Source: a virus (lineage: Duplodnaviria; Caudoviricetes). Taken from it: a DNA stretch of 64,000 nucleotides. Below, piece by piece: positions 1 to 64,000 of the stretch (the stretch's first letter is position 1; each line of letters begins with the position of its first letter). The notes below the pieces were generated by a model, which made no database searches, was not told where the DNA came from, and saw only the letters and a program-made list of their open reading frames with translations. The DNA lies in the IMG/VR virus record IMGVR_UViG_3300035667_000058, positions 2,111 to 66,110 of that record, one strand, 5' to 3'. Both the position numbers and the translations under genes were made by a program.

Positions 1-418
1 CTACCCCCTCGGCTGCGGCCAGCGTGGCGAGCACCGATGCCTTGGTCGGCCACGCGACCGCGCCGACCACTACACCGCGTAGGCCATGCACGCCCACCGC
101 TTCCTCGACGGTGATCGGGTGCTTGCCCTCAAGCCGACCGAAGATCGCCAGGTCGAGCGGCACGTCATGGTTGCCGCGTACTACCAGCACCGGCGCGATC
201 TCCGCGAGCGCTTGCAGCCACTGCGCCACAGCGTCGCGCTCGGTCGGTGATGACTTGCGCTCGAAGATGTCGCCCGAGTGCAGGATGGCATCGACGTTGC
301 GCTGGGCGATGTCCTGCGCGATGAAGTCGTGCACGTGGATGCACTCGGCGAACCGGCCCGACGGCGCATCAAAGAAGTGCGAGTCGGCGATCACCGCGGC
401 GCGGTACGTGGCCACCAT
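1..418 (-). CDS. SbcD/Mre11-like metallophosphoesterase exonuclease, truncated by window edge
   Basis: Not in ORF track; my translation MVATYRAAVIADSHFF...ILHSGDIFERK...VVRGNHDV has DxH, GDxF and GNHD motifs; ATG overlaps the upstream TGA. Confidence 0.85.
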   Translation of the reverse strand, partial: MVATYRAAVIADSHFFDAPSGRFAECIHVHDFIAQDIAQRNVDAILHSGDIFERKSSPTERDAVAQWLQALAEIAPVLVVRGNHDVPLDLAIFGRLEGKHPITVEEAVGVHGLRGVVVGAVAWPTKASVLATLAAAEGV

Positions 419-1620
419 CAATATTTCTCCGACGGGTTCGTGGTGAGCTCCTGTTGCTGGCCGACGGGCTTACTCGCTGCGCTCACGTTCAGCGCGTTGC
501 CGGGCACGCTCGCCCCGTCGACCAGTTGTGCGGGCGCGCTGGTGGCAGCGGGCGTATTCACCTCGCCCGTCTCTTTGTCGTAGTCGCTCCAGTCATCCTC
601 GGCGGCCGTGCCGATGGGCGGCGGATCGTGCGGCGGTAGTTGGTGGTGCGTCGGGCCCGGTGTCATGTGCCGGGGTTGGCCGCCACCGTAGAGCGCTTGG
701 CGACTGCCCAAGAACGCATCGGCAGTCTTGCCGGCAAACATCATCTTGAGCGCGGGGTCATCGGTGACCCCGGTGAACATGATCTTGACGATCACGAACG
801 GCTTTTGCAGATCAGCACGGCTGTACTTGCTGCGCACGCCGAGCCGTCGGATCACGCGATTCATGGCCTTTGACTCTGCGTGGCGCAGGATGAATTTACG
901 CGTCATCGGCAGCTCTTTGTCCTTGCTCGCAAGCATGGCCTCGGAGCCATCACGCAAATCCATCTCGACCGAGCCGATTTCAGTGCGCAACGTGCCGTCG
1001 AAGTTTCGCACGTACCCAACGGCCCGGTAGTGCACGTAGTGAGGATCGCGCCCGTTATCCAAGCGCGAGCACTGTGCAGCATCCCAGTCGATGCCGGCCG
1101 CGGCGCTGATCTTCGCGAGCGCCGTCTTGTCTAGGCCGCGCTCGGCACTGTCTGGGTGGGGAATGCCGTAGGTCTCGCGGTCAACGTCGATGTACACGCA
1201 GCTGACTGCCAGCGCGCAGCCCGCCGGCAGCTGTCCGCAGCTGGTTTGCGGCGTGATCAAGTGGCCGACCTGCGACGCAGTGGCCATGATGGCGCCGATC
1301 TCATCGGGCTTGCTGTAGGTGCCTTGTAGATCATCGGGCTGGCGAGTGACGATGGCGCTGCCGCTGTTGCCACCCGCAGGCGCCGCAGCCGGCAGCGCGC
1401 TCGAAGCTTTGGGCGCAGCCTGAGCGCCACCTGCTTGTCGCCTTGCGATCTCAGCGCGCAGCCCGGCCACGAGCTTTTTGTCGCGGTCGGGATAGCGCGA
1501 CTCACCTGCATCGAGCGTCTTGCTGATGCGATCATTCCAGTACGTCAGTGATGAGGTCTGCGCGGCGTCGAGCGTCATGCCCTTGTCGTTGCCGCCGGGG
1601 ATCTTCAGTTGCTCGCTCAT
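418..1620 (-). CDS. Putative recombination / ssDNA-annealing-like protein
   Basis: 400 aa from MSEQLK; AESKAMNRVIRRLG..Y....L.KPF core, acidic DKETGEV tail; coupled to the exonuclease gene. Confidence 0.45.
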   Translation of the reverse strand: MSEQLKIPGGNDKGMTLDAAQTSSLTYWNDRISKTLDAGESRYPDRDKKLVAGLRAEIARRQAGGAQAAPKASSALPAAAPAGGNSGSAIVTRQPDDLQGTYSKPDEIGAIMATASQVGHLITPQTSCGQLPAGCALAVSCVYIDVDRETYGIPHPDSAERGLDKTALAKISAAAGIDWDAAQCSRLDNGRDPHYVHYRAVGYVRNFDGTLRTEIGSVEMDLRDGSEAMLASKDKELPMTRKFILRHAESKAMNRVIRRLGVRSKYSRADLQKPFVIVKIMFTGVTDDPALKMMFAGKTADAFLGSRQALYGGGQPRHMTPGPTHHQLPPHDPPPIGTAAEDDWSDYDKETGEVNTPAATSAPAQLVDGASVPGNALNVSAASKPVGQQQELTTNPSEKY

Positions 1621-1679
1621 GAGTGAACGCTCCAATCTGCACGCGCGGTGATTCGCGGTGGTCTTGGTGTAGCACAGGC

Positions 1680-1696
1680 TATGCATGGCGTGCATA
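1680..1696. promoter_or_regulatory. Putative repressor operator TATGC-N7-GCATA upstream of the recombination operon
   Basis: Perfect CTATGCA-N5-TGCATAG inverted repeat; same motif at cI/cro and at 62033-62074. Confidence 0.65.
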
Positions 1697-2316
1697 GATT
1701 TTCAAAGTGCTTTTCTATCCATGGAAGGGCGCGCTTCTGTGGTGTTTTTTTCCACCATGAGATCGCTTGTTGGCGCCCTTACACGTCCCAATCCCCCGAA
1801 CTCCCTACAGCTAGCGCTGCACAGATACAGCGCGATAACCTTGCGTAACCATTTGCGATGCGGCGTAGATAAGTAAGTGATTTCAGAGGCATAGCCATAA
1901 TTGGCTGCACAGAACGCGGCTCTTGCAAGCGGCGCTGCGCTGGGCGCACATTTCGCCCATGACACGGCACAGGGTCGAACTGGGCGCAGTCGTGCAGGAC
2001 GTGTTGGCTGTGGCGCGGATGCAACCTGGGGGGGTGTAGTCCCCCCCCCATGGTGGGGGGGGGGGGGGGGGACATTTTCCTTCTCAGCTGCCGCGGTTCG
2101 ATAGCCCGTACGGGCTCGCGTACAAGCTCGGGGTCCGCACTGTGCCCAGCGCACGCCGTGGCGTGCGCGTAGTCGGCCACGTGATCTACTTTTGTCGGTC
2201 GGCGAACGTCGCAGGCGCGCGGCAGCTCGTGCGCCAGGGCATCGCGCGCTGGGCGCTACGCCAGGCCGATATGGCCGAGAGTGCGGACTCGATCAAGATC
2301 GTCGCGGCCGGACTGC

Positions 2317-2880
2317 TCACTTCGTCGGCGGGGCCTGGTCCTGGCGGCGCCGCGCTTGAATTCTAGCCCGCGTGCGCTTGGGCTGGGCTTGGGCGGCACT
2401 GCTCGTCTCGCGAATCGCGGCCTCTCGTGCAGCTTGCGCGACGGCTGCGTTGCCCGCTCGGCGCGGGCTTGCGTGCGCTCGATAGCAGCCGAGCCACGCC
2501 GTGACATACGCTGCTGTCATCCGGTGGTGCTGGTTGTCTCGCAAGTAACGCTCCAGCAAGAGTTGCTCTTGCTGGGTCGCGTGCAGTCGTGTGAGCAGAT
2601 TCTCGAAGCCCTCGGTACTGAGCGTGGGGTCGGTGTCCTTCTCAACGCCGGAGATGATCCAGTCAAGCGAGCGCCCGAGCACGGTGGCGACGATGATGAA
2701 TTCGCGCGCCGAGAGCCCATGCATGCCCCGCTCGTACTTGTACACCGATGCGCCCGTCCGATAGCCCAGCCGACGGGCAAGCTCGACCTGGTCCATTCCG
2801 ATGGCCAGCCTAGCCTTGCGGATCCGTTGACCAATTTCGCGGTGCAGCGGCTCCATCGCGGCGCGGGTACGGGGTGGCAT
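2317..2880 (-). CDS. CI-like XRE helix-turn-helix repressor
   Basis: IGQRIRKARLAIGMDQVELARRLG...VYKYERG; divergent from the cro-like gene. Confidence 0.8.
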   Translation of the reverse strand: MPPRTRAAMEPLHREIGQRIRKARLAIGMDQVELARRLGYRTGASVYKYERGMHGLSAREFIIVATVLGRSLDWIISGVEKDTDPTLSTEGFENLLTRLHATQQEQLLLERYLRDNQHHRMTAAYVTAWLGCYRAHASPRRAGNAAVAQAAREAAIRETSSAAQAQPKRTRARIQARRRQDQAPPTK

Positions 2881-2892
2881 AACGCTGAGTCT

Positions 2893-2986
2893 TATACGCC
2901 TGGTGCATAACAGGCTAGGGGTTCCCGCCAACTATGCACGGATAGCATTGACACGGGCTACCGCTCGTCTATGCTCGGCGAGCATG
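2893..2986. promoter_or_regulatory. Immunity switch: three TATGC-N7-GCATA-like operators and a rightward promoter
   Basis: Operators at 2893-2909, 2933-2949, 2970-2986; TTGACA (2948)-16 nt-TATGCT (2970) precedes ATG 2984. Confidence 0.65.
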
Positions 2987-3400
2987 TTTTTGGGCCAACG
3001 TATCAGGGCTGCACGACAAGAGGCGAAGCTCAGCCCCGTCGAGCTCGCCACTGAACTCGGGATCACCCAGCCCACGCTGTGGCGCTACGAAGCCGGCAAG
3101 GTCACGCCCAAGCTCAGTCGGCTGACCGATATCGCAGCGCGAGTCGGCAAGAGCCTCGAGTATTTTATCGTGCACCGGCCCAAGCGCGTGGCGGTGCGCG
3201 CGAGCGCTGCCAGCAGGCCGAAAAAGACGAAACGTCGCGTGGCCAAGCGCACGAGCACGGCCGGTGCCGCTGCGCGTGACAGCGCCGCGCAGAAGGGATC
3301 CGGCTCATGGCAGACCAAGGTCACAGTGCAGGGGAAGGTCCGCGCTCGTTCACGCGGTTCATTGAGGCGCTCGGCGACGGGCAAGCCAACAGCGATCTGA
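2984..3400 (+). CDS. Cro-like XRE HTH regulator with basic tail
   Basis: MFLGQRIRAARQEAKLSPVELATELGITQPTLWRYEAGKVTP. Confidence 0.8.
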   Translation: MFLGQRIRAARQEAKLSPVELATELGITQPTLWRYEAGKVTPKLSRLTDIAARVGKSLEYFIVHRPKRVAVRASAASRPKKTKRRVAKRTSTAGAAARDSAAQKGSGSWQTKVTVQGKVRARSRGSLRRSATGKPTAI

Positions 3401-3705
3401 GTAACGAGCTGTTCGATCTGGGCGCGGTGCTGCGTCGCGAATCCGTAGAGCGCGGCGAGTGCAGAGGCGAGCTGCAGCTAACGCTGAAATTCAAGGTCGA
3501 CCAGTTCGGCCAGGTGATCACCAGCTATCAGATCAAGATCAAAGAGCCCGAGCCCGGCCGGCCGGCGAGCATGTTCTGGCTCACCAAACACGGCAACTTC
3601 AGCGTGGACAACCCGCGTCAGCAGAGCTTGCCGTTGCACGAGGTGGTCACCCAAGACGGCGAAGTCATCGAAGTCGGCGGCCAGCGTCCCGCGCGGGAGG
3701 TTTGA
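3307..3705 (+). CDS. YfdP-like phage protein
   Basis: GELQLTLKFK...FWLTKHGNFSVDNPRQQSL; usual partner upstream of DUF2303. Confidence 0.6.
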   Translation: MADQGHSAGEGPRSFTRFIEALGDGQANSDLSNELFDLGAVLRRESVERGECRGELQLTLKFKVDQFGQVITSYQIKIKEPEPGRPASMFWLTKHGNFSVDNPRQQSLPLHEVVTQDGEVIEVGGQRPAREV

Positions 3706-3708
3706 GCC

Positions 3709-4623
3709 ATGAGTTACGACGACGATGACGACGGCAGCAATGGCGACAATCCGCAGACCAACGCGCAGGCGATCATCAACACGGTCCGCGAACTCGTCAA
3801 CGCCGATGTGATCCACCTCGCCGACGCGCCTGCGGTGTTGGTCTTGCCCGCTGGCAAGACTGCGCAGAGCGTCAAGCCGTTCCTGGACGCGTACCTCAAG
3901 GCGCCCGAGCGCAAGACCGGCACGGCGCAGCTCAGCACGCTCGACAGTTTTTGCCAGCACGTCAATCGGTTCAGCGATGAGGACAGCGCGCTGTTCGCCG
4001 ACGACAACCCCACCAGTCCCAGGCTCGTGGGCGTGCTGAACTATCACGAGAGCAAGGCGGGCTCGCCGCGGTTTGGCGACCATCGCGCGTCGTACACGTT
4101 TCCGCTGTCGGTCGAGTGGCTGTGCTGGACGCGCACCAGGCCCATGAATCAGGCGCAGTTCGCCGAGTTCATCGAGGACCACATCGCCGACGTGCTCGAC
4201 CCGAGCAAGATCGGTGAGGACACGTGGGCGTTTTGCGAGCAGCTCGAGATCGTGCTCGCGCAGCCCTCGGCGCTCATGGCTCTTAGCAAGGGTTTGAGCG
4301 TGTACGTCGATGGCAAGGTCACCAACAACGTGAACCTTGCGGACGGCACGGGGTCGATCGCGTTCAGCGAGGAGCACAAAGACGCGCAGGGTGCGCCGCT
4401 CAAGGTGCCGCGCGGGTTCGCCGTGGGGATCCCGGTGTTCACGGGCGGCGAGCGGTACGCGTTGCCAATGCGACTTCGATACAAGGTCATGGGCGGCAAG
4501 GTGACGTGGGAGCTGTTGCCGCACCGGGTGCAGCAGGCGTTCAGGCATGCGGTCACCGAGGCCTGCACCAAGGCTGCGGAGGCGACCAAGCTGCCGCTGT
4601 ACTACGGGACGCCTGAGACATGA
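3709..4623 (+). CDS. DUF2303 (YfdQ family) protein
   Basis: LDSFCQHVNRF, FGDHRA, SVEW, QAQFAEFIED, GIPVF motifs. Confidence 0.85.
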   Translation: MSYDDDDDGSNGDNPQTNAQAIINTVRELVNADVIHLADAPAVLVLPAGKTAQSVKPFLDAYLKAPERKTGTAQLSTLDSFCQHVNRFSDEDSALFADDNPTSPRLVGVLNYHESKAGSPRFGDHRASYTFPLSVEWLCWTRTRPMNQAQFAEFIEDHIADVLDPSKIGEDTWAFCEQLEIVLAQPSALMALSKGLSVYVDGKVTNNVNLADGTGSIAFSEEHKDAQGAPLKVPRGFAVGIPVFTGGERYALPMRLRYKVMGGKVTWELLPHRVQQAFRHAVTEACTKAAEATKLPLYYGTPET

Positions 4624-5795
4624 ATATCGCGCTCGCAGAGATTCGGGTGGGCAAGCGGCATCGCAAGGACATGGGCGATATCGATGGCCTGGTCGAATCG
4701 ATGCGAGTGTTGGGGCTGCTGCAGCCCATAGGCGTGACAGCGGACTACGAGTTGGTGTTCGGCCAACGGCGATTGAAGGCTGCCAAAAAGCTCGGGTGGG
4801 AGACGATCGCAGCGCGTGTCATCAAGGTCGACAAACTGCTCGCCGAGCAGGACGAGAACGAAGTACGCAAGGAGTTCACGCCCAGCGAACGGGTGGCAAT
4901 CACCGAGGCGATTCGCGAGCGGATCACAGAGCGACGGGGCCGGCCGGGGAAAACAAATGTGGAAGTTTTTCCACAAATACCGGCTGGCACGAAGACCCGC
5001 GAACACGCCGCGGTCAAAGCCGGTTTTGGCAATGACGCCACCTACCGCCAGGCCAAGGCGGTCGTCGACCGGGGCACGGCCGACCTGGTGCGCGCCATGG
5101 ACAGCGGTGGGCTTTCCATCAACCTCGCGAGCAAACTCGCCGAGCGCCCAGTCAAAGACCAGCAACGCGTCGCGACGGCCGTGCTCGGCGGCCAAGACGC
5201 GCGCAATGCCGTGCGCGAACTGCACCGCGAGCAACGCATTGCCCGGCTTGCCGAAGTCGTGGGCAGCAACGTCGAGCTTGGGGGCAGCCTCGGCAAGCAC
5301 CCGATCATTTACGCCGATCCGCCGTGGCGCTACGAGCACGCCGAGTCCATGAGCCGCGAGATTGAAAACCAGTATCCCACCATGGAAATCGCCGACATCT
5401 GCGCGCTGCCCGTGCGCGACGTGAGCACCGAAGACGCGGTGCTGTTTCTGTGGGCGACCTCGCCCAAGTTGGCCGAGGCGCTGCAGGTAGTGACCGCTTG
5501 GGGCTTCACGTACCGCACGTGCATGGTGTGGGATAAAGAGCGGATCGGCATGGGCTACTACGCCCGCCAGCAGCACGAGTTGCTGTTGATCGCGACGGTG
5601 GGCCAGCCACCAGCGCCGCGGCCAGAAGCTCGCCCGCCCAGTGTGATCCGTGCACCGCGTGGCGAGCACAGCAGCAAGCCCGTGCGCTTCTACGAGATCA
5701 TCGAAAACATGTATCCCGAGCTGCCGCGGCTCGAGTTGTTCAGCCGCTCGCCGCGCACGGGCTGGAAGGTATGGGGCAATCAAAGTGCCGCATGA
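4620..5795 (+). CDS. ParB-N domain fused to MT-A70 family adenine methyltransferase
   Basis: N-term GLLQPI..LVFGQRRLKA and EQDEN..R; C-term IYADPPW, LFLWAT, WGFTY, HSSKP, RLELFSR. Confidence 0.9.
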   Translation: MNIALAEIRVGKRHRKDMGDIDGLVESMRVLGLLQPIGVTADYELVFGQRRLKAAKKLGWETIAARVIKVDKLLAEQDENEVRKEFTPSERVAITEAIRERITERRGRPGKTNVEVFPQIPAGTKTREHAAVKAGFGNDATYRQAKAVVDRGTADLVRAMDSGGLSINLASKLAERPVKDQQRVATAVLGGQDARNAVRELHREQRIARLAEVVGSNVELGGSLGKHPIIYADPPWRYEHAESMSREIENQYPTMEIADICALPVRDVSTEDAVLFLWATSPKLAEALQVVTAWGFTYRTCMVWDKERIGMGYYARQQHELLLIATVGQPPAPRPEARPPSVIRAPRGEHSSKPVRFYEIIENMYPELPRLELFSRSPRTGWKVWGNQSAA

Positions 5796-6456
5796 CGTGC
5801 ACGACTTCGAGCAGCAGAAGCAATTCGCCGAATCGGTGCGAAGCGAATCGTTCTGGGCCGAAGTCTACAAGCGCGCGTTTCCTGACATGACGACCAGCTA
5901 CCTCAACCGCCGCAACAACGGCGCGCAGCGTGCCGGCATCGATCGCGTGATCGTGCTGCGCAGCACCAAGGTTCTTCGTATCGATGAGAAGCTGCGCCGC
6001 GATGTGCGTGACGACATCTTACTTGAGTACCTTTCCAATGATCGAACGGGTGCGCTGGGCTGGATGGAGAAGGATCTTATGATCGACTATCTCGCCTATG
6101 CCATGCTGCCGGCGCAGCGGTGCTACCTGTTTCCGTGGGACATGTTGCGCAGGGCGTGGCTCGCGCACCGGGACGATTGGATTGAGCGGGGCAAACGCGG
6201 ACTCGATGGGTTCAAATGCCCTCCGCCCGCACAGAACAGGGGCTATGCAACGCATTCGGTATGTGTGCCCACTGCAGTGCTGCGCCGCACGGTGGCGCGC
6301 GCGGGCGTGATTCAACTCGACGCGCCGGACGGGCCCGCCGGCCCGGCCATGGGGCCGTCAGATGGGCTCAAGCCGCTGGCCTTCAACCGTGACGATGGCG
6401 CCCAGCAGAAGCTCAACTTCGGCGTCACGAGTGGGCTCGGGAAAGGCCATCGCTGA
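5785..6456 (+). CDS. Putative PD-(D/E)xK nuclease-like protein
   Basis: GIDRVIVL...IDEKLR...DILLEYLS...GWM; start uncertain (5785 or 5797). Confidence 0.5.
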   Translation: MPHDVHDFEQQKQFAESVRSESFWAEVYKRAFPDMTTSYLNRRNNGAQRAGIDRVIVLRSTKVLRIDEKLRRDVRDDILLEYLSNDRTGALGWMEKDLMIDYLAYAMLPAQRCYLFPWDMLRRAWLAHRDDWIERGKRGLDGFKCPPPAQNRGYATHSVCVPTAVLRRTVARAGVIQLDAPDGPAGPAMGPSDGLKPLAFNRDDGAQQKLNFGVTSGLGKGHR

Positions 6457-7376
6457 TGCAATGGGTGCGGCTCGATAGCCAGGCGATGAGCCATCCCAAG
6501 CTCCTGCGAGCGGGCGCGGAGGCCGCTGCGCTATGGGTTTCGGGGCTCTGTCACTGCAACACCCACACGACCAATGGACGCATTGACGCCGATATGGTGC
6601 CGCTTTTGTATCCGCCACTGGGGTGGGCAAAAGCCCGCAAGGCCGCTCAGCAACTGTGCAACGTCGGTCTGTGGAGTGACCGTGGCGACCACTTTATGGT
6701 GCACGACTACGAGGACTTTCAATCTGAGGCGACCAAGGATGCCATCATCGCCAAGCGAGAATATGAACGATCTCGCAAGGCTGAGCAGCGCTCGCGCAGT
6801 CATCGTCCGGGACATGTCCCGGACAATGTCCCGGACATGTCCCACGGGACAATCACTGAAAGTCCCGGACTGTCCCCTCGCGCGGGCGTGCGCGCGGGCA
6901 CGCCCGCGTCCGACCGACCGACCGACCGACCGACCGACCGGGGGGGTTGTCCCGCTGGGACAAAAACCGGAAACGGCCACCACCCCCCACCCCAAATTCA
7001 AAACGAACCCGGACTGAGCAAGCCGGTGCATCAGTTCTGGGCGATTTGGGAAGAGCTCGCAGGTGGCGGTCCTGGAACGTGCGGATCGATCAAGGCGCAC
7101 CAGGCCGACCTTCAAGCGGCATGGGTTGCGTGCTGCAATCGCTCGGGCTGCAATCGCTCGGCGAACCCCGAGACCACCGCCGACTCGCTGTGGCGCTCGA
7201 TCGTGACGGCCTACCTCACCGATCGCCGCGCGAGTGGTAAGCGCATCGACCTTGGGTTTCTGTGCACGCGCGACTTCGCTGGCTACGCCGACCTGGCGAC
7301 CCGCAACGGGTCAACACCCTTGCCAGCGATGTACCAGGATTATCCCTTGCCTAAGATCCCTGGGGAGTCGTCATGA
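6456..7376 (+). CDS. Replication initiator (lambda O-analogue)
   Basis: WVRLD..HPK..ALW..NGRI N-terminus, internal iterons, directly upstream of DnaB. Confidence 0.7.
   Translation: MQWVRLDSQAMSHPKLLRAGAEAAALWVSGLCHCNTHTTNGRIDADMVPLLYPPLGWAKARKAAQQLCNVGLWSDRGDHFMVHDYEDFQSEATKDAIIAKREYERSRKAEQRSRSHRPGHVPDNVPDMSHGTITESPGLSPRAGVRAGTPASDRPTDRPTDRGGCPAGTKTGNGHHPPPQIQNEPGLSKPVHQFWAIWEELAGGGPGTCGSIKAHQADLQAAWVACCNRSGCNRSANPETTADSLWRSIVTAYLTDRRASGKRIDLGFLCTRDFAGYADLATRNGSTPLPAMYQDYPLPKIPGESS
6805..6963. repeat. Putative origin: GGGACA/TGTCCC iterons plus (CCGA)7 tract
   Basis: GGACATGTCCC-type units 6809-6876; CCGA x7 at 6910-6937; TTGTCCC-gct-GGGACAA at 6947-6963. Confidence 0.65.
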
Positions 7377-8773
7377 AGCCTCTTGCCATGCCTCACGACT
7401 CGCAAGCGGAGACCGCAGTACTCGGCAGCGTGCTGCTCGACTCAGAGTGCTGGGCGGTTGCGGCGGAGTTGCTACGAGCTGGTGATTTTTACGTGCCTCG
7501 CAACGGCGAGGTGTGGCGTGCGATGGCAGCGCTGATGAAGTCGGGCAGCGCGATCGACATGGTGTTGCTCACGAGCCAGTTGCGTCAGTCTGGCAGGCTC
7601 GAGCAAGCGGGGGGCGAAGAGTATTTGTTTGAGCTCACGGCGGTCATTCCCACCGTCGAGCACACCGAGCAGATGGCCAAGCGCGTCGCAGAGCTTGCGA
7701 CGATCCGTGACGTTGTCCGCGTTGCGCTCGGTGTTGCCCAAGAGGGCAGCGGGTCGATCGAGGACGTCGCAGATTATCTCGATCGTGCGACTATCGTGAT
7801 TGGGCTCGTGACCGAGCGACGCGTGGGGCAAGTGCAAGTCGCGATGCTCGGTGAGCTTCTGCACGAGAGCTACGCAGAACTCGCGCGCCGGCAGTCGCAA
7901 GGCCAGACGTTGATCGGGCATGCGACGGGGTACACCGACCTCGACCACAGTCTCGGCGGGTTTGCCAGCGGCGATCTGATCGTGCTCGCCGGCCGGCCCG
8001 GTATGGGCAAGACCGCGCTCGCCAACGGCCTAAAGCTCGGCGTTGCTCGCAACAGCGGTATGACAGTGCTCTCGCTCGAACTCGAAATGAACCGCGAGCA
8101 AATCAGTCATCGCGTGTTCAGCAGCGAGACCGACGTCGACTTGCAACGCCTGCGTAAAGTGCAGCTCGCGCACGCCGAGTTCAGCAGGCTGGCCAATGCC
8201 GCCGAGCGACTTACGGATCTGCCCGTGGCGGTGATCACGCGACGCGACACCAAGATTTCAGAGTTGCGCACCGCCGCGCGCAAGCTCGGCCGTGAGCGCG
8301 GCGGACTCAGCATGGTGGTGGTGGACTACCTGCAGCTGGTGAGGCCCGAGAGACGCGAGCAGAACCGCGAGATTGAAGTTGCCGGCATCACCAAAGCGCT
8401 CAAGAGTCTAGCGGGCGAGCTGGACTGCCCGGTGGTCGCGCTTAGCCAGCTCAACCGCGGGCTTGAGAGTCGCTCGGGCAACGACAAGCGGCCGCGGCTG
8501 TCAGACCTGCGCGAGTCGGGCGCGATCGAGCAGGACGCAGATACCGTGCTGTTTATTCATCGGGACGACCAGCGTAGCTCTGACCCCGTGCCGGACGACA
8601 TCGCGGAGATCATCATCGGCAAGCAGCGTAGCGGCGCGGTCGGGGTGGTGCGGCTGCGGTGGGTCAAAGAGTTCACGCGGTTCGAGAACCTGTATGCGCC
8701 AGCGGTCGCACAGGCGGAGCTCGGCTACGACAACAGCAGCAACGGCAACGCAAGGGGGGAGCGATGGCAATGA
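7373..8773 (+). CDS. dnaB: Replicative DNA helicase
   Basis: GRPGMGKT, VDYLQL, SQLNR, DLRESGAIEQDAD, KQRSG. Confidence 0.97.
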   Translation: MKPLAMPHDSQAETAVLGSVLLDSECWAVAAELLRAGDFYVPRNGEVWRAMAALMKSGSAIDMVLLTSQLRQSGRLEQAGGEEYLFELTAVIPTVEHTEQMAKRVAELATIRDVVRVALGVAQEGSGSIEDVADYLDRATIVIGLVTERRVGQVQVAMLGELLHESYAELARRQSQGQTLIGHATGYTDLDHSLGGFASGDLIVLAGRPGMGKTALANGLKLGVARNSGMTVLSLELEMNREQISHRVFSSETDVDLQRLRKVQLAHAEFSRLANAAERLTDLPVAVITRRDTKISELRTAARKLGRERGGLSMVVVDYLQLVRPERREQNREIEVAGITKALKSLAGELDCPVVALSQLNRGLESRSGNDKRPRLSDLRESGAIEQDADTVLFIHRDDQRSSDPVPDDIAEIIIGKQRSGAVGVVRLRWVKEFTRFENLYAPAVAQAELGYDNSSNGNARGERWQ

Positions 8774-9272
8774 GTGAAGACCTGCGATTTCACGGGGCGC
8801 TACCCATGGGCGACATGAGCGGGGCGATCTTGAAAGCCCGTGAACTCGGTCGGCACGAGCTGGCCGACGAGCTCACGGCGTTGCGGGACCTTTGGGCGCG
8901 CGCGGTGGCTCGGGCATGCAAGCCGCTGGCACATCGGCGTGCGACGCAGCGAGAGCGCCTGGCGCGCGAATCTGGGCTATCGCGCAGGCGCGCGCGCGAG
9001 GTGGCGCATGGCTAAGCTCGTCCCGGTTTCCGAACGCAATCACGCGCTCGCGCATGCATCTGTGCCACCGTGCGCCCATGCGGATGCGCTCATCATCGGG
9101 CGCGACGCAACGGTATTCATCGCAGCGCCGGACGCGACGCGCGTCATCGCACTCAAGGGTTGCACGCTCAGCTGGTGCACGCAGTGCGGGGCAACTCGGT
9201 GCAACAATGGCCGGTGGGCTGCGCCGGGCACTGAAATCGATTCGGTGAGCCCGGCCGGGGACGGGGCCGCGC

Positions 9273-9950
9273 ATGCGTAAGATTCGCGCCGTTGCCCCGC
9301 TGACGCTGCCCGGCATGGACGCCGGGCCGAGCCGCAAGCCCATCACCCCGCTTGCGCGCGCAATGTCCCTGCGCGGCCACAAGGCCCGCAAGCGAACCGC
9401 GCCAGCGCCGCGGCCATGGGAGTGCGTGACACTGAACGTCGACACGGCGAAAAACAGCGGCTGGGCGATCGGTGTGCGCGGCAAGCTCATCAGCTACGGC
9501 GAGCACAACACCGAGAAGTACCCGGGAGCGACCGAGTGCGTGGTCATGCAGGTGATCGCGCTTGGCCGCCAATACAAACTGCCCGTGATCATGGTGCTTG
9601 AAGCGCCCTACGGCGGCGCGGTGTACATGGTGGTTGCTTTGGGCGTTGCCAAAGAGCGCTGGCTCAAAGCGTGGCGTGAATGCCTGCAGGCCAAGGGCCG
9701 GGTGGTGACGGTCGAGCCCAACGTGTGGCGGGGCCCGGTGCTGGGAAGCTGGGCGGTGGGCCTTCCGCGTGAACAGGTGCGTGCAAGCGAAATGAGCATG
9801 GCGCTTGGCATCACGAAACGGTCAGTGCTTGGCGCCGACACCGCCGCGGCGGTGTGCATTCACCACTGGTCGACTTACGCGCCGCAGGTGGGCAAGGCGA
9901 TCGGCGAGAGGGCCATCAAGGCAAGCGTGAAAGCGTGGTGCGGGCAATGA
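9273..9950 (+). CDS. RuvC-like Holliday junction resolvase
   Basis: LNVDTAKNSGWAI, VLEAPYG, EPNVWR, DTAAAVCI acidic pattern. Confidence 0.6.
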   Translation: MRKIRAVAPLTLPGMDAGPSRKPITPLARAMSLRGHKARKRTAPAPRPWECVTLNVDTAKNSGWAIGVRGKLISYGEHNTEKYPGATECVVMQVIALGRQYKLPVIMVLEAPYGGAVYMVVALGVAKERWLKAWRECLQAKGRVVTVEPNVWRGPVLGSWAVGLPREQVRASEMSMALGITKRSVLGADTAAAVCIHHWSTYAPQVGKAIGERAIKASVKAWCGQ

Positions 9951-11033
9951 TCGATACGGTGAAATACGGCTTGCTCGAGCGTGTGCGCGAGACCGGCCAG
10001 TTTCAACGCCGGGTTGTTGTCGGCGTGCAGGTCGGGCGCTTTGCGATCCGTTGCACCGATCCCAATGAGCCGTGCATCTTGCCAGACGGCGCTAGTAGCA
10101 TATTGGGCAATCCGTACGCCCTCGACCACATGGCATCGGGCGCTGGGCTTGGCGACTTCGCGACGTGGGCCGATGCGGTGGCGATCGCAGACGACGTGTC
10201 GCGGTTCAGTGAGCGCGACCCCGACGGTACAACGCCGACCGAGCTGATCGAGCAATTGGGGCCAGTGATGTTTTACGTGGCTGCAGCACTGCGCGCGAGT
10301 GCCGGTGCAGATTCCGTTTCGCACATGGCTGCGGGAGCGCGGGCAATGAAGCCATGCCCCGAGAACTACGGCACGCACGTTGTGACGGCGGGCGAGCAGC
10401 ATTGCCAGCACTGCGGCCAGAAGGTGCTCCGCGTGCACAACGTGACCACAATGATCGGCACCGCACTCGGGACGTGCGGCAAGCACGGGACCTACGAGTT
10501 CAAGAGCAGCGCCACAGCCTGCCCGATGTGTGCGCTTGAGCAGCGTGTGCCGTTGGGCGAGGTGCTCAGCCAACAACACGAAGTCCGCGCGCAGCTGTGG
10601 GCGCAAACGTACGTCACCATCATGGCAACGCTCGTCAACACGTGCGTTGACACCGACACGTCCGCAAGAGTCAGGCGGACAGCGATCGGGGTTGCCGCCT
10701 ATGCCGTTGCCGACTTCGACGAGCACTACCGGGAGCCAAGCACGTGAACTACGCCAACCTCACCGTGCAGCGCCCGGATTTGTGCAAGGGCTGTCTTGCG
10801 GGCACACCTTGCACGCGTGTGGCGAGCCGAGGCATCAGCTGCATGGACGCGCGCAATTTGTATGACGCGGGCTTTCATTCGGGGCTGACCAAGATTCAAA
10901 ACGCGCTTGCGGCAGCGCGCGCGCAGAAGTCCGAGCGCATTCCAGCGCCGCCGCGCCGTAGGCCACGGCGACGCATTCCGAGCACCACCATCATCCGCGC
11001 GCAACTCGACCCCGAACCCGAAGAGACATAAGA

Positions 11034-11477
11034 ATGACCAAGGTATGCCTGATTCTGACCGTGCTACTTGCAAGCAGTTGCGCCACCACCCAGAGCGCGC
11101 ACCCCGTGACATGGCCCGCGATCGTGCAGTGCACGGCACCCGCGGAGGGCGTGCTCTTGGACAAGGTGGTGGCCATCCTGCTCGGCGAGGGTGGCGATGC
11201 GCAGGTGATCGGCGAATCGGCGTTCAGCCAACTCGAAACCATCGCGCAGGACAAGGGCCCCGAGGCTGTGCTGTGCATGGTCAACCTCGCGGTGGCGAGT
11301 CTTACGCCTGCAAGCGTGAGCACCAATGCGCTGACCAGCGACGGCAGTCCAGCGGCAGCGGGTGAGCCCAAGTTGACCGAGCACGCGGCGGGCAAAGAGC
11401 TCGCGAGCTTGGCAGCGGCGCAGCGTGGCCGGGACTTTCTGCGGCGGGCGGGGACCACCGTCGAGACCGAGGAGTAG
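11034..11477 (+). CDS. Putative lipoprotein
   Basis: MTKVCLILTVLLASSC signal with lipobox-like Cys. Confidence 0.55.
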   Translation: MTKVCLILTVLLASSCATTQSAHPVTWPAIVQCTAPAEGVLLDKVVAILLGEGGDAQVIGESAFSQLETIAQDKGPEAVLCMVNLAVASLTPASVSTNALTSDGSPAAAGEPKLTEHAAGKELASLAAAQRGRDFLRRAGTTVETEE

Positions 11478-11731
11478 GGGGCTATGCCGACCCTCGAAGA
11501 GCAGCACGTTCGCGAAGAGCTGCACGCTCTAGAGCAGCTTAGGGAGTATTGCCACCGCACCCGACTCGGCATGAGCGAGCAGAGCGCGGTGAAGCTCTTG
11601 CGCGCCGAGGTCTGGGCCAAGGTGTACGCTGCCGAGTTCGTGCGCGATGAGGCCACCGGCCCCGTCAACGCAAGCGCGGTCGCAGACAGGGCAGCCGCGG
11701 ACTTCGACAACTACTGCCAGAGCCAAGGGCT

Positions 11732-12130
11732 ATGAGAACCGGGCGCACACTTGACATGCGGAGGGCACGAAGCGTTGGCCTGGAGCCCTATCCGGACACG
11801 TTGCACCGGCCCACGTTGCGCGGAGATTGTCTACCAGGCGGCTTCAACGAACAGCGCCCGTGCCCATTTGTGTCGTGTCGGTATCACCTGTACCTAGAAG
11901 CGAAGAGCAACGGCAATATCCGGCTCAATGCGCCGGGTCTCGAAGTCGAGGAGCTACAGCACAGCTGCGCGCTTGACGTTGCGGACGACGGCTGCGTGAC
12001 GCTTGACGACATCGGCAAGCTTTTGCACGTGAGCCGCGAGCGCAGCCGGCAAATCTCGGACGACAGCATAGACAAGATCAGGCAGAGCGGGGCCGCGTGC
12101 GCTCTCCTACAAGCGAGCAGGTGCCTATGA
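11732..12130 (+). CDS. Cys-rich sigma-70 region-4-like DNA-binding protein
   Basis: RPCPFVSCRYHLYL...SCALDVA..VTLDDIGKLLHVSRERSRQI. Confidence 0.7.
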   Translation: MRTGRTLDMRRARSVGLEPYPDTLHRPTLRGDCLPGGFNEQRPCPFVSCRYHLYLEAKSNGNIRLNAPGLEVEELQHSCALDVADDGCVTLDDIGKLLHVSRERSRQISDDSIDKIRQSGAACALLQASRCL

Positions 12131-13745
12131 GAAAGCACGGCCGAGCCCGTCGCAAGGTGTTCCCCGAGTGCGGGCATCGCGGCTGGGGCAAGCACTGCCA
12201 CCGCTGCGCGCAAGCGACGCTGTTTGAGGCGGGCGTGGCGCTGCGTGTCGACGGGCGCGTGGTGTCGGTCGACGCCATCAAAGCCGAGGCGGCGCGGTTG
12301 CGCACGGGTGGCGTACCCGTGCCGTGGTTCGTGCAGCACCAGCACCGCGTGGTGGAGCAAAGCGCATGACCGAGCCGAGCAAAGAAGCGCAGGAGCTCGC
12401 GCGCTCTCTTACGGGGACTTCGGCGCGAACCATGGCCGACGCGCTGCAGCAGCTCATGGACGAGCGGGACACTGCGCGAGACGATGCGCTGTCATCGACC
12501 GCCGCTGCGGCCCGCGAGTCTGGGCGCGCCGAGAAGGCGGAAGAGAAGTACGCGGCGGCCATCGAGTGGAACGCGCACCTGAACGCGCGCGCGGATGCGA
12601 ACATGCAACGCGCCGAGGCGGCCGAGGCCAAGCGGCACGAACTCGAGACGCGGGCTGCGGGGGCGGAAGATAAGCTCTCCATGTTCGCGCGGAAGGTGCG
12701 CGAGTGGTACCACAGCATCCCATTTGACGGCTCACCGGGCTTCGCTCACCTGGCCGCTATCCTCGCCGAGTTCGGGGGCGGCGAGATGGCGCGCAGCTGC
12801 GTCACCGTGTCGTTTGAGGGCCGCGACGGCGGGTTCGTGAGCAACGACTACCTGCACTCGCTGGCTGTTGGGCTGGGCGCGAATGCCAAGCCGCTGACCG
12901 AGCTTCGCAAGCTCAAGCATGGCAGTCCGCAGTGTGACCAGGGGTGCGAACTGGGGTGCCGTTACAATCCGGAGGCAACGCCATGAGCGCCCAGCCCGCA
13001 AACGCTGCGCGCGAATGGCTCGCGAAGGTCCGCACCCAAGGCCAGCAGCACTGCTTTGCGCTCAAGAGCGCGCAATCGGTGTGCGGCGGCGCCCAGCGCA
13101 CAGACGGCCGCTGGGAAGTGCGCCCCGAGCGCCCGCGGTGCCTGCAATGCGTGCAGCGGCTACGCGAACCTGAGCGCGAGCCATTGACCGACAGTACGGG
13201 GTGCGACGTATGACCGAACTCGGCGCGCTCACCGCAGATGAACTCGAGCTGATGCTGGGCATCCTGCACGCCGTCGAGAACGGCGACAAGGTCATGCTGG
13301 TTGCGAATCAAAAGCGCGCGCTGCAGGTCCTCGCGGCCAAGATCGAGCATGCGCGCAGAGAGGCGGCCAAGCGTGACTAAGCCCAGCTACACCGATGCGG
13401 ATTTGGAGCGGGCGAAACGATTGTGCGGCGAGCACCGCGGCGGGCGCTGGCCAAGCTCGGCAGATGTGGCGACTGAGTTCGCCGACATACGCAACGAGAC
13501 GATTGAGCGCTGCGCGCGCGCGTTCGAGGGCGACGACGCTGTGCAAGGCGACATTCTGCCGCGGGATGCTGCCGAGATCATCCGCGAGCTCAAGGACACG
13601 CCATGATCGGGCGCCTCATCTGCTGGCTTCGCAATCACCACCACTTTGGGCCCATCACCCAGTTGTACATCTGCGACCGCTGGCATACGGGCCGCGTCTG
13701 CCGGACGTGCAAGCGCGTGCATAGCTGGCCGCTCGAGGCTTCGCC

Positions 13746-13997
13746 ATGAAGGCCCCGCCGACCGTGCTGTGCACGCGCTGCCGCGGCACCGGGTATTGCC
13801 CGTTACCACCGCGCGCCCTCGAGACGCTCGCCGCGGTGCCAGCCAAGGGCTCGCGCAGCACGGTGTGGATCGCGGAGACGCTCGGTATCCGGCACACCGC
13901 GGTGTGCCGACGGCTCGGGTGGCTTGAGGAGCGCGGCTTCATCAAGCGCGCAGGCGCGGGGCGCAGGTACGATGTTTGTTTGTGGAGGCGGGCATGA
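13746..13997 (+). CDS. Small Zn-finger plus winged-helix protein
   Basis: CTRCRGTG then IAETLGI...RRLGWLEERGFIKR. Confidence 0.55.
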   Translation: MKAPPTVLCTRCRGTGYCPLPPRALETLAAVPAKGSRSTVWIAETLGIRHTAVCRRLGWLEERGFIKRAGAGRRYDVCLWRRA

Positions 13998-14396
13998 TCG
14001 AGGAGCTCAAGCCCATGCACGCCCGCCCGCTCACCCGCGGCACGTGGCTCATCAGCATCGGTGAAAGCCGGGTGCTGTGCCTGGCATTCCGGCGACGACG
14101 TTACTACGTGACCATCTGGCCGCCCAAGCTGTGGCACCGGCGATGGAGGGCGCCATGACGGCCCCGCCCGTCTGGCTCGCACGCCCCGACGTGGGCATGG
14201 CGCACGCGTTCAGGCTCAACAAGCTTGCGGCGCGCCCCGACATCGTCATGATCAGAAGCGTCTGCGGCAACGTGCGCCGCGAGCCGGGCCTGCCATGGGA
14301 GCCAGCGGCGGCCGGTAGGTCGCGCTGCTTTCCATGCACGCGCGCCGAGATCAAGCGCGAGCGGGCAACGCGGGAGACCAAACGGCCATGACGTAC

Positions 14397-14481
14397 GGGG
14401 CGATAGACCGCTATGGAGACGGGGCAGGCTGTAGACCTGTCGTCGCGAGACCCTTGGGGTTCGATTCCCTGGCGCCCCACC
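14397..14481 (+). tRNA. tRNA-Tyr(GUA), atypical
   Basis: GGGGCG/CGCCCC acceptor with A73-CC; anticodon arm GCAGG-CTGTAGA-CCTGT; long variable arm GTC-GCGA-GAC; TTCGATT T loop. Confidence 0.75.
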
Positions 14482-14787
14482 GGAAGACGCGGCGGCCATG
14501 ACGATCGCGCTAAGGCTGATGCAATTCGACCAGGCGCTTACCGCCGTCCTGTGGCTCGGCATACTGATCGGCTGGTTGATGGCGGGGGCGTTCCTGCTCG
14601 GGCGCATTGTCGCCTTCGGCATCGCCACACGCGGCATCAAGCCCGCGACCGACAGCGCCTATCTGCGTGGCCGGATGGCATTCGCGCACGACGTGTTCAT
14701 GCTGGTCGCGACCAAGGCCGATCGCGAACTGGTGAAAGAGCTCTCTGCGGCGTGCTGCGCCGAACTCGACCTGACACGGGTGCAACC

Positions 14788-15519
14788 TTGACGCTGACCA
14801 TTGGCTCTGTGTGCAGTGGCGTTGGCGGGCTTGAGCTTGGGCTTGAGCGCGCTGGACTGGGCCCAGTGGTTTGGCAAATCGAGCACGACCAAGCGGCGCG
14901 TCTTGTGCTGCAGCACCACTGGCCCGAGGTGAAGCGGTATGAGTACGTCGAACGCGCCGGCCGAACAAACCTGGCTCCTGTTGAACTCGTGTGCGGCGGA
15001 TTCCCGTGCCAGGATGTCTCATCTGCCGGCGCACGAGCTGGCCTTGCTGGTGCTCAAAGCGGCTTGTGGTGTGAGTTCAAGCGCATTATCGCCGAGCTGC
15101 GGCCAGCGTGGGTCGTTGTCGAAAACGTCGCCAGCGGTGCGCATCTATGGGTTGACGCGGTCGCTCGGGACTTGGAAGAGCTCGGGTATGCGTGCCTACC
15201 GATCCCGCTTGCGGCAAGCGATGTCGGAGCACCGCATCGCCGACCACGCGTTTTCATCATCGGGGCTGCTCCCCACGCTCACGCGCAAGGGCAACCACGC
15301 CAAGCACCCATTGCGGGGTGGGACGCCGACGGGCGGCGATGGACTGGCGACGGCGCTGCAGGTCACTGGGCCCATGAGCCCGCGTTGGCTCGAGTGGTTC
15401 ATGGGCTTTCCGGACGGGTGGACCGAGAGCGCTTCTTGGCAAATGCCGTCGTGCCCCAGTGCGCCGAAGTCGTCGGGTGGGTGATCCGCGAACTGTGCGC
15501 GGCGGAGGCGGCAGCATGA
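14788..15519 (+). CDS. DNA (cytosine-5) methyltransferase, main polypeptide
   Basis: CSGVGG (I), GGFPCQD (IV), VENV (VI), PHRRPRVF (VIII), ANAVVP (X); TTG start overlaps upstream TGA. Confidence 0.9.
   Translation: MTLTIGSVCSGVGGLELGLERAGLGPVVWQIEHDQAARLVLQHHWPEVKRYEYVERAGRTNLAPVELVCGGFPCQDVSSAGARAGLAGAQSGLWCEFKRIIAELRPAWVVVENVASGAHLWVDAVARDLEELGYACLPIPLAASDVGAPHRRPRVFIIGAAPHAHAQGQPRQAPIAGWDADGRRWTGDGAAGHWAHEPALARVVHGLSGRVDRERFLANAVVPQCAEVVGWVIRELCAAEAAA
14939..15484 (+). CDS. Overlapping-frame second subunit of the C5 methyltransferase (TRD/motif IX)
   Basis: Nested ORF with LLPTLT and MSPRWLEWFMGFPDGWT, the segment missing from the main frame; true start uncertain. Confidence 0.65.
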   Translation: MSTSNAPAEQTWLLLNSCAADSRARMSHLPAHELALLVLKAACGVSSSALSPSCGQRGSLSKTSPAVRIYGLTRSLGTWKSSGMRAYRSRLRQAMSEHRIADHAFSSSGLLPTLTRKGNHAKHPLRGGTPTGGDGLATALQVTGPMSPRWLEWFMGFPDGWTESASWQMPSCPSAPKSSGG

Positions 15520-15986
15520 CAGCCCTCTCGCTACGGCCCATGACCCGCGACGACGCCAACGTGCTCGTGCGCCAGTGGCACTCGCACCACAAGCCCGTTG
15601 TCGGGCACTGCTACGCGATCGGCTGCTACCGCGACAGCGAACCATGCGGCGCCGTGATCGTCGGTCGTCCCGTCGCGCCAGCGCTGCAAGACGGGCTGAC
15701 GTTTGAAGTCACGCGCTTGGTCACCGACCGCACGCCACACGCGGCATCCAAGCTACTCGGCGCGGCATGGCGCGCAGCCCGAGCCATGGGGTGCAAGCGC
15801 ATGATCAGCTACGTGCGCGCGGATGAAGCAGGCGCTTGCTATCTCGCTGCGGGATGGCGGCCAGTCGCGAGCGTGCGCGGGGAAGCATGGACGCACGGCA
15901 ACAAAGCCGCGCGCTGGCTGCCGGGCCTGTACGAGCCCAGTAGCGAGATTGTCGACCGGGTGCGATGGGAGGTTGCAGCCGCATGA
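15516..15986 (+). CDS. XF1762-family, Mom-like GNAT putative DNA modification protein
   Basis: ANVLVRQWHSHHKP, VGRPVA, EVTRLVTD, ASKLLGAAWRAARAMG, ISY...GACYLAAGW. Confidence 0.75.
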   Translation: MTALSLRPMTRDDANVLVRQWHSHHKPVVGHCYAIGCYRDSEPCGAVIVGRPVAPALQDGLTFEVTRLVTDRTPHAASKLLGAAWRAARAMGCKRMISYVRADEAGACYLAAGWRPVASVRGEAWTHGNKAARWLPGLYEPSSEIVDRVRWEVAAA

Positions 15987-16394
15987 TCAACGACACCTGC
16001 ACCAACTGCGACGGCCTGCTCAACGAGCGCTTGCGCCCCGGCCTCGGCATTGATTGGCAATGCGCCTGGTGCGGGCAAGCCGGCACGCACTTTCGTAACG
16101 GCCAGCGCACCGCGCGACTGGTCACCGTCAAGGGCGACCCCGCGCGATATGCCAAGTGGGTGGCTGCCGAGAGCATGCCGTATGCAGAGCGTGTTGCGAG
16201 GGTGGCATGAACGGCGTGCTCATAGCTGTGATGGCGGTGGTCGGCGTTGTCTTTCTACTCGACATGGGGATGCACCTCGGCGAGTGGGCCGACGCCCGCC
16301 GATGCCGTGAGGTGTGCCGCGAGAAGCACCACGCGTTTTCAACGTGGGACTTCATGCAAGGCTGCCGCTGCGCGACGCCGACATGGGTGAAGCC

Positions 16395-16889
16395 ATGACG
16401 CACGCCGATCTTGTGGCCCGCGCTGCGCGCTGGCTTGCCAACACGCGGCGTTGCTCCGTGGTCGCGACCGAGCGCAACGCATGGGGCGCCGGCGAAGCGC
16501 CCGATGCGATCGGCTGGACCTGCTACGGGCACTCGGTGCTGGTCGAGTGCAAGACCACGGTCGCCGACTTCTACAGCGACCAACGCAAGCCGGGCCGTCG
16601 CGCTGGCTCACTCGGGATGGGACGCGAGCGGTTCTATCTGACGCCGGAGGGGCTGCTCGCGGGCAAGTACCTGCCTGATGGGTGGGGCTTGCTCGAGCTG
16701 CGCGGGCGCTCGGTCCGCGTGATTGCGCACGCGGCCGTGCGTGTCGACCCGCACGCGACCTGCCGCGAGGCGCCGCTGCTCGTTGCCATCGTGCGCCGCG
16801 GACTCGACGGCAGGTTCCCGGGGCTACTGGCCGGCGCACGCGCACTGCCCGATGCCGGGTGCGTTGTCACGGGGAGGACGGGAGCATGA
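16395..16889 (+). CDS. MmcB-like PD-(D/E)xK protein
   Basis: PDAIGW, LVECKTTVADF..D..K, RFYLTPEG, GWGLLE. Confidence 0.6.
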   Translation: MTHADLVARAARWLANTRRCSVVATERNAWGAGEAPDAIGWTCYGHSVLVECKTTVADFYSDQRKPGRRAGSLGMGRERFYLTPEGLLAGKYLPDGWGLLELRGRSVRVIAHAAVRVDPHATCREAPLLVAIVRRGLDGRFPGLLAGARALPDAGCVVTGRTGA

Positions 16890-19800
16890 GCACCAACGCG
16901 GTCGGTTATGGCCCGTGTCCCCGCTGCGGCAAGAACGTAGCGCAGGGCGCGGCCGGGCACACGCTTCGCGAGCGTTCACCTACGGGCAACACAGTCTGCG
17001 GCGCGTGCGCTTACAAGGGACCGACCAGCGAATGGCCACGCGAAGCGTATGCGTTCGCGGTGGTGCTCGACTACAAGCCACGCGCAGCAACGGACATCAT
17101 CTTCGACCCGCCGAAGTTCCCGGAGACCCGGTCGCAGGCGGACGACCACCTCGACGAAGACGCGCGGCTCTTGCTGTCGGAGCTCGACGGTCACCACGCG
17201 ACCGACATGCGCACGGTGCGCGACTGGCTGACGAAGGTTCGCGACGCCGAGCGTGAGCGTTGCGCCCGGATCGCCGACAACGAGTGGCGATACAAGCAAA
17301 TCGCCAAGCGCATCCGCAGCGGGGTGACAACATGACCGTCTGCACGCACGGCCGCGAGTTCATGACCGCGGGCGGCTGCCTGAAGTGCCGCGAGCAGGCG
17401 CGCGCTACCGAGACGAGCCCGTCGGCCGATATCGATCTCGTGCTGGCGTTCCCTCGGCCAACGTGTAAGGCGGACCTGTTGCCGCTCGTCGCTAGCGTTC
17501 GGACTGCGGCGACGCTGGCAGAGCGCGAGCGTTGCGCGGCATTCGTAGATGGGTGGGCACACAAGGCGGGACGCACCACGTTCCAAGGCAATGTGTACGC
17601 CGAACTCGCACGGCGTTTGCGCAGCGGGGCAGAGACATGACGCGCCCAGCACAGTGCGCGTTCTGCTCGGGCGAGCAGCCCGGCCTAAAAGAGTGCCAAG
17701 TTTCCTACCAGGTGGAGTGTTCCGAGTGGGCGGAGGCGTACGACGAAGGCGTTGCCGATGAGCGCGAGCGCCATTCGATGCCGGTGGAGCACTTCGATGT
17801 ACTGCTTGAGCTGTATCCGATCACGCTCGGCAACCATGGTCGGTGCGCTGTGCTCGATGCGATCCGGCATCAAATGCTTGTGCTCGCGGTGTGCCGCGGC
17901 GACGTCAACGTGCCCTTGCTTGATGGGGTCTATGCCCGCGATGCCGAAGACGACACCGAGGCCCCGCCATGAGGTACACCGCCGAGCACCTGGCCGCTGC
18001 GCACAAGCTCGACCTGCACCTGGGGAGCAAAGCTACCGAGCGCATCGCGCAAGCGCTGGCCGACCATGAAATGCGCGGCGAAGTGCGGGGCCGCGGGTCG
18101 ATGAGCGCAGACATCGAAGATGCGTTGCGACAAACGATGGCGTTTGCACTTGGCGATAAAGCCATCGTGCAGCTGGTTGAGTGGCTACAGACGAACCGCA
18201 CACCAAGGGGCAAGAGCGCATGACACACATCGAAACCGTGATCGGGGTAGGGCTGTTTATATATCTGGGCTTGGTCGCGCAAGGTTGGATCGCAAAGATC
18301 GCCGACGGGCCAGCAACGCGGGTGCAGACGACGGCGCGCATCGTGGGCGGGCTGCTGACGGTGCTCGCGCTGGTGCTCGTGCTGCTGAGCCTTGGTGCGG
18401 GACTGCGATGACCCGTCTTTGGCCAACGCTTTCCTGGCATGTCGCAGCGACAGACGGCAACGCAGCGCCGGCCGTGAAGCTAGAGACGGCGATCGCGGAG
18501 CGTGACGAAGCCAGGTTGCGTATCAACCTCATCGTGATCGCCTTGAACGAGGAGCCGGTGTACCCAGTCCCCGAGCGCCACGCCAACCTCGTGCGCGCAG
18601 TCATCGACGCGCTGCAGCCAGTGCGCGAGCTGCTCAAATGATCCTGCCGTTCCTCACCAGCGCGATCGACCTACTCATGGGGACGATCCTCAAGGCATCG
18701 GCCACCAAGCGCTTGCAGCGAGCGGCCAAGAGCACCGAGCCACTGCAGCCGCCACCGCCGATCGGGATGGGCACCACGGCCGCGTACATGCAGGGGCGCA
18801 CCGACGAGCAGATCAAGGGGCAGACGCAAGAGCACACGGAACAGATGACGGGCGACGCGCGCGACAAGCTGGGCGCGCCGCCAAAGGAGCCAGGGGCATG
18901 ACTGACAAAGACTACCAACCGATCGAACTGGGCCGGCGCGTGAGTGACTGCATCACGGGCTTCACCGGCATCGCCACCATGCGCACCGAGACCCTACACG
19001 GGCCCATCATGGTGACCGTGGAAGCTGAAGGGGTCGATGAGCGTGGAACCATTGCCGAGAGCTTCGTAGACAAGCGCCTCGCGTACGTGAGTGACCATGC
19101 TTAGGTGGCAATGCATGCAATGCGCGGGCATCACCGAGCACGAACTCGTGGAGGTAGGCGCCCGCGAGGGCCGAGTCGGCACGCGCTACAGGTGCAGTGA
19201 GTGCGGCACAGCGAGCGAGGACCGCATCGGGCATGCCGAGCCATTCGACATCGCTGAGCGCGACACCAAGCCCGATTTGGAGCGACGCAAGTCATGAGCA
19301 GCGCGCAACTCACAGCATGGTTGCTGTCTGCGGTCGCCGTCGGCACGTTCATTCGCACTGCACTGCATGCGGCCATCCCTGTGATTCGAGCGTACGTAGA
19401 CGCGACGGCCACCAAGAAAGATGACGAGTGGCTGCAGAAGTGGCTGCCGCGCTACGACGCCGCAATCGGCATGTTCGACGTGATGCGGCGGTACGTGCCC
19501 GGCATGGTGGTCGGACCGTTGTTCGCCAACCAACCCAAGGCGACCATCATCGGCCGGCCGACCTTGCCGAGCATCAAGCCCTTGAGCATGCCGCCACCCA
19601 TGCCAGTCGCGGTGGCGGGTCGGCTCATCATGCCACCACCACCACCGCCAATGGGGGGCGGCAAGCCGTGAGAGATGGCAACCAAATCTACTGCGGGGAG
19701 CAGCGGCCATGAGCCTCGACCCCGAGATTGCGAGCGAGCTCGACCGTCGCATGATGGCGGCCCTTGACAAGCAACTGCAGCAAGCCCGCGCGACCAACGC

Positions 19801-20514
19801 GCGGCTGCACCGCCGGTGCCAGCTCGCGGAGCAAGCCGCGCTGCAGAACCTCGAAGCGTGCCAGCGCGGAGGCGTGTCCGTGGGCGGCTCGCTCGCGTGG
19901 TTCGCTGCGCGCGCCTACGCGCGTCAGGCGGTGCTTGCGCGGGCATGGAAGCAACTAGCGAGGAAACAACGCGCAGCCGGTCGGGGGCATGACGCAGCGC
20001 ACGATATCGAACTCGACAAGCTCACCGGGCACTGTGATTGGGCGCTGGCGAACCTCGAGCGCGCCAACGCGCACGTGACCGACCTGCAAACGCGCGGCAC
20101 TGAACTGGTGCTCGAAAACCGCTTGCTCAAAGATCGCATGACCGAGGTCGGCCCCCGCCGCGAGCTGTGGGTCGGCTGCGGCGGGTGCAAAGCCAGAGCG
20201 CGGCACCCGAGCGAGATCAAACACAGGCCGGGCTGCACACCGATCAAGACCAACGGCAACGGAGCCACCACCACCACGAAAGGCGACTGAATATGGCAAC
20301 CAAGAACGATAGCAAGTGCCTACAGAACGCGGCCGACGACGAGCCGATCTTCGTGCTGCGTGCCAAAGATAAGCTCGCGCCGCTCATGGTGCGTAGCTGG
20401 GTGCACCTGGCAGCGGCCGAGGGCACTCCCAACGGCAAGATCGCGCAGGCTCTCGAAGTCGCTACGCAGATGGAAGCGTGGGGCCGAGAGCACGGCAGTA
20501 AGGTGCCCGACTGA
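16886..20514 (+). other. Chain of small hypothetical middle genes, some membrane-spanning
   Basis: Coupled ORFs at 16886, 17332, 17637, 17969, 18220, 18408, 18638, 18898, 19294, 19709, 20293 (last has DEPIFVLRAKD). Confidence 0.65.
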
Positions 20515-20909
20515 TGCTCACCCCGATCAAAGGGCCGAGTTGGGAGCGAGAGGCCACGCTGCGACGTGTGCTCGACGGCGACACGATGCAGCTCAACGTA
20601 GACGTTGGGTTCGACCATGACGCGCACCCGAAGTTCCGTTTGTACATGGTCAACGCGCCCGAGAAGACCGGCAAGACCAAGGCAGCGGGGCTCGCGGCGA
20701 TGGCGTTCGTAACGCAGTGGTTCGTGGGCAAGCCGCTGTTTCTGGTGCGCACTTTCAAAGCGGCACCCGAGCAAGAGAAGTACGGCAGATGGCTGGTCGA
20801 AGTCTGGAGCCTCGATGGCACCAGCTGCCTAAACAAAGAGTTGATCGCGAGCGGCCACGCCGTCCCGATGAACGCGGACGGCAGCATGCCGAAGGCCGCA
20901 CCACCATGA
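20514..20909 (+). CDS. Thermonuclease (SNase) family protein
   Basis: RRVLDGDT, VNAPE, EKYGRWL, LNKELIASGHA. Confidence 0.85.
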   Translation: MLTPIKGPSWEREATLRRVLDGDTMQLNVDVGFDHDAHPKFRLYMVNAPEKTGKTKAAGLAAMAFVTQWFVGKPLFLVRTFKAAPEQEKYGRWLVEVWSLDGTSCLNKELIASGHAVPMNADGSMPKAAPP

Positions 20910-21772
20910 CCGACTACGACGCCAGCAACCCCGCGGTCAACTACGCCCGGCATCGCGACACGGGCTTGTATGTCTTTGTGCACGCGGGCGAGGTGCCCGA
21001 AGTCGAGTGGTGCGCGCTACCATGGGTGTGGTTCAAAGAGCCCAGCGGCCGGCGCGAGTGTGCGCGCGCGTGGCTGATTGGTGAATCGAGCAACATGTAC
21101 TGCGAGCGTCACCAGCACGAGCCCAAGGTGTGCCCGTTTTGTAGAGGAGTTCCAAAAACGTGATGACGAAAGGACCTGAGCATGGCTGACATGGAGCTGA
21201 TAGCGAAGAACGCATATGCCGCCTACGGCGCTGTCACCGACCACAAAAACTACCAGGGCTTGCCGATGCCCGAGTGGGAGAATCTGACGCCGAAGATTCG
21301 CGAGGCGTGGGTCGCCGCGGCGGTCAACGTGTGGGACGCCGCAACCGCAACGCCGAAGGGAATCGAGTGACATGTCACTGCTCAACATCCTTGTCATCGC
21401 GTTCATCTTCTGTGTGCTCTTTGGCGCGTTTGGCCACGGCCGCTACGGCCCCGCGCCGAGTTGGTCGCCCGCGGGCATTGTCGTGGCTGTGCTGCTTGTC
21501 TTGTGACTGACCGGCAACCTGCACCGCTAAACACACATGACGCTCATCGCCCGATCACGCACCCCGAACCCGCGGACCCTGCGCACCGCGCTCTGCGTTG
21601 CGCTTGTGGCAGCGCTGGTCACGGCCGTTGGGAGCGCGGCGGCGCTCGGGCTTGGGCTTGAGATTGGCCGGCGGCTGTGCTTGCGGTTATGGCCCCGCTG
21701 GCCCGCGGCCGAGGTGTTCGGCGCTGCGACGGCCGATGACTTGGCCGCGCAGTGGGCAGGCGAGGGCGAGTC

Positions 21773-24178
21773 ATGAGCAGCAACAACACAGTCCGCGCTC
21801 ACTGCGAGCGTAACGGCCCTACTGGTGAGGCCGCGGCGGATCCTCCCGCGGTGGGCGCGGACGCTGTACCCGTGCGCGTGCTGTGCGGCGACATGCGGGA
21901 GGTGCTCGCGGCCATGGCGCCCGAGAGCGTGCACGCGATCGTGACCGACCCGCCGTACGGGCTTGAGTTCATGGGCAAGCAGTGGGACCAGCAGGTGCCC
22001 GGCGTTGAGTACTGGCGGGCGTGTCTGCGCGTGGCCAAGCCCGGGGCGTACTTGCTGGCGTTCGGGGGCACGCGTACGGCGCACCGGCTGGCGTGCGCGA
22101 TCGAGGATGCGGGGTGGGAGCTGCGCGATTGCGTGTGCTGGCTGTACGGGTGCGTCACGCCGGATACGAAGGCGCTCTCGCGGCGCGGCTGGCTGACGCA
22201 TGACGAAATCACGCCGCAAGACGAACTCGCACAATGGTCACCCACGAGCAGACAGATCACATGGGCACGTGCTGAGCGCATCAACGTCTGGGATTTCGCA
22301 GGTGAGTTGGTCCACCTGCAAAACCGCCACACTGATCAGCTACTGACACCGAACCATTCGGTGCACGCCGTGGTTCGTCGACATGCGCGGGACGATGCGC
22401 CGACTCGGCATGAAGTGGTGCAAGCCGGTGAGCTAAAGCCCTGCTGGCAGGTGCAGATCCCGATGTCTGGCATTCTGAACGAAGGTCGCGAGATCGATCC
22501 CGAATACGCCTATATCGTTGGGTGGTGGTTGACCGATGCCTGGCGTCACGGCGACGGCAAGGCGTGCATGTTTTCGCAGTGCAAGCCTGAGAAGCTCGCG
22601 AAGTTGAGAGCAGCTCTGTCGCCGTACGCACCGAGCGAATATGTAAAACAGGCACGCGAGCCGCAGCACTCCAACGAGCACACATTCTATGTAACCGGAC
22701 CGCTGGCGAGACGCTTGATCGAAGAGTTCCCCGCGCGCGTGCTGAGCTGGGAACAACTCGGGTGGTCGCGAGAAGCTCGCATGTCATTGATGCGTGGTCT
22801 TCTGGACGGCGATGGGACCGAGCGCGCCAGTCAGCACGGCAGCGCTTTCTGGTCCAAGGACCCTGCGCGGAGGGAAGTGGTCCTAGCCATTTGCGTCAGC
22901 ATCGGCTGGCGCGCCTACATCGACGTCGACAACGACTGTGTGAACTTCCATCGTGAGCGCGGCGCCACGCAGCTTCAAAAGCGACACCGCGACCGAGCGC
23001 CAGCACGGCCGTACAATGGCAAAGTCTGGTGCCCGACGATGCCAGAAGGCACATGGATAGCGCTTCGCAACGGGCGGCCATTCATCACGGGCAACAGTGG
23101 CTTTCCGAAATCGCATGACATCAGTAAGGCGATCGATCGTGAGCTTGGTGCGGTGAGGGAACTGACTCGTGCGGGGCGAGTCCAGCGAGACGGTTACGGC
23201 GACGATTGGGATACAGGTAGCAGCGAAAGCCGCCCGCGCTATGACGCACCCGCCACGCAAGCCGCGCAGCAGTGGCAAGGCTGGGGCACTGCGGCCAAGC
23301 CCGCATGGGAGCCCGTGTACCTCGCGCGCAAGCCGTTTCGGGGCACCGTCGCGCAGTGCGTGCTCGAGCATGGCTGCGGCGGGCTGAACATTGACGGGTG
23401 CAGGATTGGGACCAGTGAGGACTTGAACGGCGGCGCGTACTCGTCTGATGGCGGGCGCGACGGCGCTGCGTACCAGCTGCGCGGCGAATGCGGCCAGTAC
23501 AAACAGCCGCTCGGCCGATGGCCGGCGAATCTGGCGCTGGACGAACGGGCGGCAGAAATGCTGGATGCTCAGACGGTCGGGCAAGTGCACGGGGCGGGCT
23601 GCCGTCGAGCGGGCTCAAGTGCTCCGCGCGAGAGCACTTCGGGCGAGCACGTCTATAACCCGCGGGTCACCACGACCGGCGCAATGCATCGCTTCGGCGA
23701 CGACGGCGGCGCCTCACGTTTCTTTTACACGAGCAAGGCGTCCCGCTCCGAGCGCGAAGCCGGGCTCGAGCGCTTCACGCCCGCCATCGTCAACGACGGC
23801 CGCGACACCAGCATGGACACGCCCTACCAGCGCGGCGACACCTTACGCAAGTGCCTTCATCCCACGGTCAAACCGATCTCCCTGATGCGCTGGCTCGTGC
23901 GCCTGGTCACCCCGCCAGGCGGCATCGTGCTCGACCCGTTCACGGGCTCGGGCAGCACGGGCGTAGCCGCAGTACTCGAGGGCGCGCGGTTCATCGGTGT
24001 TGAACTCTCGCCCCAGTACGCCGAGCTCGCGACCGCGCGCATCGCGCACGCCAGCGACGAGGACGACGGCCCGCAGCTGACGCTGTTCGACAAGCAGGAG
24101 ATAGCCCGGCCGGTCAGGCCCGCGCAGACAAGCCTGTTTGACGACGTGCCCAATGACGAGCACGAGGGCGCCCAATGA
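21773..24178 (+). CDS. N6A/N4C (beta-class) DNA methyltransferase containing an intein
   Basis: IVTDPPY, WLYG|SGFPKS split by the intein, HPTVKP, LDPFTGSGSTG. Confidence 0.92.
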   Translation: MSSNNTVRAHCERNGPTGEAAADPPAVGADAVPVRVLCGDMREVLAAMAPESVHAIVTDPPYGLEFMGKQWDQQVPGVEYWRACLRVAKPGAYLLAFGGTRTAHRLACAIEDAGWELRDCVCWLYGCVTPDTKALSRRGWLTHDEITPQDELAQWSPTSRQITWARAERINVWDFAGELVHLQNRHTDQLLTPNHSVHAVVRRHARDDAPTRHEVVQAGELKPCWQVQIPMSGILNEGREIDPEYAYIVGWWLTDAWRHGDGKACMFSQCKPEKLAKLRAALSPYAPSEYVKQAREPQHSNEHTFYVTGPLARRLIEEFPARVLSWEQLGWSREARMSLMRGLLDGDGTERASQHGSAFWSKDPARREVVLAICVSIGWRAYIDVDNDCVNFHRERGATQLQKRHRDRAPARPYNGKVWCPTMPEGTWIALRNGRPFITGNSGFPKSHDISKAIDRELGAVRELTRAGRVQRDGYGDDWDTGSSESRPRYDAPATQAAQQWQGWGTAAKPAWEPVYLARKPFRGTVAQCVLEHGCGGLNIDGCRIGTSEDLNGGAYSSDGGRDGAAYQLRGECGQYKQPLGRWPANLALDERAAEMLDAQTVGQVHGAGCRRAGSSAPRESTSGEHVYNPRVTTTGAMHRFGDDGGASRFFYTSKASRSEREAGLERFTPAIVNDGRDTSMDTPYQRGDTLRKCLHPTVKPISLMRWLVRLVTPPGGIVLDPFTGSGSTGVAAVLEGARFIGVELSPQYAELATARIAHASDEDDGPQLTLFDKQEIARPVRPAQTSLFDDVPNDEHEGAQ
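22151..23095 (+). mobile_element. Intein (315 aa) with LAGLIDADG homing endonuclease
   Basis: Starts CVTPDT; LTPNH block B; GWWLTDA and GLLDGDG; ends VWCPTM...FITGN followed by Ser. Confidence 0.9.
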
Positions 24179-24443
24179 AAGCTCTCACCATCCCGGCGCT
24201 CGCCCTTGCCATCTTCATCGCCAGTCTGCCGGCATGGGCCACCGTGAGCAACGAGCGCGCAGCGGGCATCCTCGACCATCAGGGCTACTACGATCCGCGG
24301 TTCGCGGGCTACCGGTACCTGGTATGCGGGGGCGACCTGTTCGTGACCAAGTTCGTTGCCCGCGCGCCTGACGGCGAGTTTGTAACGGGCTACGTGTGCT
24401 GCGGCTTGGTGCAGGCCTGCACGTTGCGATGGGAGCAGTAAGC

Positions 24444-25088
24444 ATGAGCAACTGGGCAACACTACACACCCAACCAAGTCAGCTGCCGCAACTGCCGGCG
24501 GGCACCGACCCGCGCACCGACTGGTTCACGTGCAAGGCGTTCGCGTGCAAGCTGCCCAAGCAAGGCTGCGCCAACCGCTACCGGCTCGCGCAAGGCCGCA
24601 CCAGCGACGGGCTATCGTATGAAGCTGTGACCTACGGCGCATGCCGTAACTGCCCCATCGGGGCAGCACACGCGGCGGGCCTACCCACCCCAACCGAGCA
24701 AGGCACGAGTATGGAAGAGTCAATCACCACCACCAACGGCAACGGCACCAACGGCCACGCGGCCAAGCACTACAAAGACCGGATCTGCGGCAAGTGCAAG
24801 CGCGCGTTCAGCCCCACGACGGCGACCGAGCGACGCTGCCGAGCGTGCACGGCCGAAGCCAAGCCCTTGCCCGCTCGGCGCGCGGCGCGCAACGGGGTCA
24901 AGGGCCGACGGCCGGCGGCAGGGATCCGTCTGGGATCCCTGGATCCGTCCGGGATCCCGCCCGCACGCGCCGAGCCTCGCGTGCTGCACGAGCGGCAGAT
25001 CGCCACGGCGACCGAGTTGCTCGAAATAGCGGGCTTCACGGTCCGCGCCATCCGTACGCCTGCGGGCGAGTTTTTGCAGGTGACGTGA
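24444..25088 (+). CDS. Multi-Zn-finger protein, possible late regulator
   Basis: CRNC, CGKC, CRAC; immediately upstream of terS. Confidence 0.45.
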   Translation: MSNWATLHTQPSQLPQLPAGTDPRTDWFTCKAFACKLPKQGCANRYRLAQGRTSDGLSYEAVTYGACRNCPIGAAHAAGLPTPTEQGTSMEESITTTNGNGTNGHAAKHYKDRICGKCKRAFSPTTATERRCRACTAEAKPLPARRAARNGVKGRRPAAGIRLGSLDPSGIPPARAEPRVLHERQIATATELLEIAGFTVRAIRTPAGEFLQVT

Positions 25089-25094
25089 GAGCCC

Positions 25095-25529
25095 ATGGCC
25101 CGGCGTAGCAAATTCACCCCGGCCACTGGCGCCAGGATATGCAAGCTCGTGGCGCTTGGCGTCACCCTTGATGCCGCTGCTGGCCATGAGGGCGTGAGCA
25201 AGCAGACCGTCTACAACTGGCGCGACCAGGGCCGCGCCGGCCGCACGGGCGGGTATGTGACGTTCGCCAAGCAGTTGCATCAGGCACTCTCCAAGGCCGA
25301 GGTGCAGCAAACCAAGAACGTCATCGCCATGGGCAAGCGCGACTGGAAAGCGTCAGCGTGGTGGCTCGAGCGACGCCGGCCCGAGGTGTACGGCGACCGT
25401 TCCAAGATCGAACACCACCTGATGGGTGAGGTCGAAAGAGTGCTCGATGTTGCAAAAGCCACGCTCCCCGCCGGGCCGTACGCCGTCCTACTCGGCGCGC
25501 TATCTAAGCCAGATAGCGGCGCAGCGTAG
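25095..25529 (+). CDS. terS: Terminase small subunit
   Basis: HTH (GVSKQTVYNW) and DWKASAWWLERR; precedes terL. Confidence 0.8.
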   Translation: MARRSKFTPATGARICKLVALGVTLDAAAGHEGVSKQTVYNWRDQGRAGRTGGYVTFAKQLHQALSKAEVQQTKNVIAMGKRDWKASAWWLERRRPEVYGDRSKIEHHLMGEVERVLDVAKATLPAGPYAVLLGALSKPDSGAA

Positions 25530-27087
25530 GCTTGACGAGCTGCGCCTGGCGCAGGCGCCCGCGGTCAGCCACCCGTTCGCGGCAGAGCGCGAGCGCTGCG
25601 CCGAGAGCTTTGCGTACTTCATGCAGGCGGCCTGGCCCAGCGTTGACAGTCAGCCGCTCATCTGGGGCTGGCACAACGATGCCATTGTCGAGCACCTTGA
25701 AGCCGTCACGCGCGGGCACATCCGTAAGCTGCTGATCAACGTGCCACCGGGCGCAACCAAGACCATCAGCGTGCAAATCATGTGGCCGTCATGGGAGTGG
25801 ATTTGTAACCAGCATCCGCGCACCGAGCACAACCCGACCGGATTGCGTCCAGACCTGCGCTACATCTACTCCACATACAGCGAGCAGCTCGCGCTCGACA
25901 AAGCGCTTGAGCACCGCCGGCTACTTGAAAGTGAGTGGTACCAGGAACGCTTTGGTGACCGGTGGCAGCCCAGCCCGGACCAGTGGGGGCAAGCCAAGTT
26001 CAGCAACCAGCAAGGCGGCTGGCGGCTGGCGACAAGCGTTGGCGGCATCGCTACCGGTCAGCATGCGGATAGAAAGGTGCTCGACGATCCCATCAAGCCC
26101 CAAGACGTATTGGCGGGCACGGTCGGCACCAAGAAATGGGCGCTCGATAACGCGTGGACGTTCTGGACGCAGACCATGGGTTTGCGCAACACCGGGCCCA
26201 ACACCAAAGAGATTGTGATCATGCAGCGCATTCACGAGCGCGACGTCGCGGGCCGGTGCATCGCGGAGTTCCCCGATTACGAACTGCTCGTGATCCCGCA
26301 GCGCTTCGAGAGCAAGCACCCATACGTGCGGCGCACGGTGCTCGAGCGTGACATCGACGGCGAGCCGGTCAGAACGTGGCAAGACCCGCGCACCGACGAG
26401 GGCGAGCTCATGTGCCCCGAGCGCTTTCCGCCGGCTGACGTCGAACGCCGCGCGAAGATTCTTGGCTCGCAAGGCTGGGCTGCGCAAGAGCAGCAGCGGC
26501 CGAGCCCCGCGGGCGGCAGCATGTACCACCGCGAGCAGTTCAAGCACTGGTCGATCGTGCCGAGCGAAGGCACATGGGTCATCAGCGGCGACTGCACCTT
26601 CAAAGCGCTCGACAACTCCGATTGGGTGGTGCTGCAGGTGTGGTGTGCCCGCGGCCCTGACTTCTACCTGATTGACCAGGTGCGCGATCGCATCGATGTG
26701 CTTGGGACGTGCAGCGCAATTCAATCGCTACGCGCCAAGTGGACGCGCGTCGGGGCGATCCTAATCGAGGACGCGGCCAACGGCCCGGCCGTCACGCAGA
26801 TAATGAGCAAGAGCCTGCCGGGCATGAAGCTGGTGCGACCGCTCGGCGGCAAGATCGCGCGCGCGAACGCGTCAGCCGTCTACCACGAATCGGGCAACGT
26901 GTACCTGCCCCTGCCGCAGCGCGCACCATGGGTGCACGACTATATCGAGGAACACGTGGGGTTCCCGTTCGGCGGCAACGATGACCAGGTGGACGCGCAG
27001 AGCCAAGCGATCAATCACCTGGCGATGCAGGCCGCAGACTACGAAGCCATGCTCGCGACCATGCGTAACTTGGGGGTGGCGGATTGA
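25426..27087 (+). CDS. terL: Terminase large subunit (start uncertain)
   Basis: NVPPGATKT, VLDDP, IMQRIHE, GDCTFK, IEDAANG, NDDQVDA. Confidence 0.95.
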   Translation: MRSKECSMLQKPRSPPGRTPSYSARYLSQIAAQRRLDELRLAQAPAVSHPFAAERERCAESFAYFMQAAWPSVDSQPLIWGWHNDAIVEHLEAVTRGHIRKLLINVPPGATKTISVQIMWPSWEWICNQHPRTEHNPTGLRPDLRYIYSTYSEQLALDKALEHRRLLESEWYQERFGDRWQPSPDQWGQAKFSNQQGGWRLATSVGGIATGQHADRKVLDDPIKPQDVLAGTVGTKKWALDNAWTFWTQTMGLRNTGPNTKEIVIMQRIHERDVAGRCIAEFPDYELLVIPQRFESKHPYVRRTVLERDIDGEPVRTWQDPRTDEGELMCPERFPPADVERRAKILGSQGWAAQEQQRPSPAGGSMYHREQFKHWSIVPSEGTWVISGDCTFKALDNSDWVVLQVWCARGPDFYLIDQVRDRIDVLGTCSAIQSLRAKWTRVGAILIEDAANGPAVTQIMSKSLPGMKLVRPLGGKIARANASAVYHESGNVYLPLPQRAPWVHDYIEEHVGFPFGGNDDQVDAQSQAINHLAMQAADYEAMLATMRNLGVAD

Positions 27088-27110
27088 GCAGGGTGGTCCC
27101 CCGGGGTCAT

Positions 27111-27356
27111 CTACGGCGCTTCACCAGCGGCCTTGGCGAGCCTCGATTTGCGCAGCCGAACGGCTGCGCGCTGTGCGCTCTGCAACTGCTTGGGAAGCGC
27201 GGAGACCTCGGAGGCGGCATTGAGCACGGCGCGGCACCAGGCTTGCCGGCTCATGCCCGCAGCCGCGGCTGCGGCTGCCTCCCACGCAATCACCTCCTGG
27301 CGGTCGGCTTTGATGGTCACGGGCACGTGCACGTCTTTGGGGTCGGGCTCGTTCAT
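27111..27356 (-). CDS. Ribbon-helix-helix DNA-binding protein, last gene of the antisense island
   Basis: VPVTIK strand then EVIAWEAAA...GMSRQAWCRAVL helix-turn-helix pattern typical of RHH proteins. Confidence 0.55.
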   Translation of the reverse strand: MNEPDPKDVHVPVTIKADRQEVIAWEAAAAAAAGMSRQAWCRAVLNAASEVSALPKQLQSAQRAAVRLRKSRLAKAAGEAP

Positions 27357-27654
27357 GTTCCGGGGCCCTCCCCAACGATCGACGTCCACTCGGGGTCGGC
27401 TTCGACGGCCAGCCGCGCGCAGGTGAGGCACGCGCCGTAGCGCTCGGCGCAGTTGAGCGGGTACACGCCGCGATTGCCAGCCTTGGTGTGGCTGTCGCGA
27501 TGCTGCCGCGGCATCGTCTCTATCTGGACTTCGAGCGCAGCCCCACAGCCGCAGGGCCGCTCGCTGGCATCGCCGTCATCCGAACTCGTCAACGCTTCGA
27601 TTGTCGTCGCCATACGCGCCTTCCCTCTTTCGCAAAAACAGCAACCCCGGGCGC

Positions 27655-28041
27655 TCAGTCCTCGTGCGGCAGCATGAACGTCAAGCACTGCTCTGCGTGG
27701 TCGCCGCCGTGCACAACCGCTTTGAGTCGCAGCGAACTCGCGGCAACCTCGACCCGAAACGATATCGCAATGTCGCGCGCGCGCACGGGGCGGCTCAAGA
27801 TGGCGAGGTAAAGCGCCTCAAGCACGGCGAAGTAGCACGCAGCCATCGTTGGCGCGCCGTGCTGACCGGGTTCGATTGCAGCGGCAAACGCAGCTGCCGT
27901 GCACGCAATGTGGGCGCTGGCAAACGGGCTTGTGCGCCAAGCATTCGCAAAGTCGCCGATTGTGAGGTCGCAAAGCACGCCGTCGGCGATGGCCTGCGCG
28001 CGGGTGTAGCTGTAGATCACTGCGGCGCGGCGCTCGCTCAT
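27655..28041 (-). CDS. DUF6573-like protein
   Basis: YSYTRAQAIADGVL near the N-terminus, LTFMLPHED at the C-terminus. Confidence 0.6.
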   Translation of the reverse strand: MSERRAAVIYSYTRAQAIADGVLCDLTIGDFANAWRTSPFASAHIACTAAAFAAAIEPGQHGAPTMAACYFAVLEALYLAILSRPVRARDIAISFRVEVAASSLRLKAVVHGGDHAEQCLTFMLPHED

Positions 28042-28932
28042 GGCTCGCCGGGCGCCATGAAGCGCACCGCGCCGTTGGTTTGATTCTCGGTCCACACCGG
28101 CTCGCCGTTGCAATAGGTTGCACGCTCAGTCCGTCCGTCGGACTCGGCTTGCTCGGATGTTTCGCGGATCGGACCGTACCATCCACTCGTCAGATCGTAT
28201 GCTCGGTACATCATGGCGCCCCAACCTCCCTTGCCGGCACGTGCATGCGGCAATCGTCAATGCGCTCGGGCTTGCGGCCCTGCAGCGCGAACAGTTCGAA
28301 CGCGCGGCGTCCGTCCTCGGGCATCCGAAAGCGCAGCGACAACCCGTGCGCGCTGACCGCAATGTCGGCCGCGCGGTTACAAAGGTCCGCGAGCTCGCAG
28401 CGGTCTCGGTCGGTCATGGTCATGTTGCCTGGACTCGCTGACAGTCGGTGCACTGCGCCCACCGCACACTGTTTTGCCCCTGCCCGCGCCCGCCGCGGGT
28501 GCAGCAACGACTGCACACTAGGCGCCCGCAGCCCGAGCCACAACGAAAGCGCCGCGAACCCTGCGTGTCTCGCTGACAGCGTTCGCACTTCTTATCGGTC
28601 ATGGTCATTACATCCACCTGCCCTCGTACAGCGCCAGCAACTCGTCGCACTGCGCCGCGCGCTTGCGGGGCACCAACCAGCCCGCATCGGACAGCTCACC
28701 AAAGCCCCGGTCTCCAGGCTGAGATACTATGATGCTACGCAGCGCCCTGTAGAGCGCCGGTGTGGCACACTCAAACCTACGCGCGGGAAGTAACCACGGC
28801 TTGCTCATGGGTTGCGCTCCGATTGCATCACCCTGACAAGCGGCAAGCCCGTGCGGGGCGAGCATGGCAAACTCAGCGTGCCAACGGCGGCTGCGATTCG
28901 TTCAGATACAGCGTTGTTCATGTCCACCTCTA

Positions 28933-28964
28933 TATCGTAACCCCGGGAGGTTACGATAGCAAGG
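28933..28964 (-). promoter_or_regulatory. Promoter/operator 1 (GTAACC-N6-GGTTAC, 28937-28954)
   Basis: 10-bp perfect arms; minus strand TTGCTA-17-TACGAT, then GAGG and ATG at 28921. Confidence 0.75.
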
Positions 28965-29443
28965 GGGGGGCATCTCAAACCCACTGCCCGTGCGCGAGTG
29001 CGTTGCCTTCGGCGCGCTGCAGGCGCGCGATCGTCTCAAGCCACTCGCCGTATGTGCGCCCGTAGCGCTCCGCGCGCGGCGCTTCCCTCGTTGCGAGATA
29101 CGCGATGCGCTCGGCCTTGCGGGCGGCAATCAGTTCTTGGCGGTGCATGTGCAATCCTCTGCTCACGACGTACCACCGAGAAAGCCCTCGGTGAACCATG
29201 CGAGCGCTTGATCGACGTCAGACGATGGTGCGTCCGCAGGCAGTCGCCACTGCGGCGCTGGGCCATACACGAGTTCGCCGCAGCCGGTGGTGAACGCGTG
29301 GTGCGCATCATTCCAGCCGACTTTCGGACCGATGTAGAGCTTGCGATACGCGGACCCGCTCGCCACCCACCATTGCTTACTGTGCTGCTTCACGGCTTGC
29401 TTCCTAACCCTTCCCACATCCGTTCCAATGCTACCCATATATT

Positions 29444-29461
29444 GTAACCCCGGAAGGTTAC
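29444..29461 (-). promoter_or_regulatory. Promoter/operator 2
   Basis: GTAACC-ccggaa-GGTTAC inside TTGCAC-18-TACAAT. Confidence 0.75.
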
Positions 29462-29806
29462 CCAGTGCAAGAGGTCCGGTCAGTACTCGGCAAGCGTCTC
29501 CGGCTCCGAGCGCTCGTTGTAGGCAAGCAGGCTACCGGGGGCGGGGTTGCGCGTGTCCGCGTCCAGAGCGAACCAGCTCGCGAACTGCGCGCGCGTGCCG
29601 GTGGCCGTCGCCGCAACCAGGCCGGGCATGCGCCTGGTTGTCGCGAAAGCAAACACTGCGATCCCCAGCGCCTGCAACGCCGCCGAGGCCTCCTGTTCCG
29701 TGCCCTTGATAACCAAGCTGAAATGCGCGAGCGCGAACATGGTTGCGAGCTCTGACTGAATGTCCATCCCGGTACTCCGATTGTTGCTGCTGTCCACTTC
29801 TAAAGA

Positions 29807-29824
29807 GTAACCCTCCGGGGTTAC
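29807..29824 (-). promoter_or_regulatory. Promoter/operator 3
   Basis: GTAACC-ctccgg-GGTTAC inside TCGCAA-17-TACTCT. Confidence 0.7.
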
Positions 29825-29878
29825 ATTTGCGAGGGGTGGGCGCTGCAATTCGACATTGGGCCCCGGTGCGGAAGACCC

Positions 29879-29907
29879 TTGCGCACTACCCCGCGGCGGG
29901 GTATTAT
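29879..29907 (+). promoter_or_regulatory. TA promoter with palindromic operator
   Basis: TTGCGC-17-TATTAT enclosing TACCCCGC-g-GCGGGGTA (29887-29903). Confidence 0.65.
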
Positions 29908-29909
29908 GA

Positions 29910-30194
29910 ATGGTGGTCAACGTAGTGGAGTTCAGCGACGCGGTGGTCAAGGCAATGCCGAAGCTGCCGCCGCAAGTGGCGGTGAAGCTGCGCCTGTGGG
30001 CCGGTGCCGTGCGCGCCGCGGGCATTGACCAGGTGCGCAAGCAACAACACGGGTACCGCGACAAGCCGCTCAGCGGAGATCGCAAGGGCCAGCACTCGAT
30101 ACGGCTCAACCGCGCTTACCGCGCGTTTTACACCGTGGTGCGCAACGAGGTGACGGTGGTGCGGGTGATTGAAGTCAACAAGCACGAATATTGA
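29910..30194 (+). CDS. higB: RelE/HigB-family toxin
   Basis: DKPLSGDRKGQHSIRLNRAYRAFY...VIEVNKHEY. Confidence 0.85.
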   Translation: MVVNVVEFSDAVVKAMPKLPPQVAVKLRLWAGAVRAAGIDQVRKQQHGYRDKPLSGDRKGQHSIRLNRAYRAFYTVVRNEVTVVRVIEVNKHEY

Positions 30195-30209
30195 TGAGCG
30201 GGGGGGCAA

Positions 30210-30530
30210 GTGGAGATGGCAAAAACGCGACAAGACAAAGCGATGGCGGCACTCGAGCGTGCGGCCGGTGGACCGTTGACGATCGGGCGCGCATTGTGGG
30301 CGATACGCGAGTGCGACGAGATCAGTCAGGCGGTGTTCGCCAAGCGGCTCGGCATCTCTGCGCAACACCTCTGCGACATCGAGAAAGGCCGGCGAGCGCC
30401 GCGAGCGGCGCGAGCGGCGAAGTGGGCGAAGGTGCTGGGGTACTCACCCGAGCAGTTCGCGGAGCTCGCGCTCCAGGCCGAACTCGACGCAGCGGGCTTG
30501 AAGCTACGCGCACGTGTGAAGGCAGCGTAA
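30210..30530 (+). CDS. higA: HigA-like XRE antitoxin
   Basis: ISQAVFAKRLGISAQHLCDIEKGRR; follows the toxin. Confidence 0.8.
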   Translation: MEMAKTRQDKAMAALERAAGGPLTIGRALWAIRECDEISQAVFAKRLGISAQHLCDIEKGRRAPRAARAAKWAKVLGYSPEQFAELALQAELDAAGLKLRARVKAA

Positions 30531-30601
30531 GCCGCGAAGGCGGCAGGCGAATTCGCGTAGGCTGGTGACACCGCGCCGGCTGCCCGCTAGACGTTGCAGA
30601 C

Positions 30602-32341
30602 GTGCTCGGCAGCTACCTACAAAGCGCCCTGTTGCGCCTCGACGGCTGGGAAAACGCGGTCACGGGGCTCGGCACCGCGCTCGACAAGACGGTTGCCGCC
30701 CTGTTCAGCCGCAACGGCGCTGCGGCCTATGGCGATGAGTACTTCGGGCAGCTCTACGAAGACGACCCGCTCGCGCGCCGCATCTGCGAAAAAATCCCCG
30801 ACGAGATGCTACGCGCCGGGTTTGACCTGCTCATGGGCGATGCGGACAACGCCCAGCAGCTTGCGACCAGCGTCCGCGACGCGCTCAAGGACCTGCACGC
30901 GATCGCGCGCGTCAAAGACGCACTCGTGTGGGAACGCGTGCACGGTGGCGGCGCGGTGTTTATCGGCGCCGAGGACGGGGTGGGCGATTCAGCGCTGCCG
31001 CTCGACGAAGAGCGCTTGCAAGCGATCACGCACCTGACGGTGATCGACAAGCCCACCATGGTTGCAAAGACATGGTATGGGCCGGCGGAGCGCGGCGCCG
31101 GCCGCCCTGCGACGTGGGAGATCACGCCGGTCGACGCTGGCGGCAGCGGCCCGATCGAGGTGCATGAAAGCAGGCTGCTGCTGTTTCCAGGCGGTCGCGT
31201 CACGCACAAGCGCCGGATCGAGCTCAGGGGGTGGGGGCAGAGCACTCTGCGCGCGATTCACGACGCGCTGCGCGATTACAACATGAGCTGGGCCGGCGTG
31301 TCGCACATGCTGCAATCGGCCAATCAAGATGTCTGGTACATGGACGGTCTGAAGAACGCGCTCGCGAGCGGCAGCGCGGGCATGCGCGAGTTTTTCAGCG
31401 CGCGCTTTGCGATGGCCCAACAGAAGATGGGCCCCAACCATGCGATCGCGCTGGATTCTGAGCGCGAGAAATTCGAGCGTCACCCGTCGACGCTCACGGG
31501 CATCCCTGAGACGCTGCAGCAGGTCTGTCTGCGCATGAGCGCGATCAGCGACATGCCCCTGACGGTGCTGTTCGGCATGAGTCCCGCGGGGATGAACGCG
31601 ACCGGCGAAAGCGACCTGCAAATCTGGCACTCGGCCGTCGGCGCGATGCAGGGCGAGAAGCTGCAGCCGGCGCTCGAGCGCTTGATCCGCTTGCTGATGA
31701 TCAGCGACAAGGGGCCCACGGGCGGCGAAGAAATCGAAGGCTGGTCGATCCGGTTTCGCGCGCTGCGCACGCTCAGCGAAATCGAGCAAGCGGACCTGCG
31801 GGCCAAGCAGGCGGGTACCGATAAGCTGTACGTGGACATGACGGCGCTGTTGCCCGAAGAGGTCGCGACCAACCGGTTCCGGCCCGAGGGCTTCTCGACT
31901 GCTACCAGCATCGATCTCGACGTGCGCAAGCAGATCATGGCAGCCGAGTTGCAGCGCATGGACGAGCCTGACGATCCCGCGAAGGATGACAGCGCCGCGG
32001 GTGACCCCGCACCTGACGGCGGGGCGCCTGCGGGGGGCGACACCACCACCGTGGCCGACACGGCGATGAACGGTGCGCAGGTGGCGTCGTTGCTCGAGGT
32101 GATCCAGGCCGTCGCGGCAGAGACCATCCCGCGCGCAACGGGCGTGCAGCTGCTCATTCGCGCATTCCAACTCACCGCTGAGCAAGCCGAGTTGCTCATG
32201 GGCGACGTGGGCAGGGGCTTCGAACCCAAAAAACCGGCCGCCCCGCAGGCATTTGGCGGCCTGCCAAAGCCGCCCGTGCCACCCGAACCCGACCCGGCCA
32301 CCACGCCGCCCCCACCAAACACCACCAAGCCCAAGCCGTGA
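30602..32341 (+). CDS. Portal protein (DUF1073 family)
   Basis: DGWENAVTGLG, MPLTVLFGMSPAGMNATGESD. Confidence 0.9.
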   Translation: MLGSYLQSALLRLDGWENAVTGLGTALDKTVAALFSRNGAAAYGDEYFGQLYEDDPLARRICEKIPDEMLRAGFDLLMGDADNAQQLATSVRDALKDLHAIARVKDALVWERVHGGGAVFIGAEDGVGDSALPLDEERLQAITHLTVIDKPTMVAKTWYGPAERGAGRPATWEITPVDAGGSGPIEVHESRLLLFPGGRVTHKRRIELRGWGQSTLRAIHDALRDYNMSWAGVSHMLQSANQDVWYMDGLKNALASGSAGMREFFSARFAMAQQKMGPNHAIALDSEREKFERHPSTLTGIPETLQQVCLRMSAISDMPLTVLFGMSPAGMNATGESDLQIWHSAVGAMQGEKLQPALERLIRLLMISDKGPTGGEEIEGWSIRFRALRTLSEIEQADLRAKQAGTDKLYVDMTALLPEEVATNRFRPEGFSTATSIDLDVRKQIMAAELQRMDEPDDPAKDDSAAGDPAPDGGAPAGGDTTTVADTAMNGAQVASLLEVIQAVAAETIPRATGVQLLIRAFQLTAEQAELLMGDVGRGFEPKKPAAPQAFGGLPKPPVPPEPDPATTPPPPNTTKPKP

Positions 32342-33222
32342 GCGCGGCGTCGCAACGCACCATTGCCGAGTTGCGGGTGCGTCGCATGATGGCGCAGCTC
32401 GCCGGACGCAAGCAGCGCAGAGCCCGCCGCAAGATACCCGAGCAGGGCTACCCGCGTGCATCGCAGCTCGCGTACTTCCAGCTGTGTAAGCGCGTGATTG
32501 CGGACTTGGCGGGGCTCATCACTGCCGAGGTGCTGCCACAGCTGCCTGCGCTGCTCGCGCAAATTCGTGTGCTGCACCCGACGCGTACGCTTCGTACAGA
32601 TGCCGCCGACGATATCGATTCCGCGTTCCCCAGCGCAGCACGCGTGCTGTTCGACTTGCCCGTGGACCTCATGGAGATCGCTCGCAGCGTCAGCGTGTTC
32701 AACCGCCGCGCACTGCTCAAGCAGGTGCATGCCGGGCTCGGGATCGATCTGCTGGCGGGCGAGCCGTACCTCGCAAACCACCTTGAGCTGTTCGTCGCGG
32801 ACAACGTGCGGCTCATCACTTCAGTCGCAGAAACGCACATGGACACCATCCGCGGGATCGTCATGCGCGCAGCGCGCGAGGGCACGCGGGCATCCGACGC
32901 GGCAAAGGAAATCGCAGCACGGACAGACGTCTCTGAGTCACGTGCGCAGCTGATCGCGCGCGACCAGATCGGCTCGCTCAACGGCGAACTCACGCAGCTA
33001 CGTCAAGAGAGCCTGGGAATCGAGCGTTACACGTGGGTCACATCGCGTGACGAGCGGGTGCGCGACGACCATGCCGAGCTCGATGGGACCACTCAAAGCT
33101 GGGACGATCCGCCGGTCGTGAACCAGAAGACAGGTCGCACCGGGCACCCGGGCCAGGACATCAACTGCAGGTGTACAGCAAGCCCAGTGGTCGATGACCT
33201 TCTCGAAGCACTGGGCGCGTAG
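32338..33222 (+). CDS. Minor head protein (SPP1 gp7 / Mu F family)
   Basis: LIARDQ, WVTSRDERVRDDH, HPGQDINCRC. Confidence 0.9.
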   Translation: MSAASQRTIAELRVRRMMAQLAGRKQRRARRKIPEQGYPRASQLAYFQLCKRVIADLAGLITAEVLPQLPALLAQIRVLHPTRTLRTDAADDIDSAFPSAARVLFDLPVDLMEIARSVSVFNRRALLKQVHAGLGIDLLAGEPYLANHLELFVADNVRLITSVAETHMDTIRGIVMRAAREGTRASDAAKEIAARTDVSESRAQLIARDQIGSLNGELTQLRQESLGIERYTWVTSRDERVRDDHAELDGTTQSWDDPPVVNQKTGRTGHPGQDINCRCTASPVVDDLLEALGA

Positions 33223-33266
33223 CCCATGGCGCAGCTCTTGCCAGCCACTGCCGCGCCGTTAGACGT

Positions 33267-34832
33267 GTGCAGGTGTCAATGCCCGCGCGTGAGCGCCCTA
33301 CCGGCAGTGTGTTGCGCTTGGACTTCGCGCCGATCCGCGGCGCGCGGGTAACACCGCAGGGGTTTTTGCGGCTCGACGCGTCGCTAGGCCGCACGGGCGT
33401 GCTCACGTATCAGACCCCCGATGGGCCGCGCCGTGAGCTGCGCTTGCCCGAAGAAGTGTTCAAGGCCGATTCGCTCGCAAGTGCGATGGGCGCAGTGGTC
33501 ACCGACCTGCACCCGCCGCGCGAAGACGCATTCATCACCACGCAGAACTACCGCAAGTGGGGCGTGGGGTATGTCGGCGACGACGTGCGCCAGGACGGCA
33601 ACCTCGTGCGCGCCAGCATCGTCATTCAGGACCAGGCCGTTCAGGAGATGATCCTCGCGGGCAAACGCCGCGAGATCAGCCCCGGCTACATGTGCCGGCT
33701 GGACCCCACAGCAGGCCGGTACGACGGCATCGAGTACGACGCGGTTCAACGCGATATCGTGGTGAACTCTGTTGGGCTCGGGCCGAGCAACTGGGGCCGG
33801 CAGGGCAGCGAAGTCGCGTTGCGGCTCGACAGCTTCGATGCCACGGCTGCGATCGGCCAATACGGCAGCAACACGGCGTTGGGCGACTTCGTGCGCACCA
33901 CCATGCTTGCGCGCGGGATGACCGTCACCCAACTCGCCGAGCAGACGGGCATCATCGCGCCCAAGCCCAAAGAAGAGTCACCCTTGCTGCGCGTCGGATC
34001 GCTCGTCGACCGCTCATACATCTTGCGCGAGATCCTCGAAGGCTGGACACCGCGGCCGAGTGACGAGCAGCTCAAGGCGCTTGCCAAGGTGCTCGATTGC
34101 ACGCTTACGCAGCTGCTGGACCTCATACCCGAAGAGCTGCGCGCTGATTCGCGCACGAGCGCACGCACTGTTGCAAACGCAGGCGTTGTAGACGCCGGCA
34201 AAGAACCGCTTATACGCGATCACGTTGACCCGACAACGGGCAAGGCGACCCAGAAGAAGAGGCCATGCATGGATCCAATCGAGATACGGCTAGACGGACT
34301 CACGATCTCGCTGCCCAAGCACGAGGCCGAGGTTGTGCAAAAGGCGGTGGGCGAGCGCGACGCAAAGATCAAGGCGCACACGGCCGAGCAGAGCACGTTG
34401 CAGGCCAAGCTCGACGGGCTGACCGAGCAGCACGCCAAGGCCAAGAAAGACTTGGCCGAGCTGCCCGAGAAGCTGCGCACGGAGATGAGCGCGCGGGCTG
34501 ACCTGCTGGGCCATGCACGCCGGGTGCTCGGGCCGGATATCAAGCTCGACGGCAAGACCGATCGGCAGGTGCGCGAGGAGGTGCTCAAAAAGCTTTCTCC
34601 CAACGTGGTGCTCGACGCCAAGGACGACACCTACATCGCAGTGCGTTTCGACGTCGCACTCGAGGGCTTCAAAGAGCCCAGCGCCAGCGAAAAGGTGCGC
34701 GCAGCAGTGACCGGCGGCACCGATCCCAAGGTTGCGCGCACCGATGCCAAGGACGATCCCGATCCGGCCAAGGCACGCGCCGAGATGGTCGAGCGCAACC
34801 ACAACGCGTGGAACACCAAGCCGGCGAACTGA
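33267..34832 (+). CDS. DUF2213 prohead protease/scaffold with internal XRE-HTH insert
   Basis: TPQGFL, RTGVLTY, PEEVF, VTDLHP, EISPGY, QRDI; coiled-coil C-terminal half. Confidence 0.85.
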   Translation: MQVSMPARERPTGSVLRLDFAPIRGARVTPQGFLRLDASLGRTGVLTYQTPDGPRRELRLPEEVFKADSLASAMGAVVTDLHPPREDAFITTQNYRKWGVGYVGDDVRQDGNLVRASIVIQDQAVQEMILAGKRREISPGYMCRLDPTAGRYDGIEYDAVQRDIVVNSVGLGPSNWGRQGSEVALRLDSFDATAAIGQYGSNTALGDFVRTTMLARGMTVTQLAEQTGIIAPKPKEESPLLRVGSLVDRSYILREILEGWTPRPSDEQLKALAKVLDCTLTQLLDLIPEELRADSRTSARTVANAGVVDAGKEPLIRDHVDPTTGKATQKKRPCMDPIEIRLDGLTISLPKHEAEVVQKAVGERDAKIKAHTAEQSTLQAKLDGLTEQHAKAKKDLAELPEKLRTEMSARADLLGHARRVLGPDIKLDGKTDRQVREEVLKKLSPNVVLDAKDDTYIAVRFDVALEGFKEPSASEKVRAAVTGGTDPKVARTDAKDDPDPAKARAEMVERNHNAWNTKPAN

Positions 34833-34877
34833 CGCCCGCCAGCAACCCCAAGCACGAAAGAAACGGGCCCCACCACC

Positions 34878-35648
34878 ATGCAAACGACCTTCCCACTGCG
34901 CCCCCTGCGCGCCTTCGCTGGCATGCACGCCGACACCTACCCGTCAGCGTTCATTAGCCGCGCGCTGTCGACGCGTCAGCTCGTGGAGCTGACCTTCGGC
35001 ACGGCCGATGGCACGTACACCGTGACCATCAACGGCGTCGAAGTCGCAAACTTTGTGGCTGCGACCAAGACCGCCACGCAGATCCGCGACGCCATCGCGG
35101 CCGACCTCGCTGCGAGCGCCGCGCCGGTGATCGCGACCCCGAGCAGCACCAACAAGCTGCTGCTCGAAAACGCCGGTTACGAAGCCGCGTTCACCATCGC
35201 GATTCCCACCATCGCGGGTTACACCAGCAGTCAGACAGTACCGCAGGGCCAAGTCGCGCCGTTCGGCGCGGGCGTGGTACGCGACGACGGTGCGGCCGTC
35301 AGCGGCAAGCAGTGCCGGCTGCCACGCTTGGCCGCCGATGTGACGTTGGGCGGGTTCCTCGGAGTGCTCGCAAGCAATACGGCCAAGATGCCGGCCAACG
35401 GCTGGCCCGACAAGTCCATGCCCGACATCATGCGCGCCGGGCACATCTACGTACTGGTCGAAGGCACGGGCATCGAAGGCGCGGGGCTGTTCATGCGCTT
35501 CGCGACCGGCGCCGGCGGCAGCCAGCTCGGCGCGTTCCGCGGCGATGCCGACAGCGGCACCGCAGTCGCAGTGCCCGGCATGCGCGCACTCGAGACATGG
35601 ACCACGGGCGGCATCGTGCTCGCCGAGCTCCAGCCGCAAACGGCCTGA
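34878..35648 (+). CDS. Capsid decoration/cement protein
   Basis: APFGAGVVR, IMRAGHIYV; between scaffold and capsid genes. Confidence 0.7.
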   Translation: MQTTFPLRPLRAFAGMHADTYPSAFISRALSTRQLVELTFGTADGTYTVTINGVEVANFVAATKTATQIRDAIAADLAASAAPVIATPSSTNKLLLENAGYEAAFTIAIPTIAGYTSSQTVPQGQVAPFGAGVVRDDGAAVSGKQCRLPRLAADVTLGGFLGVLASNTAKMPANGWPDKSMPDIMRAGHIYVLVEGTGIEGAGLFMRFATGAGGSQLGAFRGDADSGTAVAVPGMRALETWTTGGIVLAELQPQTA

Positions 35649-35687
35649 CAGCCGCCGGACGCGTAACGAAAAAGGAAATCCAGTCAC

Positions 35688-36653
35688 ATGCTCGACGAAC
35701 GGCGACAGCAAGACCTACTGGCCATGAAGGCGGCTTTATGCAGCCTCAACCTCGACGCGAATGAGACGGCGATGCTCGATCGCCAACTCAAGTACGTCGA
35801 GACCACCATCTACAAAGTGCAGTACCCGGATTTGCGGCACAGGCAATACATTCCGCAGGACGGCAGCACGCCCGCGGGCGCGGACTCGATTCTGTATCGG
35901 CAGTTCGACACCGTGCGCAACGCGAAGATGATCAGCGACTTCGCTGATGATCTTCCCTTTGCAGACGTCATCCAACGAGAGTTCCCCATCCCGATCAAGC
36001 CGCTCGGCAGCGCGTACAAGTACAGCCTGCGCGACCTGCAGCACGCGGCATTCAGCGGCGTGCCGCTCGATACGCTGCGCGCGTCCGCTGCGCGCGACTC
36101 GATCGAGTACGAGCTCGACGACATTGCGTGCTTTGGCCGTCCGGAGGTCGGGTTGCTCGGCCTGGTCAACAACCCCAACGTGGACGTCATCTCGGTGGGC
36201 ACCGGCGTCGGCGGCAACACATGGGCGCTCAAGACGGCGCTGGAGATCATCGCGGACCTCGCGCGGCTCAACAGCTACATCGTCACCAAGACGAACCAAA
36301 TCTACCGGGCTAACACGATCCTGATGGGAACGGCGCTGTTCGAGAAGCTCAGCAGCATGCCGTTTTCGAACCTCAGCGACCGCACCGTCATCGAGTGGTT
36401 CCGATCGAACAACCCGGGCATCACCATCGATGGCTGGCACCGGCTGAGCACCGCGAACGCAGCCGGCACCGGCCCGCGCGTGGTGGCGTACCTGCGCGAT
36501 CCGCGCGTGCTTCAAGAAAAGATCCCGATGGAGTTCACGCAACTTCCGCCCCAGCCCAAGGGCCTGGCGTTCGTCATCAACACATGGGCGCTCACTGCAG
36601 GCGTGCACGTGTATCAGCCCGGCGCGATGGTCTACATGGACGGCGCGGCGTAG
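35688..36653 (+). CDS. Major capsid protein (DUF2184)
   Basis: RQLKYVE, GLVNNPNV, AGVHVYQPGAMVYMDG. Confidence 0.9.
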   Translation: MLDERRQQDLLAMKAALCSLNLDANETAMLDRQLKYVETTIYKVQYPDLRHRQYIPQDGSTPAGADSILYRQFDTVRNAKMISDFADDLPFADVIQREFPIPIKPLGSAYKYSLRDLQHAAFSGVPLDTLRASAARDSIEYELDDIACFGRPEVGLLGLVNNPNVDVISVGTGVGGNTWALKTALEIIADLARLNSYIVTKTNQIYRANTILMGTALFEKLSSMPFSNLSDRTVIEWFRSNNPGITIDGWHRLSTANAAGTGPRVVAYLRDPRVLQEKIPMEFTQLPPQPKGLAFVINTWALTAGVHVYQPGAMVYMDGAA

Positions 36654-36702
36654 GAGCGCTGACGACAGGTCTTTTTTACCCGACGGGAGGGCGAGTTTAG
36701 TC

Positions 36703-37083
36703 ATGGCGGTGATCTTCAACAAACGGCTGCACAACCTGGTCGTCGGCGACACGACGCTCGCGCCAGGCGAGAACACGGTCGATGACGCGTTGTGGGGCAA
36801 GCTCAATACCAAGGGTAGCCAGGTCGAGAGTTGGCTGCGCTTGAACTGGCTCGGCGAAAAGCGCAGCTTGCCGCTGGCCAAGGGCGAGCAGCCCAAGCAG
36901 ACCGGCTCTGCCAAGGGCGGTGCGGTGTTCGCGGCCCCCACGGTCGATGGCCCGGTCTCCGAAGCGGGTGGCGGCCCGGCCGGTGGTCCGGCGAGCAAGG
37001 CGGGCAACGACGAGACGGTGGTGCGCGAGGGCGGCCCGGCAGTCATCCCCGACGGCAGCAACCACCCACGCCGCGGCCGGTAG
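36703..37083 (+). CDS. Hypothetical virion-associated protein
   Basis: TLAPGENTV; located after the capsid gene. Confidence 0.5.
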   Translation: MAVIFNKRLHNLVVGDTTLAPGENTVDDALWGKLNTKGSQVESWLRLNWLGEKRSLPLAKGEQPKQTGSAKGGAVFAAPTVDGPVSEAGGGPAGGPASKAGNDETVVREGGPAVIPDGSNHPRRGR

Positions 37084-37092
37084 GCCCGGCGC

Positions 37093-37395
37093 ATGGCGGC
37101 TGCGTACCAAGCCTTTATCGACCGCTGGCCGCATTTCAAAGCGGACAAGCCCGCCGAGCAGGCCGCGCGGCAGGCGCTCATCGAGAGCGAACTCGGCTAC
37201 GCTAGCAAGCAGGTCAACGTCGAGTACTGGGGCGAGCAGACGACCGATGCGGTGATGCTGCTGGCGGCACACCGGATTGCGACGCAGCCCGGCGGCCAGT
37301 TCTCGCGCCTGCAAAACAAGTCGGGCGGCACCGCGTATCTCGAGGAGTACACGCGCATGGAAAAGCGGCTGCTGATCGGCGATCGGGTGTTCTGA
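37093..37395 (+). CDS. Head-tail adaptor (DUF4054-like)
   Basis: F..RWPHF, MLLAAHRI, TAYLEEY. Confidence 0.7.
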   Translation: MAAAYQAFIDRWPHFKADKPAEQAARQALIESELGYASKQVNVEYWGEQTTDAVMLLAAHRIATQPGGQFSRLQNKSGGTAYLEEYTRMEKRLLIGDRVF

Positions 37396-37397
37396 CC

Positions 37398-37880
37398 ATG
37401 ACGAGCAGCCTGCACGATATCGACAAGGGCTTTCGCCACATCGTGCACTCCATGGCGGTTGCAGCGGGTAGCCCCGACGCGCACGTGGTGGTGGGCTGGC
37501 CTGAGCGCACGGCAGGCTCGCCGCGCACGGACGGCAGCGGGATGACCAACGCTGCCATAGCGGCCGTGCACGAGTACGGCGCGCCAGCCCGCGGCATTCC
37601 CGAGCGCAGCATGCTGCGCGGCACCGCCGACGCCAACCAAGCCAGGTACATCGAGATGACGCGGCTGATCGCGCGCGGTGTGGCAGAGGGCCGCGCGAGC
37701 CTGCGCCAAGGGCTTGACCTGCTCGGTGTGACGTTCAAGGGGGACATGCAGAGCCGCATCAGCGACGGCATCGCTCCGCCCAATTCCCCGGCAACGATCA
37801 AGCGCAAGGGCAGTAGCACCCCGCTCATTGCCAGCGGCCAGATGCGCCAATCGATCGATCACGAAGTGCGTGGGTGCTGA
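37398..37880 (+). CDS. Neck protein (HK97 gp10-like)
   Basis: AAVHEYG, IPERSMLR, PPNSPATIKRKGSSTPLIASG. Confidence 0.8.
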   Translation: MTSSLHDIDKGFRHIVHSMAVAAGSPDAHVVVGWPERTAGSPRTDGSGMTNAAIAAVHEYGAPARGIPERSMLRGTADANQARYIEMTRLIARGVAEGRASLRQGLDLLGVTFKGDMQSRISDGIAPPNSPATIKRKGSSTPLIASGQMRQSIDHEVRGC

Positions 37881-37884
37881 TGGC

Positions 37885-38868
37885 ATGATGATCATCGATG
37901 ATGACGCGGGCGAGCAGCTACGCGCGTGGCTCGCTGCGCGCGTTGACCGCACCGTCATGTGGATGGACCAGCCCGATCGGTACCTGCCTGATGACTACCT
38001 GATATTGGGCGTGCTCGACATCGCCAAGCGCGGTCAAGACGGGGTGCGCTACGCGCTCGACGTGGGCACGGGCAAGCTCGTGCCCACTGTGGTGGGGCAG
38101 CGCGAATTCACCTTGCGCGTTGAGGCCCGCGCATGGAGCCAGGAGCTCAGCCAAACGGCCGGGAGCATGCTCTTGCCGCTGCAGGCGGCGCTCTGCATGC
38201 CAGCGGCCGAGCAGCTCTTCAACGCGCTCAATATCGGGCTCATTGGGTCGGGTCCGGTGCACACGGTGGATGTGATCGTGGACGAGCGGGCGCAAAGCCG
38301 TGCCGTCATGGACATCCGCTTTGCCACCTCTATACAGCTGACTGACGCCAATGATGCGCAGGACTACATCGCTTCGGTCGAGTACGTGGCAACGCTGTCC
38401 GGCGGTGGCAGCGGTGACACGGCGATCGATGACAGCGTTTGGGACGCCGCCATGACCGCGCAGCTTGCCGAGCTGATCTCGCGGGTGACAGTGCTCGAGG
38501 CGCAGGTTGCGGCCGGGGTGGACCCAGCGCTACTCGACCGCATCGCGGTCCTCGAAGGGCAGGCACCGGGGCCGCTCGCGATTGCGTGGTTCAACCCATT
38601 TACCGAGAGCGTGCACGCGCAGATGGGGTCGCTGTTCGAGGGCATCACGCGCGTTAGCGCGGGCGTCTACGAAATCGCAATGACGGTATTTTTCCCCAAC
38701 AGCGATCGGTATGCGGGCGTGCTGCTCAGCGCGCTCGATGTCAGCCCGCGGATCATGGCGTTCGCCATCAGCGGCAGCACCCTCACCGTGCGCTCATGGG
38801 ACGCAGCCGGCGCGCTGATCGACACCGCGTTTGTCGCGGCCCTATTCACGCCGTACCCGCAAGGATGA
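37885..38868 (+). CDS. Tail completion/terminator protein with C-terminal extension
   Basis: Position before sheath; GQREFTLRVE..RAVMDIRF core plus about 140 extra residues. Confidence 0.6.
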   Translation: MMIIDDDAGEQLRAWLAARVDRTVMWMDQPDRYLPDDYLILGVLDIAKRGQDGVRYALDVGTGKLVPTVVGQREFTLRVEARAWSQELSQTAGSMLLPLQAALCMPAAEQLFNALNIGLIGSGPVHTVDVIVDERAQSRAVMDIRFATSIQLTDANDAQDYIASVEYVATLSGGGSGDTAIDDSVWDAAMTAQLAELISRVTVLEAQVAAGVDPALLDRIAVLEGQAPGPLAIAWFNPFTESVHAQMGSLFEGITRVSAGVYEIAMTVFFPNSDRYAGVLLSALDVSPRIMAFAISGSTLTVRSWDAAGALIDTAFVAALFTPYPQG

Positions 38869-38872
38869 GGCC

Positions 38873-40189
38873 ATGTCGCTAGATTCCATCGTCAACGTCA
38901 TCATCAACAGCACCGCGGTCAACCTCAGCCGCGCGGGCTTTGGCAACATGGCGCTGTGCGCTTGCCACGCCTTCTGGCCCGAGCGCGTCAAGCGCTTCGG
39001 CAGCGGCATCTTGACCGAGTTGGCGGACCTTGCGGTTCCGATCACCCACCCGCTGTACCTGATGGCGAGCGCCGCGCGCGCGCAGAACCCCGCCACCAAA
39101 GACTTCTACGTGCTGCGCCGCACGCGGCTGCCCAGCCAGGTTTGGGAGTTCACGCCCGCCACGCCCATGGCGGGCGAGGTGTACGCGATGACGGTGGACG
39201 GCACGCTGATCGAGGTGACCGCGGGGGCATCGCCGACCGTAGCCAGTATCGTTGCCGCGCTGACCGCTGCGTTGGCCGCTTTGGCCGACAGCACAGCAAC
39301 CGACGGCACCACCAAGACCACCTTCACCGCGACCACCCCGGGCGCGCTGCACTCGCTGACGGGTGTGACCGGCAACATCGCGTTTGCCGACCTGACGACC
39401 AACCCGACCGGCGGCGGTATCGCGCAGGACCTCACAGACGCGAACAACGTAAATAGCGGCTGGTACGGGTTGCAGATCGACAGCCAGAGCAAGCCCGAGA
39501 TATTGGCTGCGGCCGCATGGGTCGAAGCCAATAAAAAGCTCTTCGTGCCCGCATCCGCGGATGCGGCTTGCAAAGACCCAGCGTCCACGACGGACGTGAT
39601 GGCGCTGGTGGACGCAGCGAACTACGCGCGCACTGCCGTCATCTATCACCCTAGCCCTAGCCACTATGCCGGCGCGCGCTGGATGGGCAAGCAGTTCCCC
39701 AAGCCCGCGGGCTCGACCAACTGGGCACACCAGCAGCTCTCGGCCGAGGCGTACGCGCTGACCGGCGCGGAGATCGCAGCCATCGAAGACAAGTCGGGCA
39801 ACTTCTTCATCACCAACAACTCGCTGAGCACCACGTTTTGGGGCACGTCGGGCGCGGGCGAGTGGATCGACACCACGCACTTTTGCGACTGGATGCGCGC
39901 CCGCACCCAGGAGCGCTACTTCGCGCTGCTCGTGGGGCTCGAAAAGCTGCCGTACACCCAGGCCGGACTCGAAGCGGCCGGCGCCGAGTTGCACGCGCAG
40001 TTTCTCGAGGGCGTAGCAGCGGGCGGCATCGACGGCGATAGCCCGATCGTGATCGAGGTGCCCAACCTCGCCGACATCGATCCGGCGGACAAAGCCGGCC
40101 GCAACCTGCCGGGCATACGCGGCAGCGCGCGGCTCGCGGGGGCCGTCAACACCATCGACCCGCTGACGATCACCCTGACGCTCGACTGA
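38873..40189 (+). CDS. Tail sheath (DUF3383)
   Basis: SIVNVII..RAGFG, GSTNWAHQ, GEWID..DW, KLPYT, LAGAV. Confidence 0.9.
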   Translation: MSLDSIVNVIINSTAVNLSRAGFGNMALCACHAFWPERVKRFGSGILTELADLAVPITHPLYLMASAARAQNPATKDFYVLRRTRLPSQVWEFTPATPMAGEVYAMTVDGTLIEVTAGASPTVASIVAALTAALAALADSTATDGTTKTTFTATTPGALHSLTGVTGNIAFADLTTNPTGGGIAQDLTDANNVNSGWYGLQIDSQSKPEILAAAAWVEANKKLFVPASADAACKDPASTTDVMALVDAANYARTAVIYHPSPSHYAGARWMGKQFPKPAGSTNWAHQQLSAEAYALTGAEIAAIEDKSGNFFITNNSLSTTFWGTSGAGEWIDTTHFCDWMRARTQERYFALLVGLEKLPYTQAGLEAAGAELHAQFLEGVAAGGIDGDSPIVIEVPNLADIDPADKAGRNLPGIRGSARLAGAVNTIDPLTITLTLD

Positions 40190-40195
40190 GGCACC

Positions 40196-40630
40196 ATGGC
40201 AAAAACCTACAACGCGAATCAGGTGATTGTGACGTTCGCTGGCATCGAGATGAAAGAGCTCGGCGAAGACGAGTTCGTGCGCATCAAGCGCAATAAGCCC
40301 GCGTACGAGCTCACCATGTCGGTGGACGGCAAGGGCGTGCGCGAGCAGAACAACGATGCGAGCGCTCAAATCGACGTCATCTTGCTGCACACCAGCATCG
40401 TCAATGCGCAGCTGACCGTGCTGCATGACCTCGACAAGGTCAGCAAAAACGGCTCGGGCCAGGCCGTGCTGAAGATCATCGACCTCAACAGCAACGCCAA
40501 GACGGAGTTGCACTTGGCACCGTCGGCATGGATCCGGGAAGAGCCCGAGGTCACGTTCGCCCGCGGCGTCAAAGAGAAGATCTGGAAGTTCGAGACCGAC
40601 AAACTCGTGAGCTTCCACGGCGGTCACTGA
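40196..40630 (+). CDS. Tail tube (DUF3277-like)
   Basis: KTYN..QV.VTFAG, AWIREEP, KIWKFET. Confidence 0.8.
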   Translation: MAKTYNANQVIVTFAGIEMKELGEDEFVRIKRNKPAYELTMSVDGKGVREQNNDASAQIDVILLHTSIVNAQLTVLHDLDKVSKNGSGQAVLKIIDLNSNAKTELHLAPSAWIREEPEVTFARGVKEKIWKFETDKLVSFHGGH

Positions 40631-41154
40631 TGGTTGGGCTCGCAAGCACGACTGTTCGCATCGGCGCGTGCGAGTACGAGTTCACGCTCTTGCCCGTCGA
40701 AATCGGCCACCCACTTCGCTGGGAACTGATCGGGTTCTTGGGCGAGCCGCTCTTGCAAGCGGCTGCTGCCATGGTCGAAGGCAAGAGCGTGGCCGATACG
40801 AAGGTCGAGACGCTGCTGGTCGGGCTCTCGGGATTGTTCAGCCGGCTCGACCCGCGCTTTGTGTTGCGGCTGCAGCAAACGTTCATCAACGTGACGCAGT
40901 ACCGCAGCGCTGGCAACGACTGGATTGCGCTCGCTAAAACGTGGCCGCTGCACTTCGCGGGCAAGTACCACGAACTCGACGCCCTCACGTGGGCGCATCT
41001 GAGGGCGAACTACCTCAGTTTTTTAGACGATTCGGAAGGCTGGCGAGCGTTCCTGCGCGTCGGTCAGCGAGCCTTGTCAGGCGCGACGTCCCCCGGCACC
41101 TCGCCCTCGACTGGGACATCTGGCGCGTCGTCAGTAGCGACAAACTCAGCGTAG
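40630..41154 (+). CDS. Tail assembly chaperone (G); -1 frameshift product ends at 41285
   Basis: Between tube and tape measure; slippery T TTT TTA at 41019-41025. Confidence 0.75.
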   Translation: MVGLASTTVRIGACEYEFTLLPVEIGHPLRWELIGFLGEPLLQAAAAMVEGKSVADTKVETLLVGLSGLFSRLDPRFVLRLQQTFINVTQYRSAGNDWIALAKTWPLHFAGKYHELDALTWAHLRANYLSFLDDSEGWRAFLRVGQRALSGATSPGTSPSTGTSGASSVATNSA

Positions 41155-41281
41155 GGCTAGACGAGGTCTTGAGGCGATGGAGCATGCCCGATCTCGTCAG
41201 TGCACTAGACACGCTTGATTTCCTGATGGACCTCGCGATTGACGCGAGCAAGCCAGCGCCTGAGGAGGGCGACGACACGCT

Positions 41282-42910
41282 ATGAACGTGCGCGAACTGG
41301 TAGCCAAGTTCGGCGTCGAGTTCGACGACCACGGTGCCAAGCACGCCGAGCACGCGATCGAGGAGCTCAAGGAGGGCGCCAAGGAGCTGCTCGAGGTGAT
41401 CGGCGGCGCTGAAGCGCTGCACGTGCTCGCCGAATTCGTGATCGGGCAAGTCGAGATGGGGTCGGCGATCGGCACGACCGCCGACCGCATCGGCATCGGC
41501 GTTGAGCGGTTGCAAGAGCTGCGCTTTGCGGGCGAAGAGGCGGGGCTGAGTGCCGAGGGTGTGGATGCGGCATTGGTACGGCTCACGCGTTCGGCGGCTC
41601 AAGCCGCTGCCGGGGAGGCAGAGACGGGCAAGGCGTTCGCTGCACTGGGTCAGGGGCTGACTGCAGCATCACTCAAGACCATGTCGGTGGACGAGTTGCT
41701 TGAGCACGTCGCCGAGGGAATGAAGCACGCCAAGACCGCAGGCGATCGGCTACGCATTGGTCAAGCGCTGCTCGGCCGCGAGGGTGGGCGCCTGTCCGAA
41801 GTCCTCAAAAACGGCAAGGAGGGACTCGAAGAGATGCGCGAGCACGCCAAGAAACTTGGGTTCGTTCTCAGCAAGGAGCAGGTTGCAGCAGCGAGAAAAG
41901 CCGCCGAAGCAATGCACGATTTTCACGGCGCGGTGCAGGGCGTCAAGAATCAGATCGCTACGTACTTTATGCCGGTCTTCACGCATGCCGTTGAGAAGCT
42001 CGGGGAGTGGGCCGTCAAAGCCAAAGACGCTGCCGGCAGCACCCACATCATCGAAGCGGCTGCCATCACGGCAGGTCTTGCCATCGCCGCGCTCTTTGGG
42101 CCCGAGGTGATCGGGACGATGCTCGTAGCAGGCGTGGCGCTCGCAACGATGGCGCTCGCGATCGAGGACATCATCACTTGGACCAAGGACGGCGATTCGG
42201 TCCTGGGCCGGTTCATCGACAAGTTCCTTGGACTAGGCGCGTCCAAGCTCATACTCGACGACTGGAAAGCTGGCCTGCACATCATGGTCAAGCTGTCTGG
42301 TGAGTGGGCGAAAAATCTAGAAGCGGGGTGGGCGATCATGAAGAAGACCGCCGACAAGCGCAAGGCTGCTTCGGCGGACGACGACTTCAAAGAAGAGCAC
42401 GAACACTGGGAAGCTGCGCACGCGGGGTGGAAGACTCGCAAGGACTTCAACGAGAAGTGGGTGCCCAAACGCTGGCGTGACAAGCCAATGCCCGAGCCCG
42501 TCGAGCCCACCAGGCGCAGCTACAAAGTGGACAGTACTGATGCCGTGTGGGAGGAGCGACGCACGCGCGAAGTCGCAACAGAGCGAGGCATGGGGCACGG
42601 ACCGCTCGCGCTCTTCGGCGGCGCCGAGAGCGCAGAAGATCACGCGCGCGAGCAGCATCGGCAAACGGCTGTTGCGGAGGCCTCCGCAACAGCGACAGCT
42701 GCGGCGCACCCCACAGCCGAAGCGGTCAAGCACGGCGGGGCCGCAGGCGAGCATGGCACCACCATCAATCACCACACCGCTGTCACAGTGAACGCGCACA
42801 CCGGTGCGAACCCAGAGGAGATCGGACGCGTAGTTGTGCAACACATTCACAAGCATCATGCCGAAGCCAACGCCACGGCGCACCGCGCCGTGCGCCAGGT
42901 GGCTCCGTGA
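41282..42910 (+). CDS. Tape measure protein
   Basis: VRELV.KFG start, Ala/Glu/Lys helical content, central hydrophobic segment. Confidence 0.85.
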   Translation: MNVRELVAKFGVEFDDHGAKHAEHAIEELKEGAKELLEVIGGAEALHVLAEFVIGQVEMGSAIGTTADRIGIGVERLQELRFAGEEAGLSAEGVDAALVRLTRSAAQAAAGEAETGKAFAALGQGLTAASLKTMSVDELLEHVAEGMKHAKTAGDRLRIGQALLGREGGRLSEVLKNGKEGLEEMREHAKKLGFVLSKEQVAAARKAAEAMHDFHGAVQGVKNQIATYFMPVFTHAVEKLGEWAVKAKDAAGSTHIIEAAAITAGLAIAALFGPEVIGTMLVAGVALATMALAIEDIITWTKDGDSVLGRFIDKFLGLGASKLILDDWKAGLHIMVKLSGEWAKNLEAGWAIMKKTADKRKAASADDDFKEEHEHWEAAHAGWKTRKDFNEKWVPKRWRDKPMPEPVEPTRRSYKVDSTDAVWEERRTREVATERGMGHGPLALFGGAESAEDHAREQHRQTAVAEASATATAAAHPTAEAVKHGGAAGEHGTTINHHTAVTVNAHTGANPEEIGRVVVQHIHKHHAEANATAHRAVRQVAP

Positions 42911-43587
42911 TCGACCTCATGTATGAGGACGGCTGGGCGCGCATCGGCGCAATTGCCATCGATGCCGTGGTGCGCGAGGTGCACAAGTTTGCCGGCGAAG
43001 TCACCGAGCACCCAGTCGAAGAGGGGGCCGACATCAGCGATCACTACCGGCCGGCGCCGCGTGGCGTGCAGCTTGAGGGTGTGATCAGCGACACCCCGCT
43101 TCGGGTGCCGGGAAGCCACAGCAACGACGCCCAACAGATTCAGCGCACGTTCGACATCCCGACCGAGCTTTTCGCGCTGCAGCTTGGGCCGATTCCGATT
43201 CGCATCGCAGGCCCCACGCACCAAGGGTCGGTGACCACGTTTTCCAAGCCCATGGAGCGCGTCAAATCCACATGGGAGGAGTTCGAGGCGATCTTTGCGC
43301 AGCAAAAAATCATCACGATCGTGACGACGTTGCGCGTCTATCCAGACATGGCGCTGCGTGAGCTCGATGTCGAGCGACGCGCGAACAGCTACCACTTCAC
43401 GTGCTTTGCGCTGCAGATCCGCACCGTCGTCAGTGGCAGGTCCGCCGCAGCCATCCCGATTCCCAAGGTCAAGCGCGCTGTGCCCACGGTCGAGAAGGGC
43501 AAGCAGGACACAGCGCCCGTCGAACCGGCCAAACGCAGTCTGGCCGTTCAGGCGGGCCTTGCCAAACTGATAGGGCTCGGCACGTGA
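42907..43587 (+). CDS. Tail tube initiator / Dit-like baseplate protein
   Basis: EVTEHPVEEGADISDH, LEGVISDTP. Confidence 0.8.
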   Translation: MIDLMYEDGWARIGAIAIDAVVREVHKFAGEVTEHPVEEGADISDHYRPAPRGVQLEGVISDTPLRVPGSHSNDAQQIQRTFDIPTELFALQLGPIPIRIAGPTHQGSVTTFSKPMERVKSTWEEFEAIFAQQKIITIVTTLRVYPDMALRELDVERRANSYHFTCFALQIRTVVSGRSAAAIPIPKVKRAVPTVEKGKQDTAPVEPAKRSLAVQAGLAKLIGLGT

Positions 43588-43934
43588 CGATCCTGCGCAT
43601 TGCAGTGCCCAAGAGCACCCCCTCATGGACGGCCCGCGTCATGCTCGAGCAGGTCGAGTACGTGCTTGCCATGCGCTGGAACGATCGCGCCGGCCGCTGG
43701 TTCTTCGAGCTCAGCGACTCCACCGGCGCGCTCATCACCGCTCGCAAGGTGGTGCCAAACTGGCCACTGCTCTTCGGGCTCGTGCAGGGCACCCGTCCGC
43801 CAGGCGAACTCATTGCCGTTGACACTCTGCAACTGGACACGCCTATCGGCTTTGATGATTGGGGCGATCGGGTGGCGCTGAACTACTTCGACGCCGCCGA
43901 GGTGGCGGCGCTCGTAGCGCAAGCGGGACCCTGA
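43584..43934 (+). CDS. Small baseplate protein
   Basis: RWNDRAGRWFFEL; position. Confidence 0.7.
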   Translation: MTILRIAVPKSTPSWTARVMLEQVEYVLAMRWNDRAGRWFFELSDSTGALITARKVVPNWPLLFGLVQGTRPPGELIAVDTLQLDTPIGFDDWGDRVALNYFDAAEVAALVAQAGP

Positions 43935-43935
43935 C

Positions 43936-44877
43936 GTGGGGGAGCTCTTTGGCAGGGCTGCGCGGGTCGTCATCGACCAACTCGAGATCACCGGGCTCGA
44001 TGTGCAGTTCCGAGTGCAAAAAACGCTCAAGCCCCACGAGCCAGACACCATGGTGCTGAGCATTTGGAATCTGAACGAGCAGCACCGTGGCGAACTGCAG
44101 CGGCACGTCACGCCCACCAACCCCGCAGGCACAAAGCGCACGGCCGCACAAAAGGCGGCCGCAACGGCAGCACGCTTGAAAGCTCCATCGGTCCAGGTGC
44201 GGCTTGAAGCCGGCTACAAGCTGCGTGACCCCAGCGCCATGGCCGAACTCGATGCGATCGGGGTGACGGGCGGTTCCCTGCCGCTCATCTTCGGCGGCGA
44301 CGTGCGCGAGATCGCAAGCTCGAGGCAGGGCCCTGACTGGGTCACCGTGCTTACCGGCGGCGACGGCGACCGATCACAGACGCTGCGCGTCAACAAGGCG
44401 TTTGGTCCCGGCACGCCGCTGAAGTTCGCAGTGGAACAGGTGGCAACCGAGCTCGGGCTGGGTCTTGGGCAGCTACTTCCCGAACTCGCCAACGCGGAAC
44501 TCTTCGACGGCGGCCAGCAGTTCGCATCAGGCGTGGTGCTCAGCGGCAACGGCTTCAAAGTGCTCACGCGGTTACTCGCCACCGCGGGCTACACATGGAC
44601 CGTGCAGGACGGCCAGATCCTCGTGGTGAAGAAGGGCGCGAGCTTCGGGTCGGCCGTGCTGCTCACGCCCGACACGGGTCTAGTGGGCAGCCCCGTGCCG
44701 GCGAACGACGGCCGGATCACCGCGCGCTGCCTGCTACAGCCAGACTTGGTGCCGGGCCGACAGGTCGAGTTCCGGGCGCAGAGCGTGCAAGGTCACTACC
44801 TGGTCGAGACCGCCACGTACGTGGGCGAGACCGCCGGCGCCGATTGGTTTGTCGAGATCGAGGTGCGGCCCCTATGA
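43936..44877 (+). CDS. Baseplate hub protein
   Basis: IWNL, LEAGY, WTVQDG, TGLVGSP, LLQP. Confidence 0.8.
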   Translation: MGELFGRAARVVIDQLEITGLDVQFRVQKTLKPHEPDTMVLSIWNLNEQHRGELQRHVTPTNPAGTKRTAAQKAAATAARLKAPSVQVRLEAGYKLRDPSAMAELDAIGVTGGSLPLIFGGDVREIASSRQGPDWVTVLTGGDGDRSQTLRVNKAFGPGTPLKFAVEQVATELGLGLGQLLPELANAELFDGGQQFASGVVLSGNGFKVLTRLLATAGYTWTVQDGQILVVKKGASFGSAVLLTPDTGLVGSPVPANDGRITARCLLQPDLVPGRQVEFRAQSVQGHYLVETATYVGETAGADWFVEIEVRPL

Positions 44878-45581
44878 AGACGCAGGTGAGCCAAGCCGAG
44901 GTGATCTTCGCAGCCCTCGACGCGCGCATGACCGACGTCCACACGGTCATGGTGGGCCGGGTGGTGGCCGTGAACCTCGCTGCCCGCAAGGTGGACGTCC
45001 AGCCCGTCATGCAGCGCGTGCTGCAGACCGAGGAGGGCGATCTCGTCACCGAGGCACTACCCGCGCTACCCCAGGTGCCGCTCGGTGCCCTGCGGGCGGG
45101 TAGCGCGCGCATCGATATGCCCGTGCAGCCCGGCCATTGGGTGGTGGTCTTCTTCTTCGAGGACAATATCGGCAAGTGGCTCGCTGCCGGTGGCGTGGGG
45201 GTATCCCCGGGCGACGTCGAGCGCCACGGGTTGACGGGCGCGGTCGCGGTGCCACTGCTGTGGCCAGACAACGCACAGCCTGCGCAAGCGCTTGACCCTG
45301 CTAACATCGTGATCACTGCGGGCGCAGGCGAGGTGCATATCGGCGAGTCCGCCGGTCAGGACTACGTGGCGCTGGCTGCCAAGGTGGCAACCGAGTTAGA
45401 CCGCATAAAGACTGACTTGACGACGCTCAAGGCAGCAATCGCTGCGGGGCTAAATGGCATAGGATTGGGCACAGCCGCCAGCGGGACCGCTGGGGCTGCC
45501 GCATTCAACGCTGCGGCCGGTATGGGCACGTTTCCGAGTTCGCCTGTGTCAGTGGCTGCCGCCAAGGTCAAAGCCACCTGA
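44874..45581 (+). CDS. Baseplate spike (Gp138/GpV-like)
   Basis: VHTVMVGRV, VDVQP, PVQPG, RHGLTGA. Confidence 0.8.
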   Translation: MKTQVSQAEVIFAALDARMTDVHTVMVGRVVAVNLAARKVDVQPVMQRVLQTEEGDLVTEALPALPQVPLGALRAGSARIDMPVQPGHWVVVFFFEDNIGKWLAAGGVGVSPGDVERHGLTGAVAVPLLWPDNAQPAQALDPANIVITAGAGEVHIGESAGQDYVALAAKVATELDRIKTDLTTLKAAIAAGLNGIGLGTAASGTAGAAAFNAAAGMGTFPSSPVSVAAAKVKAT

Positions 45582-45646
45582 GGGCATCCTCGTGGCGGCG
45601 CAAGCCCGCTATTGCGTGGCCGGCAGCGCTCTCTATACGTGCGCCG

Positions 45647-46048
45647 GTGTCGGATTTCGCATTGACTGGCGACGGCGATCTCGACGTCCAAACCGGACGG
45701 CTGCGGGCGGTCACGGGCACCGAAGCGCTGGCACAGCGCCTGCGTGTGCGGCTGCGGCTGTTTCGGGGCGACTGGTTTTTGAACGTGCTTGAGGGCGTGC
45801 CCTATCACGATTTTGTGCTCCGCAAGCGCACCAGCCCCGGCGTGCGGCGCGAGGTGTTCCGGCGTGCGATTGCCGAGATGCGGGGCGTGCTCGACGTGGT
45901 CTCGCTCGACGTGCAGGTCGACCCCCGTACGCGCACCCTCAGCGTTACGGGCGAAGTGCGCGGGCAGGACCTCGGCAGCGTCCCGTTTGCAATCAACGAG
46001 CCGATCTTCGACCTCGGCAGCGTGCCGCCCGAAGGGGCCGCAGCTTGA
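45647..46048 (+). CDS. Baseplate wedge/sheath initiator (gp25-like)
   Basis: LRLFRGDWFL..GVPY. Confidence 0.75.
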   Translation: MSDFALTGDGDLDVQTGRLRAVTGTEALAQRLRVRLRLFRGDWFLNVLEGVPYHDFVLRKRTSPGVRREVFRRAIAEMRGVLDVVSLDVQVDPRTRTLSVTGEVRGQDLGSVPFAINEPIFDLGSVPPEGAAA

Positions 46049-47229
46049 CCTACGGCGTCACCGATGCCGGATTTGTGCTCAAGCCGCAGTCAGCGATCTT
46101 GGACGAACTTGCCGCGCGGCAACGTGCCGAAATCGATCCGCAGTGGAACACCGAGAGCGACAGCCTGGCCGGCCAGTACAACGGCATCATTGCCGACGCG
46201 ATCGCGCAAAACTGGGAAGTCTTGCAAGCCACCTACCACGCGCTCAGCCGCGCCGCGGACGGGGCTGCGCTCGATGCGATCGGCGCGCTCAACAGCACGG
46301 CACGCAGGGCAGCCACCAAGAGCCTGGTCACCCTTACGCTGAACCTCGTCACGGGCACGACCGTGCCAGCGGGCTCGGTCGTGAGCGAAACGAACAACCC
46401 GGCGACACGCGTTGTGACGCTTGCTGCAGCGAGCTACAGCGGGGTGGGCAGCGCCAACGTTGCGGCTGCAGCGCGGGCCGAGAGCGCGGGCGCTGTGACC
46501 GCCAACCCGGGCACACTGAGCGTGATCGAGACACCGGTTGCGGGCTGGACCAGCGCCACCAATGCCGACCCGCTGGGCGGTGGTTTGCCCATTGAGACCG
46601 ACTACGCGTATCGGCTGCGGCAGCTCGATGAGCTGGCCGCCGGTGGTGGCGGCAGCGTACCGGGCTTGCGCGCGGACTTGCTGAAAGTCGACGGCGTCAC
46701 TGCGGCGCTTGTGCTCGAAAACGAAACCGACGTGGCGGTGGACGGCTTGCCAGGGCACTCGCTCGAAGCGGTGGTGCTGGGTGGCGCGGACGGCGATGTG
46801 GCGCGCGCTGTGTTCGAAAGCAAGTCAGCGGGGATCTACACGTACGGCAGCGCGGGCCCGTTCACAGTGACCGACGACCAAGGCGTCGATCACGCGGTGC
46901 GGTTCAGCCGTCCGGGCTCTGTCGTGGTGTACGCAGCGCTCGGGCTTGCGACCGTGGGCGACTATGCCGGGATCGCGGCCGCAGCGCAGACTGCGGTGGT
47001 GGCAGCGACGATCGACCCGACCGATCCGGGGTTTTTGGGCATCGGCGCCGACGTGTATGCCGGGCGTATCGTGGTCTCAGCGCTCAGTGTCGCAGGCGTG
47101 CTCAATGCGCGCGTGGGGCTGTCCTTGTCGCCGATCACCGACCCGACGCTTGGCAGCGCATCGCTACCGATCACCAATCGGCAACTCGCCACGCTCTCCA
47201 TCGGCCACATCGTGGTAAGCGCGCTATGA
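46045..47229 (+). CDS. Baseplate J-like protein
   Basis: YGVT..GF, GAALD, ETD..YRLR, GLPGHS. Confidence 0.88.
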   Translation: MTYGVTDAGFVLKPQSAILDELAARQRAEIDPQWNTESDSLAGQYNGIIADAIAQNWEVLQATYHALSRAADGAALDAIGALNSTARRAATKSLVTLTLNLVTGTTVPAGSVVSETNNPATRVVTLAAASYSGVGSANVAAAARAESAGAVTANPGTLSVIETPVAGWTSATNADPLGGGLPIETDYAYRLRQLDELAAGGGGSVPGLRADLLKVDGVTAALVLENETDVAVDGLPGHSLEAVVLGGADGDVARAVFESKSAGIYTYGSAGPFTVTDDQGVDHAVRFSRPGSVVVYAALGLATVGDYAGIAAAAQTAVVAATIDPTDPGFLGIGADVYAGRIVVSALSVAGVLNARVGLSLSPITDPTLGSASLPITNRQLATLSIGHIVVSAL

Positions 47230-47876
47230 CGCTCGAGCACATCACCGATCACGAAGTGCGCGGCAGCAAACTGCTCACCGAGCAGTTCAAGCACAAGGCA
47301 ACCATAGCCGCGCTGCTCAAGAGCTGGCTTGGGCAAATCCAAGAACTCGAAGACGCAACGTATCAGCTGCAGCTACAGCGCGTGCTCGGGACCGCGACCG
47401 GCGCGAACCTCGATGTCTTGGGCGAGCTCGTCGGCCAGGCACGCGCTGGACGATCCGACACACAATACCGGGTGTGGATTGCAGGACGCGTGCTGGTCAA
47501 CAAGAGCCGCGGCAAGACGGTGCAGCTCATCGCCATCGCGAGCAAGCTGACGCAGGGACCGGTGCGGCTCGCGGAGTACTACCCCGCATCGTTCACGATC
47601 TATTCGGGCGCACCGATACGGGGCAGTGACGGCGTCGAGATTGCCAAGCTGTTGCACATCGCCAAGGCCGCAGGCGTGGCGATGCAGTTCGTTTGGTACG
47701 ACTCCGCGACCGCGTTTCGGTTTGCCATCAGCGGCGTTCCGAACATGGACAGCCCTCGCGGATTTGGCTTGGGGCGCTTTGCCGCTGTGAGCGACGGCCG
47801 CGACATGGCGTTTGACGACGTGCCGCCACCGGTCTTCGTTGGTGGCGGAGGCGGCGAGCTTCTGGTGGTGCTCTAG
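47226..47876 (+). CDS. Baseplate wedge (DUF2612-like)
   Basis: ATGANLDVLGELVG, KAAGV. Confidence 0.75.
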   Translation: MTLEHITDHEVRGSKLLTEQFKHKATIAALLKSWLGQIQELEDATYQLQLQRVLGTATGANLDVLGELVGQARAGRSDTQYRVWIAGRVLVNKSRGKTVQLIAIASKLTQGPVRLAEYYPASFTIYSGAPIRGSDGVEIAKLLHIAKAAGVAMQFVWYDSATAFRFAISGVPNMDSPRGFGLGRFAAVSDGRDMAFDDVPPPVFVGGGGGELLVVL

Positions 47877-49046
47877 ATGGATCTCAAACTCGATCAATGG
47901 GCAACAGTGCTGCCGACTGGGTTCCCCGGTGCGATCGCACCATCGACCGGAAAAAAGCAGGAGGGCTTTGCCAACGGCGAAGAGCCCGCGGCGGGGCATG
48001 TGAATCACGTATTTCAGGCAGTCGCAGATGTGCAGCAAGAAGTCAGAGCGGCGATCGAGGGCGCCGGGCTGACCCTGTCGAACCTCGACAATGCGCAACT
48101 GGACCGCGCGGTCAAAACGCTGATCGGCCGCGGAGCGGAAAAGCGCGCGCTCAGTGGCTTCCAAAGCATTTCCACAGGCGTGGCGCAGGCGCTCAATGCG
48201 CTGGCATCGGACGGCACAAGCGTAGTGGCGGTGGGCAATGCCGGCGCGGTCACATCGTGGGCTGGCACGGTCAGCGGCGCTTGGGTCACGCGCGCGCCCG
48301 GGTCGATCTATGGTGGCAACTTTGCAGCCGTGTACTTCGATGCAGTGCACAACCTGTGGATCGCAGGCGGCGCGGGAGGTGAGATCCAGACAGCTCCGCC
48401 TGCCATGACCCCTTGGACTCGGCGAAACAATACGGGCGGCGACGTCACGAGCATCGCGGGCAGCGCCGCGGGAGTGATCGTGGCCGGTATGGCCGGTGCG
48501 CCCTATCTCAAGCGCAGCGCCGACGGTGTGACGTACACGAGCCCAACCCCATCGCACGCGGCCAGTATTCACGAAGTGGCCTACGGTGCCGGCGTGTTCG
48601 TGGCCGTGACGGTTGACGGTTATGTAATGTACTCGGTCGATGGCACCACGTGGACCACTGGCATATCGTCACCAAGCGCAGGCGGCCAGGGTCACGTTGC
48701 CTATCACCCGGACTGGGGTTTCATTGCGACCTACGAGCAATTTGCGTTTCACTCCATAAACGGCATGACGTGGACCAGCATTCAGAACGCCATGCCGACG
48801 GCTGAGAGTGGGTTCTCGGCAGCCCGGGGCGCGCTTGTCCTTACGCCGCACGCATGGCGGGTTATATTCACCGGCGCGACTTCAGGCTTCTGGGGCTGGC
48901 ATACAACGACCGTCAACGCAGCACCCGACTTCAAAACTGCCGGTGCGCGGATGGGTGCTATCGCCCGGATTTGCATCTTCAATGACCAGGCATGGGCCGT
49001 CAACGGCGCCGATGACAAGGTCTACGTTTCAAGCCCGATCGCATGA
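47877..49046 (+). CDS. Tail fibre/receptor-binding protein with beta-propeller-like repeats
   Basis: SxDGxTW repeats, VAYGAGVFVAV. Confidence 0.7.
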   Translation: MDLKLDQWATVLPTGFPGAIAPSTGKKQEGFANGEEPAAGHVNHVFQAVADVQQEVRAAIEGAGLTLSNLDNAQLDRAVKTLIGRGAEKRALSGFQSISTGVAQALNALASDGTSVVAVGNAGAVTSWAGTVSGAWVTRAPGSIYGGNFAAVYFDAVHNLWIAGGAGGEIQTAPPAMTPWTRRNNTGGDVTSIAGSAAGVIVAGMAGAPYLKRSADGVTYTSPTPSHAASIHEVAYGAGVFVAVTVDGYVMYSVDGTTWTTGISSPSAGGQGHVAYHPDWGFIATYEQFAFHSINGMTWTSIQNAMPTAESGFSAARGALVLTPHAWRVIFTGATSGFWGWHTTTVNAAPDFKTAGARMGAIARICIFNDQAWAVNGADDKVYVSSPIA

Positions 49047-49057
49047 TCGCGCCGAGC

Positions 49058-49672
49058 CTAGCGCGTCACATCAACTAGGGCTGGCTGCCCACGGGCCCAG
49101 TTGAGCGCCACCACTTCACCATCGGCATTGAACACTGGCGCGCCCGAATCCCCGGCGCAGGCGCAACCGTCGGCGTCGTACTCGCGGCCCTGCGTGTAGG
49201 CGCCCGAGCGCCGTGTTACCGCGCGCGTAACCTGTGCGCCGGTGCAGCCGTAGCCGACCAGAGTGAGCGCATCGCCAAGTGCAGGCGGCGTCGTAGCCAT
49301 ACGCGCTGGCTGCGCAGTCAGTAGCGGCGACGAGAGTTCAAGTAGCGCCACGTCTTCGCCGCCCGGACCGCCGACCCAGCGCGGGAGTGCAAGATAGCGA
49401 ACACCACCGATCTTGACCTGCATGTCCGGGTGCACACAGTGCGCGGCCGTCATGATCTCAGACTGGCTCACAAGCACGCCCGAGCAGCCCACCGCGGCGG
49501 CACCTGCAAAGACCTGCACAACTGAGGGATCTTCGGACGGCTCACCGATACAAGCCAGGGTGGGCTCGCCGCTCGCAGCACCGGATGCGCCGACCTGCGT
49601 AGAGCAGGCGCCTGCCAAGAGTGCCAGCCACAACCTCAGTGCGTGCGCCAGGATCGTCAGTTTTCTAGCCAT
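49058..49672 (-). CDS. Trypsin-like (S1) serine protease lipoprotein
   Basis: LLAGAC lipobox; CSGVLV..MTAAHC (His), DVALL (Asp), GDSGAP (Ser). Confidence 0.88.
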   Translation of the reverse strand: MARKLTILAHALRLWLALLAGACSTQVGASGAASGEPTLACIGEPSEDPSVVQVFAGAAAVGCSGVLVSQSEIMTAAHCVHPDMQVKIGGVRYLALPRWVGGPGGEDVALLELSSPLLTAQPARMATTPPALGDALTLVGYGCTGAQVTRAVTRRSGAYTQGREYDADGCACAGDSGAPVFNADGEVVALNWARGQPALVDVTR

Positions 49673-49681
49673 ACTCTCATT

Positions 49682-49699
49682 GTAACCGTAGAGGGTTAC
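49682..49699 (-). promoter_or_regulatory. Promoter/operator 4 in front of the protease gene
   Basis: GTAACC-gtagag-GGTTAC overlapping TACAAT, which ends 6 nt before the ATG at 49672 (leaderless geometry). Confidence 0.7.
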
Positions 49700-49836
49700 C
49701 AAATACTAGGCCGGACCGTCCTTTTCCGCGATGGACCCAATCAAGCCGGTGGGCTCCTGTGCGCTTACGTTTCCGCGTGTAGTCAACGTGGCTGCCCTAT
49801 TGCGGTCGATGCCAAACGCCAATATCCAACGATGAT

Positions 49837-51003
49837 GTGACCCTGAACTACGCCGACCCCGTAACCGGGACCAACGTCCCGCTCCGATCGCGCACACTCG
49901 CGGGTGAACAGGTGCCAGGTCATGACGTGCTGGCACTGCCGGGCACGGTCGAAACCGACATCACCGCGACCAAGACCGCGACGCAATCGATCGTTACGGC
50001 GCTTGGGTCTTTCCTTTCCACGCTCGCAGGAGCGGTGACCGCGAACCGCGTCGCAGTGGACCTCGCGACCACCCCGACAGCGAACCTCGCAACACTCGCC
50101 ACTGCACCGGGCAAGCTGGACACCATCATCACGGCGCTCGGCGGCTACCTGTCTACGCTTGCGGGTGCAGTCACGGGGTCGCGCGTCGCGGTCGATCTAC
50201 CTGCGACTCCGACCGCGAACCTCGCAACGATCGCGACCGGCCCGGCCAAGCTCGATACGATCATCACCGCCCTTGGATCGTACCTTTCTACGATTGCCGG
50301 TGCGATCGTCGCCGGCCGCGTTGCAGTGGACCTCGCGACCACCCCGACCGCGAACCTCGCGAGCATCGCGGCCGACAGCGCGACCACCAACACCAAGCTC
50401 GACGCACTGCATGCCGACCTTGCGCTCGTGCCGGTCAGTCTACCTGCGACTCCGACCGCGAACCTCGCAACGATCGCGACCGGCCCGGCCAAGCTCGATA
50501 CGATCATCACCGCCCTTGGATCGTACCTGTCCACGCTCGCAGGCGCGGTCACGGCCGCTCGCGTCGCGGTGGACCTCGCGACCACCCCGACCGCGAACCT
50601 CGCAACACTCGCGGGCGCGATCACTGCTGCGCGGATGGCGGTCAACGTCGACAGTGTTACCACCGGCAAGCTCGACACGCTGCATACCGACCTTGCGGCG
50701 CTTGCCACCAACCAAGGCGTCCCGAGTGGCGGCGCGATCATGGGCTACGTCGGCGGCATCAACACGACCACCGATACAGCATTCGCGAGCAAGACCACAG
50801 TGCGCGGCATCGTGATTACAAACCTCGACCTGGTCAACAACCTGCTGATCAAAAAGGCCGCAGCACCAACCAGCACCGACGTCGATACGGTCACGGTTTT
50901 GCCAGGCCGCAACTCGCCGTTTTTGCCATGTACTGACCCAAGCGTGTTCAAGCTGCGCAGCTCGTCGGGCAGCACGACAGCCGCTTGCTACGCGGGCGCG
51001 TGA
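49837..51003 (+). CDS. Thr/Ala-rich repeat fibre-like virion protein
   Basis: 45-aa repeats; exact 90-bp duplication 50196-50285 / 50439-50528. Confidence 0.65.
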   Translation: MTLNYADPVTGTNVPLRSRTLAGEQVPGHDVLALPGTVETDITATKTATQSIVTALGSFLSTLAGAVTANRVAVDLATTPTANLATLATAPGKLDTIITALGGYLSTLAGAVTGSRVAVDLPATPTANLATIATGPAKLDTIITALGSYLSTIAGAIVAGRVAVDLATTPTANLASIAADSATTNTKLDALHADLALVPVSLPATPTANLATIATGPAKLDTIITALGSYLSTLAGAVTAARVAVDLATTPTANLATLAGAITAARMAVNVDSVTTGKLDTLHTDLAALATNQGVPSGGAIMGYVGGINTTTDTAFASKTTVRGIVITNLDLVNNLLIKKAAAPTSTDVDTVTVLPGRNSPFLPCTDPSVFKLRSSSGSTTAACYAGA

Positions 51004-51004
51004 G

Positions 51005-52618
51005 ATGAGCGGGTTCGGTGATGCGCTGATGGTGCCTGCGCTGGAGCAGCACCATTCGCCGGCCGCCTGGGCGGCAGTGAACACACCCGGACTCGATGCG
51101 ATCAGCGCGACGCCACTCGCTGCGTTTTCCGCGACTCGCAGGCTGCGTACGGCGTACACGGGCCCGTGCATGCGCATTCGCCGCACGGACAACGCGGAAC
51201 TCGATGTTGGCTTTGGCGCTGACAACCTGCTCGATGCCGCTGCGATTGCGACGTTCTGCGCGGGGTCCACGGGCTACGTCAAGACCTGGTATGACCAAAG
51301 CGGCCACGGCAACGACGTCACGCAGTCAGTCACAACCAAGCAGCCCATTATCTATGCGTCGGGTGCGATCACTGTCAACAGTGCCGGAAAGGCCGCGTTC
51401 CACCTTGACGGCGTGGATGACTACATGGGCCGCGCCGACGCGCTCGGCCTGACGGGTAGCCCAGCGCTGACGGTCGGCTCGGTCATTCAAAGCGCGAGTG
51501 CTGATGCGTGGGGCTGGGGCTTCGGCGGCACCGCTGCCAACGCAAGCTGGGACTTCGAGCTGTACAAGGGCGGCTCGAACCTCGCCATCACGCAGACATC
51601 CGGCGGGTTCCGCAACTTCAACTGGGCTTGGCAAACCGGCGTCCACCAATACATCTGCGGCAAGGCTGCGGCTGCCACGTCTGGCAGCTGGACCTGTGAG
51701 CAGGACGGCATTGCTCTCAGCCAGCAAAGCGCGCACGGCGCGCCCAGTGCGTTGAACCTAGCGAACTCGGTCTTCAACATCGGCACCGGCGCAACGGTCG
51801 GCCAGAGCGGCGTATGGGGAGAGGAGTACACGAACTTCATAGTCGTCTATAACGCAGTGCTTGCGGGCGCGGACTCGGTCGCGCTTCGCAACGAGCAGGC
51901 GCAGCACTCAATCCCGGGACCAGGCGACCTTATTGCGATTGCCGATCAACGGTCGTGGTTCCGGGCGGACTCGGGGGTCACATCCGCGAGCAACCGCGTC
52001 AGCGCGTGGGCGGACGTGTTTGGCAACGGCAACCTGGCGCAGGCGACGGGCGGCTCGCAACCGCTGCTGGTGGCGGTATCCGTCGGAGGGCAGCCCGGCG
52101 TGTCCGACGACGACGGCAACCGGTTCATGAAGGCAACGCTCACGACGCCCGTAGCGATCGGGCAACGGGCCTATGTATGGATCATGCTGAAGGTTGCCTC
52201 GCTTGCCGCGACGGCACAGTACACAGGTGGACTCGGCGGGGTCGGATCCAACCGTGCGCTTATAGCCGTTGAGGCTGCCAATAAGTGGCGCAAGTTCGTG
52301 CAGAGTGGAACGGCCTCCGATACAGCGGCGAGCACCATCACGGCAGACACGACCACCTTCCACCTACTCGAAACAGGGATGACTACGGGCGGTTTTGCCG
52401 GTCTGGTCGTGAGCGGCGTTGCAGTGGACCTCGCGGCCGAGCCTGGGCCGATCCTCGCTAGCCAGAATGTGGCCACCATTTTTGCGAGCAGCGGGAGCGT
52501 CGGCGGCACCGGTATGTCTTCCTCCGTTGCCGAGATGATAATCATGGCTGCCGAGCCAGCACCCGCAGTGAAAACTGCCATGCGCGCATACTTCGCTGCT
52601 CGTTACGGTTCCATCTAA
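51005..52618 (+). CDS. Tandem ConA/LamG-like (arabinofuranosidase-fold) receptor-binding protein
   Basis: RRLRTAYTGPCMRIRR, WYDQSGHGND, second domain WFRAD..VSAWAD..GNG. Confidence 0.7.
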   Translation: MSGFGDALMVPALEQHHSPAAWAAVNTPGLDAISATPLAAFSATRRLRTAYTGPCMRIRRTDNAELDVGFGADNLLDAAAIATFCAGSTGYVKTWYDQSGHGNDVTQSVTTKQPIIYASGAITVNSAGKAAFHLDGVDDYMGRADALGLTGSPALTVGSVIQSASADAWGWGFGGTAANASWDFELYKGGSNLAITQTSGGFRNFNWAWQTGVHQYICGKAAAATSGSWTCEQDGIALSQQSAHGAPSALNLANSVFNIGTGATVGQSGVWGEEYTNFIVVYNAVLAGADSVALRNEQAQHSIPGPGDLIAIADQRSWFRADSGVTSASNRVSAWADVFGNGNLAQATGGSQPLLVAVSVGGQPGVSDDDGNRFMKATLTTPVAIGQRAYVWIMLKVASLAATAQYTGGLGGVGSNRALIAVEAANKWRKFVQSGTASDTAASTITADTTTFHLLETGMTTGGFAGLVVSGVAVDLAAEPGPILASQNVATIFASSGSVGGTGMSSSVAEMIIMAAEPAPAVKTAMRAYFAARYGSI

Positions 52619-52636
52619 ACGAAAGGTCACAGTCAC

Positions 52637-52972
52637 ATGAATTTCCTGGTTGTACCCAACGAAGACGCCGACAAGGTCAACGAAGCATTGGGCAGGCTGT
52701 ATGCCGCTTCGATGGACCCGCCTGCCGATTATCCGATCGTCGGCATCCTGTCAGACACCGGGCTGCCCGATCCCGATCCCGACCACACCACGCGGTACTA
52801 TCAACAGCCTCGCCCCGGCGTCAACGGCACGCAAACGGCGTTCTTCGCCGATGCGTTGGTGCAAACGTGGCTCGGCCAAACCGTGCAAACCGATCTTGGC
52901 GAGGTAACGTTGCCGAGCGAGGTGACGGTGCTCGCCAACAGCTGGTTCCCTCCCAATCCCGACGACGAATGA
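52637..52972 (+). CDS. Hypothetical protein, possible fibre chaperone
   Basis: 111-aa acidic ORF after the fibre gene. Confidence 0.5.
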   Translation: MNFLVVPNEDADKVNEALGRLYAASMDPPADYPIVGILSDTGLPDPDPDHTTRYYQQPRPGVNGTQTAFFADALVQTWLGQTVQTDLGEVTLPSEVTVLANSWFPPNPDDE

Positions 52973-53754
52973 CCCTGCAACTCGGCAGCCACGGTCCCGA
53001 TGTGCTCGCATGGCAAAGCGCGCTCTCGGGCCGTGGCTACGCAGTCGGCACGCCAGACGGCGACTTCGGCAAGGTCACCCACAATGCCACGTGCGCGTTT
53101 CAAACCTGCTCGGCGCTACCAACCACGGGCATCGTGGGCGCTGCCGAGCAGGCTGCGCTGCACGGCAGTTCGGCGCCGAGGCCTGCGCCGGTGCTCGGCT
53201 ACAGCATTCCGTTTGTGGCGTCGCGGTTTTTTGGGGCGGTGCGCGCCATCATCGATGACATCGTGCTGCATTCAATAGAGTGTCCGGAGGCCAGCACGCG
53301 CGCCGAAACGTGCGCGCAGTACATGGCAGACCTGCCTGTGGATGGTCCCAAGAAGTCAGCGCATTACTACTGCGACAGCGACACCGTTGTGCAGGGCGTG
53401 CCCGATCACCGCGTGGCCTACGCAGCGCCTGGCGCCAATGCCCATGGCCTGCACATCGAGCACGCGGGCTACGCGCGGCAGACGCGTGCGGAGTGGCTCG
53501 ATGATTTTTCGATCCGCATGCTGAGTCTTTCCGCGCAACTCTGCGCCCGCAAGTGCCGCGAGTACGATATCCCGATCAGGTTCTTGCGCAGCGCTGACTT
53601 GCGCAGTGCGCGCCCTCGCGGCATCACCACGCACTACGAAGTCAGCCAGGCGTTCCTGAAGTCCGACCACACCGACCCGGGCAAGGAGTTCCCCATCGAC
53701 TGGTACATCGCGCGCGTGCAGCTTGCGTACGATGTGGCGGGCGCGCGGGTATGA
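52969..53754 (+). CDS. Endolysin: peptidoglycan-binding domain plus Amidase_2
   Basis: LGSHGPDV..WQ..L..DGDFG..T..A..FQ; IVLHS, SAHY, IEH, HTDPG. Confidence 0.9.
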   Translation: MTLQLGSHGPDVLAWQSALSGRGYAVGTPDGDFGKVTHNATCAFQTCSALPTTGIVGAAEQAALHGSSAPRPAPVLGYSIPFVASRFFGAVRAIIDDIVLHSIECPEASTRAETCAQYMADLPVDGPKKSAHYYCDSDTVVQGVPDHRVAYAAPGANAHGLHIEHAGYARQTRAEWLDDFSIRMLSLSAQLCARKCREYDIPIRFLRSADLRSARPRGITTHYEVSQAFLKSDHTDPGKEFPIDWYIARVQLAYDVAGARV

Positions 53755-54284
53755 CCGAGCCGGGCCCGGCCAAGGCGCAAACGGTCGACTCGCTGGCCGC
53801 GCCGGTCATGGCGATCATGACCAACCGGCGCGTGGGCGGATGGCTATGGAGGGCGTTGCCGTGGCTGTTCTGCCTGGTGACCGGGTACGCAGGCGACATG
53901 CTCGGCGAGTACCGGACCCGGTACAGCCTCAAGGCCGAGATGCAGGCGTATCTCGATGTGCGCGCCGCGGACAAAACGCGTGACGCGCTGGCCACGCAGC
54001 GGCACGCCGACGAGATGGCTGCCCTCGCCGAACTCGATCGCAAGTTGCTCGATGAGTCGCAGAAGGCGCCCGGCCGCGTCATCGCGCTCGAGCGCGGGCA
54101 GTGGTTTACGTGGCGCGCGTTGGCCGAGCTGCGCGCCGCCGCGTATGCCGGGCAGACCGCCAAGCACACCGAGCTCATGGATCGGCTTGGGCAGAAGTTC
54201 GCGGTCATGTGGACGAAAGCCGCCGTGCAGCAAGAGCCCGGTGTGGCGTACGATTACGTATTCAGCCACGCGCACGTCGAGTGA
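53751..54284 (+). CDS. Membrane-anchored coiled-coil protein (lysis accessory?)
   Basis: One hydrophobic segment then coiled coil; follows the endolysin. Confidence 0.45.
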   Translation: MTEPGPAKAQTVDSLAAPVMAIMTNRRVGGWLWRALPWLFCLVTGYAGDMLGEYRTRYSLKAEMQAYLDVRAADKTRDALATQRHADEMAALAELDRKLLDESQKAPGRVIALERGQWFTWRALAELRAAAYAGQTAKHTELMDRLGQKFAVMWTKAAVQQEPGVAYDYVFSHAHVE

Positions 54285-54943
54285 AACGTCAACCCGGGAA
54301 CGCGCCGGCCGCATGCAGCTTCTCGTAGCACACGTCGCACAACGAACGAGACCGGCTCCCCGGGCGGGGGCAGGAGGCCAGCCGCCTTGGCTTCGGCGAT
54401 AGCTTCTTCATCGGTCCACCCCATCATGAACTCTTCGCGGCACGCGTCGCAGGTGAACGTCTGCACATACGTCACACGCACCGTTCCCGTGCTGGTCGAG
54501 AGCTTGTGGTCTGGCCGCGGATGGCGCGCGGCGACGGCAAGCGCGAACAGTCGCAAGCCCTGGCACGCGAGCGCACTTGCGAGTTCGTTCACGGCGCATC
54601 GGATGCGCGCATCGCCCGGGTCATCGGCGGGCATCAGAGATGCTGCCGAACGTCGATGCCCCATTGAATGGGCCGGATGCCTGCGTGCGTGCCGTAGGCC
54701 CCGCACTCGCACTTGTGCACAATCACACCGTCGATGGTGTGGCTTTCAAACGATGAGACGCTTATGTGCACGTGGTCGTCCGTTGGCTGCGCGGGCTCGT
54801 GTGGAAGGTTCGTCATCTTTGAAACCGCGCAGCGTCCGGAAACGGCGGATCGTTCGGACACGAACCTACCCAGCAGAGACCTTCAATGGGGCCGGACGAC
54901 TGCGCAGGGGCACAAGTACCGCACGATGCGGACCGGCGTCAAG

Positions 54944-55279
54944 TCACCGCCTGTTCGGTACGCGGGTCACCTTGACGTCAATCGTGAAGCGCTCGTGCGC
55001 CACCAGCGCGGTGGGGTCTAGCTTGATCGCGGGCATCGCCCGACCGTAGTAGAGTTCGTCGAGCGAGTAGCCCACCAACTGCGCGGCATCGGCGAAGCGC
55101 GAGAGCCCCGGGTCGGTCTTGCCGCCCTCCCACTGGTCGTAGCCGGTGTAGCTCATCTTGAGTGCCTCGGCCATTTGCGTGCGCTTCATGCCCTTGGCTA
55201 TCCGCGCAGCCCAAAGGCGTCGTCGCCATGTGGGCTCTGATAGCGGATCGGCGGGGTTGGGTTCATTGCGGGGCGGCAT
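54944..55279 (-). CDS. XRE HTH regulator
   Basis: ARIAKGMKRTQMAEAL..YDQWEGGKTDP..GYSLDEL. Confidence 0.8.
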   Translation of the reverse strand: MPPRNEPNPADPLSEPTWRRRLWAARIAKGMKRTQMAEALKMSYTGYDQWEGGKTDPGLSRFADAAQLVGYSLDELYYGRAMPAIKLDPTALVAHERFTIDVKVTRVPNRR

Positions 55280-55708
55280 CGTCCTCGGCGTGCATCATGG
55301 CCCCCGACCACAGCATCAACTCCATCACTGACGTCTTCGAGGGCAGGCGGTCGCGGTGCGTCGATATGAAGCACGCGACGAGCTCGTCGAGCGCTGCGTG
55401 GAGCTCGGCATGCCGCGCCGCGTGGCCGACGCACGGTGTGGACATCGAATTGATCAAGTCGCGTGCGCGAGTCATAGGTCAGCGAGCCTCGCGCACGCGC
55501 TCGCTGTCGGCAGGGTCGAGCGGCCATGTGTTGGCGATGGCGAGAAACAAGTCCATGTAGTGCCGGTCGCCATTGCTGTAGGCTGCGCTCACTACGATCA
55601 GCACGGTCGCGAGGTCACTCGCGATTGGGTCGGTCTTGCCGACGTCGAGCGCCTTCCCGGTCGCGCAGCCAAGTTCCCACATCAGCAGCGCTTTGGGAGA
55701 TGGCTCGT

Positions 55709-56182
55709 TCATGACATTGTGCCGATCACTTGCGTCATGGCGTCGGCGTACGAGCTTTGCAAGGTCATGACGAGGTGCACTGCGCGGGGAACGCCCACCG
55801 CGACCGCCAGCTCGAGCAGCTTTCGTTCAGCGTCCGTGAACGGCGTGCGCGGCGTGCGCGTGGTGAGCATGTCGCCGATGGCAGAGCGCGACAGGGCAGC
55901 GTCGGCGGTGGTGGGCACCCTCTTCTTTACAACGTAAGCCCGCGCGGGCTTGGGCTTGGCATTGACCGCGTGCCCGTTGCTCGCGTTGCTATTGGTGGGC
56001 ACCGCTGGCAATAGCCCGCGCTTGCGCGCGTGGCTGCGGCAGACCTGCACCGACTGGACGGTGGTGCTGATGCCGCGGGCCTTGGCGCGCGCCACCACCT
56101 CGCGAGCGGGCAGGCTTGCGGGCTGCGCGAGGATGAATGCCGACTTGGTGCCCGGCTTGGGCTTCGCTAATTTGGATTGCAT
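55709..56182 (-). CDS. Basic, putative DNA-binding protein of a myxobacterial type
   Basis: KSAFILAQPASLPAREVVARAKARGI...LLELAVAVGVPRA. Confidence 0.5.
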   Translation of the reverse strand: MQSKLAKPKPGTKSAFILAQPASLPAREVVARAKARGISTTVQSVQVCRSHARKRGLLPAVPTNSNASNGHAVNAKPKPARAYVVKKRVPTTADAALSRSAIGDMLTTRTPRTPFTDAERKLLELAVAVGVPRAVHLVMTLQSSYADAMTQVIGTMS

Positions 56183-59100
56183 GGTTCTTCGTCTCCTTCG
56201 GTGAACGTTTTGAGCCGCTCGATCTCGACTTCGAGTTGATCGGCGCACGCCTCGACTGTGTGCACTTTGGCGAGCAACTCTGCTTCGAGACGCCGCACCC
56301 TGCCAGCCGCTGCTATCAGCGTAAGCGCGTATGATCGCAGGTACAGGTACCCGAACACGGAGCCGACACAGAATCCCGCGAACGTGCACAGCAGCACGGA
56401 GCATACTGCCGACGTCATCGGCTGCGCTCCACGGGAGCCACGAAGCCAAATCCCCCGATCGGCTCGATGTCGACCGCGCCGATGATCGCGCCCTTGCTGA
56501 GTTCGCACAGCGCCGCGGTCTCGGCGTCCCAGGGGCCACTGTTTCCGCTGCGTTTGCAGTGGCCCAGGGCTTCATCCAGCGTGTAACGTTTCGCGACGAC
56601 GGACTCAAACGGCAGCGCGAGCAGTGCGTAGTAGGCGCGTCGCCCGTCCTCAAGAATCCCAGCTTGCCAGATCACCGGGGGCTGCGCGCCGTTCCGCTGC
56701 TCGACCCACGCATGAGCGAAGCGCTCTGCACGCAGCTCGCAGATTGCGTGCACGATGCGGTAGTCGCTGTGACACTCGCGCAGCGCGTGAGGCTCGATCA
56801 GCTCGAAAAAATCGACGGCGTCATCAAAGCAATGGTGTGTCGGCGCGATGGGCCCGCTGTGGTGTTTGGGCATGGGTCAGTTGAGTCCTTTGTCCGGCCG
56901 CCCGGCCGCCTTGAGCCGTTGCGCGGCACCGCGCACGCGTGCAATCCATCCGCTATCAGCAACATCGATGGCGTCATCGAGTAGCGCGAGCATGCCGCGC
57001 GCCCGGTCGGGATTCTGCGCAGCCATGGTGACGCGGCGTAGCCATCGCAGCCGCTCGCGGTCGACGCCGGCTTGGTACGCAATGCGCACGCCGATAGCAA
57101 CGCCGAGCAGCCACGGCAGCAGCGCCCAGAGCAAGAGCGTCCACGCGTGCACGGCGGTCATGCCAACCCCGGCTTGCGCAACCAAACCATCATCGGCGGT
57201 GGTCGTTCGGGCGCACGCGTATCGCTGCGTGCCTCGGCCGCCTCACGCAGCTCGGCCGCGCGGTGCCGTATCCACGGATCCATACGCGTGTCGAGCATCA
57301 TCACCAGGACCATCCGCTTTTCCTCGGTGCTCAGCGCATCGAAGTCTTGGTCCGTCATCACGCGCTGGGTCAGGTCTGCGTTGAATAGCAGCGGTTTGTA
57401 GCAGTGGGCGCAGACTGACCACATGCCAGGCGCAACGGGGGTGACCTCAAGTTCGCTCGGCAGCTCGTGGGGTTGCCCACAGCAAGGCGCCTTGCGCGTG
57501 CGGACGTTGGGCCAGTCACTGCATTCGACGTTGCCGTTCGGTGGCATAGGTGGCGGGGGGCCCTTGCGTTTGCGGCGTTTGGTCATCGCTCGGTCTCGTC
57601 ATCGCCGGATTTGGGCAGGTGCTGCGCGCCCGGCCCGTCCGGCAGGTGTTCGCTCGTCAGGTACCCGACCGCGCGCTCGGCAACGAGTTGCGCTACGCCC
57701 CGTGGCCTCGCAGCCGCCTTGGCCTCGCCGGCAGCTATCCACGCATCAACCTGCGCGCGCGAGCCCCACGAGAGCGGCGGCATCTCCCACTTGAGAAACT
57801 CGGCGAGGGCCATCAGCTGCGCGGCGCTGATGAAGTTCGCGCGCGTGCAGGCTTCGACAAAATCGTTTTCCAAGCAGGCGCGCAGGAAGCTACCCGTTGG
57901 AATGCCGTGCTCGATGTAGCGCGTCAAGCCTCCGGCGATGAGTTCTGGGATATCGTAGTCGACACTCGTGTTGACGTGGCCTTTCATGGTGCACCTCAAT
58001 CTTTTGTCTAGGCCCATCGGCGATCAGCTGTCCTGCTGTTCGCGCTCCCACAGGCCCATCCGCTGCAGACTGCCGCGGCACGCCGCCATCGCCATTGCCA
58101 GCAAGTTGTACGTGGTCCTGGCGAGCACCTTGCGCCCGTCGGGCAACTCGAACACAAACATCACCGCCGCACGCCCGAAGTCGCTGGTGGCTTCGGGCTG
58201 AAGTAGGCACGCCACCAAGGGCACGTTGAAAATGGGGTTGTCGAGTCCGTGCTCGACCAAATACGCGTCGGCCTCGTCGGGGTGCGTGATGAGGGTCATC
58301 ATCGCGCCAAGGGTCGGGTGTTGGTTGTCGGTCATGCTGGGCTTTCCTTTTCTCGTCGTACGTGATCACAGACCGTGAACAACAGCTTGACGCGCGGGCC
58401 AGTCTCGTCGCAGCCGATCGCCACGATCAGTGCGTCATCGGGCACGTCGCCGGGTACGTCCATGCCGAAGTAGCGCAGCGCGCCCACGTCGATCTCCCAA
58501 CCGTATAGCTGCATGTGCGCGGTCAGAACGCCCGCGACTACGGCGTGGTAGCTCCCCACAAGATCGGGATCGTCGGCCGGCGGCGTCAGCATGTATCCCT
58601 GTAGGAACTTCTTGGCCTTGGCTGCGACGCGCTTGAGATCGGCTTCGGCGATGCGGCTGGTCATGGGTCAGTTGCTCGGCTCGGGCTTGGCATCATCATC
58701 GTCATCGTCGTCGCCCCCGATCAGCACGATCTGCATGGTACCGAGCACGGCCGCGGGCACGTCGGCATCGTCAAGCTCACTCTCGAAGCGAGCCATGATT
58801 TCCGCAGGCGTGTCCTTGGCGACCCCGATCCGGGTAATCATGCAGATCACCTTTGCGCCACCATCGGACTCGCCCTCCCACACTCGCGCGGGCACAGTGC
58901 CCGTGGGCGTCCGGATCAGCACCACTTCGTCGGTGCTTTCGATGGTGATTTTCATAGGTCGCTCGGGTCGAGCTCCGCTTCGATGGCCCGGTCCATTACC
59001 GCCACCAACCCGCGCTTGTTTTCGGCGCGCAGCATGGCGCGCAGTTGCTTGAGGATCATCTCGGTCAGCGTCGCGAGTTGGTCGTCTTGGTACTCGGCGC

Positions 59101-59426
59101 CGTAGCCCGCGATTTCCTCGGCGGCGTTCAGGGCGATGAGCAAGGGTGCGCGGTTGATCATTTGGTCCGCCCTGCGTTGAATAGGGAAAGCTGTGCGACC
59201 ACATCGAGCAATTCGTCGGGGACGTCCGCTCGCTCGGCCGGCGTAGGCCAGCGCAGCCGTACGTGCGCGTCGAACACCAGGATGGCCGTGCACGCAAAGC
59301 AGATCACGTAGTCGCCCGCGGCGGGCGCGTTCGTTGCGTCGGACTCGGCATTGCTAGCCGCCTCGATCACCTTGCCGCAGTCGGGGCAGTTGTTGCGCGG
59401 GGTGTCGTGCATCCACGGTGGGTTGG

Positions 59427-59693
59427 TCATGCGGGCACCATGTCGCCGCCGAAGGCGGGCACGCGGTGCCCGCCCGGCGCGAGCTTGTAGAGCCTGCGCG
59501 CGATGCCGATGTGTGGCGGGGTGTAGTCCTCGGCGCGCGATACGACCACGCCGCGCGCTTCGAGGCGTTCGAGGTGCACGTAGATCGTGCCGCGGCTGAG
59601 GTGCCCGCCGGATGCTTTGACGATCTCTAGGCCGCCCATCTCGCGGCCGTGGGCGTCGAGAATCTCTACGATGAGCTCTTGCGCTGTGATCAT
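59427..59693 (-). CDS. PadR-like winged-helix regulator
   Basis: GLEI..GTIYVHLERLEARG..RRLYKL. Confidence 0.8.
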   Translation of the reverse strand: MITAQELIVEILDAHGREMGGLEIVKASGGHLSRGTIYVHLERLEARGVVVSRAEDYTPPHIGIARRLYKLAPGGHRVPAFGGDMVPA

Positions 59694-62032
59694 CCGACTG
59701 CCTCAAGTGCTTGGCGGGCGAGCAGCTCGCACTGCGCGCGCGCGTAATTCACGTCGCGGTACTCTGGCGGCGGGGGATGAACCATGTCGCCCGCGGTCAC
59801 GGCGATCGCTAACTCTGTCATTGCGAACACTTCAAGTTCCGGGTGCGCCACCGGCCGGACGTCCCAATAGTGGCTGCAGTCAAAGCCCACCAGCCAGCAC
59901 CCGCGGCGCAACCCCGATGTGGAAGCCTTGGCATAGGTGACGTTGCCGTGGACGCGGACGTGGCTCAGATCAAACCACTTGCGCCCGTGCCACGGGTGAC
60001 CAGGCGGCAGGCTGACGTAGCCGCACCACGCGCCGCATGCAGGGTTGCGCGTGAGCATGCACGGCAGTCCGCTGCTCACCCATAGCGCGCGGTCAGGTTC
60101 GTCCTGCCACGGGCCCGGGCCCCACGCGCGCTTGTCGACGCCTTCGGGGTCGGGGGGCGGATTGACCGGCTCATCGTCCACTGCTCAACCTCTCGTTGAA
60201 GTGCCGGCACGCGATTGCCCAGTGCCGTCGGTAGTCGCGGTCCGGCGTCAGTGCGCCGCGTATGACCTTGTCGACGCACGTGCCCATGAAGGCGATCGCC
60301 TGCCCGTCGGTGCACGGCCCGAGCTGCCCGAAGACTTCGGCGTCTGGGTACACCACAATGCTGGACGCAATGTCGGGGTCAGGCTCCGAGCCGGCCAGGA
60401 CCGAGCGGGACAAGAGTTCGTGCGTCGCGTTTGGGTACTGCAGCACCGGCCTTGGGAAGCCGACGAACTCACGCAGCGACACGAGTGTGAGCATCCAATC
60501 CCGATTGACGATGTGTAGGCCCGGCCAGCGCACGAGCCACGCATCGATACAGAACAGCGACGGCTTGACTGGGACGCGCCACACCGAGACCTCACCGCCG
60601 CTTTTGTCGGGCGCGCGCATCACACCGCCACCTCGGGCACGAGCACGTTGTCGCGGTAGACCCACCAGCGTATCGATGTGGGCGGGCTGAAAGCCGCATA
60701 CCATGACCCGTTGGCCCGCACCGGCTCGTAGTCTTCGCACAACGCGAGCCCGAGGCGCGACGGCTTGGGGGGCAGCTCGTCAGGCGGCACGAGCGTGCCA
60801 TAGCCGGCGGGCGTCGCCCCCGTGCGATCGTGACCCCACGCCCAATCTTGCTGAGCCAAGAACGGGCACAGCACGAGCGCTGCCAGCGCGCAGCGCTCGT
60901 GAACCGGCGTGCCGAACACAACGCCCTCCTCCAAGCACAGCGGGCCGACTTGAAAGAAGTACGGCGGGCCGCCAGACCACAGGCCGCAGATCGAGCAGAG
61001 CCCGAAGCGCACCGCCCGCTCGTGCTTGGCGACGTCGCGCACGCGGAACTGGTACCGCCCGTCCTTGTCGCGGTGCACAAACCACGGCACGAGCAGCGAG
61101 CCTTGGCGGGGCAGGTGCGCGAGGAATGAAGGCACGTCGGTCGTCATCAGTTGCTGTCCCATGGGTAGAAGTGAAAGCGCAGGTGCGGCATGCCCATGCA
61201 CACGCACTTGCGCAGCACTGCGTGATCGGGGATTTCGTAATCGGCGAGATGCGCAGCTAGGCCAATGCCTCGCAGGTGCTTGGCCGTGATCGTCTGGCCT
61301 GCACGCAGCCGGGCCTGCAGCTCGCCCAAGATAGCGCGCGCCATCATCACGAGCATGGGCGTGCTCGTGTCGCATGCCTCCATGCGGTCCCAAAGGCTCG
61401 GGTCGCCGTGGGCATCGACGCGATCGACGATGCCTTGGCGGATCGACCACGCGAGTTGGGCATCCGGATCTTCAGACACGGCCGGCCTCCACGGGCTCGA
61501 GCCAGTCGAGTTCGACAACGCTATTGAGCCACGAGTCGGGCCCATCGGGCGCGCCCGTCTGGTCCTGTCCCGCGTCCCACTTCACCTCGGCGAACGGGCC
61601 TTGGACGTTGGTGATGGTCCCTGTCCGCGCTGGCCGTTCGTGGTTGAGGTTCACGATGATGGCACCAGCAATTTCTCGCACGCGGTCGCCCGGCTTGAGC
61701 CGCGCGGCATCACTCACGGCCGGCCCCAAGTCGGCTCACCATGCGCTTCCACGCGTCCAGCATGCCCACCAGAACCTCGAACGGCACAGTTGCGGCGGGC
61801 TGGTCGAGCGACACGAACGGCTCGCCCATGCCGTTGGCGTATCCGTTGCCCTCGATGAGACCGTACGCCAGCGCCTCACGGTGCACGGGCCGGAATCGTC
61901 GCAAGTGGCGCTCTGACAACGGGGCCATGATGAGGAACCGGCTGGCGTCCCTGCGCCGGTCGAAGCTGACGCGGTGACCCTCGATCGTGTGCCACTCCAC
62001 GGCCCACACGCGTGACTCTTTACCGTCCCCCA

Positions 62033-62074
62033 TATGCTCGCCCCGCATACACGAGTTTATGCACGCCGTGCAAT
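62033..62074. promoter_or_regulatory. Two TATGC-N7-GCATA-like operators at the head of the leftward accessory operon
   Basis: 62033-62049 perfect, 62058-62074 near match. Confidence 0.6.
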
Positions 62075-62095
62075 GGGCCCAAGTGGGCTAGACGA

Positions 62096-62399
62096 GGGTC
62101 ACGATAAACCGGGCCGGGGGCCGCGATATCGTGTCCCTTATCGTGACCCTGAGTGCTCGCTCGCGTCCCTTGGGTGCGAAAACGCCAATGAACCCGCCGG
62201 TACTGAGCAAATGCTTACCCCGGAAAGGGCTTCTTAATCCATTGGCCCTCGGTTCGATTCCGAGATGACCCACAGCCGAAATACTTAGCAATCGCCAGTC
62301 GTTAGACGCCATTGGAAAAACGGTCCGAAATGACGAGGGTCACGATTACGGCCCGACGGGGGACACGATATTCAGCCGACGGTGCGGATATCGTGACCC
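62096..62399. repeat. attP arm-type sites GGG(T/A)CACGAT(A/T), six copies
   Basis: 62096(+), 62127(-), 62139(-), 62337(+), 62360(+), 62389(-), three on each side of the core. Confidence 0.8.
62231..62273 (+). other. attP core: 3' half of tRNA-Lys(CUU)
   Basis: TTCTTAA-TCCAT-TGGCC-CTCGG-TTCGATT-CCGAG-ATGACCC-A; no 5' half upstream. Confidence 0.8.
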
Positions 62400-62521
62400 G
62401 CGAGCAAGCGCTCGCGACCCCGACCGCGATCAGCAACGGCAACTGCGTTGCCGTTGCCGGAACGTCGCGGGTATGGGTGCGGCGATTCGCGCGTGCGCAC
62501 GGGGTGCCGATCTCGCGCGTC

Positions 62522-63784
62522 TTAAGAGCGGCGCAGTCGCACTACGTTGCTGGCCTTCATCGACAGCTCGGGGATGGCATCGCGCAGATCCGGAAACGGC
62601 TCGTACTGCAGGTCACTGAGCACCTGCGCGCTACGGTTGTACCGCTCCATCATGGCCGGTGTAACGTGCCCAGTGCGGGCCGTGATCCATCCCCAGCCCT
62701 TGCCAGCGCGCAGCGCCCACGTCACGAACGTCGCGCGCGTGTCATGGAAACGCATGCATTGAACGTTCGGCGCGTCGCTGAACAACAGGGCTCGCGTCAC
62801 ACCGGCCAAGCGCAGGTCGGCGCGCAGCGTCTCGGCTTCGCGACCTTCGGGCGCATCAAGGTCGCAGATCACCGGGCCCAGTTTGTTCGAGCCGCAGTGC
62901 TCGTACCATGCTTGCAACAGCGCCAGGACGTCGGGTTGCAACTCGAACATCAGCGGTACCCCGCTCTTGGTGACGATCGCACTCATCGTGCCGTGTGCAA
63001 AGTCGACCCACGTCCACACCAACGGCGCGAGCGAGCTCTTGCGCAGGCCGGTGTAGCAGCCGAGCACGTAGTGAATGCGTCGGCCGAGCGGGATGGCGCC
63101 GCACCGGAGCATCGACAGCAGTTCATCTGGATAGAGAAACGCGAACATCTTGGCCGGGTCGCGGCGCGGCTTGAGGTCGACGCTCACCGGATTGTCGGTG
63201 CGCAGCCGGCCGGGCTTGATCGCGAGGTCAAAGAGTCGCTTGGTGACCTGGTACACTTGAAATTTGGTGCTCGAGCGCCACGGCTTGCCGCGCTTGGCGT
63301 GCGCTGCTTGCGCCGCCTTGGCGAAGCAGTGTTCGATGTCTTCCTCGGTGACGTCGGCAACGGCCGTGTCACCGATGAACGGGTACACGTGCGCTTTCAG
63401 CCGTGTCGCATCGGACCCCGCCGACTTCTTATCGCCAAGGCCGCGCACCTCGCCATGCTTGGCAAACAGCTTGCCGCTGGTCCACTCCTTGCCGAACTCG
63501 CGCACGGTCGCGCTCGCGCTGCGCGGGGCATCATCGTCGAGCGCCGCCGCGGTCGGCAGCGTTCGGCAGCGCTCGGCGAGCTTCGCTGTCATCTCGATCG
63601 CTCGGGCTCGGTCTGCATCCCGGTCGGTCAGCGCGCGACCCCGGTAGGCCAGCCGCTTTTTCGCGCGCTGCCCGTTGACCTGCAGTCGCGCGCACCAGCA
63701 ACCCGTTCCATCTGCGTAGGACTTCCACTCGGCCGAACCATTGCCCGAGCCCTTGTCCCGTCGCGGTTTCCGTGTCGTTGCCAT
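62522..63784 (-). CDS. int: Tyrosine integrase
   Basis: YTGLRKS, TKSG, RFHDTRATF, RTGH, MERY catalytic set. Confidence 0.93.
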   Translation of the reverse strand: MATTRKPRRDKGSGNGSAEWKSYADGTGCWCARLQVNGQRAKKRLAYRGRALTDRDADRARAIEMTAKLAERCRTLPTAAALDDDAPRSASATVREFGKEWTSGKLFAKHGEVRGLGDKKSAGSDATRLKAHVYPFIGDTAVADVTEEDIEHCFAKAAQAAHAKRGKPWRSSTKFQVYQVTKRLFDLAIKPGRLRTDNPVSVDLKPRRDPAKMFAFLYPDELLSMLRCGAIPLGRRIHYVLGCYTGLRKSSLAPLVWTWVDFAHGTMSAIVTKSGVPLMFELQPDVLALLQAWYEHCGSNKLGPVICDLDAPEGREAETLRADLRLAGVTRALLFSDAPNVQCMRFHDTRATFVTWALRAGKGWGWITARTGHVTPAMMERYNRSAQVLSDLQYEPFPDLRDAIPELSMKASNVVRLRRS

Positions 63785-63807
63785 AATAGATTACACCTGT
63801 AGTTGGA

Positions 63808-63853
63808 GCCTCCCGCTCGCGACCGTCCAAAGCCGGCGAGCGGGAGGCGTTTT
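63808..63853. terminator. 13-bp stem-loop between xis-like gene and int
   Basis: GCCTCCCGCTCGC-N15-GCGAGCGGGAGGC followed by GTTTT on the plus strand. Confidence 0.55.
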
Positions 63854-64000
63854 CTACCTGCGACGGGGCCGCTCGGTCAACTCGGCCATCATGCGGTCGA
63901 TGTCGTCGCCGGGCGGGGACTTGGTGACGGCGGCTTCGGGCGCCCTGCGCCGCCTGCGGATCTGGTGGGTCTCGACGAAGCCATACACAACGCTGCGGCG
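63854..64000 (-). CDS. 3' end of a probable excisionase-like gene
   Basis: Open frame RRSVVYGFVETHQIRRRRR...ERPRRR-stop directly upstream of int; identity inferred from position only. Confidence 0.4.
   Translation of the reverse strand, partial: RRSVVYGFVETHQIRRRRRAPEAAVTKSPPGDDIDRMMAELTERPRRR

Follow-up and report, generated by a model that had tools for sequence, protein, structure and literature searches.

The ribbon-helix-helix (RHH) anti-CRISPR-associated regulator Aca14 is described, in the part of its report available to us, as binding an inverted repeat that overlaps the −10 element of its own and neighbouring operons and as carrying a helical extension beyond the RHH core (bioRxiv 10.64898/2026.07.27.740549). 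According to the available part of a second report, anti-defence genes of archaeal viruses share an early regulatory sequence with Aca8 as regulator, and early expression and some of the anti-defence functions were validated (Nat Commun 2024, PMC11065993). The locus presented here, which is known from sequence alone, lies in a 64,000-nucleotide stretch of phage DNA (the window) and comprises, as the sequence-only reading had reported, eleven minus-strand ORFs of 38–128 aa (A to K; 27111–29767) between terL and portal. Arc and Mnt of phage P22 immI are small RHH repressors with an operator between the −35 and −10 elements of the promoter that is shut off, and Arc is itself a product of the operon under its repression.

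To judge from what is available on Aca14, it resembles K, the last gene product of this island and its candidate regulator, in several respects. Like Aca14, K would be a small RHH protein that occupies the regulator position among the small accessory genes of one operon; in both systems the inverted repeat overlaps the −10 element and recurs upstream of other operons, as in a multi-operon regulon; and the helical extension of Aca14 has a possible parallel in a basic C-terminal helix of K. The differences, on the same partial description, are that no acr gene was recognised in the island with Pfam, PHROGs or PADLOC, that the relatives of K fall in the NikA-like family, that the repeat is GC-rich and of the form 6-N6-6 whereas the Aca14 repeat is described as AT-rich, and that each cassette here looks like a complete promoter, often with a putative leaderless start, one of them 20 kb away in the tail module. 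The archaeal Aca8 system, so far as its available description goes, likewise has many small single genes of one virus sharing a promoter and a repressor site, and there as here the regulator was picked out as the only small protein common to two motif-bearing genomes; its promoters are of the archaeal BRE/TATA type and its regulator is a wHTH protein, whereas bacterial-type promoters and a candidate RHH protein are found here.

The likeness to Arc and Mnt is drawn by description, from general knowledge: in P22 a single regulatory region controls an antirepressor, whereas here dispersed cassettes stand on variable cargo. By sequence, the nearest family of K relatives (K itself falling under detection) is that of the NikA-like/MobC relaxosome accessory RHH proteins (PF21983), but the island has no relaxase or oriT context and its sites lie in promoters. 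RHH antitoxins such as RelB, ParD and TacA share this fold class and repress their own promoters by way of palindromes there; a few K relatives match them, and K is the last of eight coupled genes, with no recognisable toxin partner. We lean somewhat towards the reading that this is a real, Aca-like, RHH-controlled accessory regulon with the regulatory circuit set out below.

A palindrome within a promoter-like cassette

The three copies of GTAACC-N6-GGTTAC that the sequence-only reading had placed in the island proved exact (Table 1), with plus-strand spacers CCGGGA (28937), CCGGAA (29444) and CTCCGG (29807). It had missed a fourth exact copy, upstream of a minus-strand gene for a trypsin-like protease. 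At up to two mismatches the window holds four matches against 0.56 expected, a count reached in none of 100 shuffles, and the whole 66,110-bp genome contains four exact copies, none with one or two mismatches and ten GC-rich three-mismatch matches that look like chance. GTAACC or GGTTAC hexamers occur 19 times in the genome, 8 of them within the four sites. All four palindromes are intergenic and lie directly upstream of minus-strand ORFs; their placement is non-random.

Three sigma70-like promoters had also been proposed for the island. Their geometry held, in that the spacer is taken up by the palindrome, whose last three bases open the −10 element, but their consensus is weak: by eye they read TTGCTA-17-TACGAT, TTGCAC-18-TACAAT and TCGCAA-17-TACTCT, with 6–8 of 12 positions agreeing, and a consensus scanner applied to 26900–30700 and 48800–50000 found no sigma70-like site at a 9-of-12 threshold. 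The same two regions, scanned for terminators, each contained a single terminator-like site, no more than expected from shuffles.

The promoter reading is supported by conservation of the cassette in a second phage, a metagenome contig designated L078. Nine palindromes there (four exact, three with one mismatch and two with two mismatches) stand in the same layout, TTGACN-N2-palindrome, the right arm sharing bases with a −10 TAYNNT; at up to three mismatches L078 has 13 matches against 2.75 expected, a number reached in none of 200 shuffles. Over the cassettes of both phages taken together (four of the window phage and nine of L078), 9 of 13 have TTG placed 5 nt upstream of the palindrome, 12 of 13 have a TAnnnT that shares bases with the right arm, and in 7 of 13 a start codon falls exactly 9 nt past the palindrome. 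In the window phage the last group consists of an in-frame GTG at 29797 (cassette 1), a GTG at 28927 in frame with the ATG at 28921 (cassette 3) and the ATG at 49672 (cassette 4); cassette 2 has its ATG 5 nt past the palindrome and an alternative GTG start at 29393 preceded by AGGAAG. This fixed distance suggests leaderless mRNAs from about half of the cassettes, and may be a clue to the host. With CCCTTGAC upstream and CTTTAG downstream, the flanks are asymmetric, so that every cassette is oriented toward its gene.

A cassette profile (nhmmer) run on the genome, L078 and L077, another record with a K homologue, found nothing beyond the 13 known sites. Scanning IMG/VR for TTG-N5-palindrome returned 102 stretches, almost all lone chance matches; six of the 102 had at least two sites at no more than one mismatch, and these six lacked both the cassette flanks and a K homologue.

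The earlier proposal that the palindrome is an operator is supported by its place in a repeated, promoter-like cassette kept in L078. In this scheme GTAACC-N6-GGTTAC (core TAACC-N6-GGTTA) would be the operator within a portable promoter cassette: a TTGACN-like −35 would lie 2 nt upstream, the palindrome would fill the 17-bp spacer, the −10 (TAYNNT) would be formed by its last three bases and the next three, and in about half of the copies a start codon 6 nt past the −10 would give a leaderless mRNA. The palindromes could instead be RNA hairpins (6-bp stem, 6-nt loop) in read-through transcripts, acting in their processing, stability or translation; transcription from upstream promoters would indeed run through cassettes 2 and 3, and each hairpin would sit 5–15 nt before a start codon. 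We consider this very improbable, since the flanks, conserved and asymmetric, correspond to −35 and −10 elements rather than RNA features, the sites at 49682 and at L078 15796 precede first or isolated genes for which no upstream transcript is expected, and the arms are conserved in sequence and show no compensatory changes.

Table 1 Positions of the cassettes, island genes and other features in the window
Feature	Position	Strand	Description
Cassette 1	29807..29824	-	GTAACC-CCGGAG-GGTTAC; -35-like TCGCAA 2 nt upstream; -10 TACTCT
Cassette 2	29444..29461	-	-35-like TTGCAC 3 nt upstream; -10 TACAAT
Cassette 3	28937..28954	-	-35-like TTGCTA 2 nt upstream; -10 TACGAT
Cassette 4	49682..49699	-	exact palindrome; -10 TACAAT; -35 weak or absent
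terL	25426-27087		Pfam
Gene A	29480..29797	-	95 aa from ATG 29767, or 105 aa from GTG 29797; no family
Gene B	29163..29438	-	91 aa, or 76 aa from GTG 29393; no family
Gene C	28975..29148	-	57 aa, basic; no family
Gene D	28805..28927	-	38 aa from ATG, or 40 aa from GTG; no family
Gene E	28608..28808	-	66 aa; no family
Gene F	28420..28608	-	62 aa; no family
Gene G	28211..28423	-	70 aa; no family
Gene H	28038..28214	-	58 aa, acidic, pI 4.5; no family
Gene I	27655..28041	-	128 aa; DUF6573, Pfam E 3.4e-8, 34.1 bits against a cut-off of 27
Gene J	27353..27613	-	86 aa, acidic, 5 Cys; no family; stop overlaps K start (ATGA)
Gene K	27111..27356	-	81 aa, basic; candidate ribbon-helix-helix repressor of the cassettes
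higBA promoter-like element	29879..29907	+	TTGCGC-17-TATTAT
RelE/HigB-like toxin gene	29910..30194	+	PHROG 1213 'RelE-like toxin' E 2.9e-8; divergent from cassette 1
XRE-type HTH antitoxin-like (HigA-like) gene	30210..30530	+	Pfam HTH_3 E 2.1e-10
portal	30602-32341		Pfam
Cassette 4 gene	49058..49672	-	204-aa trypsin-like peptidase; Trypsin_2 E 1.8e-16, Trypsin E 1.1e-14 (Pfam)
CI-like HTH gene	2317-2931		HTH_3
HTH_3 gene	54944-55279		HTH_3
PadR-like gene	59427-59693		PadR
Integrase gene	62522-63784

Gene K as candidate binder of the cassettes

The island ORFs show the same coding-type bias as terL and portal, with GC3 of 0.67–0.83 against GC2 of 0.51–0.67. Genes D to K overlap mostly via ATGA or TAATG, and nothing lies between K and the end of terL. 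As the last, translationally coupled gene of the island, K would be made from all three island promoters.

The RHH pattern that had been noticed in this last gene is supported indirectly, by family relatives, an alignment and a model. K is laid out as an extended segment PVTIKA, a helix (residues 19–31), a turn AAGMS, a second helix (37–51) and a basic C-terminal helix (54–78), and the family alignment conserves PVT[IL]KA, helix, G-M-S-R-Q turn and helix over 24 members; the K family has the strand, helix A, G-x-S/T turn and helix B layout of the RHH superfamily. An AF2 monomer model of K has an extended N-terminal segment, two helices (core pLDDT 82) and a C-terminal helix, with the strand segment as extended coil, as it should be if pairing takes place only in a dimer. 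A two-copy prediction scored 0.38, under the mark of 0.42, and counts neither for nor against a dimer. Many K relatives are 120–130 aa long with two matched stretches, which fits a domain working in pairs.

By sequence, K itself matched nothing in Pfam or PHROGs and no HTH domain in Pfam; Pfam searches at E up to 10 gave no RHH family for K and five close homologues, and PF21983 (NikA-like) at the same limit found nothing in the genome. Among 105 relatives found by profile, however, 34 match Pfam NikA-like (PF21983), and 15 others match further RHH families (DUF6290 5, RHH_1 4, RelB 2, TacA1 2, ParD 1, HicB 1). P0016 links K to NikA-like, with a K-profile E of 6e-13 and a NikA-like E of 8e-6 (26.3 bits, against a cut-off of 27). 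The nearest Atlas structure clusters of K are CopG, RHH_1, NikA, TacA and MobC, at TM 0.50–0.60, which is a lead only; Foldseek and VIA-align searches of the PDB with the full and trimmed K model returned generic helical matches (best Z 5.3 and 4.7), and a PDB sequence search with the K profile gave nothing under E 0.18. K likely belongs to the RHH lineage, as a NikA-like member. The family counts 106 members among 1.84 billion cluster representatives and is without a Pfam model.

The eight K relatives that were looked up come mostly from single short contigs. K was also considered as the RHH antitoxin of a type II pair and rejected: neither J nor any other island gene falls in a toxin family in Pfam, PHROGs or PADLOC.

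L078 encodes a K homologue at 58% identity to K of the window, and its cassettes at 9881 and 9947 sit directly before that gene, just as K in the island has three cassettes upstream, so that both operons have the inverted repeat in their own promoters. An all-ORF blastp of the window against the 16 kb of L078 that carries the nine cassettes, the other 10.7 kb of the contig lying outside and being able to encode another shared regulator, found in common only a methyltransferase, terS (32%), K and one weak 28% pair; no HTH protein was common, and terL and portal were unrelated. The idea of an island built up from cassettes fits these data, no cargo gene being common to the two phages and K and the cassette being conserved. 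The two genomes may share the K-plus-cassette module by descent, so the co-occurrence may count as one evolutionary event.

If K recognizes the palindrome, homologues of K should have it nearby, an expectation of the sequence-only reading that holds for L078, with its nine cassettes, but not for L077, where the whole 53-kb record has no palindrome site and a de novo search for repeated palindromes found none. The L077 homologue (46%) has TLQ in the strand segment instead of T[IL]K; that PVT[IL]K is kept with the site and the TLQ variant occurs without it offers a hint of specificity. K as a single-protein query found no match in IMG/VR, and K alignments used as queries there found one contig only, L077/L181.

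The gap between terL and portal also holds a plus-strand toxin/antitoxin pair that the earlier reading did not mention. It has the features of the HigBA type: a RelE-fold toxin comes first (Pfam toxin models match it weakly, under their cut-offs), an XRE-HTH antitoxin second, and the promoter-like element before them has a spacer occupied by a perfect palindrome of another sequence, TACCCCGC-g-GCGGGGTA (29887–29903), unique in the window. With this palindrome of its own, the pair makes the HigA-like HTH a weaker candidate binder of the cassettes. The HigA-like protein has no match in IMG/VR.

The phage encodes four other candidate DNA binders, three HTH_3 proteins (HigA-like, CI-like and one more) and a PadR-like protein, and one of these HTH or wHTH proteins could bind the cassettes while K does something else, for instance as a DNA-binding accessory near the packaging genes. 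Sites of the palindromic 6-N6-6 form are just as characteristic of HTH dimers, cassette 1 is part of the divergent region adjoining higBA, the L077 homologue of K comes without a palindrome, and the NikA-like RHH family includes relaxosome accessory proteins rather than repressors. This remains improbable in our view: the 16 kb of L078 with nine cassettes encodes a homologue of K but of none of the four, the higBA promoter has a palindrome of its own, and the region of the CI-like gene has no GTAACC site.

Equally, the palindrome could be a host transcription factor site or host-specific promoter element, found in both phages because they infect related hosts and unrelated to K. The DNA is known from one soil metagenome, and phage morons are often wired into host regulons. 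What makes this explanation unlikely is that K comes immediately after two cassettes in L078 and closes the island of the window phage, that the PVT[IL]K strand residues are kept along with the site and the TLQ variant goes without it, and that the six multi-site stretches from IMG/VR have neither cassette flanks nor a K homologue.

We infer that K is the binder and that its binding represses. In the favoured circuit four cassettes would drive accessory genes running against the structural genes of a temperate soil phage, with three nested promoters covering the 11-gene island and the fourth cassette driving a secreted trypsin-like peptidase, and K, as a small NikA-like RHH protein, would bind the palindromes and occlude RNA polymerase. 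The resulting negative feedback would permit a burst of accessory-gene expression when K is absent, on entry or induction, followed by shut-off or a low steady level. Deletion or over-expression of K should then switch the entire gene set at once.

Cargo genes and relatives of the phage

Anti-defence cargo, as proposed in the sequence-only reading, is neither supported nor refuted: none of the 11 island proteins matches PHROGs or PADLOC, and Pfam gives DUF6573 only. PADLOC, applied to the 11 island and six L078 cassette proteins, returned generic domain matches (HTH, trypsin, JAB) only, all outside the island. The nearest Atlas clusters of gene I are likewise DUF6573; tblastn with it against plasmids and phages gave no match, and a literature search found nothing on DUF6573 or PF20213. 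Gene F, with nine Cys, may be zinc-ribbon-like. The gene of cassette 4, in the tail region 20 kb from the island, is predicted from an N-terminal signal peptide and a lipobox-like LLAGAC, both read from its sequence, to encode a secreted trypsin-like peptidase, and this member of the regulon is not a typical counter-defence gene.

We give a role of the cargo in host takeover or counter-defence a fairly low probability, the other choice being moron functions expressed in the lysogen. On the latter account, to which we give a low probability, circuit and K would be as proposed and the morons, held low by K feedback, would serve surface or periplasmic functions, superinfection exclusion or toxin-antitoxin-type defence. 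It suits a temperate phage, with an integrase and a CI-like HTH, a regulon with a secreted trypsin-like peptidase among its members, and the RelE/XRE pair in the same terL–portal gap; negative autoregulation, moreover, gives homeostatic expression, as that of K would. Tiny, fast-evolving orphan proteins, however, fit counter-defence or takeover islands better, the L078 cassette cargo includes strongly acidic proteins (pI 4.1–4.4), a RadC JAB protein and a DUF2786 protein, and no island protein matches a PADLOC defence model. A literature search found no paper linking RadC with phage anti-defence.

It is conceivable, though we hold it to be rather doubtful, that a K-family RHH protein and the leaderless promoter-operator cassette form a portable chassis through which cassette-bearing genes join a phage-wide, self-limiting early regulon. 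A gene would then join on gaining a cassette of ~45 bp wherever it is inserted, even antisense in packaging or tail modules, and the cassette sequence would mark out every gene of the accessory, counter-defence or takeover set in these soil phages. Most small phage accessory genes are orphans beyond homology annotation, and a shared promoter-operator tag groups them by regulation; if the chassis is real, the regulatory-sequence route to anti-defence genes of archaeal viruses would apply to bacterial phages too, and the regulator family would be one not described before. Aca-type regulators are mostly HTH proteins, and the K family would be a second RHH lineage among them.

The myxobacterial host assumed in the sequence-only reading was not established; the only sequencing run with DNA of this phage is a soil metagenome, the probable source sample, and no RNA run containing it was listed. 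The window phage and L078 are both known solely from metagenomes. In collections from which the records of this genome and near-identical ones may be missing, blastn of 27000–30600 against 50,697 phage records gave nothing, and the best match of terL is at 39.5%. Portal matched 71 loci in IMG/VR, the best at 27% over its full length and the others in the C-terminal segment only, as did the five loci found in GTDB genomes.

Palindrome sites and a recurrent putative promoter cassette

The sequence-only reading had placed copies of the palindrome GTAACC-N6-GGTTAC at 28937, 29444 and 29807, between terL and portal; all three are exact, and we found a fourth exact copy, missed in that reading, at 49682. 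With up to two mismatches the window contains four matches against 0.56 expected, a count reached in none of 100 shuffles, and no copy with one or two mismatches occurs in the whole 66,110-bp genome. Genome-wide, 8 of the 19 GTAACC/GGTTAC hexamers fall inside the four sites.

We oriented by downstream gene these four sites and nine from L078, a metagenome contig with a homologue of the last island gene, K. The 13 sites give CCcTTGac..g-GTAACC-cTgg.g-GGTTAc-..Ttag, with TTG 5 nt ahead of the palindrome at 9 sites and TAnnnT, formed by the palindrome's last three bases and the next three, at 12. A profile of this cassette recovered all 13 sites, always with the higher score on the gene-facing strand, and found no copies beyond them. 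We consider it very improbable that the palindromes act instead as RNA hairpins. For the three sigma70-like promoters proposed earlier, support comes from this palindrome-linked cassette. A generic scanner with a 9-of-12 threshold found no promoter-like site, and the window cassette hexamers reach a consensus score of only 6–8 of 12.

At 7 of the 13 sites a start codon, ATG or GTG, follows the palindrome at a distance of exactly 9 nt. This spacing places the first start-codon base 7 nt after the −10, the usual start-site distance, and for that reason we read the predicted transcripts from these cassettes as leaderless. Leaderless initiation at GUG occurs in mycobacteria. For the L078 cassettes at 8192 and 9030 the predicted leader is about 40 nt long and contains GGAG.

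Coordinates of features in the window and in L078
Feature	Sequence	Position	Strand	Detail
CI-like HTH_3 protein	window	2317-2931		
Promoter-like element of higBA-like pair	window	29879-29907		TTGCGC-17-TATTAT, upstream of higB-like gene
Trypsin-like peptidase gene	window	49058-49672	−	204 aa; Trypsin_2 E 1.8e-16
Integrase	window	62522-63784		
Start codons at 9 nt	window	29797, 28927, 49672		GTG, GTG, ATG
Start codons at 9 nt (cassette positions)	L078	7243r, 7818r, 7898, 15796r		
Exact palindromes	L078	7818, 7898, 9030, 9881		
One-mismatch palindromes	L078	7243, 8192, 15796		
Two-mismatch palindromes	L078	7570, 9947		

K as a putative ribbon-helix-helix protein

Of 5.8 billion clustered proteins, only three are homologous to K. 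With a six-member K profile, 106 of 1.84 billion representatives scored E 1e-3 or better, and 105 of these were scanned with Pfam: 34 matched the NikA-like family (PF21983) and smaller numbers matched other RHH-type families (DUF6290, 5; RHH_1, 4; RelB, 2; TacA1, 2; ParD, 1; HicB, 1), with a few also matching unrelated families such as HNH_3 (4). One close relative, P0016, bridges the groups (K profile E 6e-13; NikA-like E 8e-6). The family alignment runs from an alternating PVT[IL]KA segment through a helix and a conserved G-MSRQ turn to a second helix, and AlphaFold models of K have the same layout (core pLDDT 82), with a basic C-terminal helix in the full model. The Atlas structure clusters nearest K are CopG, RHH_1, NikA, TacA and MobC, at TM 0.5–0.6; PDB structure searches with K were uninformative. 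The RHH pattern noted earlier in the last gene finds indirect support in its relatives, alignment and modelled layout. K itself lies below Pfam detection, and we read it as a probable divergent NikA-like RHH protein on evidence that is transitive, not direct.

Many K relatives (P0008, P0012, P0013, P0017, P0019 and others) are 120–130 aa long with two matched stretches, representing tandem domain duplications that are possibly single-chain dimers.

Co-occurrence of K and the palindrome

Searching JGI metagenome contigs with a K alignment gave a single locus, L078, with 58% identity in K; all comparisons cover 15,942 bp of its 26,701-bp contig (66% G+C). At up to three mismatches L078 has 13 palindrome matches against 2.75 expected, a count that none of 200 shuffles reached, and the four three-mismatch matches were set aside as chance. 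The L078 K gene is directly preceded by the sites at 9881 and 9947. The remaining cassettes front small acidic ORFs, a DUF2786/DUF7168 protein and a RadC JAB protein, and another fronts a lone antisense ORF after a head-morphogenesis gene. In an all-ORF blastp, matches between the window and L078 were limited to K, terS (32%), a DNA methyltransferase and one weak pair at 28%. The two differ in terL and portal, which show no relationship, and neither a common HTH protein nor a common cargo gene was found. The two genomes may have inherited K plus cassette together as a module.

The link between palindrome and putative RHH gene, which the sequence-only reading had drawn from this phage, extends to L078 but not to the viral contig L077. 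There the K homologue (46% identity, strand TLQ not T[IL]K) belongs to an early operon beside recombination genes, and TAACC-N6-GGTTA occurs nowhere in the 53-kb record.

A regulator of the phage other than K might act on the cassettes, and the terL–portal gap does carry, on the plus strand, a RelE/HigB-like toxin and an XRE antitoxin. However, a perfect 17-bp palindrome, TACCCCGC-g-GCGGGGTA (29887–29903), unique in the window and unlike the GTAACC site, fills the spacer of the higBA-like promoter-like element, with the higB-like ATG only 2 nt downstream of the −10. This is the expected, candidate autoregulatory site of the XRE antitoxin, and with a palindrome of its own that protein is less likely to act at the GTAACC sites. 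We consider such a second regulator unlikely, and much the same holds for a host factor acting on the palindrome.

The acidic cassette ORFs of L078, at 7009–7233 (−), 7925–8182 (+) and 15577–15786 (−), have pI 4.1–4.4; the first two contain 16–18 acidic residues in 74–85 aa, and two of the three open with an identical MATN N terminus. In three further IMG/VR sequences of 57–61% G+C (L117, 2390–2435; L159, 457–502; L161, 717–762), two exact GTAACC-N6-GGTTAC sites stand 10 bp apart, adjoining an integrase and an AlpA-like gene in L117. Because none of the three has a K homologue, these contigs seem to make separate use of the palindrome.

Island genes and the proposed circuit

The eleven minus-strand ORFs reported between terL and portal are present: A–K span 27111–29767 with coding-type GC3 (0.67–0.83 vs GC2 0.51–0.67), resembling terL and portal, and D to K are crowded together, most of their stop codons overlapping the next start. 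None of the eleven proteins matched PHROGs (E 0.01 or better) or PADLOC, and gene I alone passed a Pfam cut-off, as DUF6573, with Atlas neighbours in agreement; our literature search turned up no publication on DUF6573 or PF20213. Gene F encodes 62 aa with 9 Cys; H and J are acidic and K is basic. The fourth palindrome lies 9 nt upstream of the ATG of a distant trypsin-like peptidase gene, on the minus strand amid plus-strand tail genes, so the regulon would extend past the island. By sequence the peptidase is secreted and lipoprotein-like: it carries a signal peptide as well as LLAGAC, which resembles a lipobox.

The sites, cassette regularities, K kinship and co-occurrence in two phages are what the sequences show; from these we infer K binding, repression, its timing and leaderless starts. 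The core promoter would contain an operator to which K binds. As the last, coupled gene, K would be made from all three island promoters, so that one negative feedback would govern the distant peptidase gene as well as the island. We hold this circuit to be the best-supported reading, at somewhat better than an even chance. Arc and Mnt of P22 offer an older parallel.

The closest described system, likened here by description, is Aca14, an RHH regulator whose inverted repeat overlaps the −10 both in its own operon and in neighbouring anti-defence operons (bioRxiv 10.64898/2026.07.27.740549); no acr gene is known in this phage. Archaeal-virus anti-defence genes share an early regulatory sequence, and a regulator was identified there as the only small protein common to two same-motif genomes (PMC11065993), a logic that parallels the case for K, whose co-occurrence with the palindrome is seen in two genomes. 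The general kind is therefore known; what appears new is the cassette, a distinctive and portable promoter–operator unit that is often predicted to be leaderless, together with a hitherto undescribed, putative RHH lineage.

Counter-defence or takeover is a tentative reading of the cargo, at less than an even chance. The phage is probably temperate, given its integrase and CI-like HTH_3 protein, and cargo consisting of lysogen-expressed morons is an alternative of only slightly lower probability.

The record of origin is a single 66,110-bp virus sequence (65% G+C; window, bases 2111–66110) graded complete by CheckV, with Pfam-confirmed terS, terL and portal. No close relatives were found among 50,697 phage records, IMG/VR and one genome per GTDB species, sets from which records of this genome itself may be missing, and the region is present in only one public sequencing run, of soil-metagenome DNA, its likely source.

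terL and K are convergent, with 23 bp between their stop codons (27087–27111) and no terminator-like hairpin, so island transcripts may run antisense into terL. In the 808-aa DNA methyltransferase (21752–24178, +), methyltransferase models match residues 40–134 and 448–775, separated by an insert of about 310 aa that is intein-like by eye only; in L078 the homologue instead carries a low-complexity insert together with an N terminus that is ParB-like. The early region encodes another methyltransferase (4620–5795, +), an MT-A70 enzyme fused to a ParB_N domain. The window (3307–4623, +) and L077 (2797–4115, −) also have in common a DUF2303 protein together with the one encoded next to it on the upstream side, at 50% and 46% identity.

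Follow-up and report, generated by a model that had tools for sequence, protein, structure and literature searches.

The window analysed here is a stretch of 64,000 nucleotides from the genome of a 66-kb temperate myophage, and all features described below lie on its plus strand. It carries a protease-HTH-scaffold gene (33267..34832) flanked by portal/MuF and cement/major capsid genes. The 521-aa product is counted, and its residues are numbered, from GTG 33267. Homologue P0001, which is 100% identical to the window protein, begins at Met5 (ATG 33279), so the real start of the window gene may be four residues downstream. The product consists of a DUF2213 protease, a five-helix XRE-type HTH (aa ~200-290) and a beta-hairpin/coiled-coil scaffold.

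The DUF2213 prohead protease domain (aa 14-188, 33306..33830) is matched by Pfam DUF2213 (PF09979) over aa 28-185 with an E-value of 1.1e-30 and 107.2 bits against a cut-off of 22, and the window protein matches phrog_530, "head maturation protease", with an E-value of 6.6e-71. The domain is modelled by AlphaFold2 (AF2) with pLDDT of 84-95 for the most part. In Foldseek it resembles the T4 gp21 protease (5jbl; E 3e-5, TM 0.59 on target, probability 1.00), and BFVD structure matches to the window protein carry the name prohead protease. His82 and Ser138, presumably the catalytic pair of the prohead serine protease, are unchanged in 39/39 sequences of alignment A1.

The C-terminal part (34272..34829) is formed by a beta-hairpin (aa 337-350) and a coiled-coil scaffold, as assigned from AF2 secondary structure. 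Immediately ahead of it lies a putative internal start (34259..34271), comprising GAGG at 34259-34262 and, 6 nt further on, an in-frame ATG at 34269 (Met335), with a predicted nested product of 187 aa. In 59/61 distinct protease-scaffold ORFs of related loci a Met stands at this position, in most cases preceded by a run rich in purines, and the Met335 column reads M in 27 of the 39 sequences in alignment A1. The conserved internal Met and the Shine-Dalgarno-like site suggest a nested scaffold product; if this start is used, HTH and protease would be restricted to the low-copy full-length form. Nested protease/scaffold genes are familiar from Mu (I/Z) and lambda (C/Nu3), and a record of phage B3 has "protease" and "scaffolding protein" annotated over one stretch. 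Like the Mu and lambda pairs, the window gene has an N-terminal protease, a C-terminal scaffold and, within the reading frame, a conserved Met behind a Shine-Dalgarno-like site. It differs from Mu I/Z in belonging to Pfam DUF2213 rather than Mu-like_Pro (PF10123), to which the Pfam scan gave no match at E <= 0.1, and in the extra HTH between protease and scaffold.

An acidic XRE-type module

The preliminary description had placed an XRE-like HTH with a loop insertion between the DUF2213 domain and the coiled-coil scaffold, at 33831-34148. Domain matches and the AF2 model bear out this placement, and the span is exact, with 33831 opening the codon of Ser189 and 34148 closing that of Asp294 (aa 189-294, 106 aa). 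The XRE assignment and the loop insertion likewise hold. XRE/Cro-C1 HTH profiles (PF13443, PF01381 and PF13560) were considered, and the insert scanned alone exceeds the cut-offs of Pfam HTH_26 (33.1 bits, cut-off 22) and HTH_3 (25.7 bits, cut-off 23), each match aligning only with the C-terminal half of its profile. HTH_31 falls below its cut-off (26.2 against 27 bits) and is covered over positions 1-59, bridging the loop. In template-free AF2, the insert folds into five helices (204-215, 220-227, 251-257, 266-276 and 280-285) with pLDDT of 83-97 outside the loop. Foldseek matches this fold to the solved XRE domains of SinR (TM on target 0.83, rmsd 2.6), 434 Cro (0.82), the CapH N-domain (0.80), C.AhdI (0.79) and DdrO (0.76), each with a probability of 1.00. 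The module shares the five-helix fold with these XRE/Cro-C1 factors (TM 0.76-0.83) and is unlike them in being embedded in a virion-assembly protein, in its acidity and, in this clade, in having a 23-aa loop where they have the turn.

This clade-specific loop (aa 228-250, 33948..34016) separates helix 2 from helix 3, carries a conserved PLLRxG, and has no DSSP secondary structure and a block pLDDT of 66-76 in the AF2 model. It is missing from the nine most distant long forms in alignment A1 and from L008, L010 and L038. In the relatives lacking it, a short turn joins helix 2 to the recognition helix; the window clade has the 23 residues instead.

The insert of the window has a net charge of -4 and a pI of 4.78. 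Inserts are acidic in 39/39 aligned sequences (net charge -2 to -9), and their recognition-helix region is for the most part hydrophobic or acidic. Acidity together with the interrupted helix-turn-helix weakens a DNA-directed role in the window's clade, where DNA binding by the module is doubtful judging from sequence and model. The same traits would suit an XRE fold that meets protein only, serving as a spacer, oligomerisation or protease-control element of the procapsid core and being degraded or expelled at maturation, with no binding of nucleic acid. Such a role is also favoured by a comparison with the "putative scaffolding protein" of Pa193 (gp24) and PB1 (gp22), PDB 9b40, which has an N-terminal DUF2213 (E 3e-8) followed by a helical C-terminal part. 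Unlike in the window, the slot after the protease in PB1 holds a long acidic, apparently disordered stretch without an HTH. Against this role, close relatives assemble without the HTH, and the bulk of the scaffold would lack it if the nested start is used. On balance, a protein-only role is possible but unlikely. A homodimer prediction for two copies of the insert (alignment A3) scored 0.23 against a mark of 0.42 and weighs neither way.

Distribution of the module

The insert is not universal in DUF2213 proteins. Its HMM matches 40/120 DUF2213-protein homologues among the matches listed, and 10/83 protease ORFs in related loci, a count that takes in the window's own locus, the duplicated contig L003/L004 and the near-identical pair L008/L009. 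The insert occurs in 0/80 prophage-type loci of species-representative genomes, and a search of these genomes, with the full-length alignment as query, gave no close relative. On the protease-domain tree (129 rows), HTH presence requires at least 13 changes by parsimony, at least three of them on strongly supported branches, and P0091 retains no more of the HTH than a piece of its final helix. This slot is permissive, being filled in other lineages by DUF6900 or a module of ~85 aa. From the sequences compared, the HTH is an accessory that has been repeatedly gained or lost among DUF2213 proteins.

No paralogue of the insert was found among the 562 ORFs of the window, and none of 9205 ORFs of the related loci, taken from both strands, is a free-standing homologue. 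These results give no support to an origin by simple fusion of an adjacent gene, which was set aside. Nor was a tie between the HTH and a temperate lifestyle visible, integrase PF00589 occurring in 2/4 near-complete HTH-bearing records (excluding the window's own phage, which also has PF00589) versus 2/5 short-form records. In a search for cultured phages with an HTH-bearing head protease, tblastn with the window protein gave 0/1114 records covering at least 80%, and there were 0 records at 80% coverage for P0142 or P0126. P0168 gave five records at >=80%, which were discarded, as its N-terminal 181 aa match only from residue 92 or 105 onward and the HTH part is absent.

Similar modules are found outside the DUF2213 family. 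The insert profile gave 136 matches, comprising 16 DUF2213 proteins and no fewer than 16 clusters from other families of head proteases. Of the 131 new matches, 35 were compared with Pfam or PHROGs, a choice made by length and the position of the domain and not at random. At least five non-DUF2213 head-protease families carry one or two such modules. The HTH-bearing types comprise DUF2213, Mu gpI-like (the uncultured P0126, P0147 and P0150), ClpP-like and other head proteases, as well as protease-capsid fusions. The HTH stands either N-terminally or between the protease and the scaffold/capsid part, and the C-terminal part is always free. Tandem pairs occur in P0126, P0127, P0142 and P0147. 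This recurrence lends new support to a capsid-related role and suggests a passenger, so far undescribed, that is brought into capsids. No description of an HTH in a head protease was found at the abstract level in the literature on DUF2213, prohead proteases and scaffolding proteins.

Most modules of the other families show an ordinary, uninterrupted XRE pattern, and this, together with the tandem pairs, speaks against a module that meets protein only. The sequence of helix 3 is alike across unrelated protease families, which would fit such a module and suggests a common, non-sequence-specific partner. The likeness also bears on a regulatory reading, in which the uncleaved, free protease-HTH-scaffold protein would bind DNA or RNA of the phage while in the cytoplasm, tuning late genes until procapsid entry removes it. 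The scaffold of P22 offers a precedent in its autoregulation. The repressor-type fold, the constant fusion of the HTH to scaffold-bearing proteins and a patchy distribution that suits a dispensable regulatory add-on are all in keeping with regulation of this kind. An alike helix 3 in phages with unrelated genomes, however, speaks against sequence-specific operators, and in the window clade the module is acidic and its HTH interrupted. A role coupled to assembly in this manner is considered improbable.

Cleavage motif and candidate sites

The motif [RKNH][LMFIVA]D[GSA] occurs seven times in the window protein, or 1.34 times per 100 aa, versus 0.106 per 100 aa in other picked window ORFs (18 in 16,912 aa), and 0/5000 shuffles of the window protein reach seven copies. 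The insert had been described as flanked by LRLD↓S and LRAD↓S (the arrow marking the candidate cut), and both are present. Candidate site 1, L-R-L-D188↓S189 (33819..33833), has a D188 that is invariant in alignments A1 and A2 and lies in a low-confidence linker, with AF2 pLDDT below 50 for residues 179-190. Candidate site 2, L-R-A-D294↓S295 (34137..34151), was recognised by its sequence motif; most relatives read L-(Q/R)-(K/R)-L-D-(G/S) at this place in alignment A1. Both flanks of the insert are in or beside low-confidence linkers of the AF2 model. The boundary L-(I/V)-P-x-x-x-R at the C-terminal end of the HTH also appears in the HTH modules of other protease families, whose specificities probably differ, and part of "site 2" may thus belong to the HTH domain.

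Further copies of the motif lie in the scaffold part, at RLD343↓G, KLD383↓G and KLD428↓G; D343 and G344 are invariant in alignment A1, and D383, D428 and G429 nearly so. Copies of the motif could also be structural, D343-G344 forming a predicted hairpin turn and D383 lying within a long helix in the AF2 model.

The major capsid protein carries a likely maturation site near its N-terminus, N-L-D23↓A24 (35748..35759). In 58 distinct capsid proteins beside DUF2213 proteases, the motif is kept behind variable leaders in 58/58, with D in 58/58, R at P3 in 50/58 and A at P1' in 50/58. The portal protein has the same motif near its N-terminus, R-L-D14↓G15 (30635..30646); the site reads mainly R-x-D-(S/G/N)-W in 43 distinct relatives, with the strict pattern in 20/43. 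The proteases of T1 (CPTT1_028) and TLS (gp33) agree with the window in family, gene order and hairpin motif, and their protease domains close with the motif of site 1, KLNLD↓A and KLNLD↓S. They are only 370-371 aa long and lack the HTH, with just ~25-40 residues from the protease end to the hairpin. By Edman sequencing, the mature capsid protein of TLS begins with ASDMGIW (PMC11447400), which in the sequence directly follows ..KND32. The T1 capsid model begins at residue 27 (PMC11945409), right after ..KQD26. Both Asp-Ala places are homologous to D23↓A24 of the window. The capsid model of Pa193 starts at residue 66, and the PB1 sequence reads ..AMD64-S65-N66.

Taken by sequence, the DUF2213 protease most likely cleaves after Asp, and its cleavage motif is likely (R/K/N)-(L/M/F/A)-D↓(A/S/G). 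The flanks of the insert match the Asp motif used in the capsid maturation of relatives, so that release of an HTH fragment of ~11.5 kDa from the window protein is a reasonable inference. The preliminary description had gone further and envisaged a free DNA-binding fragment. Its XRE fold, accessory nature, placement and Asp-motif flanks stand, but DNA binding is put in doubt by the acidity of 39/39 inserts and by the 23-aa loop.

The candidate sites also bear on whether the HTH could act as a DNA sensor in the head, tethering the protease/scaffold to incoming DNA and so linking packaging to proteolysis, scaffold release or first-end anchoring. The HTH is physically joined to the protease domain in all architectures found, the tandem pairs would add to this picture, and DNA is a cofactor of the adenovirus protease. 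Nevertheless, cleavage at the candidate flanking sites would sever the HTH from the protease, the module is acidic in the window clade, and proteolysis precedes packaging in well-studied tailed phages. Sensing of this kind is very improbable.

A possible capsid passenger

The favoured reading, held tentatively and a little short of an even chance, is that the HTH is a capsid passenger, loaded via the protease/scaffold, freed by Asp cleavage and not needed for assembly. The C-terminal scaffold would bring the protease-HTH-scaffold protein into the procapsid, while an internal start at Met335 would give the scaffold part alone, leaving protease and HTH to the low-copy full-length form. After assembly, the protease would cut after Asp in its motif, with targets in the capsid protein (D23↓A24), possibly the portal (D14↓G15), and itself (D188↓S189, D294↓S295 and the scaffold sites). 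These cuts would free the HTH within the head as a folded, acidic piece, whose action would fall either on the genome packaged there or after ejection.

As a rule, the fragments of a prohead protease are broken down or lost from the capsid, which counts against a passenger. A known counterpart is provided by the internal proteins of T4, whose capsid-targeting sequence is cut off by gp21. As proposed for the window module, these are small proteins that enter the procapsid core and are freed by a gp21-fold protease cutting after an acidic residue; the window module differs in being an internal domain (aa 189-294) without an N-terminal targeting peptide and in its probably low copy number. In Pa193, residues 286-326 of gp24 persist at the five-fold vertices of the mature virion, and gp24 is detected in virions by LC-MS (PMC11456595). 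The "helix-turn-helix" named in that study refers to the coiled scaffold hairpin rather than to an XRE domain (PMC11456595).

Should the module be released and retained in the head, the arrangement would provide a simple modular route for loading a repressor-like protein into virions, with a bearing on the control of early infection and on the engineering of cargo-carrying capsids. A broader proposal, rather unlikely in its full extent, holds that XRE-type HTH modules are widespread and overlooked as capsid cargo. Fused to the maturation protease or scaffold in six or more protease families, they would be released by that protease and travel with the genome. Were this true, a ready-made regulator, DNA-binding factor or decoy for host XRE-controlled defences would act in the next cell before phage gene expression. 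The recurrence of HTH modules across head proteases extends a single odd gene to a general pattern that can be tested. Two by-products, the likely Asp-specific motif for DUF2213 proteases and the probable nested scaffold gene, would help in annotating the mature head proteins of T1-like and PB1-like phages and of many uncultured ones.

Domain organisation and gene neighbourhood

The gene at 33267-34832 (+) is an ORF of 521 aa, numbered here from its GTG at 33267. Over its whole length the product is similar to phrog_530 'head maturation protease' (E 6.6e-71), and Pfam DUF2213 covers residues 28-185 (E 1.1e-30). In a template-free AlphaFold2 model, with 39 homologues in the alignment and a mean pLDDT of 79.6, two domains are predicted with confidence: an N-terminal one (aa 14-172) and a helical middle one (helices 204-215, 220-227, 251-257, 266-276 and 280-285). 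Confidence is low in the linker between them (aa 179-190) and again at aa 304-335, after which come a beta-hairpin (aa 337-350), a 70-residue helix and then shorter helices. In Foldseek searches against the PDB, the N-terminal domain matched the T4 gp21 capsid assembly protease (E 3e-5, probability 1.00); matches among viral structures carry the name prohead protease, and His82 and Ser138 are invariant in 39/39 aligned sequences. The middle domain matched the XRE-type helix-turn-helix (HTH) proteins SinR, 434 Cro, C.AhdI, the CapH N-domain and DdrO (TM 0.76-0.83 on target). The preliminary description had placed at 33831-34148 an XRE-like HTH with a loop insertion, flanked exactly by LRLD/S and LRAD/S (the slash marks a candidate cut position). 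These coordinates correspond exactly to Ser189-Asp294, the insert alone clears the Pfam cut-offs of HTH_26 and HTH_3, the loop comprises aa 228-250 between helices 2 and 3, and the flanks are present as LRLD188/S189 and LRAD294/S295. Residues 262-288 (helices 4-5, TxRPSDEQL..LAK.LD......L..LIP) also have weak similarity to the TniQ N-terminal domain of CRISPR-associated transposons (E 0.09-0.12), and 8bd5_Q appears among the structure matches for the same likeness.

The gene lies in a head module with the portal (30602-32341, PF06381), a MuF-like head morphogenesis protein (32338-33222), the cement protein (34878-35648, PF22758) and the major capsid protein (35688-36653, PF09950). The window covers bases 2111-66110 of a virus record that is 66,110 bp long and carries a completeness rating of 100%. 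Since a tail sheath, a tape measure and a tyrosine integrase (62522-63784, -), among others, are encoded in the window, the virus is a temperate contractile-tailed phage. Other genes encode the large terminase, a DnaB-like helicase and DNA methyltransferases, together with a protein of 808 aa whose two ends each match DNA methyltransferases (21752-24178) and a ParB-like/methyltransferase fusion (4620-5795).

Candidate cleavage sites and a probable nested scaffold start

The protease protein has 7 copies of the motif [RKNH][LMFIVA]D[GSA]; the remaining picked ORFs of the window have 18 in a total of 16,912 aa, and 0/5000 shuffles of the protease protein reached 7 copies. It also lies near the N-termini of the capsid protein (N-L-D23/A24, 35748-35759) and the portal (R-L-D14/G15, then W, 30635-30646). 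In 58 distinct capsid proteins adjoining DUF2213 proteases, a variable-length leader is followed by an invariant Asp (58/58), with Arg two places ahead and Ala directly after it in 50/58 each, and nearly all capsid proteins that accompany these proteases have R-L-D/A-N-E-T. The window capsid protein probably loses 23 residues at N-L-D23/A24. Among 43 distinct portals, the corresponding relative place reads mostly R-x-D-(S/G/N)-W, and 20 of them match the strict motif; this looser conservation hints at N-terminal processing of the portal.

Relatives provide capsid N-termini. For the T1-like phage TLS, the published study gives ASDMGIW as the mature N-terminus by Edman degradation and infers that 45 residues are removed (PMC11447400). 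In the TLS capsid gene (at L166:15072-15281) this same Edman sequence follows ..G-A-K-N-D32 of the annotated ORF, so that 32 residues are removed, or fewer if the start is later. The T1 capsid model begins at residue 27 (PMC11945409), directly after ..V-K-Q-D26. The Pa193 capsid model starts at residue 66, and the PB1 orthologue reads A-M-D64-S65-N66. The protease domains of T1 and TLS end in K-L-N-L-D/A or S, and the window protein is alike with L-R-L-D/S. Given the motif pattern and these N-termini, cleavage after Asp is likely the specificity of the DUF2213 protease family, and D188/S189 and D294/S295 are plausible candidate cut sites. Two caveats apply to the cut-site reading: D343-G344 forms the turn of the hairpin, and the L-(I/V)-P-x-x-x-R boundary after the HTH is common to modules in other protease families.

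In Mu, the scaffold is made from an internal start within the protease gene (I/Z), and the window gene has a similar predicted nested start. GAGG lies six bases before an in-frame ATG at 34269 (Met335; 34259-34271, +), and 59/61 distinct relatives have a Met 4-8 residues ahead of the hairpin, most with a purine-rich, Shine-Dalgarno-like stretch upstream. This suggests that a scaffold protein of 187 aa is encoded within the protease gene. Because the HTH is located ahead of this start, use of the start would restrict the HTH to the full-length form with the protease, which is presumably made in few copies.

Distribution of the HTH module

The preliminary description had raised the question whether the slot after the protease domain, between R-x-D motifs, carries variable cargo; in other lineages this slot does hold other modules. 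Among the best 120 of 447 homologues (found among 7999 scored candidates), the insert HMM matches 40, with slots of 93-148 residues; the remaining 80 have slots of 12-54 residues, except P0102 (overlapping estimates) and P0096 (193 residues), which holds DUF6900 (PF21841). In a related locus (L020:2136-2450) the slot holds a different ~85-aa module with the motif LPDSAFAY, for which no Pfam match was found, and some relatives have N-terminal extensions in place of a slot module. The insert is present in 10/83 protease ORFs of the loci, a count in which the locus of the window itself, a contig represented twice and a pair of nearly identical loci are all included. It was found in 0/80 loci from species-representative genomes, a scan that yielded only distant short forms, and no record in the isolate phage collection covered 80% of the window protein.

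In a tree of 129 protease domains made with FastTree, forms that have the loop cluster in what is essentially a single group, of 29 rows and in addition two whose loops are shortened and one that lacks the HTH; no-loop HTH forms are scattered among HTH-less proteases. Parsimony puts the number of changes in HTH presence at 13 or more, and at 3 or more where the branches have strong support; both figures are rough because many forks are open. Given this patchy distribution and the repeated changes, the HTH module is accessory, gained and lost, and this counts against its being structurally essential.

When 1.84 billion cluster representatives were searched with a profile built from eight inserts, 136 matched at E <= 0.001. 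Sixteen are DUF2213 proteins, including P0127 with two HTH modules ahead of the protease, and other families of head proteases account for at least 16: Mu gpI-like PF10123/phrog_328 (P0126, P0146, P0147, P0150, P0168, P0221, P0230), phrog_976 (P0142, P0247), phrog_15531 (P0201, P0246), phrog_3017 (P0165), ClpP-like phrog_2976/94 (P0252), phrog_80 (P0178) and two 'major head and protease' fusions (P0176, P0242). These counts are lower bounds: 35 of the 131 new matches, chosen by length and domain position, were scanned against Pfam or PHROGs, and all 131 with our own HMMs. P0176 (839 aa) and P0242 (891 aa) join protease, HTH and major capsid protein in that order, with the HTH at the place of a delta or scaffold domain. 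Most other scanned matches are proteins of 2-11 tandem XRE repeats; P0125, P0130, P0132, P0138, P0167 and others consist only of such repeats (200-1150 aa), many of them top-ranking. The modules lie ahead of the protease or between it and the scaffold or capsid part, several as tandem pairs, and share the signature L-G-D-F-L-R ... L-A-x-A-A-G-I ... S-T ... I-L-x-G-E-I-x-R-P-P-D-x-R-L ... L-G-V-S ... L-(I/V)-P. No cultured phage with an HTH-bearing head protease was found among the queries tried.

Role of the HTH module

DNA binding is doubtful for the window clade, since each of the 39 inserts in the alignment is acidic (net charge -2 to -9, pI 4.3-6.0) and the HTH turn of the loop-bearing clade is replaced by a conserved loop with PLLRxG; no-loop relatives have an ordinary short turn. 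The helix 3 region is mostly (R/G/Q)-T-(W/Y)-(I/V)-L-E-x-I-L-D-G. Three alternatives remain: a role in the core that involves protein only, an assembly-coupled regulator that would act before incorporation, and a protease-linked DNA sensor. The account with the best support makes the module an accessory passenger with an XRE fold: the full-length protease-scaffold protein would carry it into the procapsid, and maturation would probably cut it free. It is conceivable that pieces of this protein family are retained, since a fragment of the related Pa193 gp24 is described as remaining in virions (PMC11456595).

Judged from titles and abstracts, the literature searches yielded no description of a head protease or scaffold that contains an HTH domain. 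The known kinds to which the protein relates are protease-scaffold fusions and protease-released internal head proteins. There is a real chance that HTH modules are a general, unrecognised cargo system.
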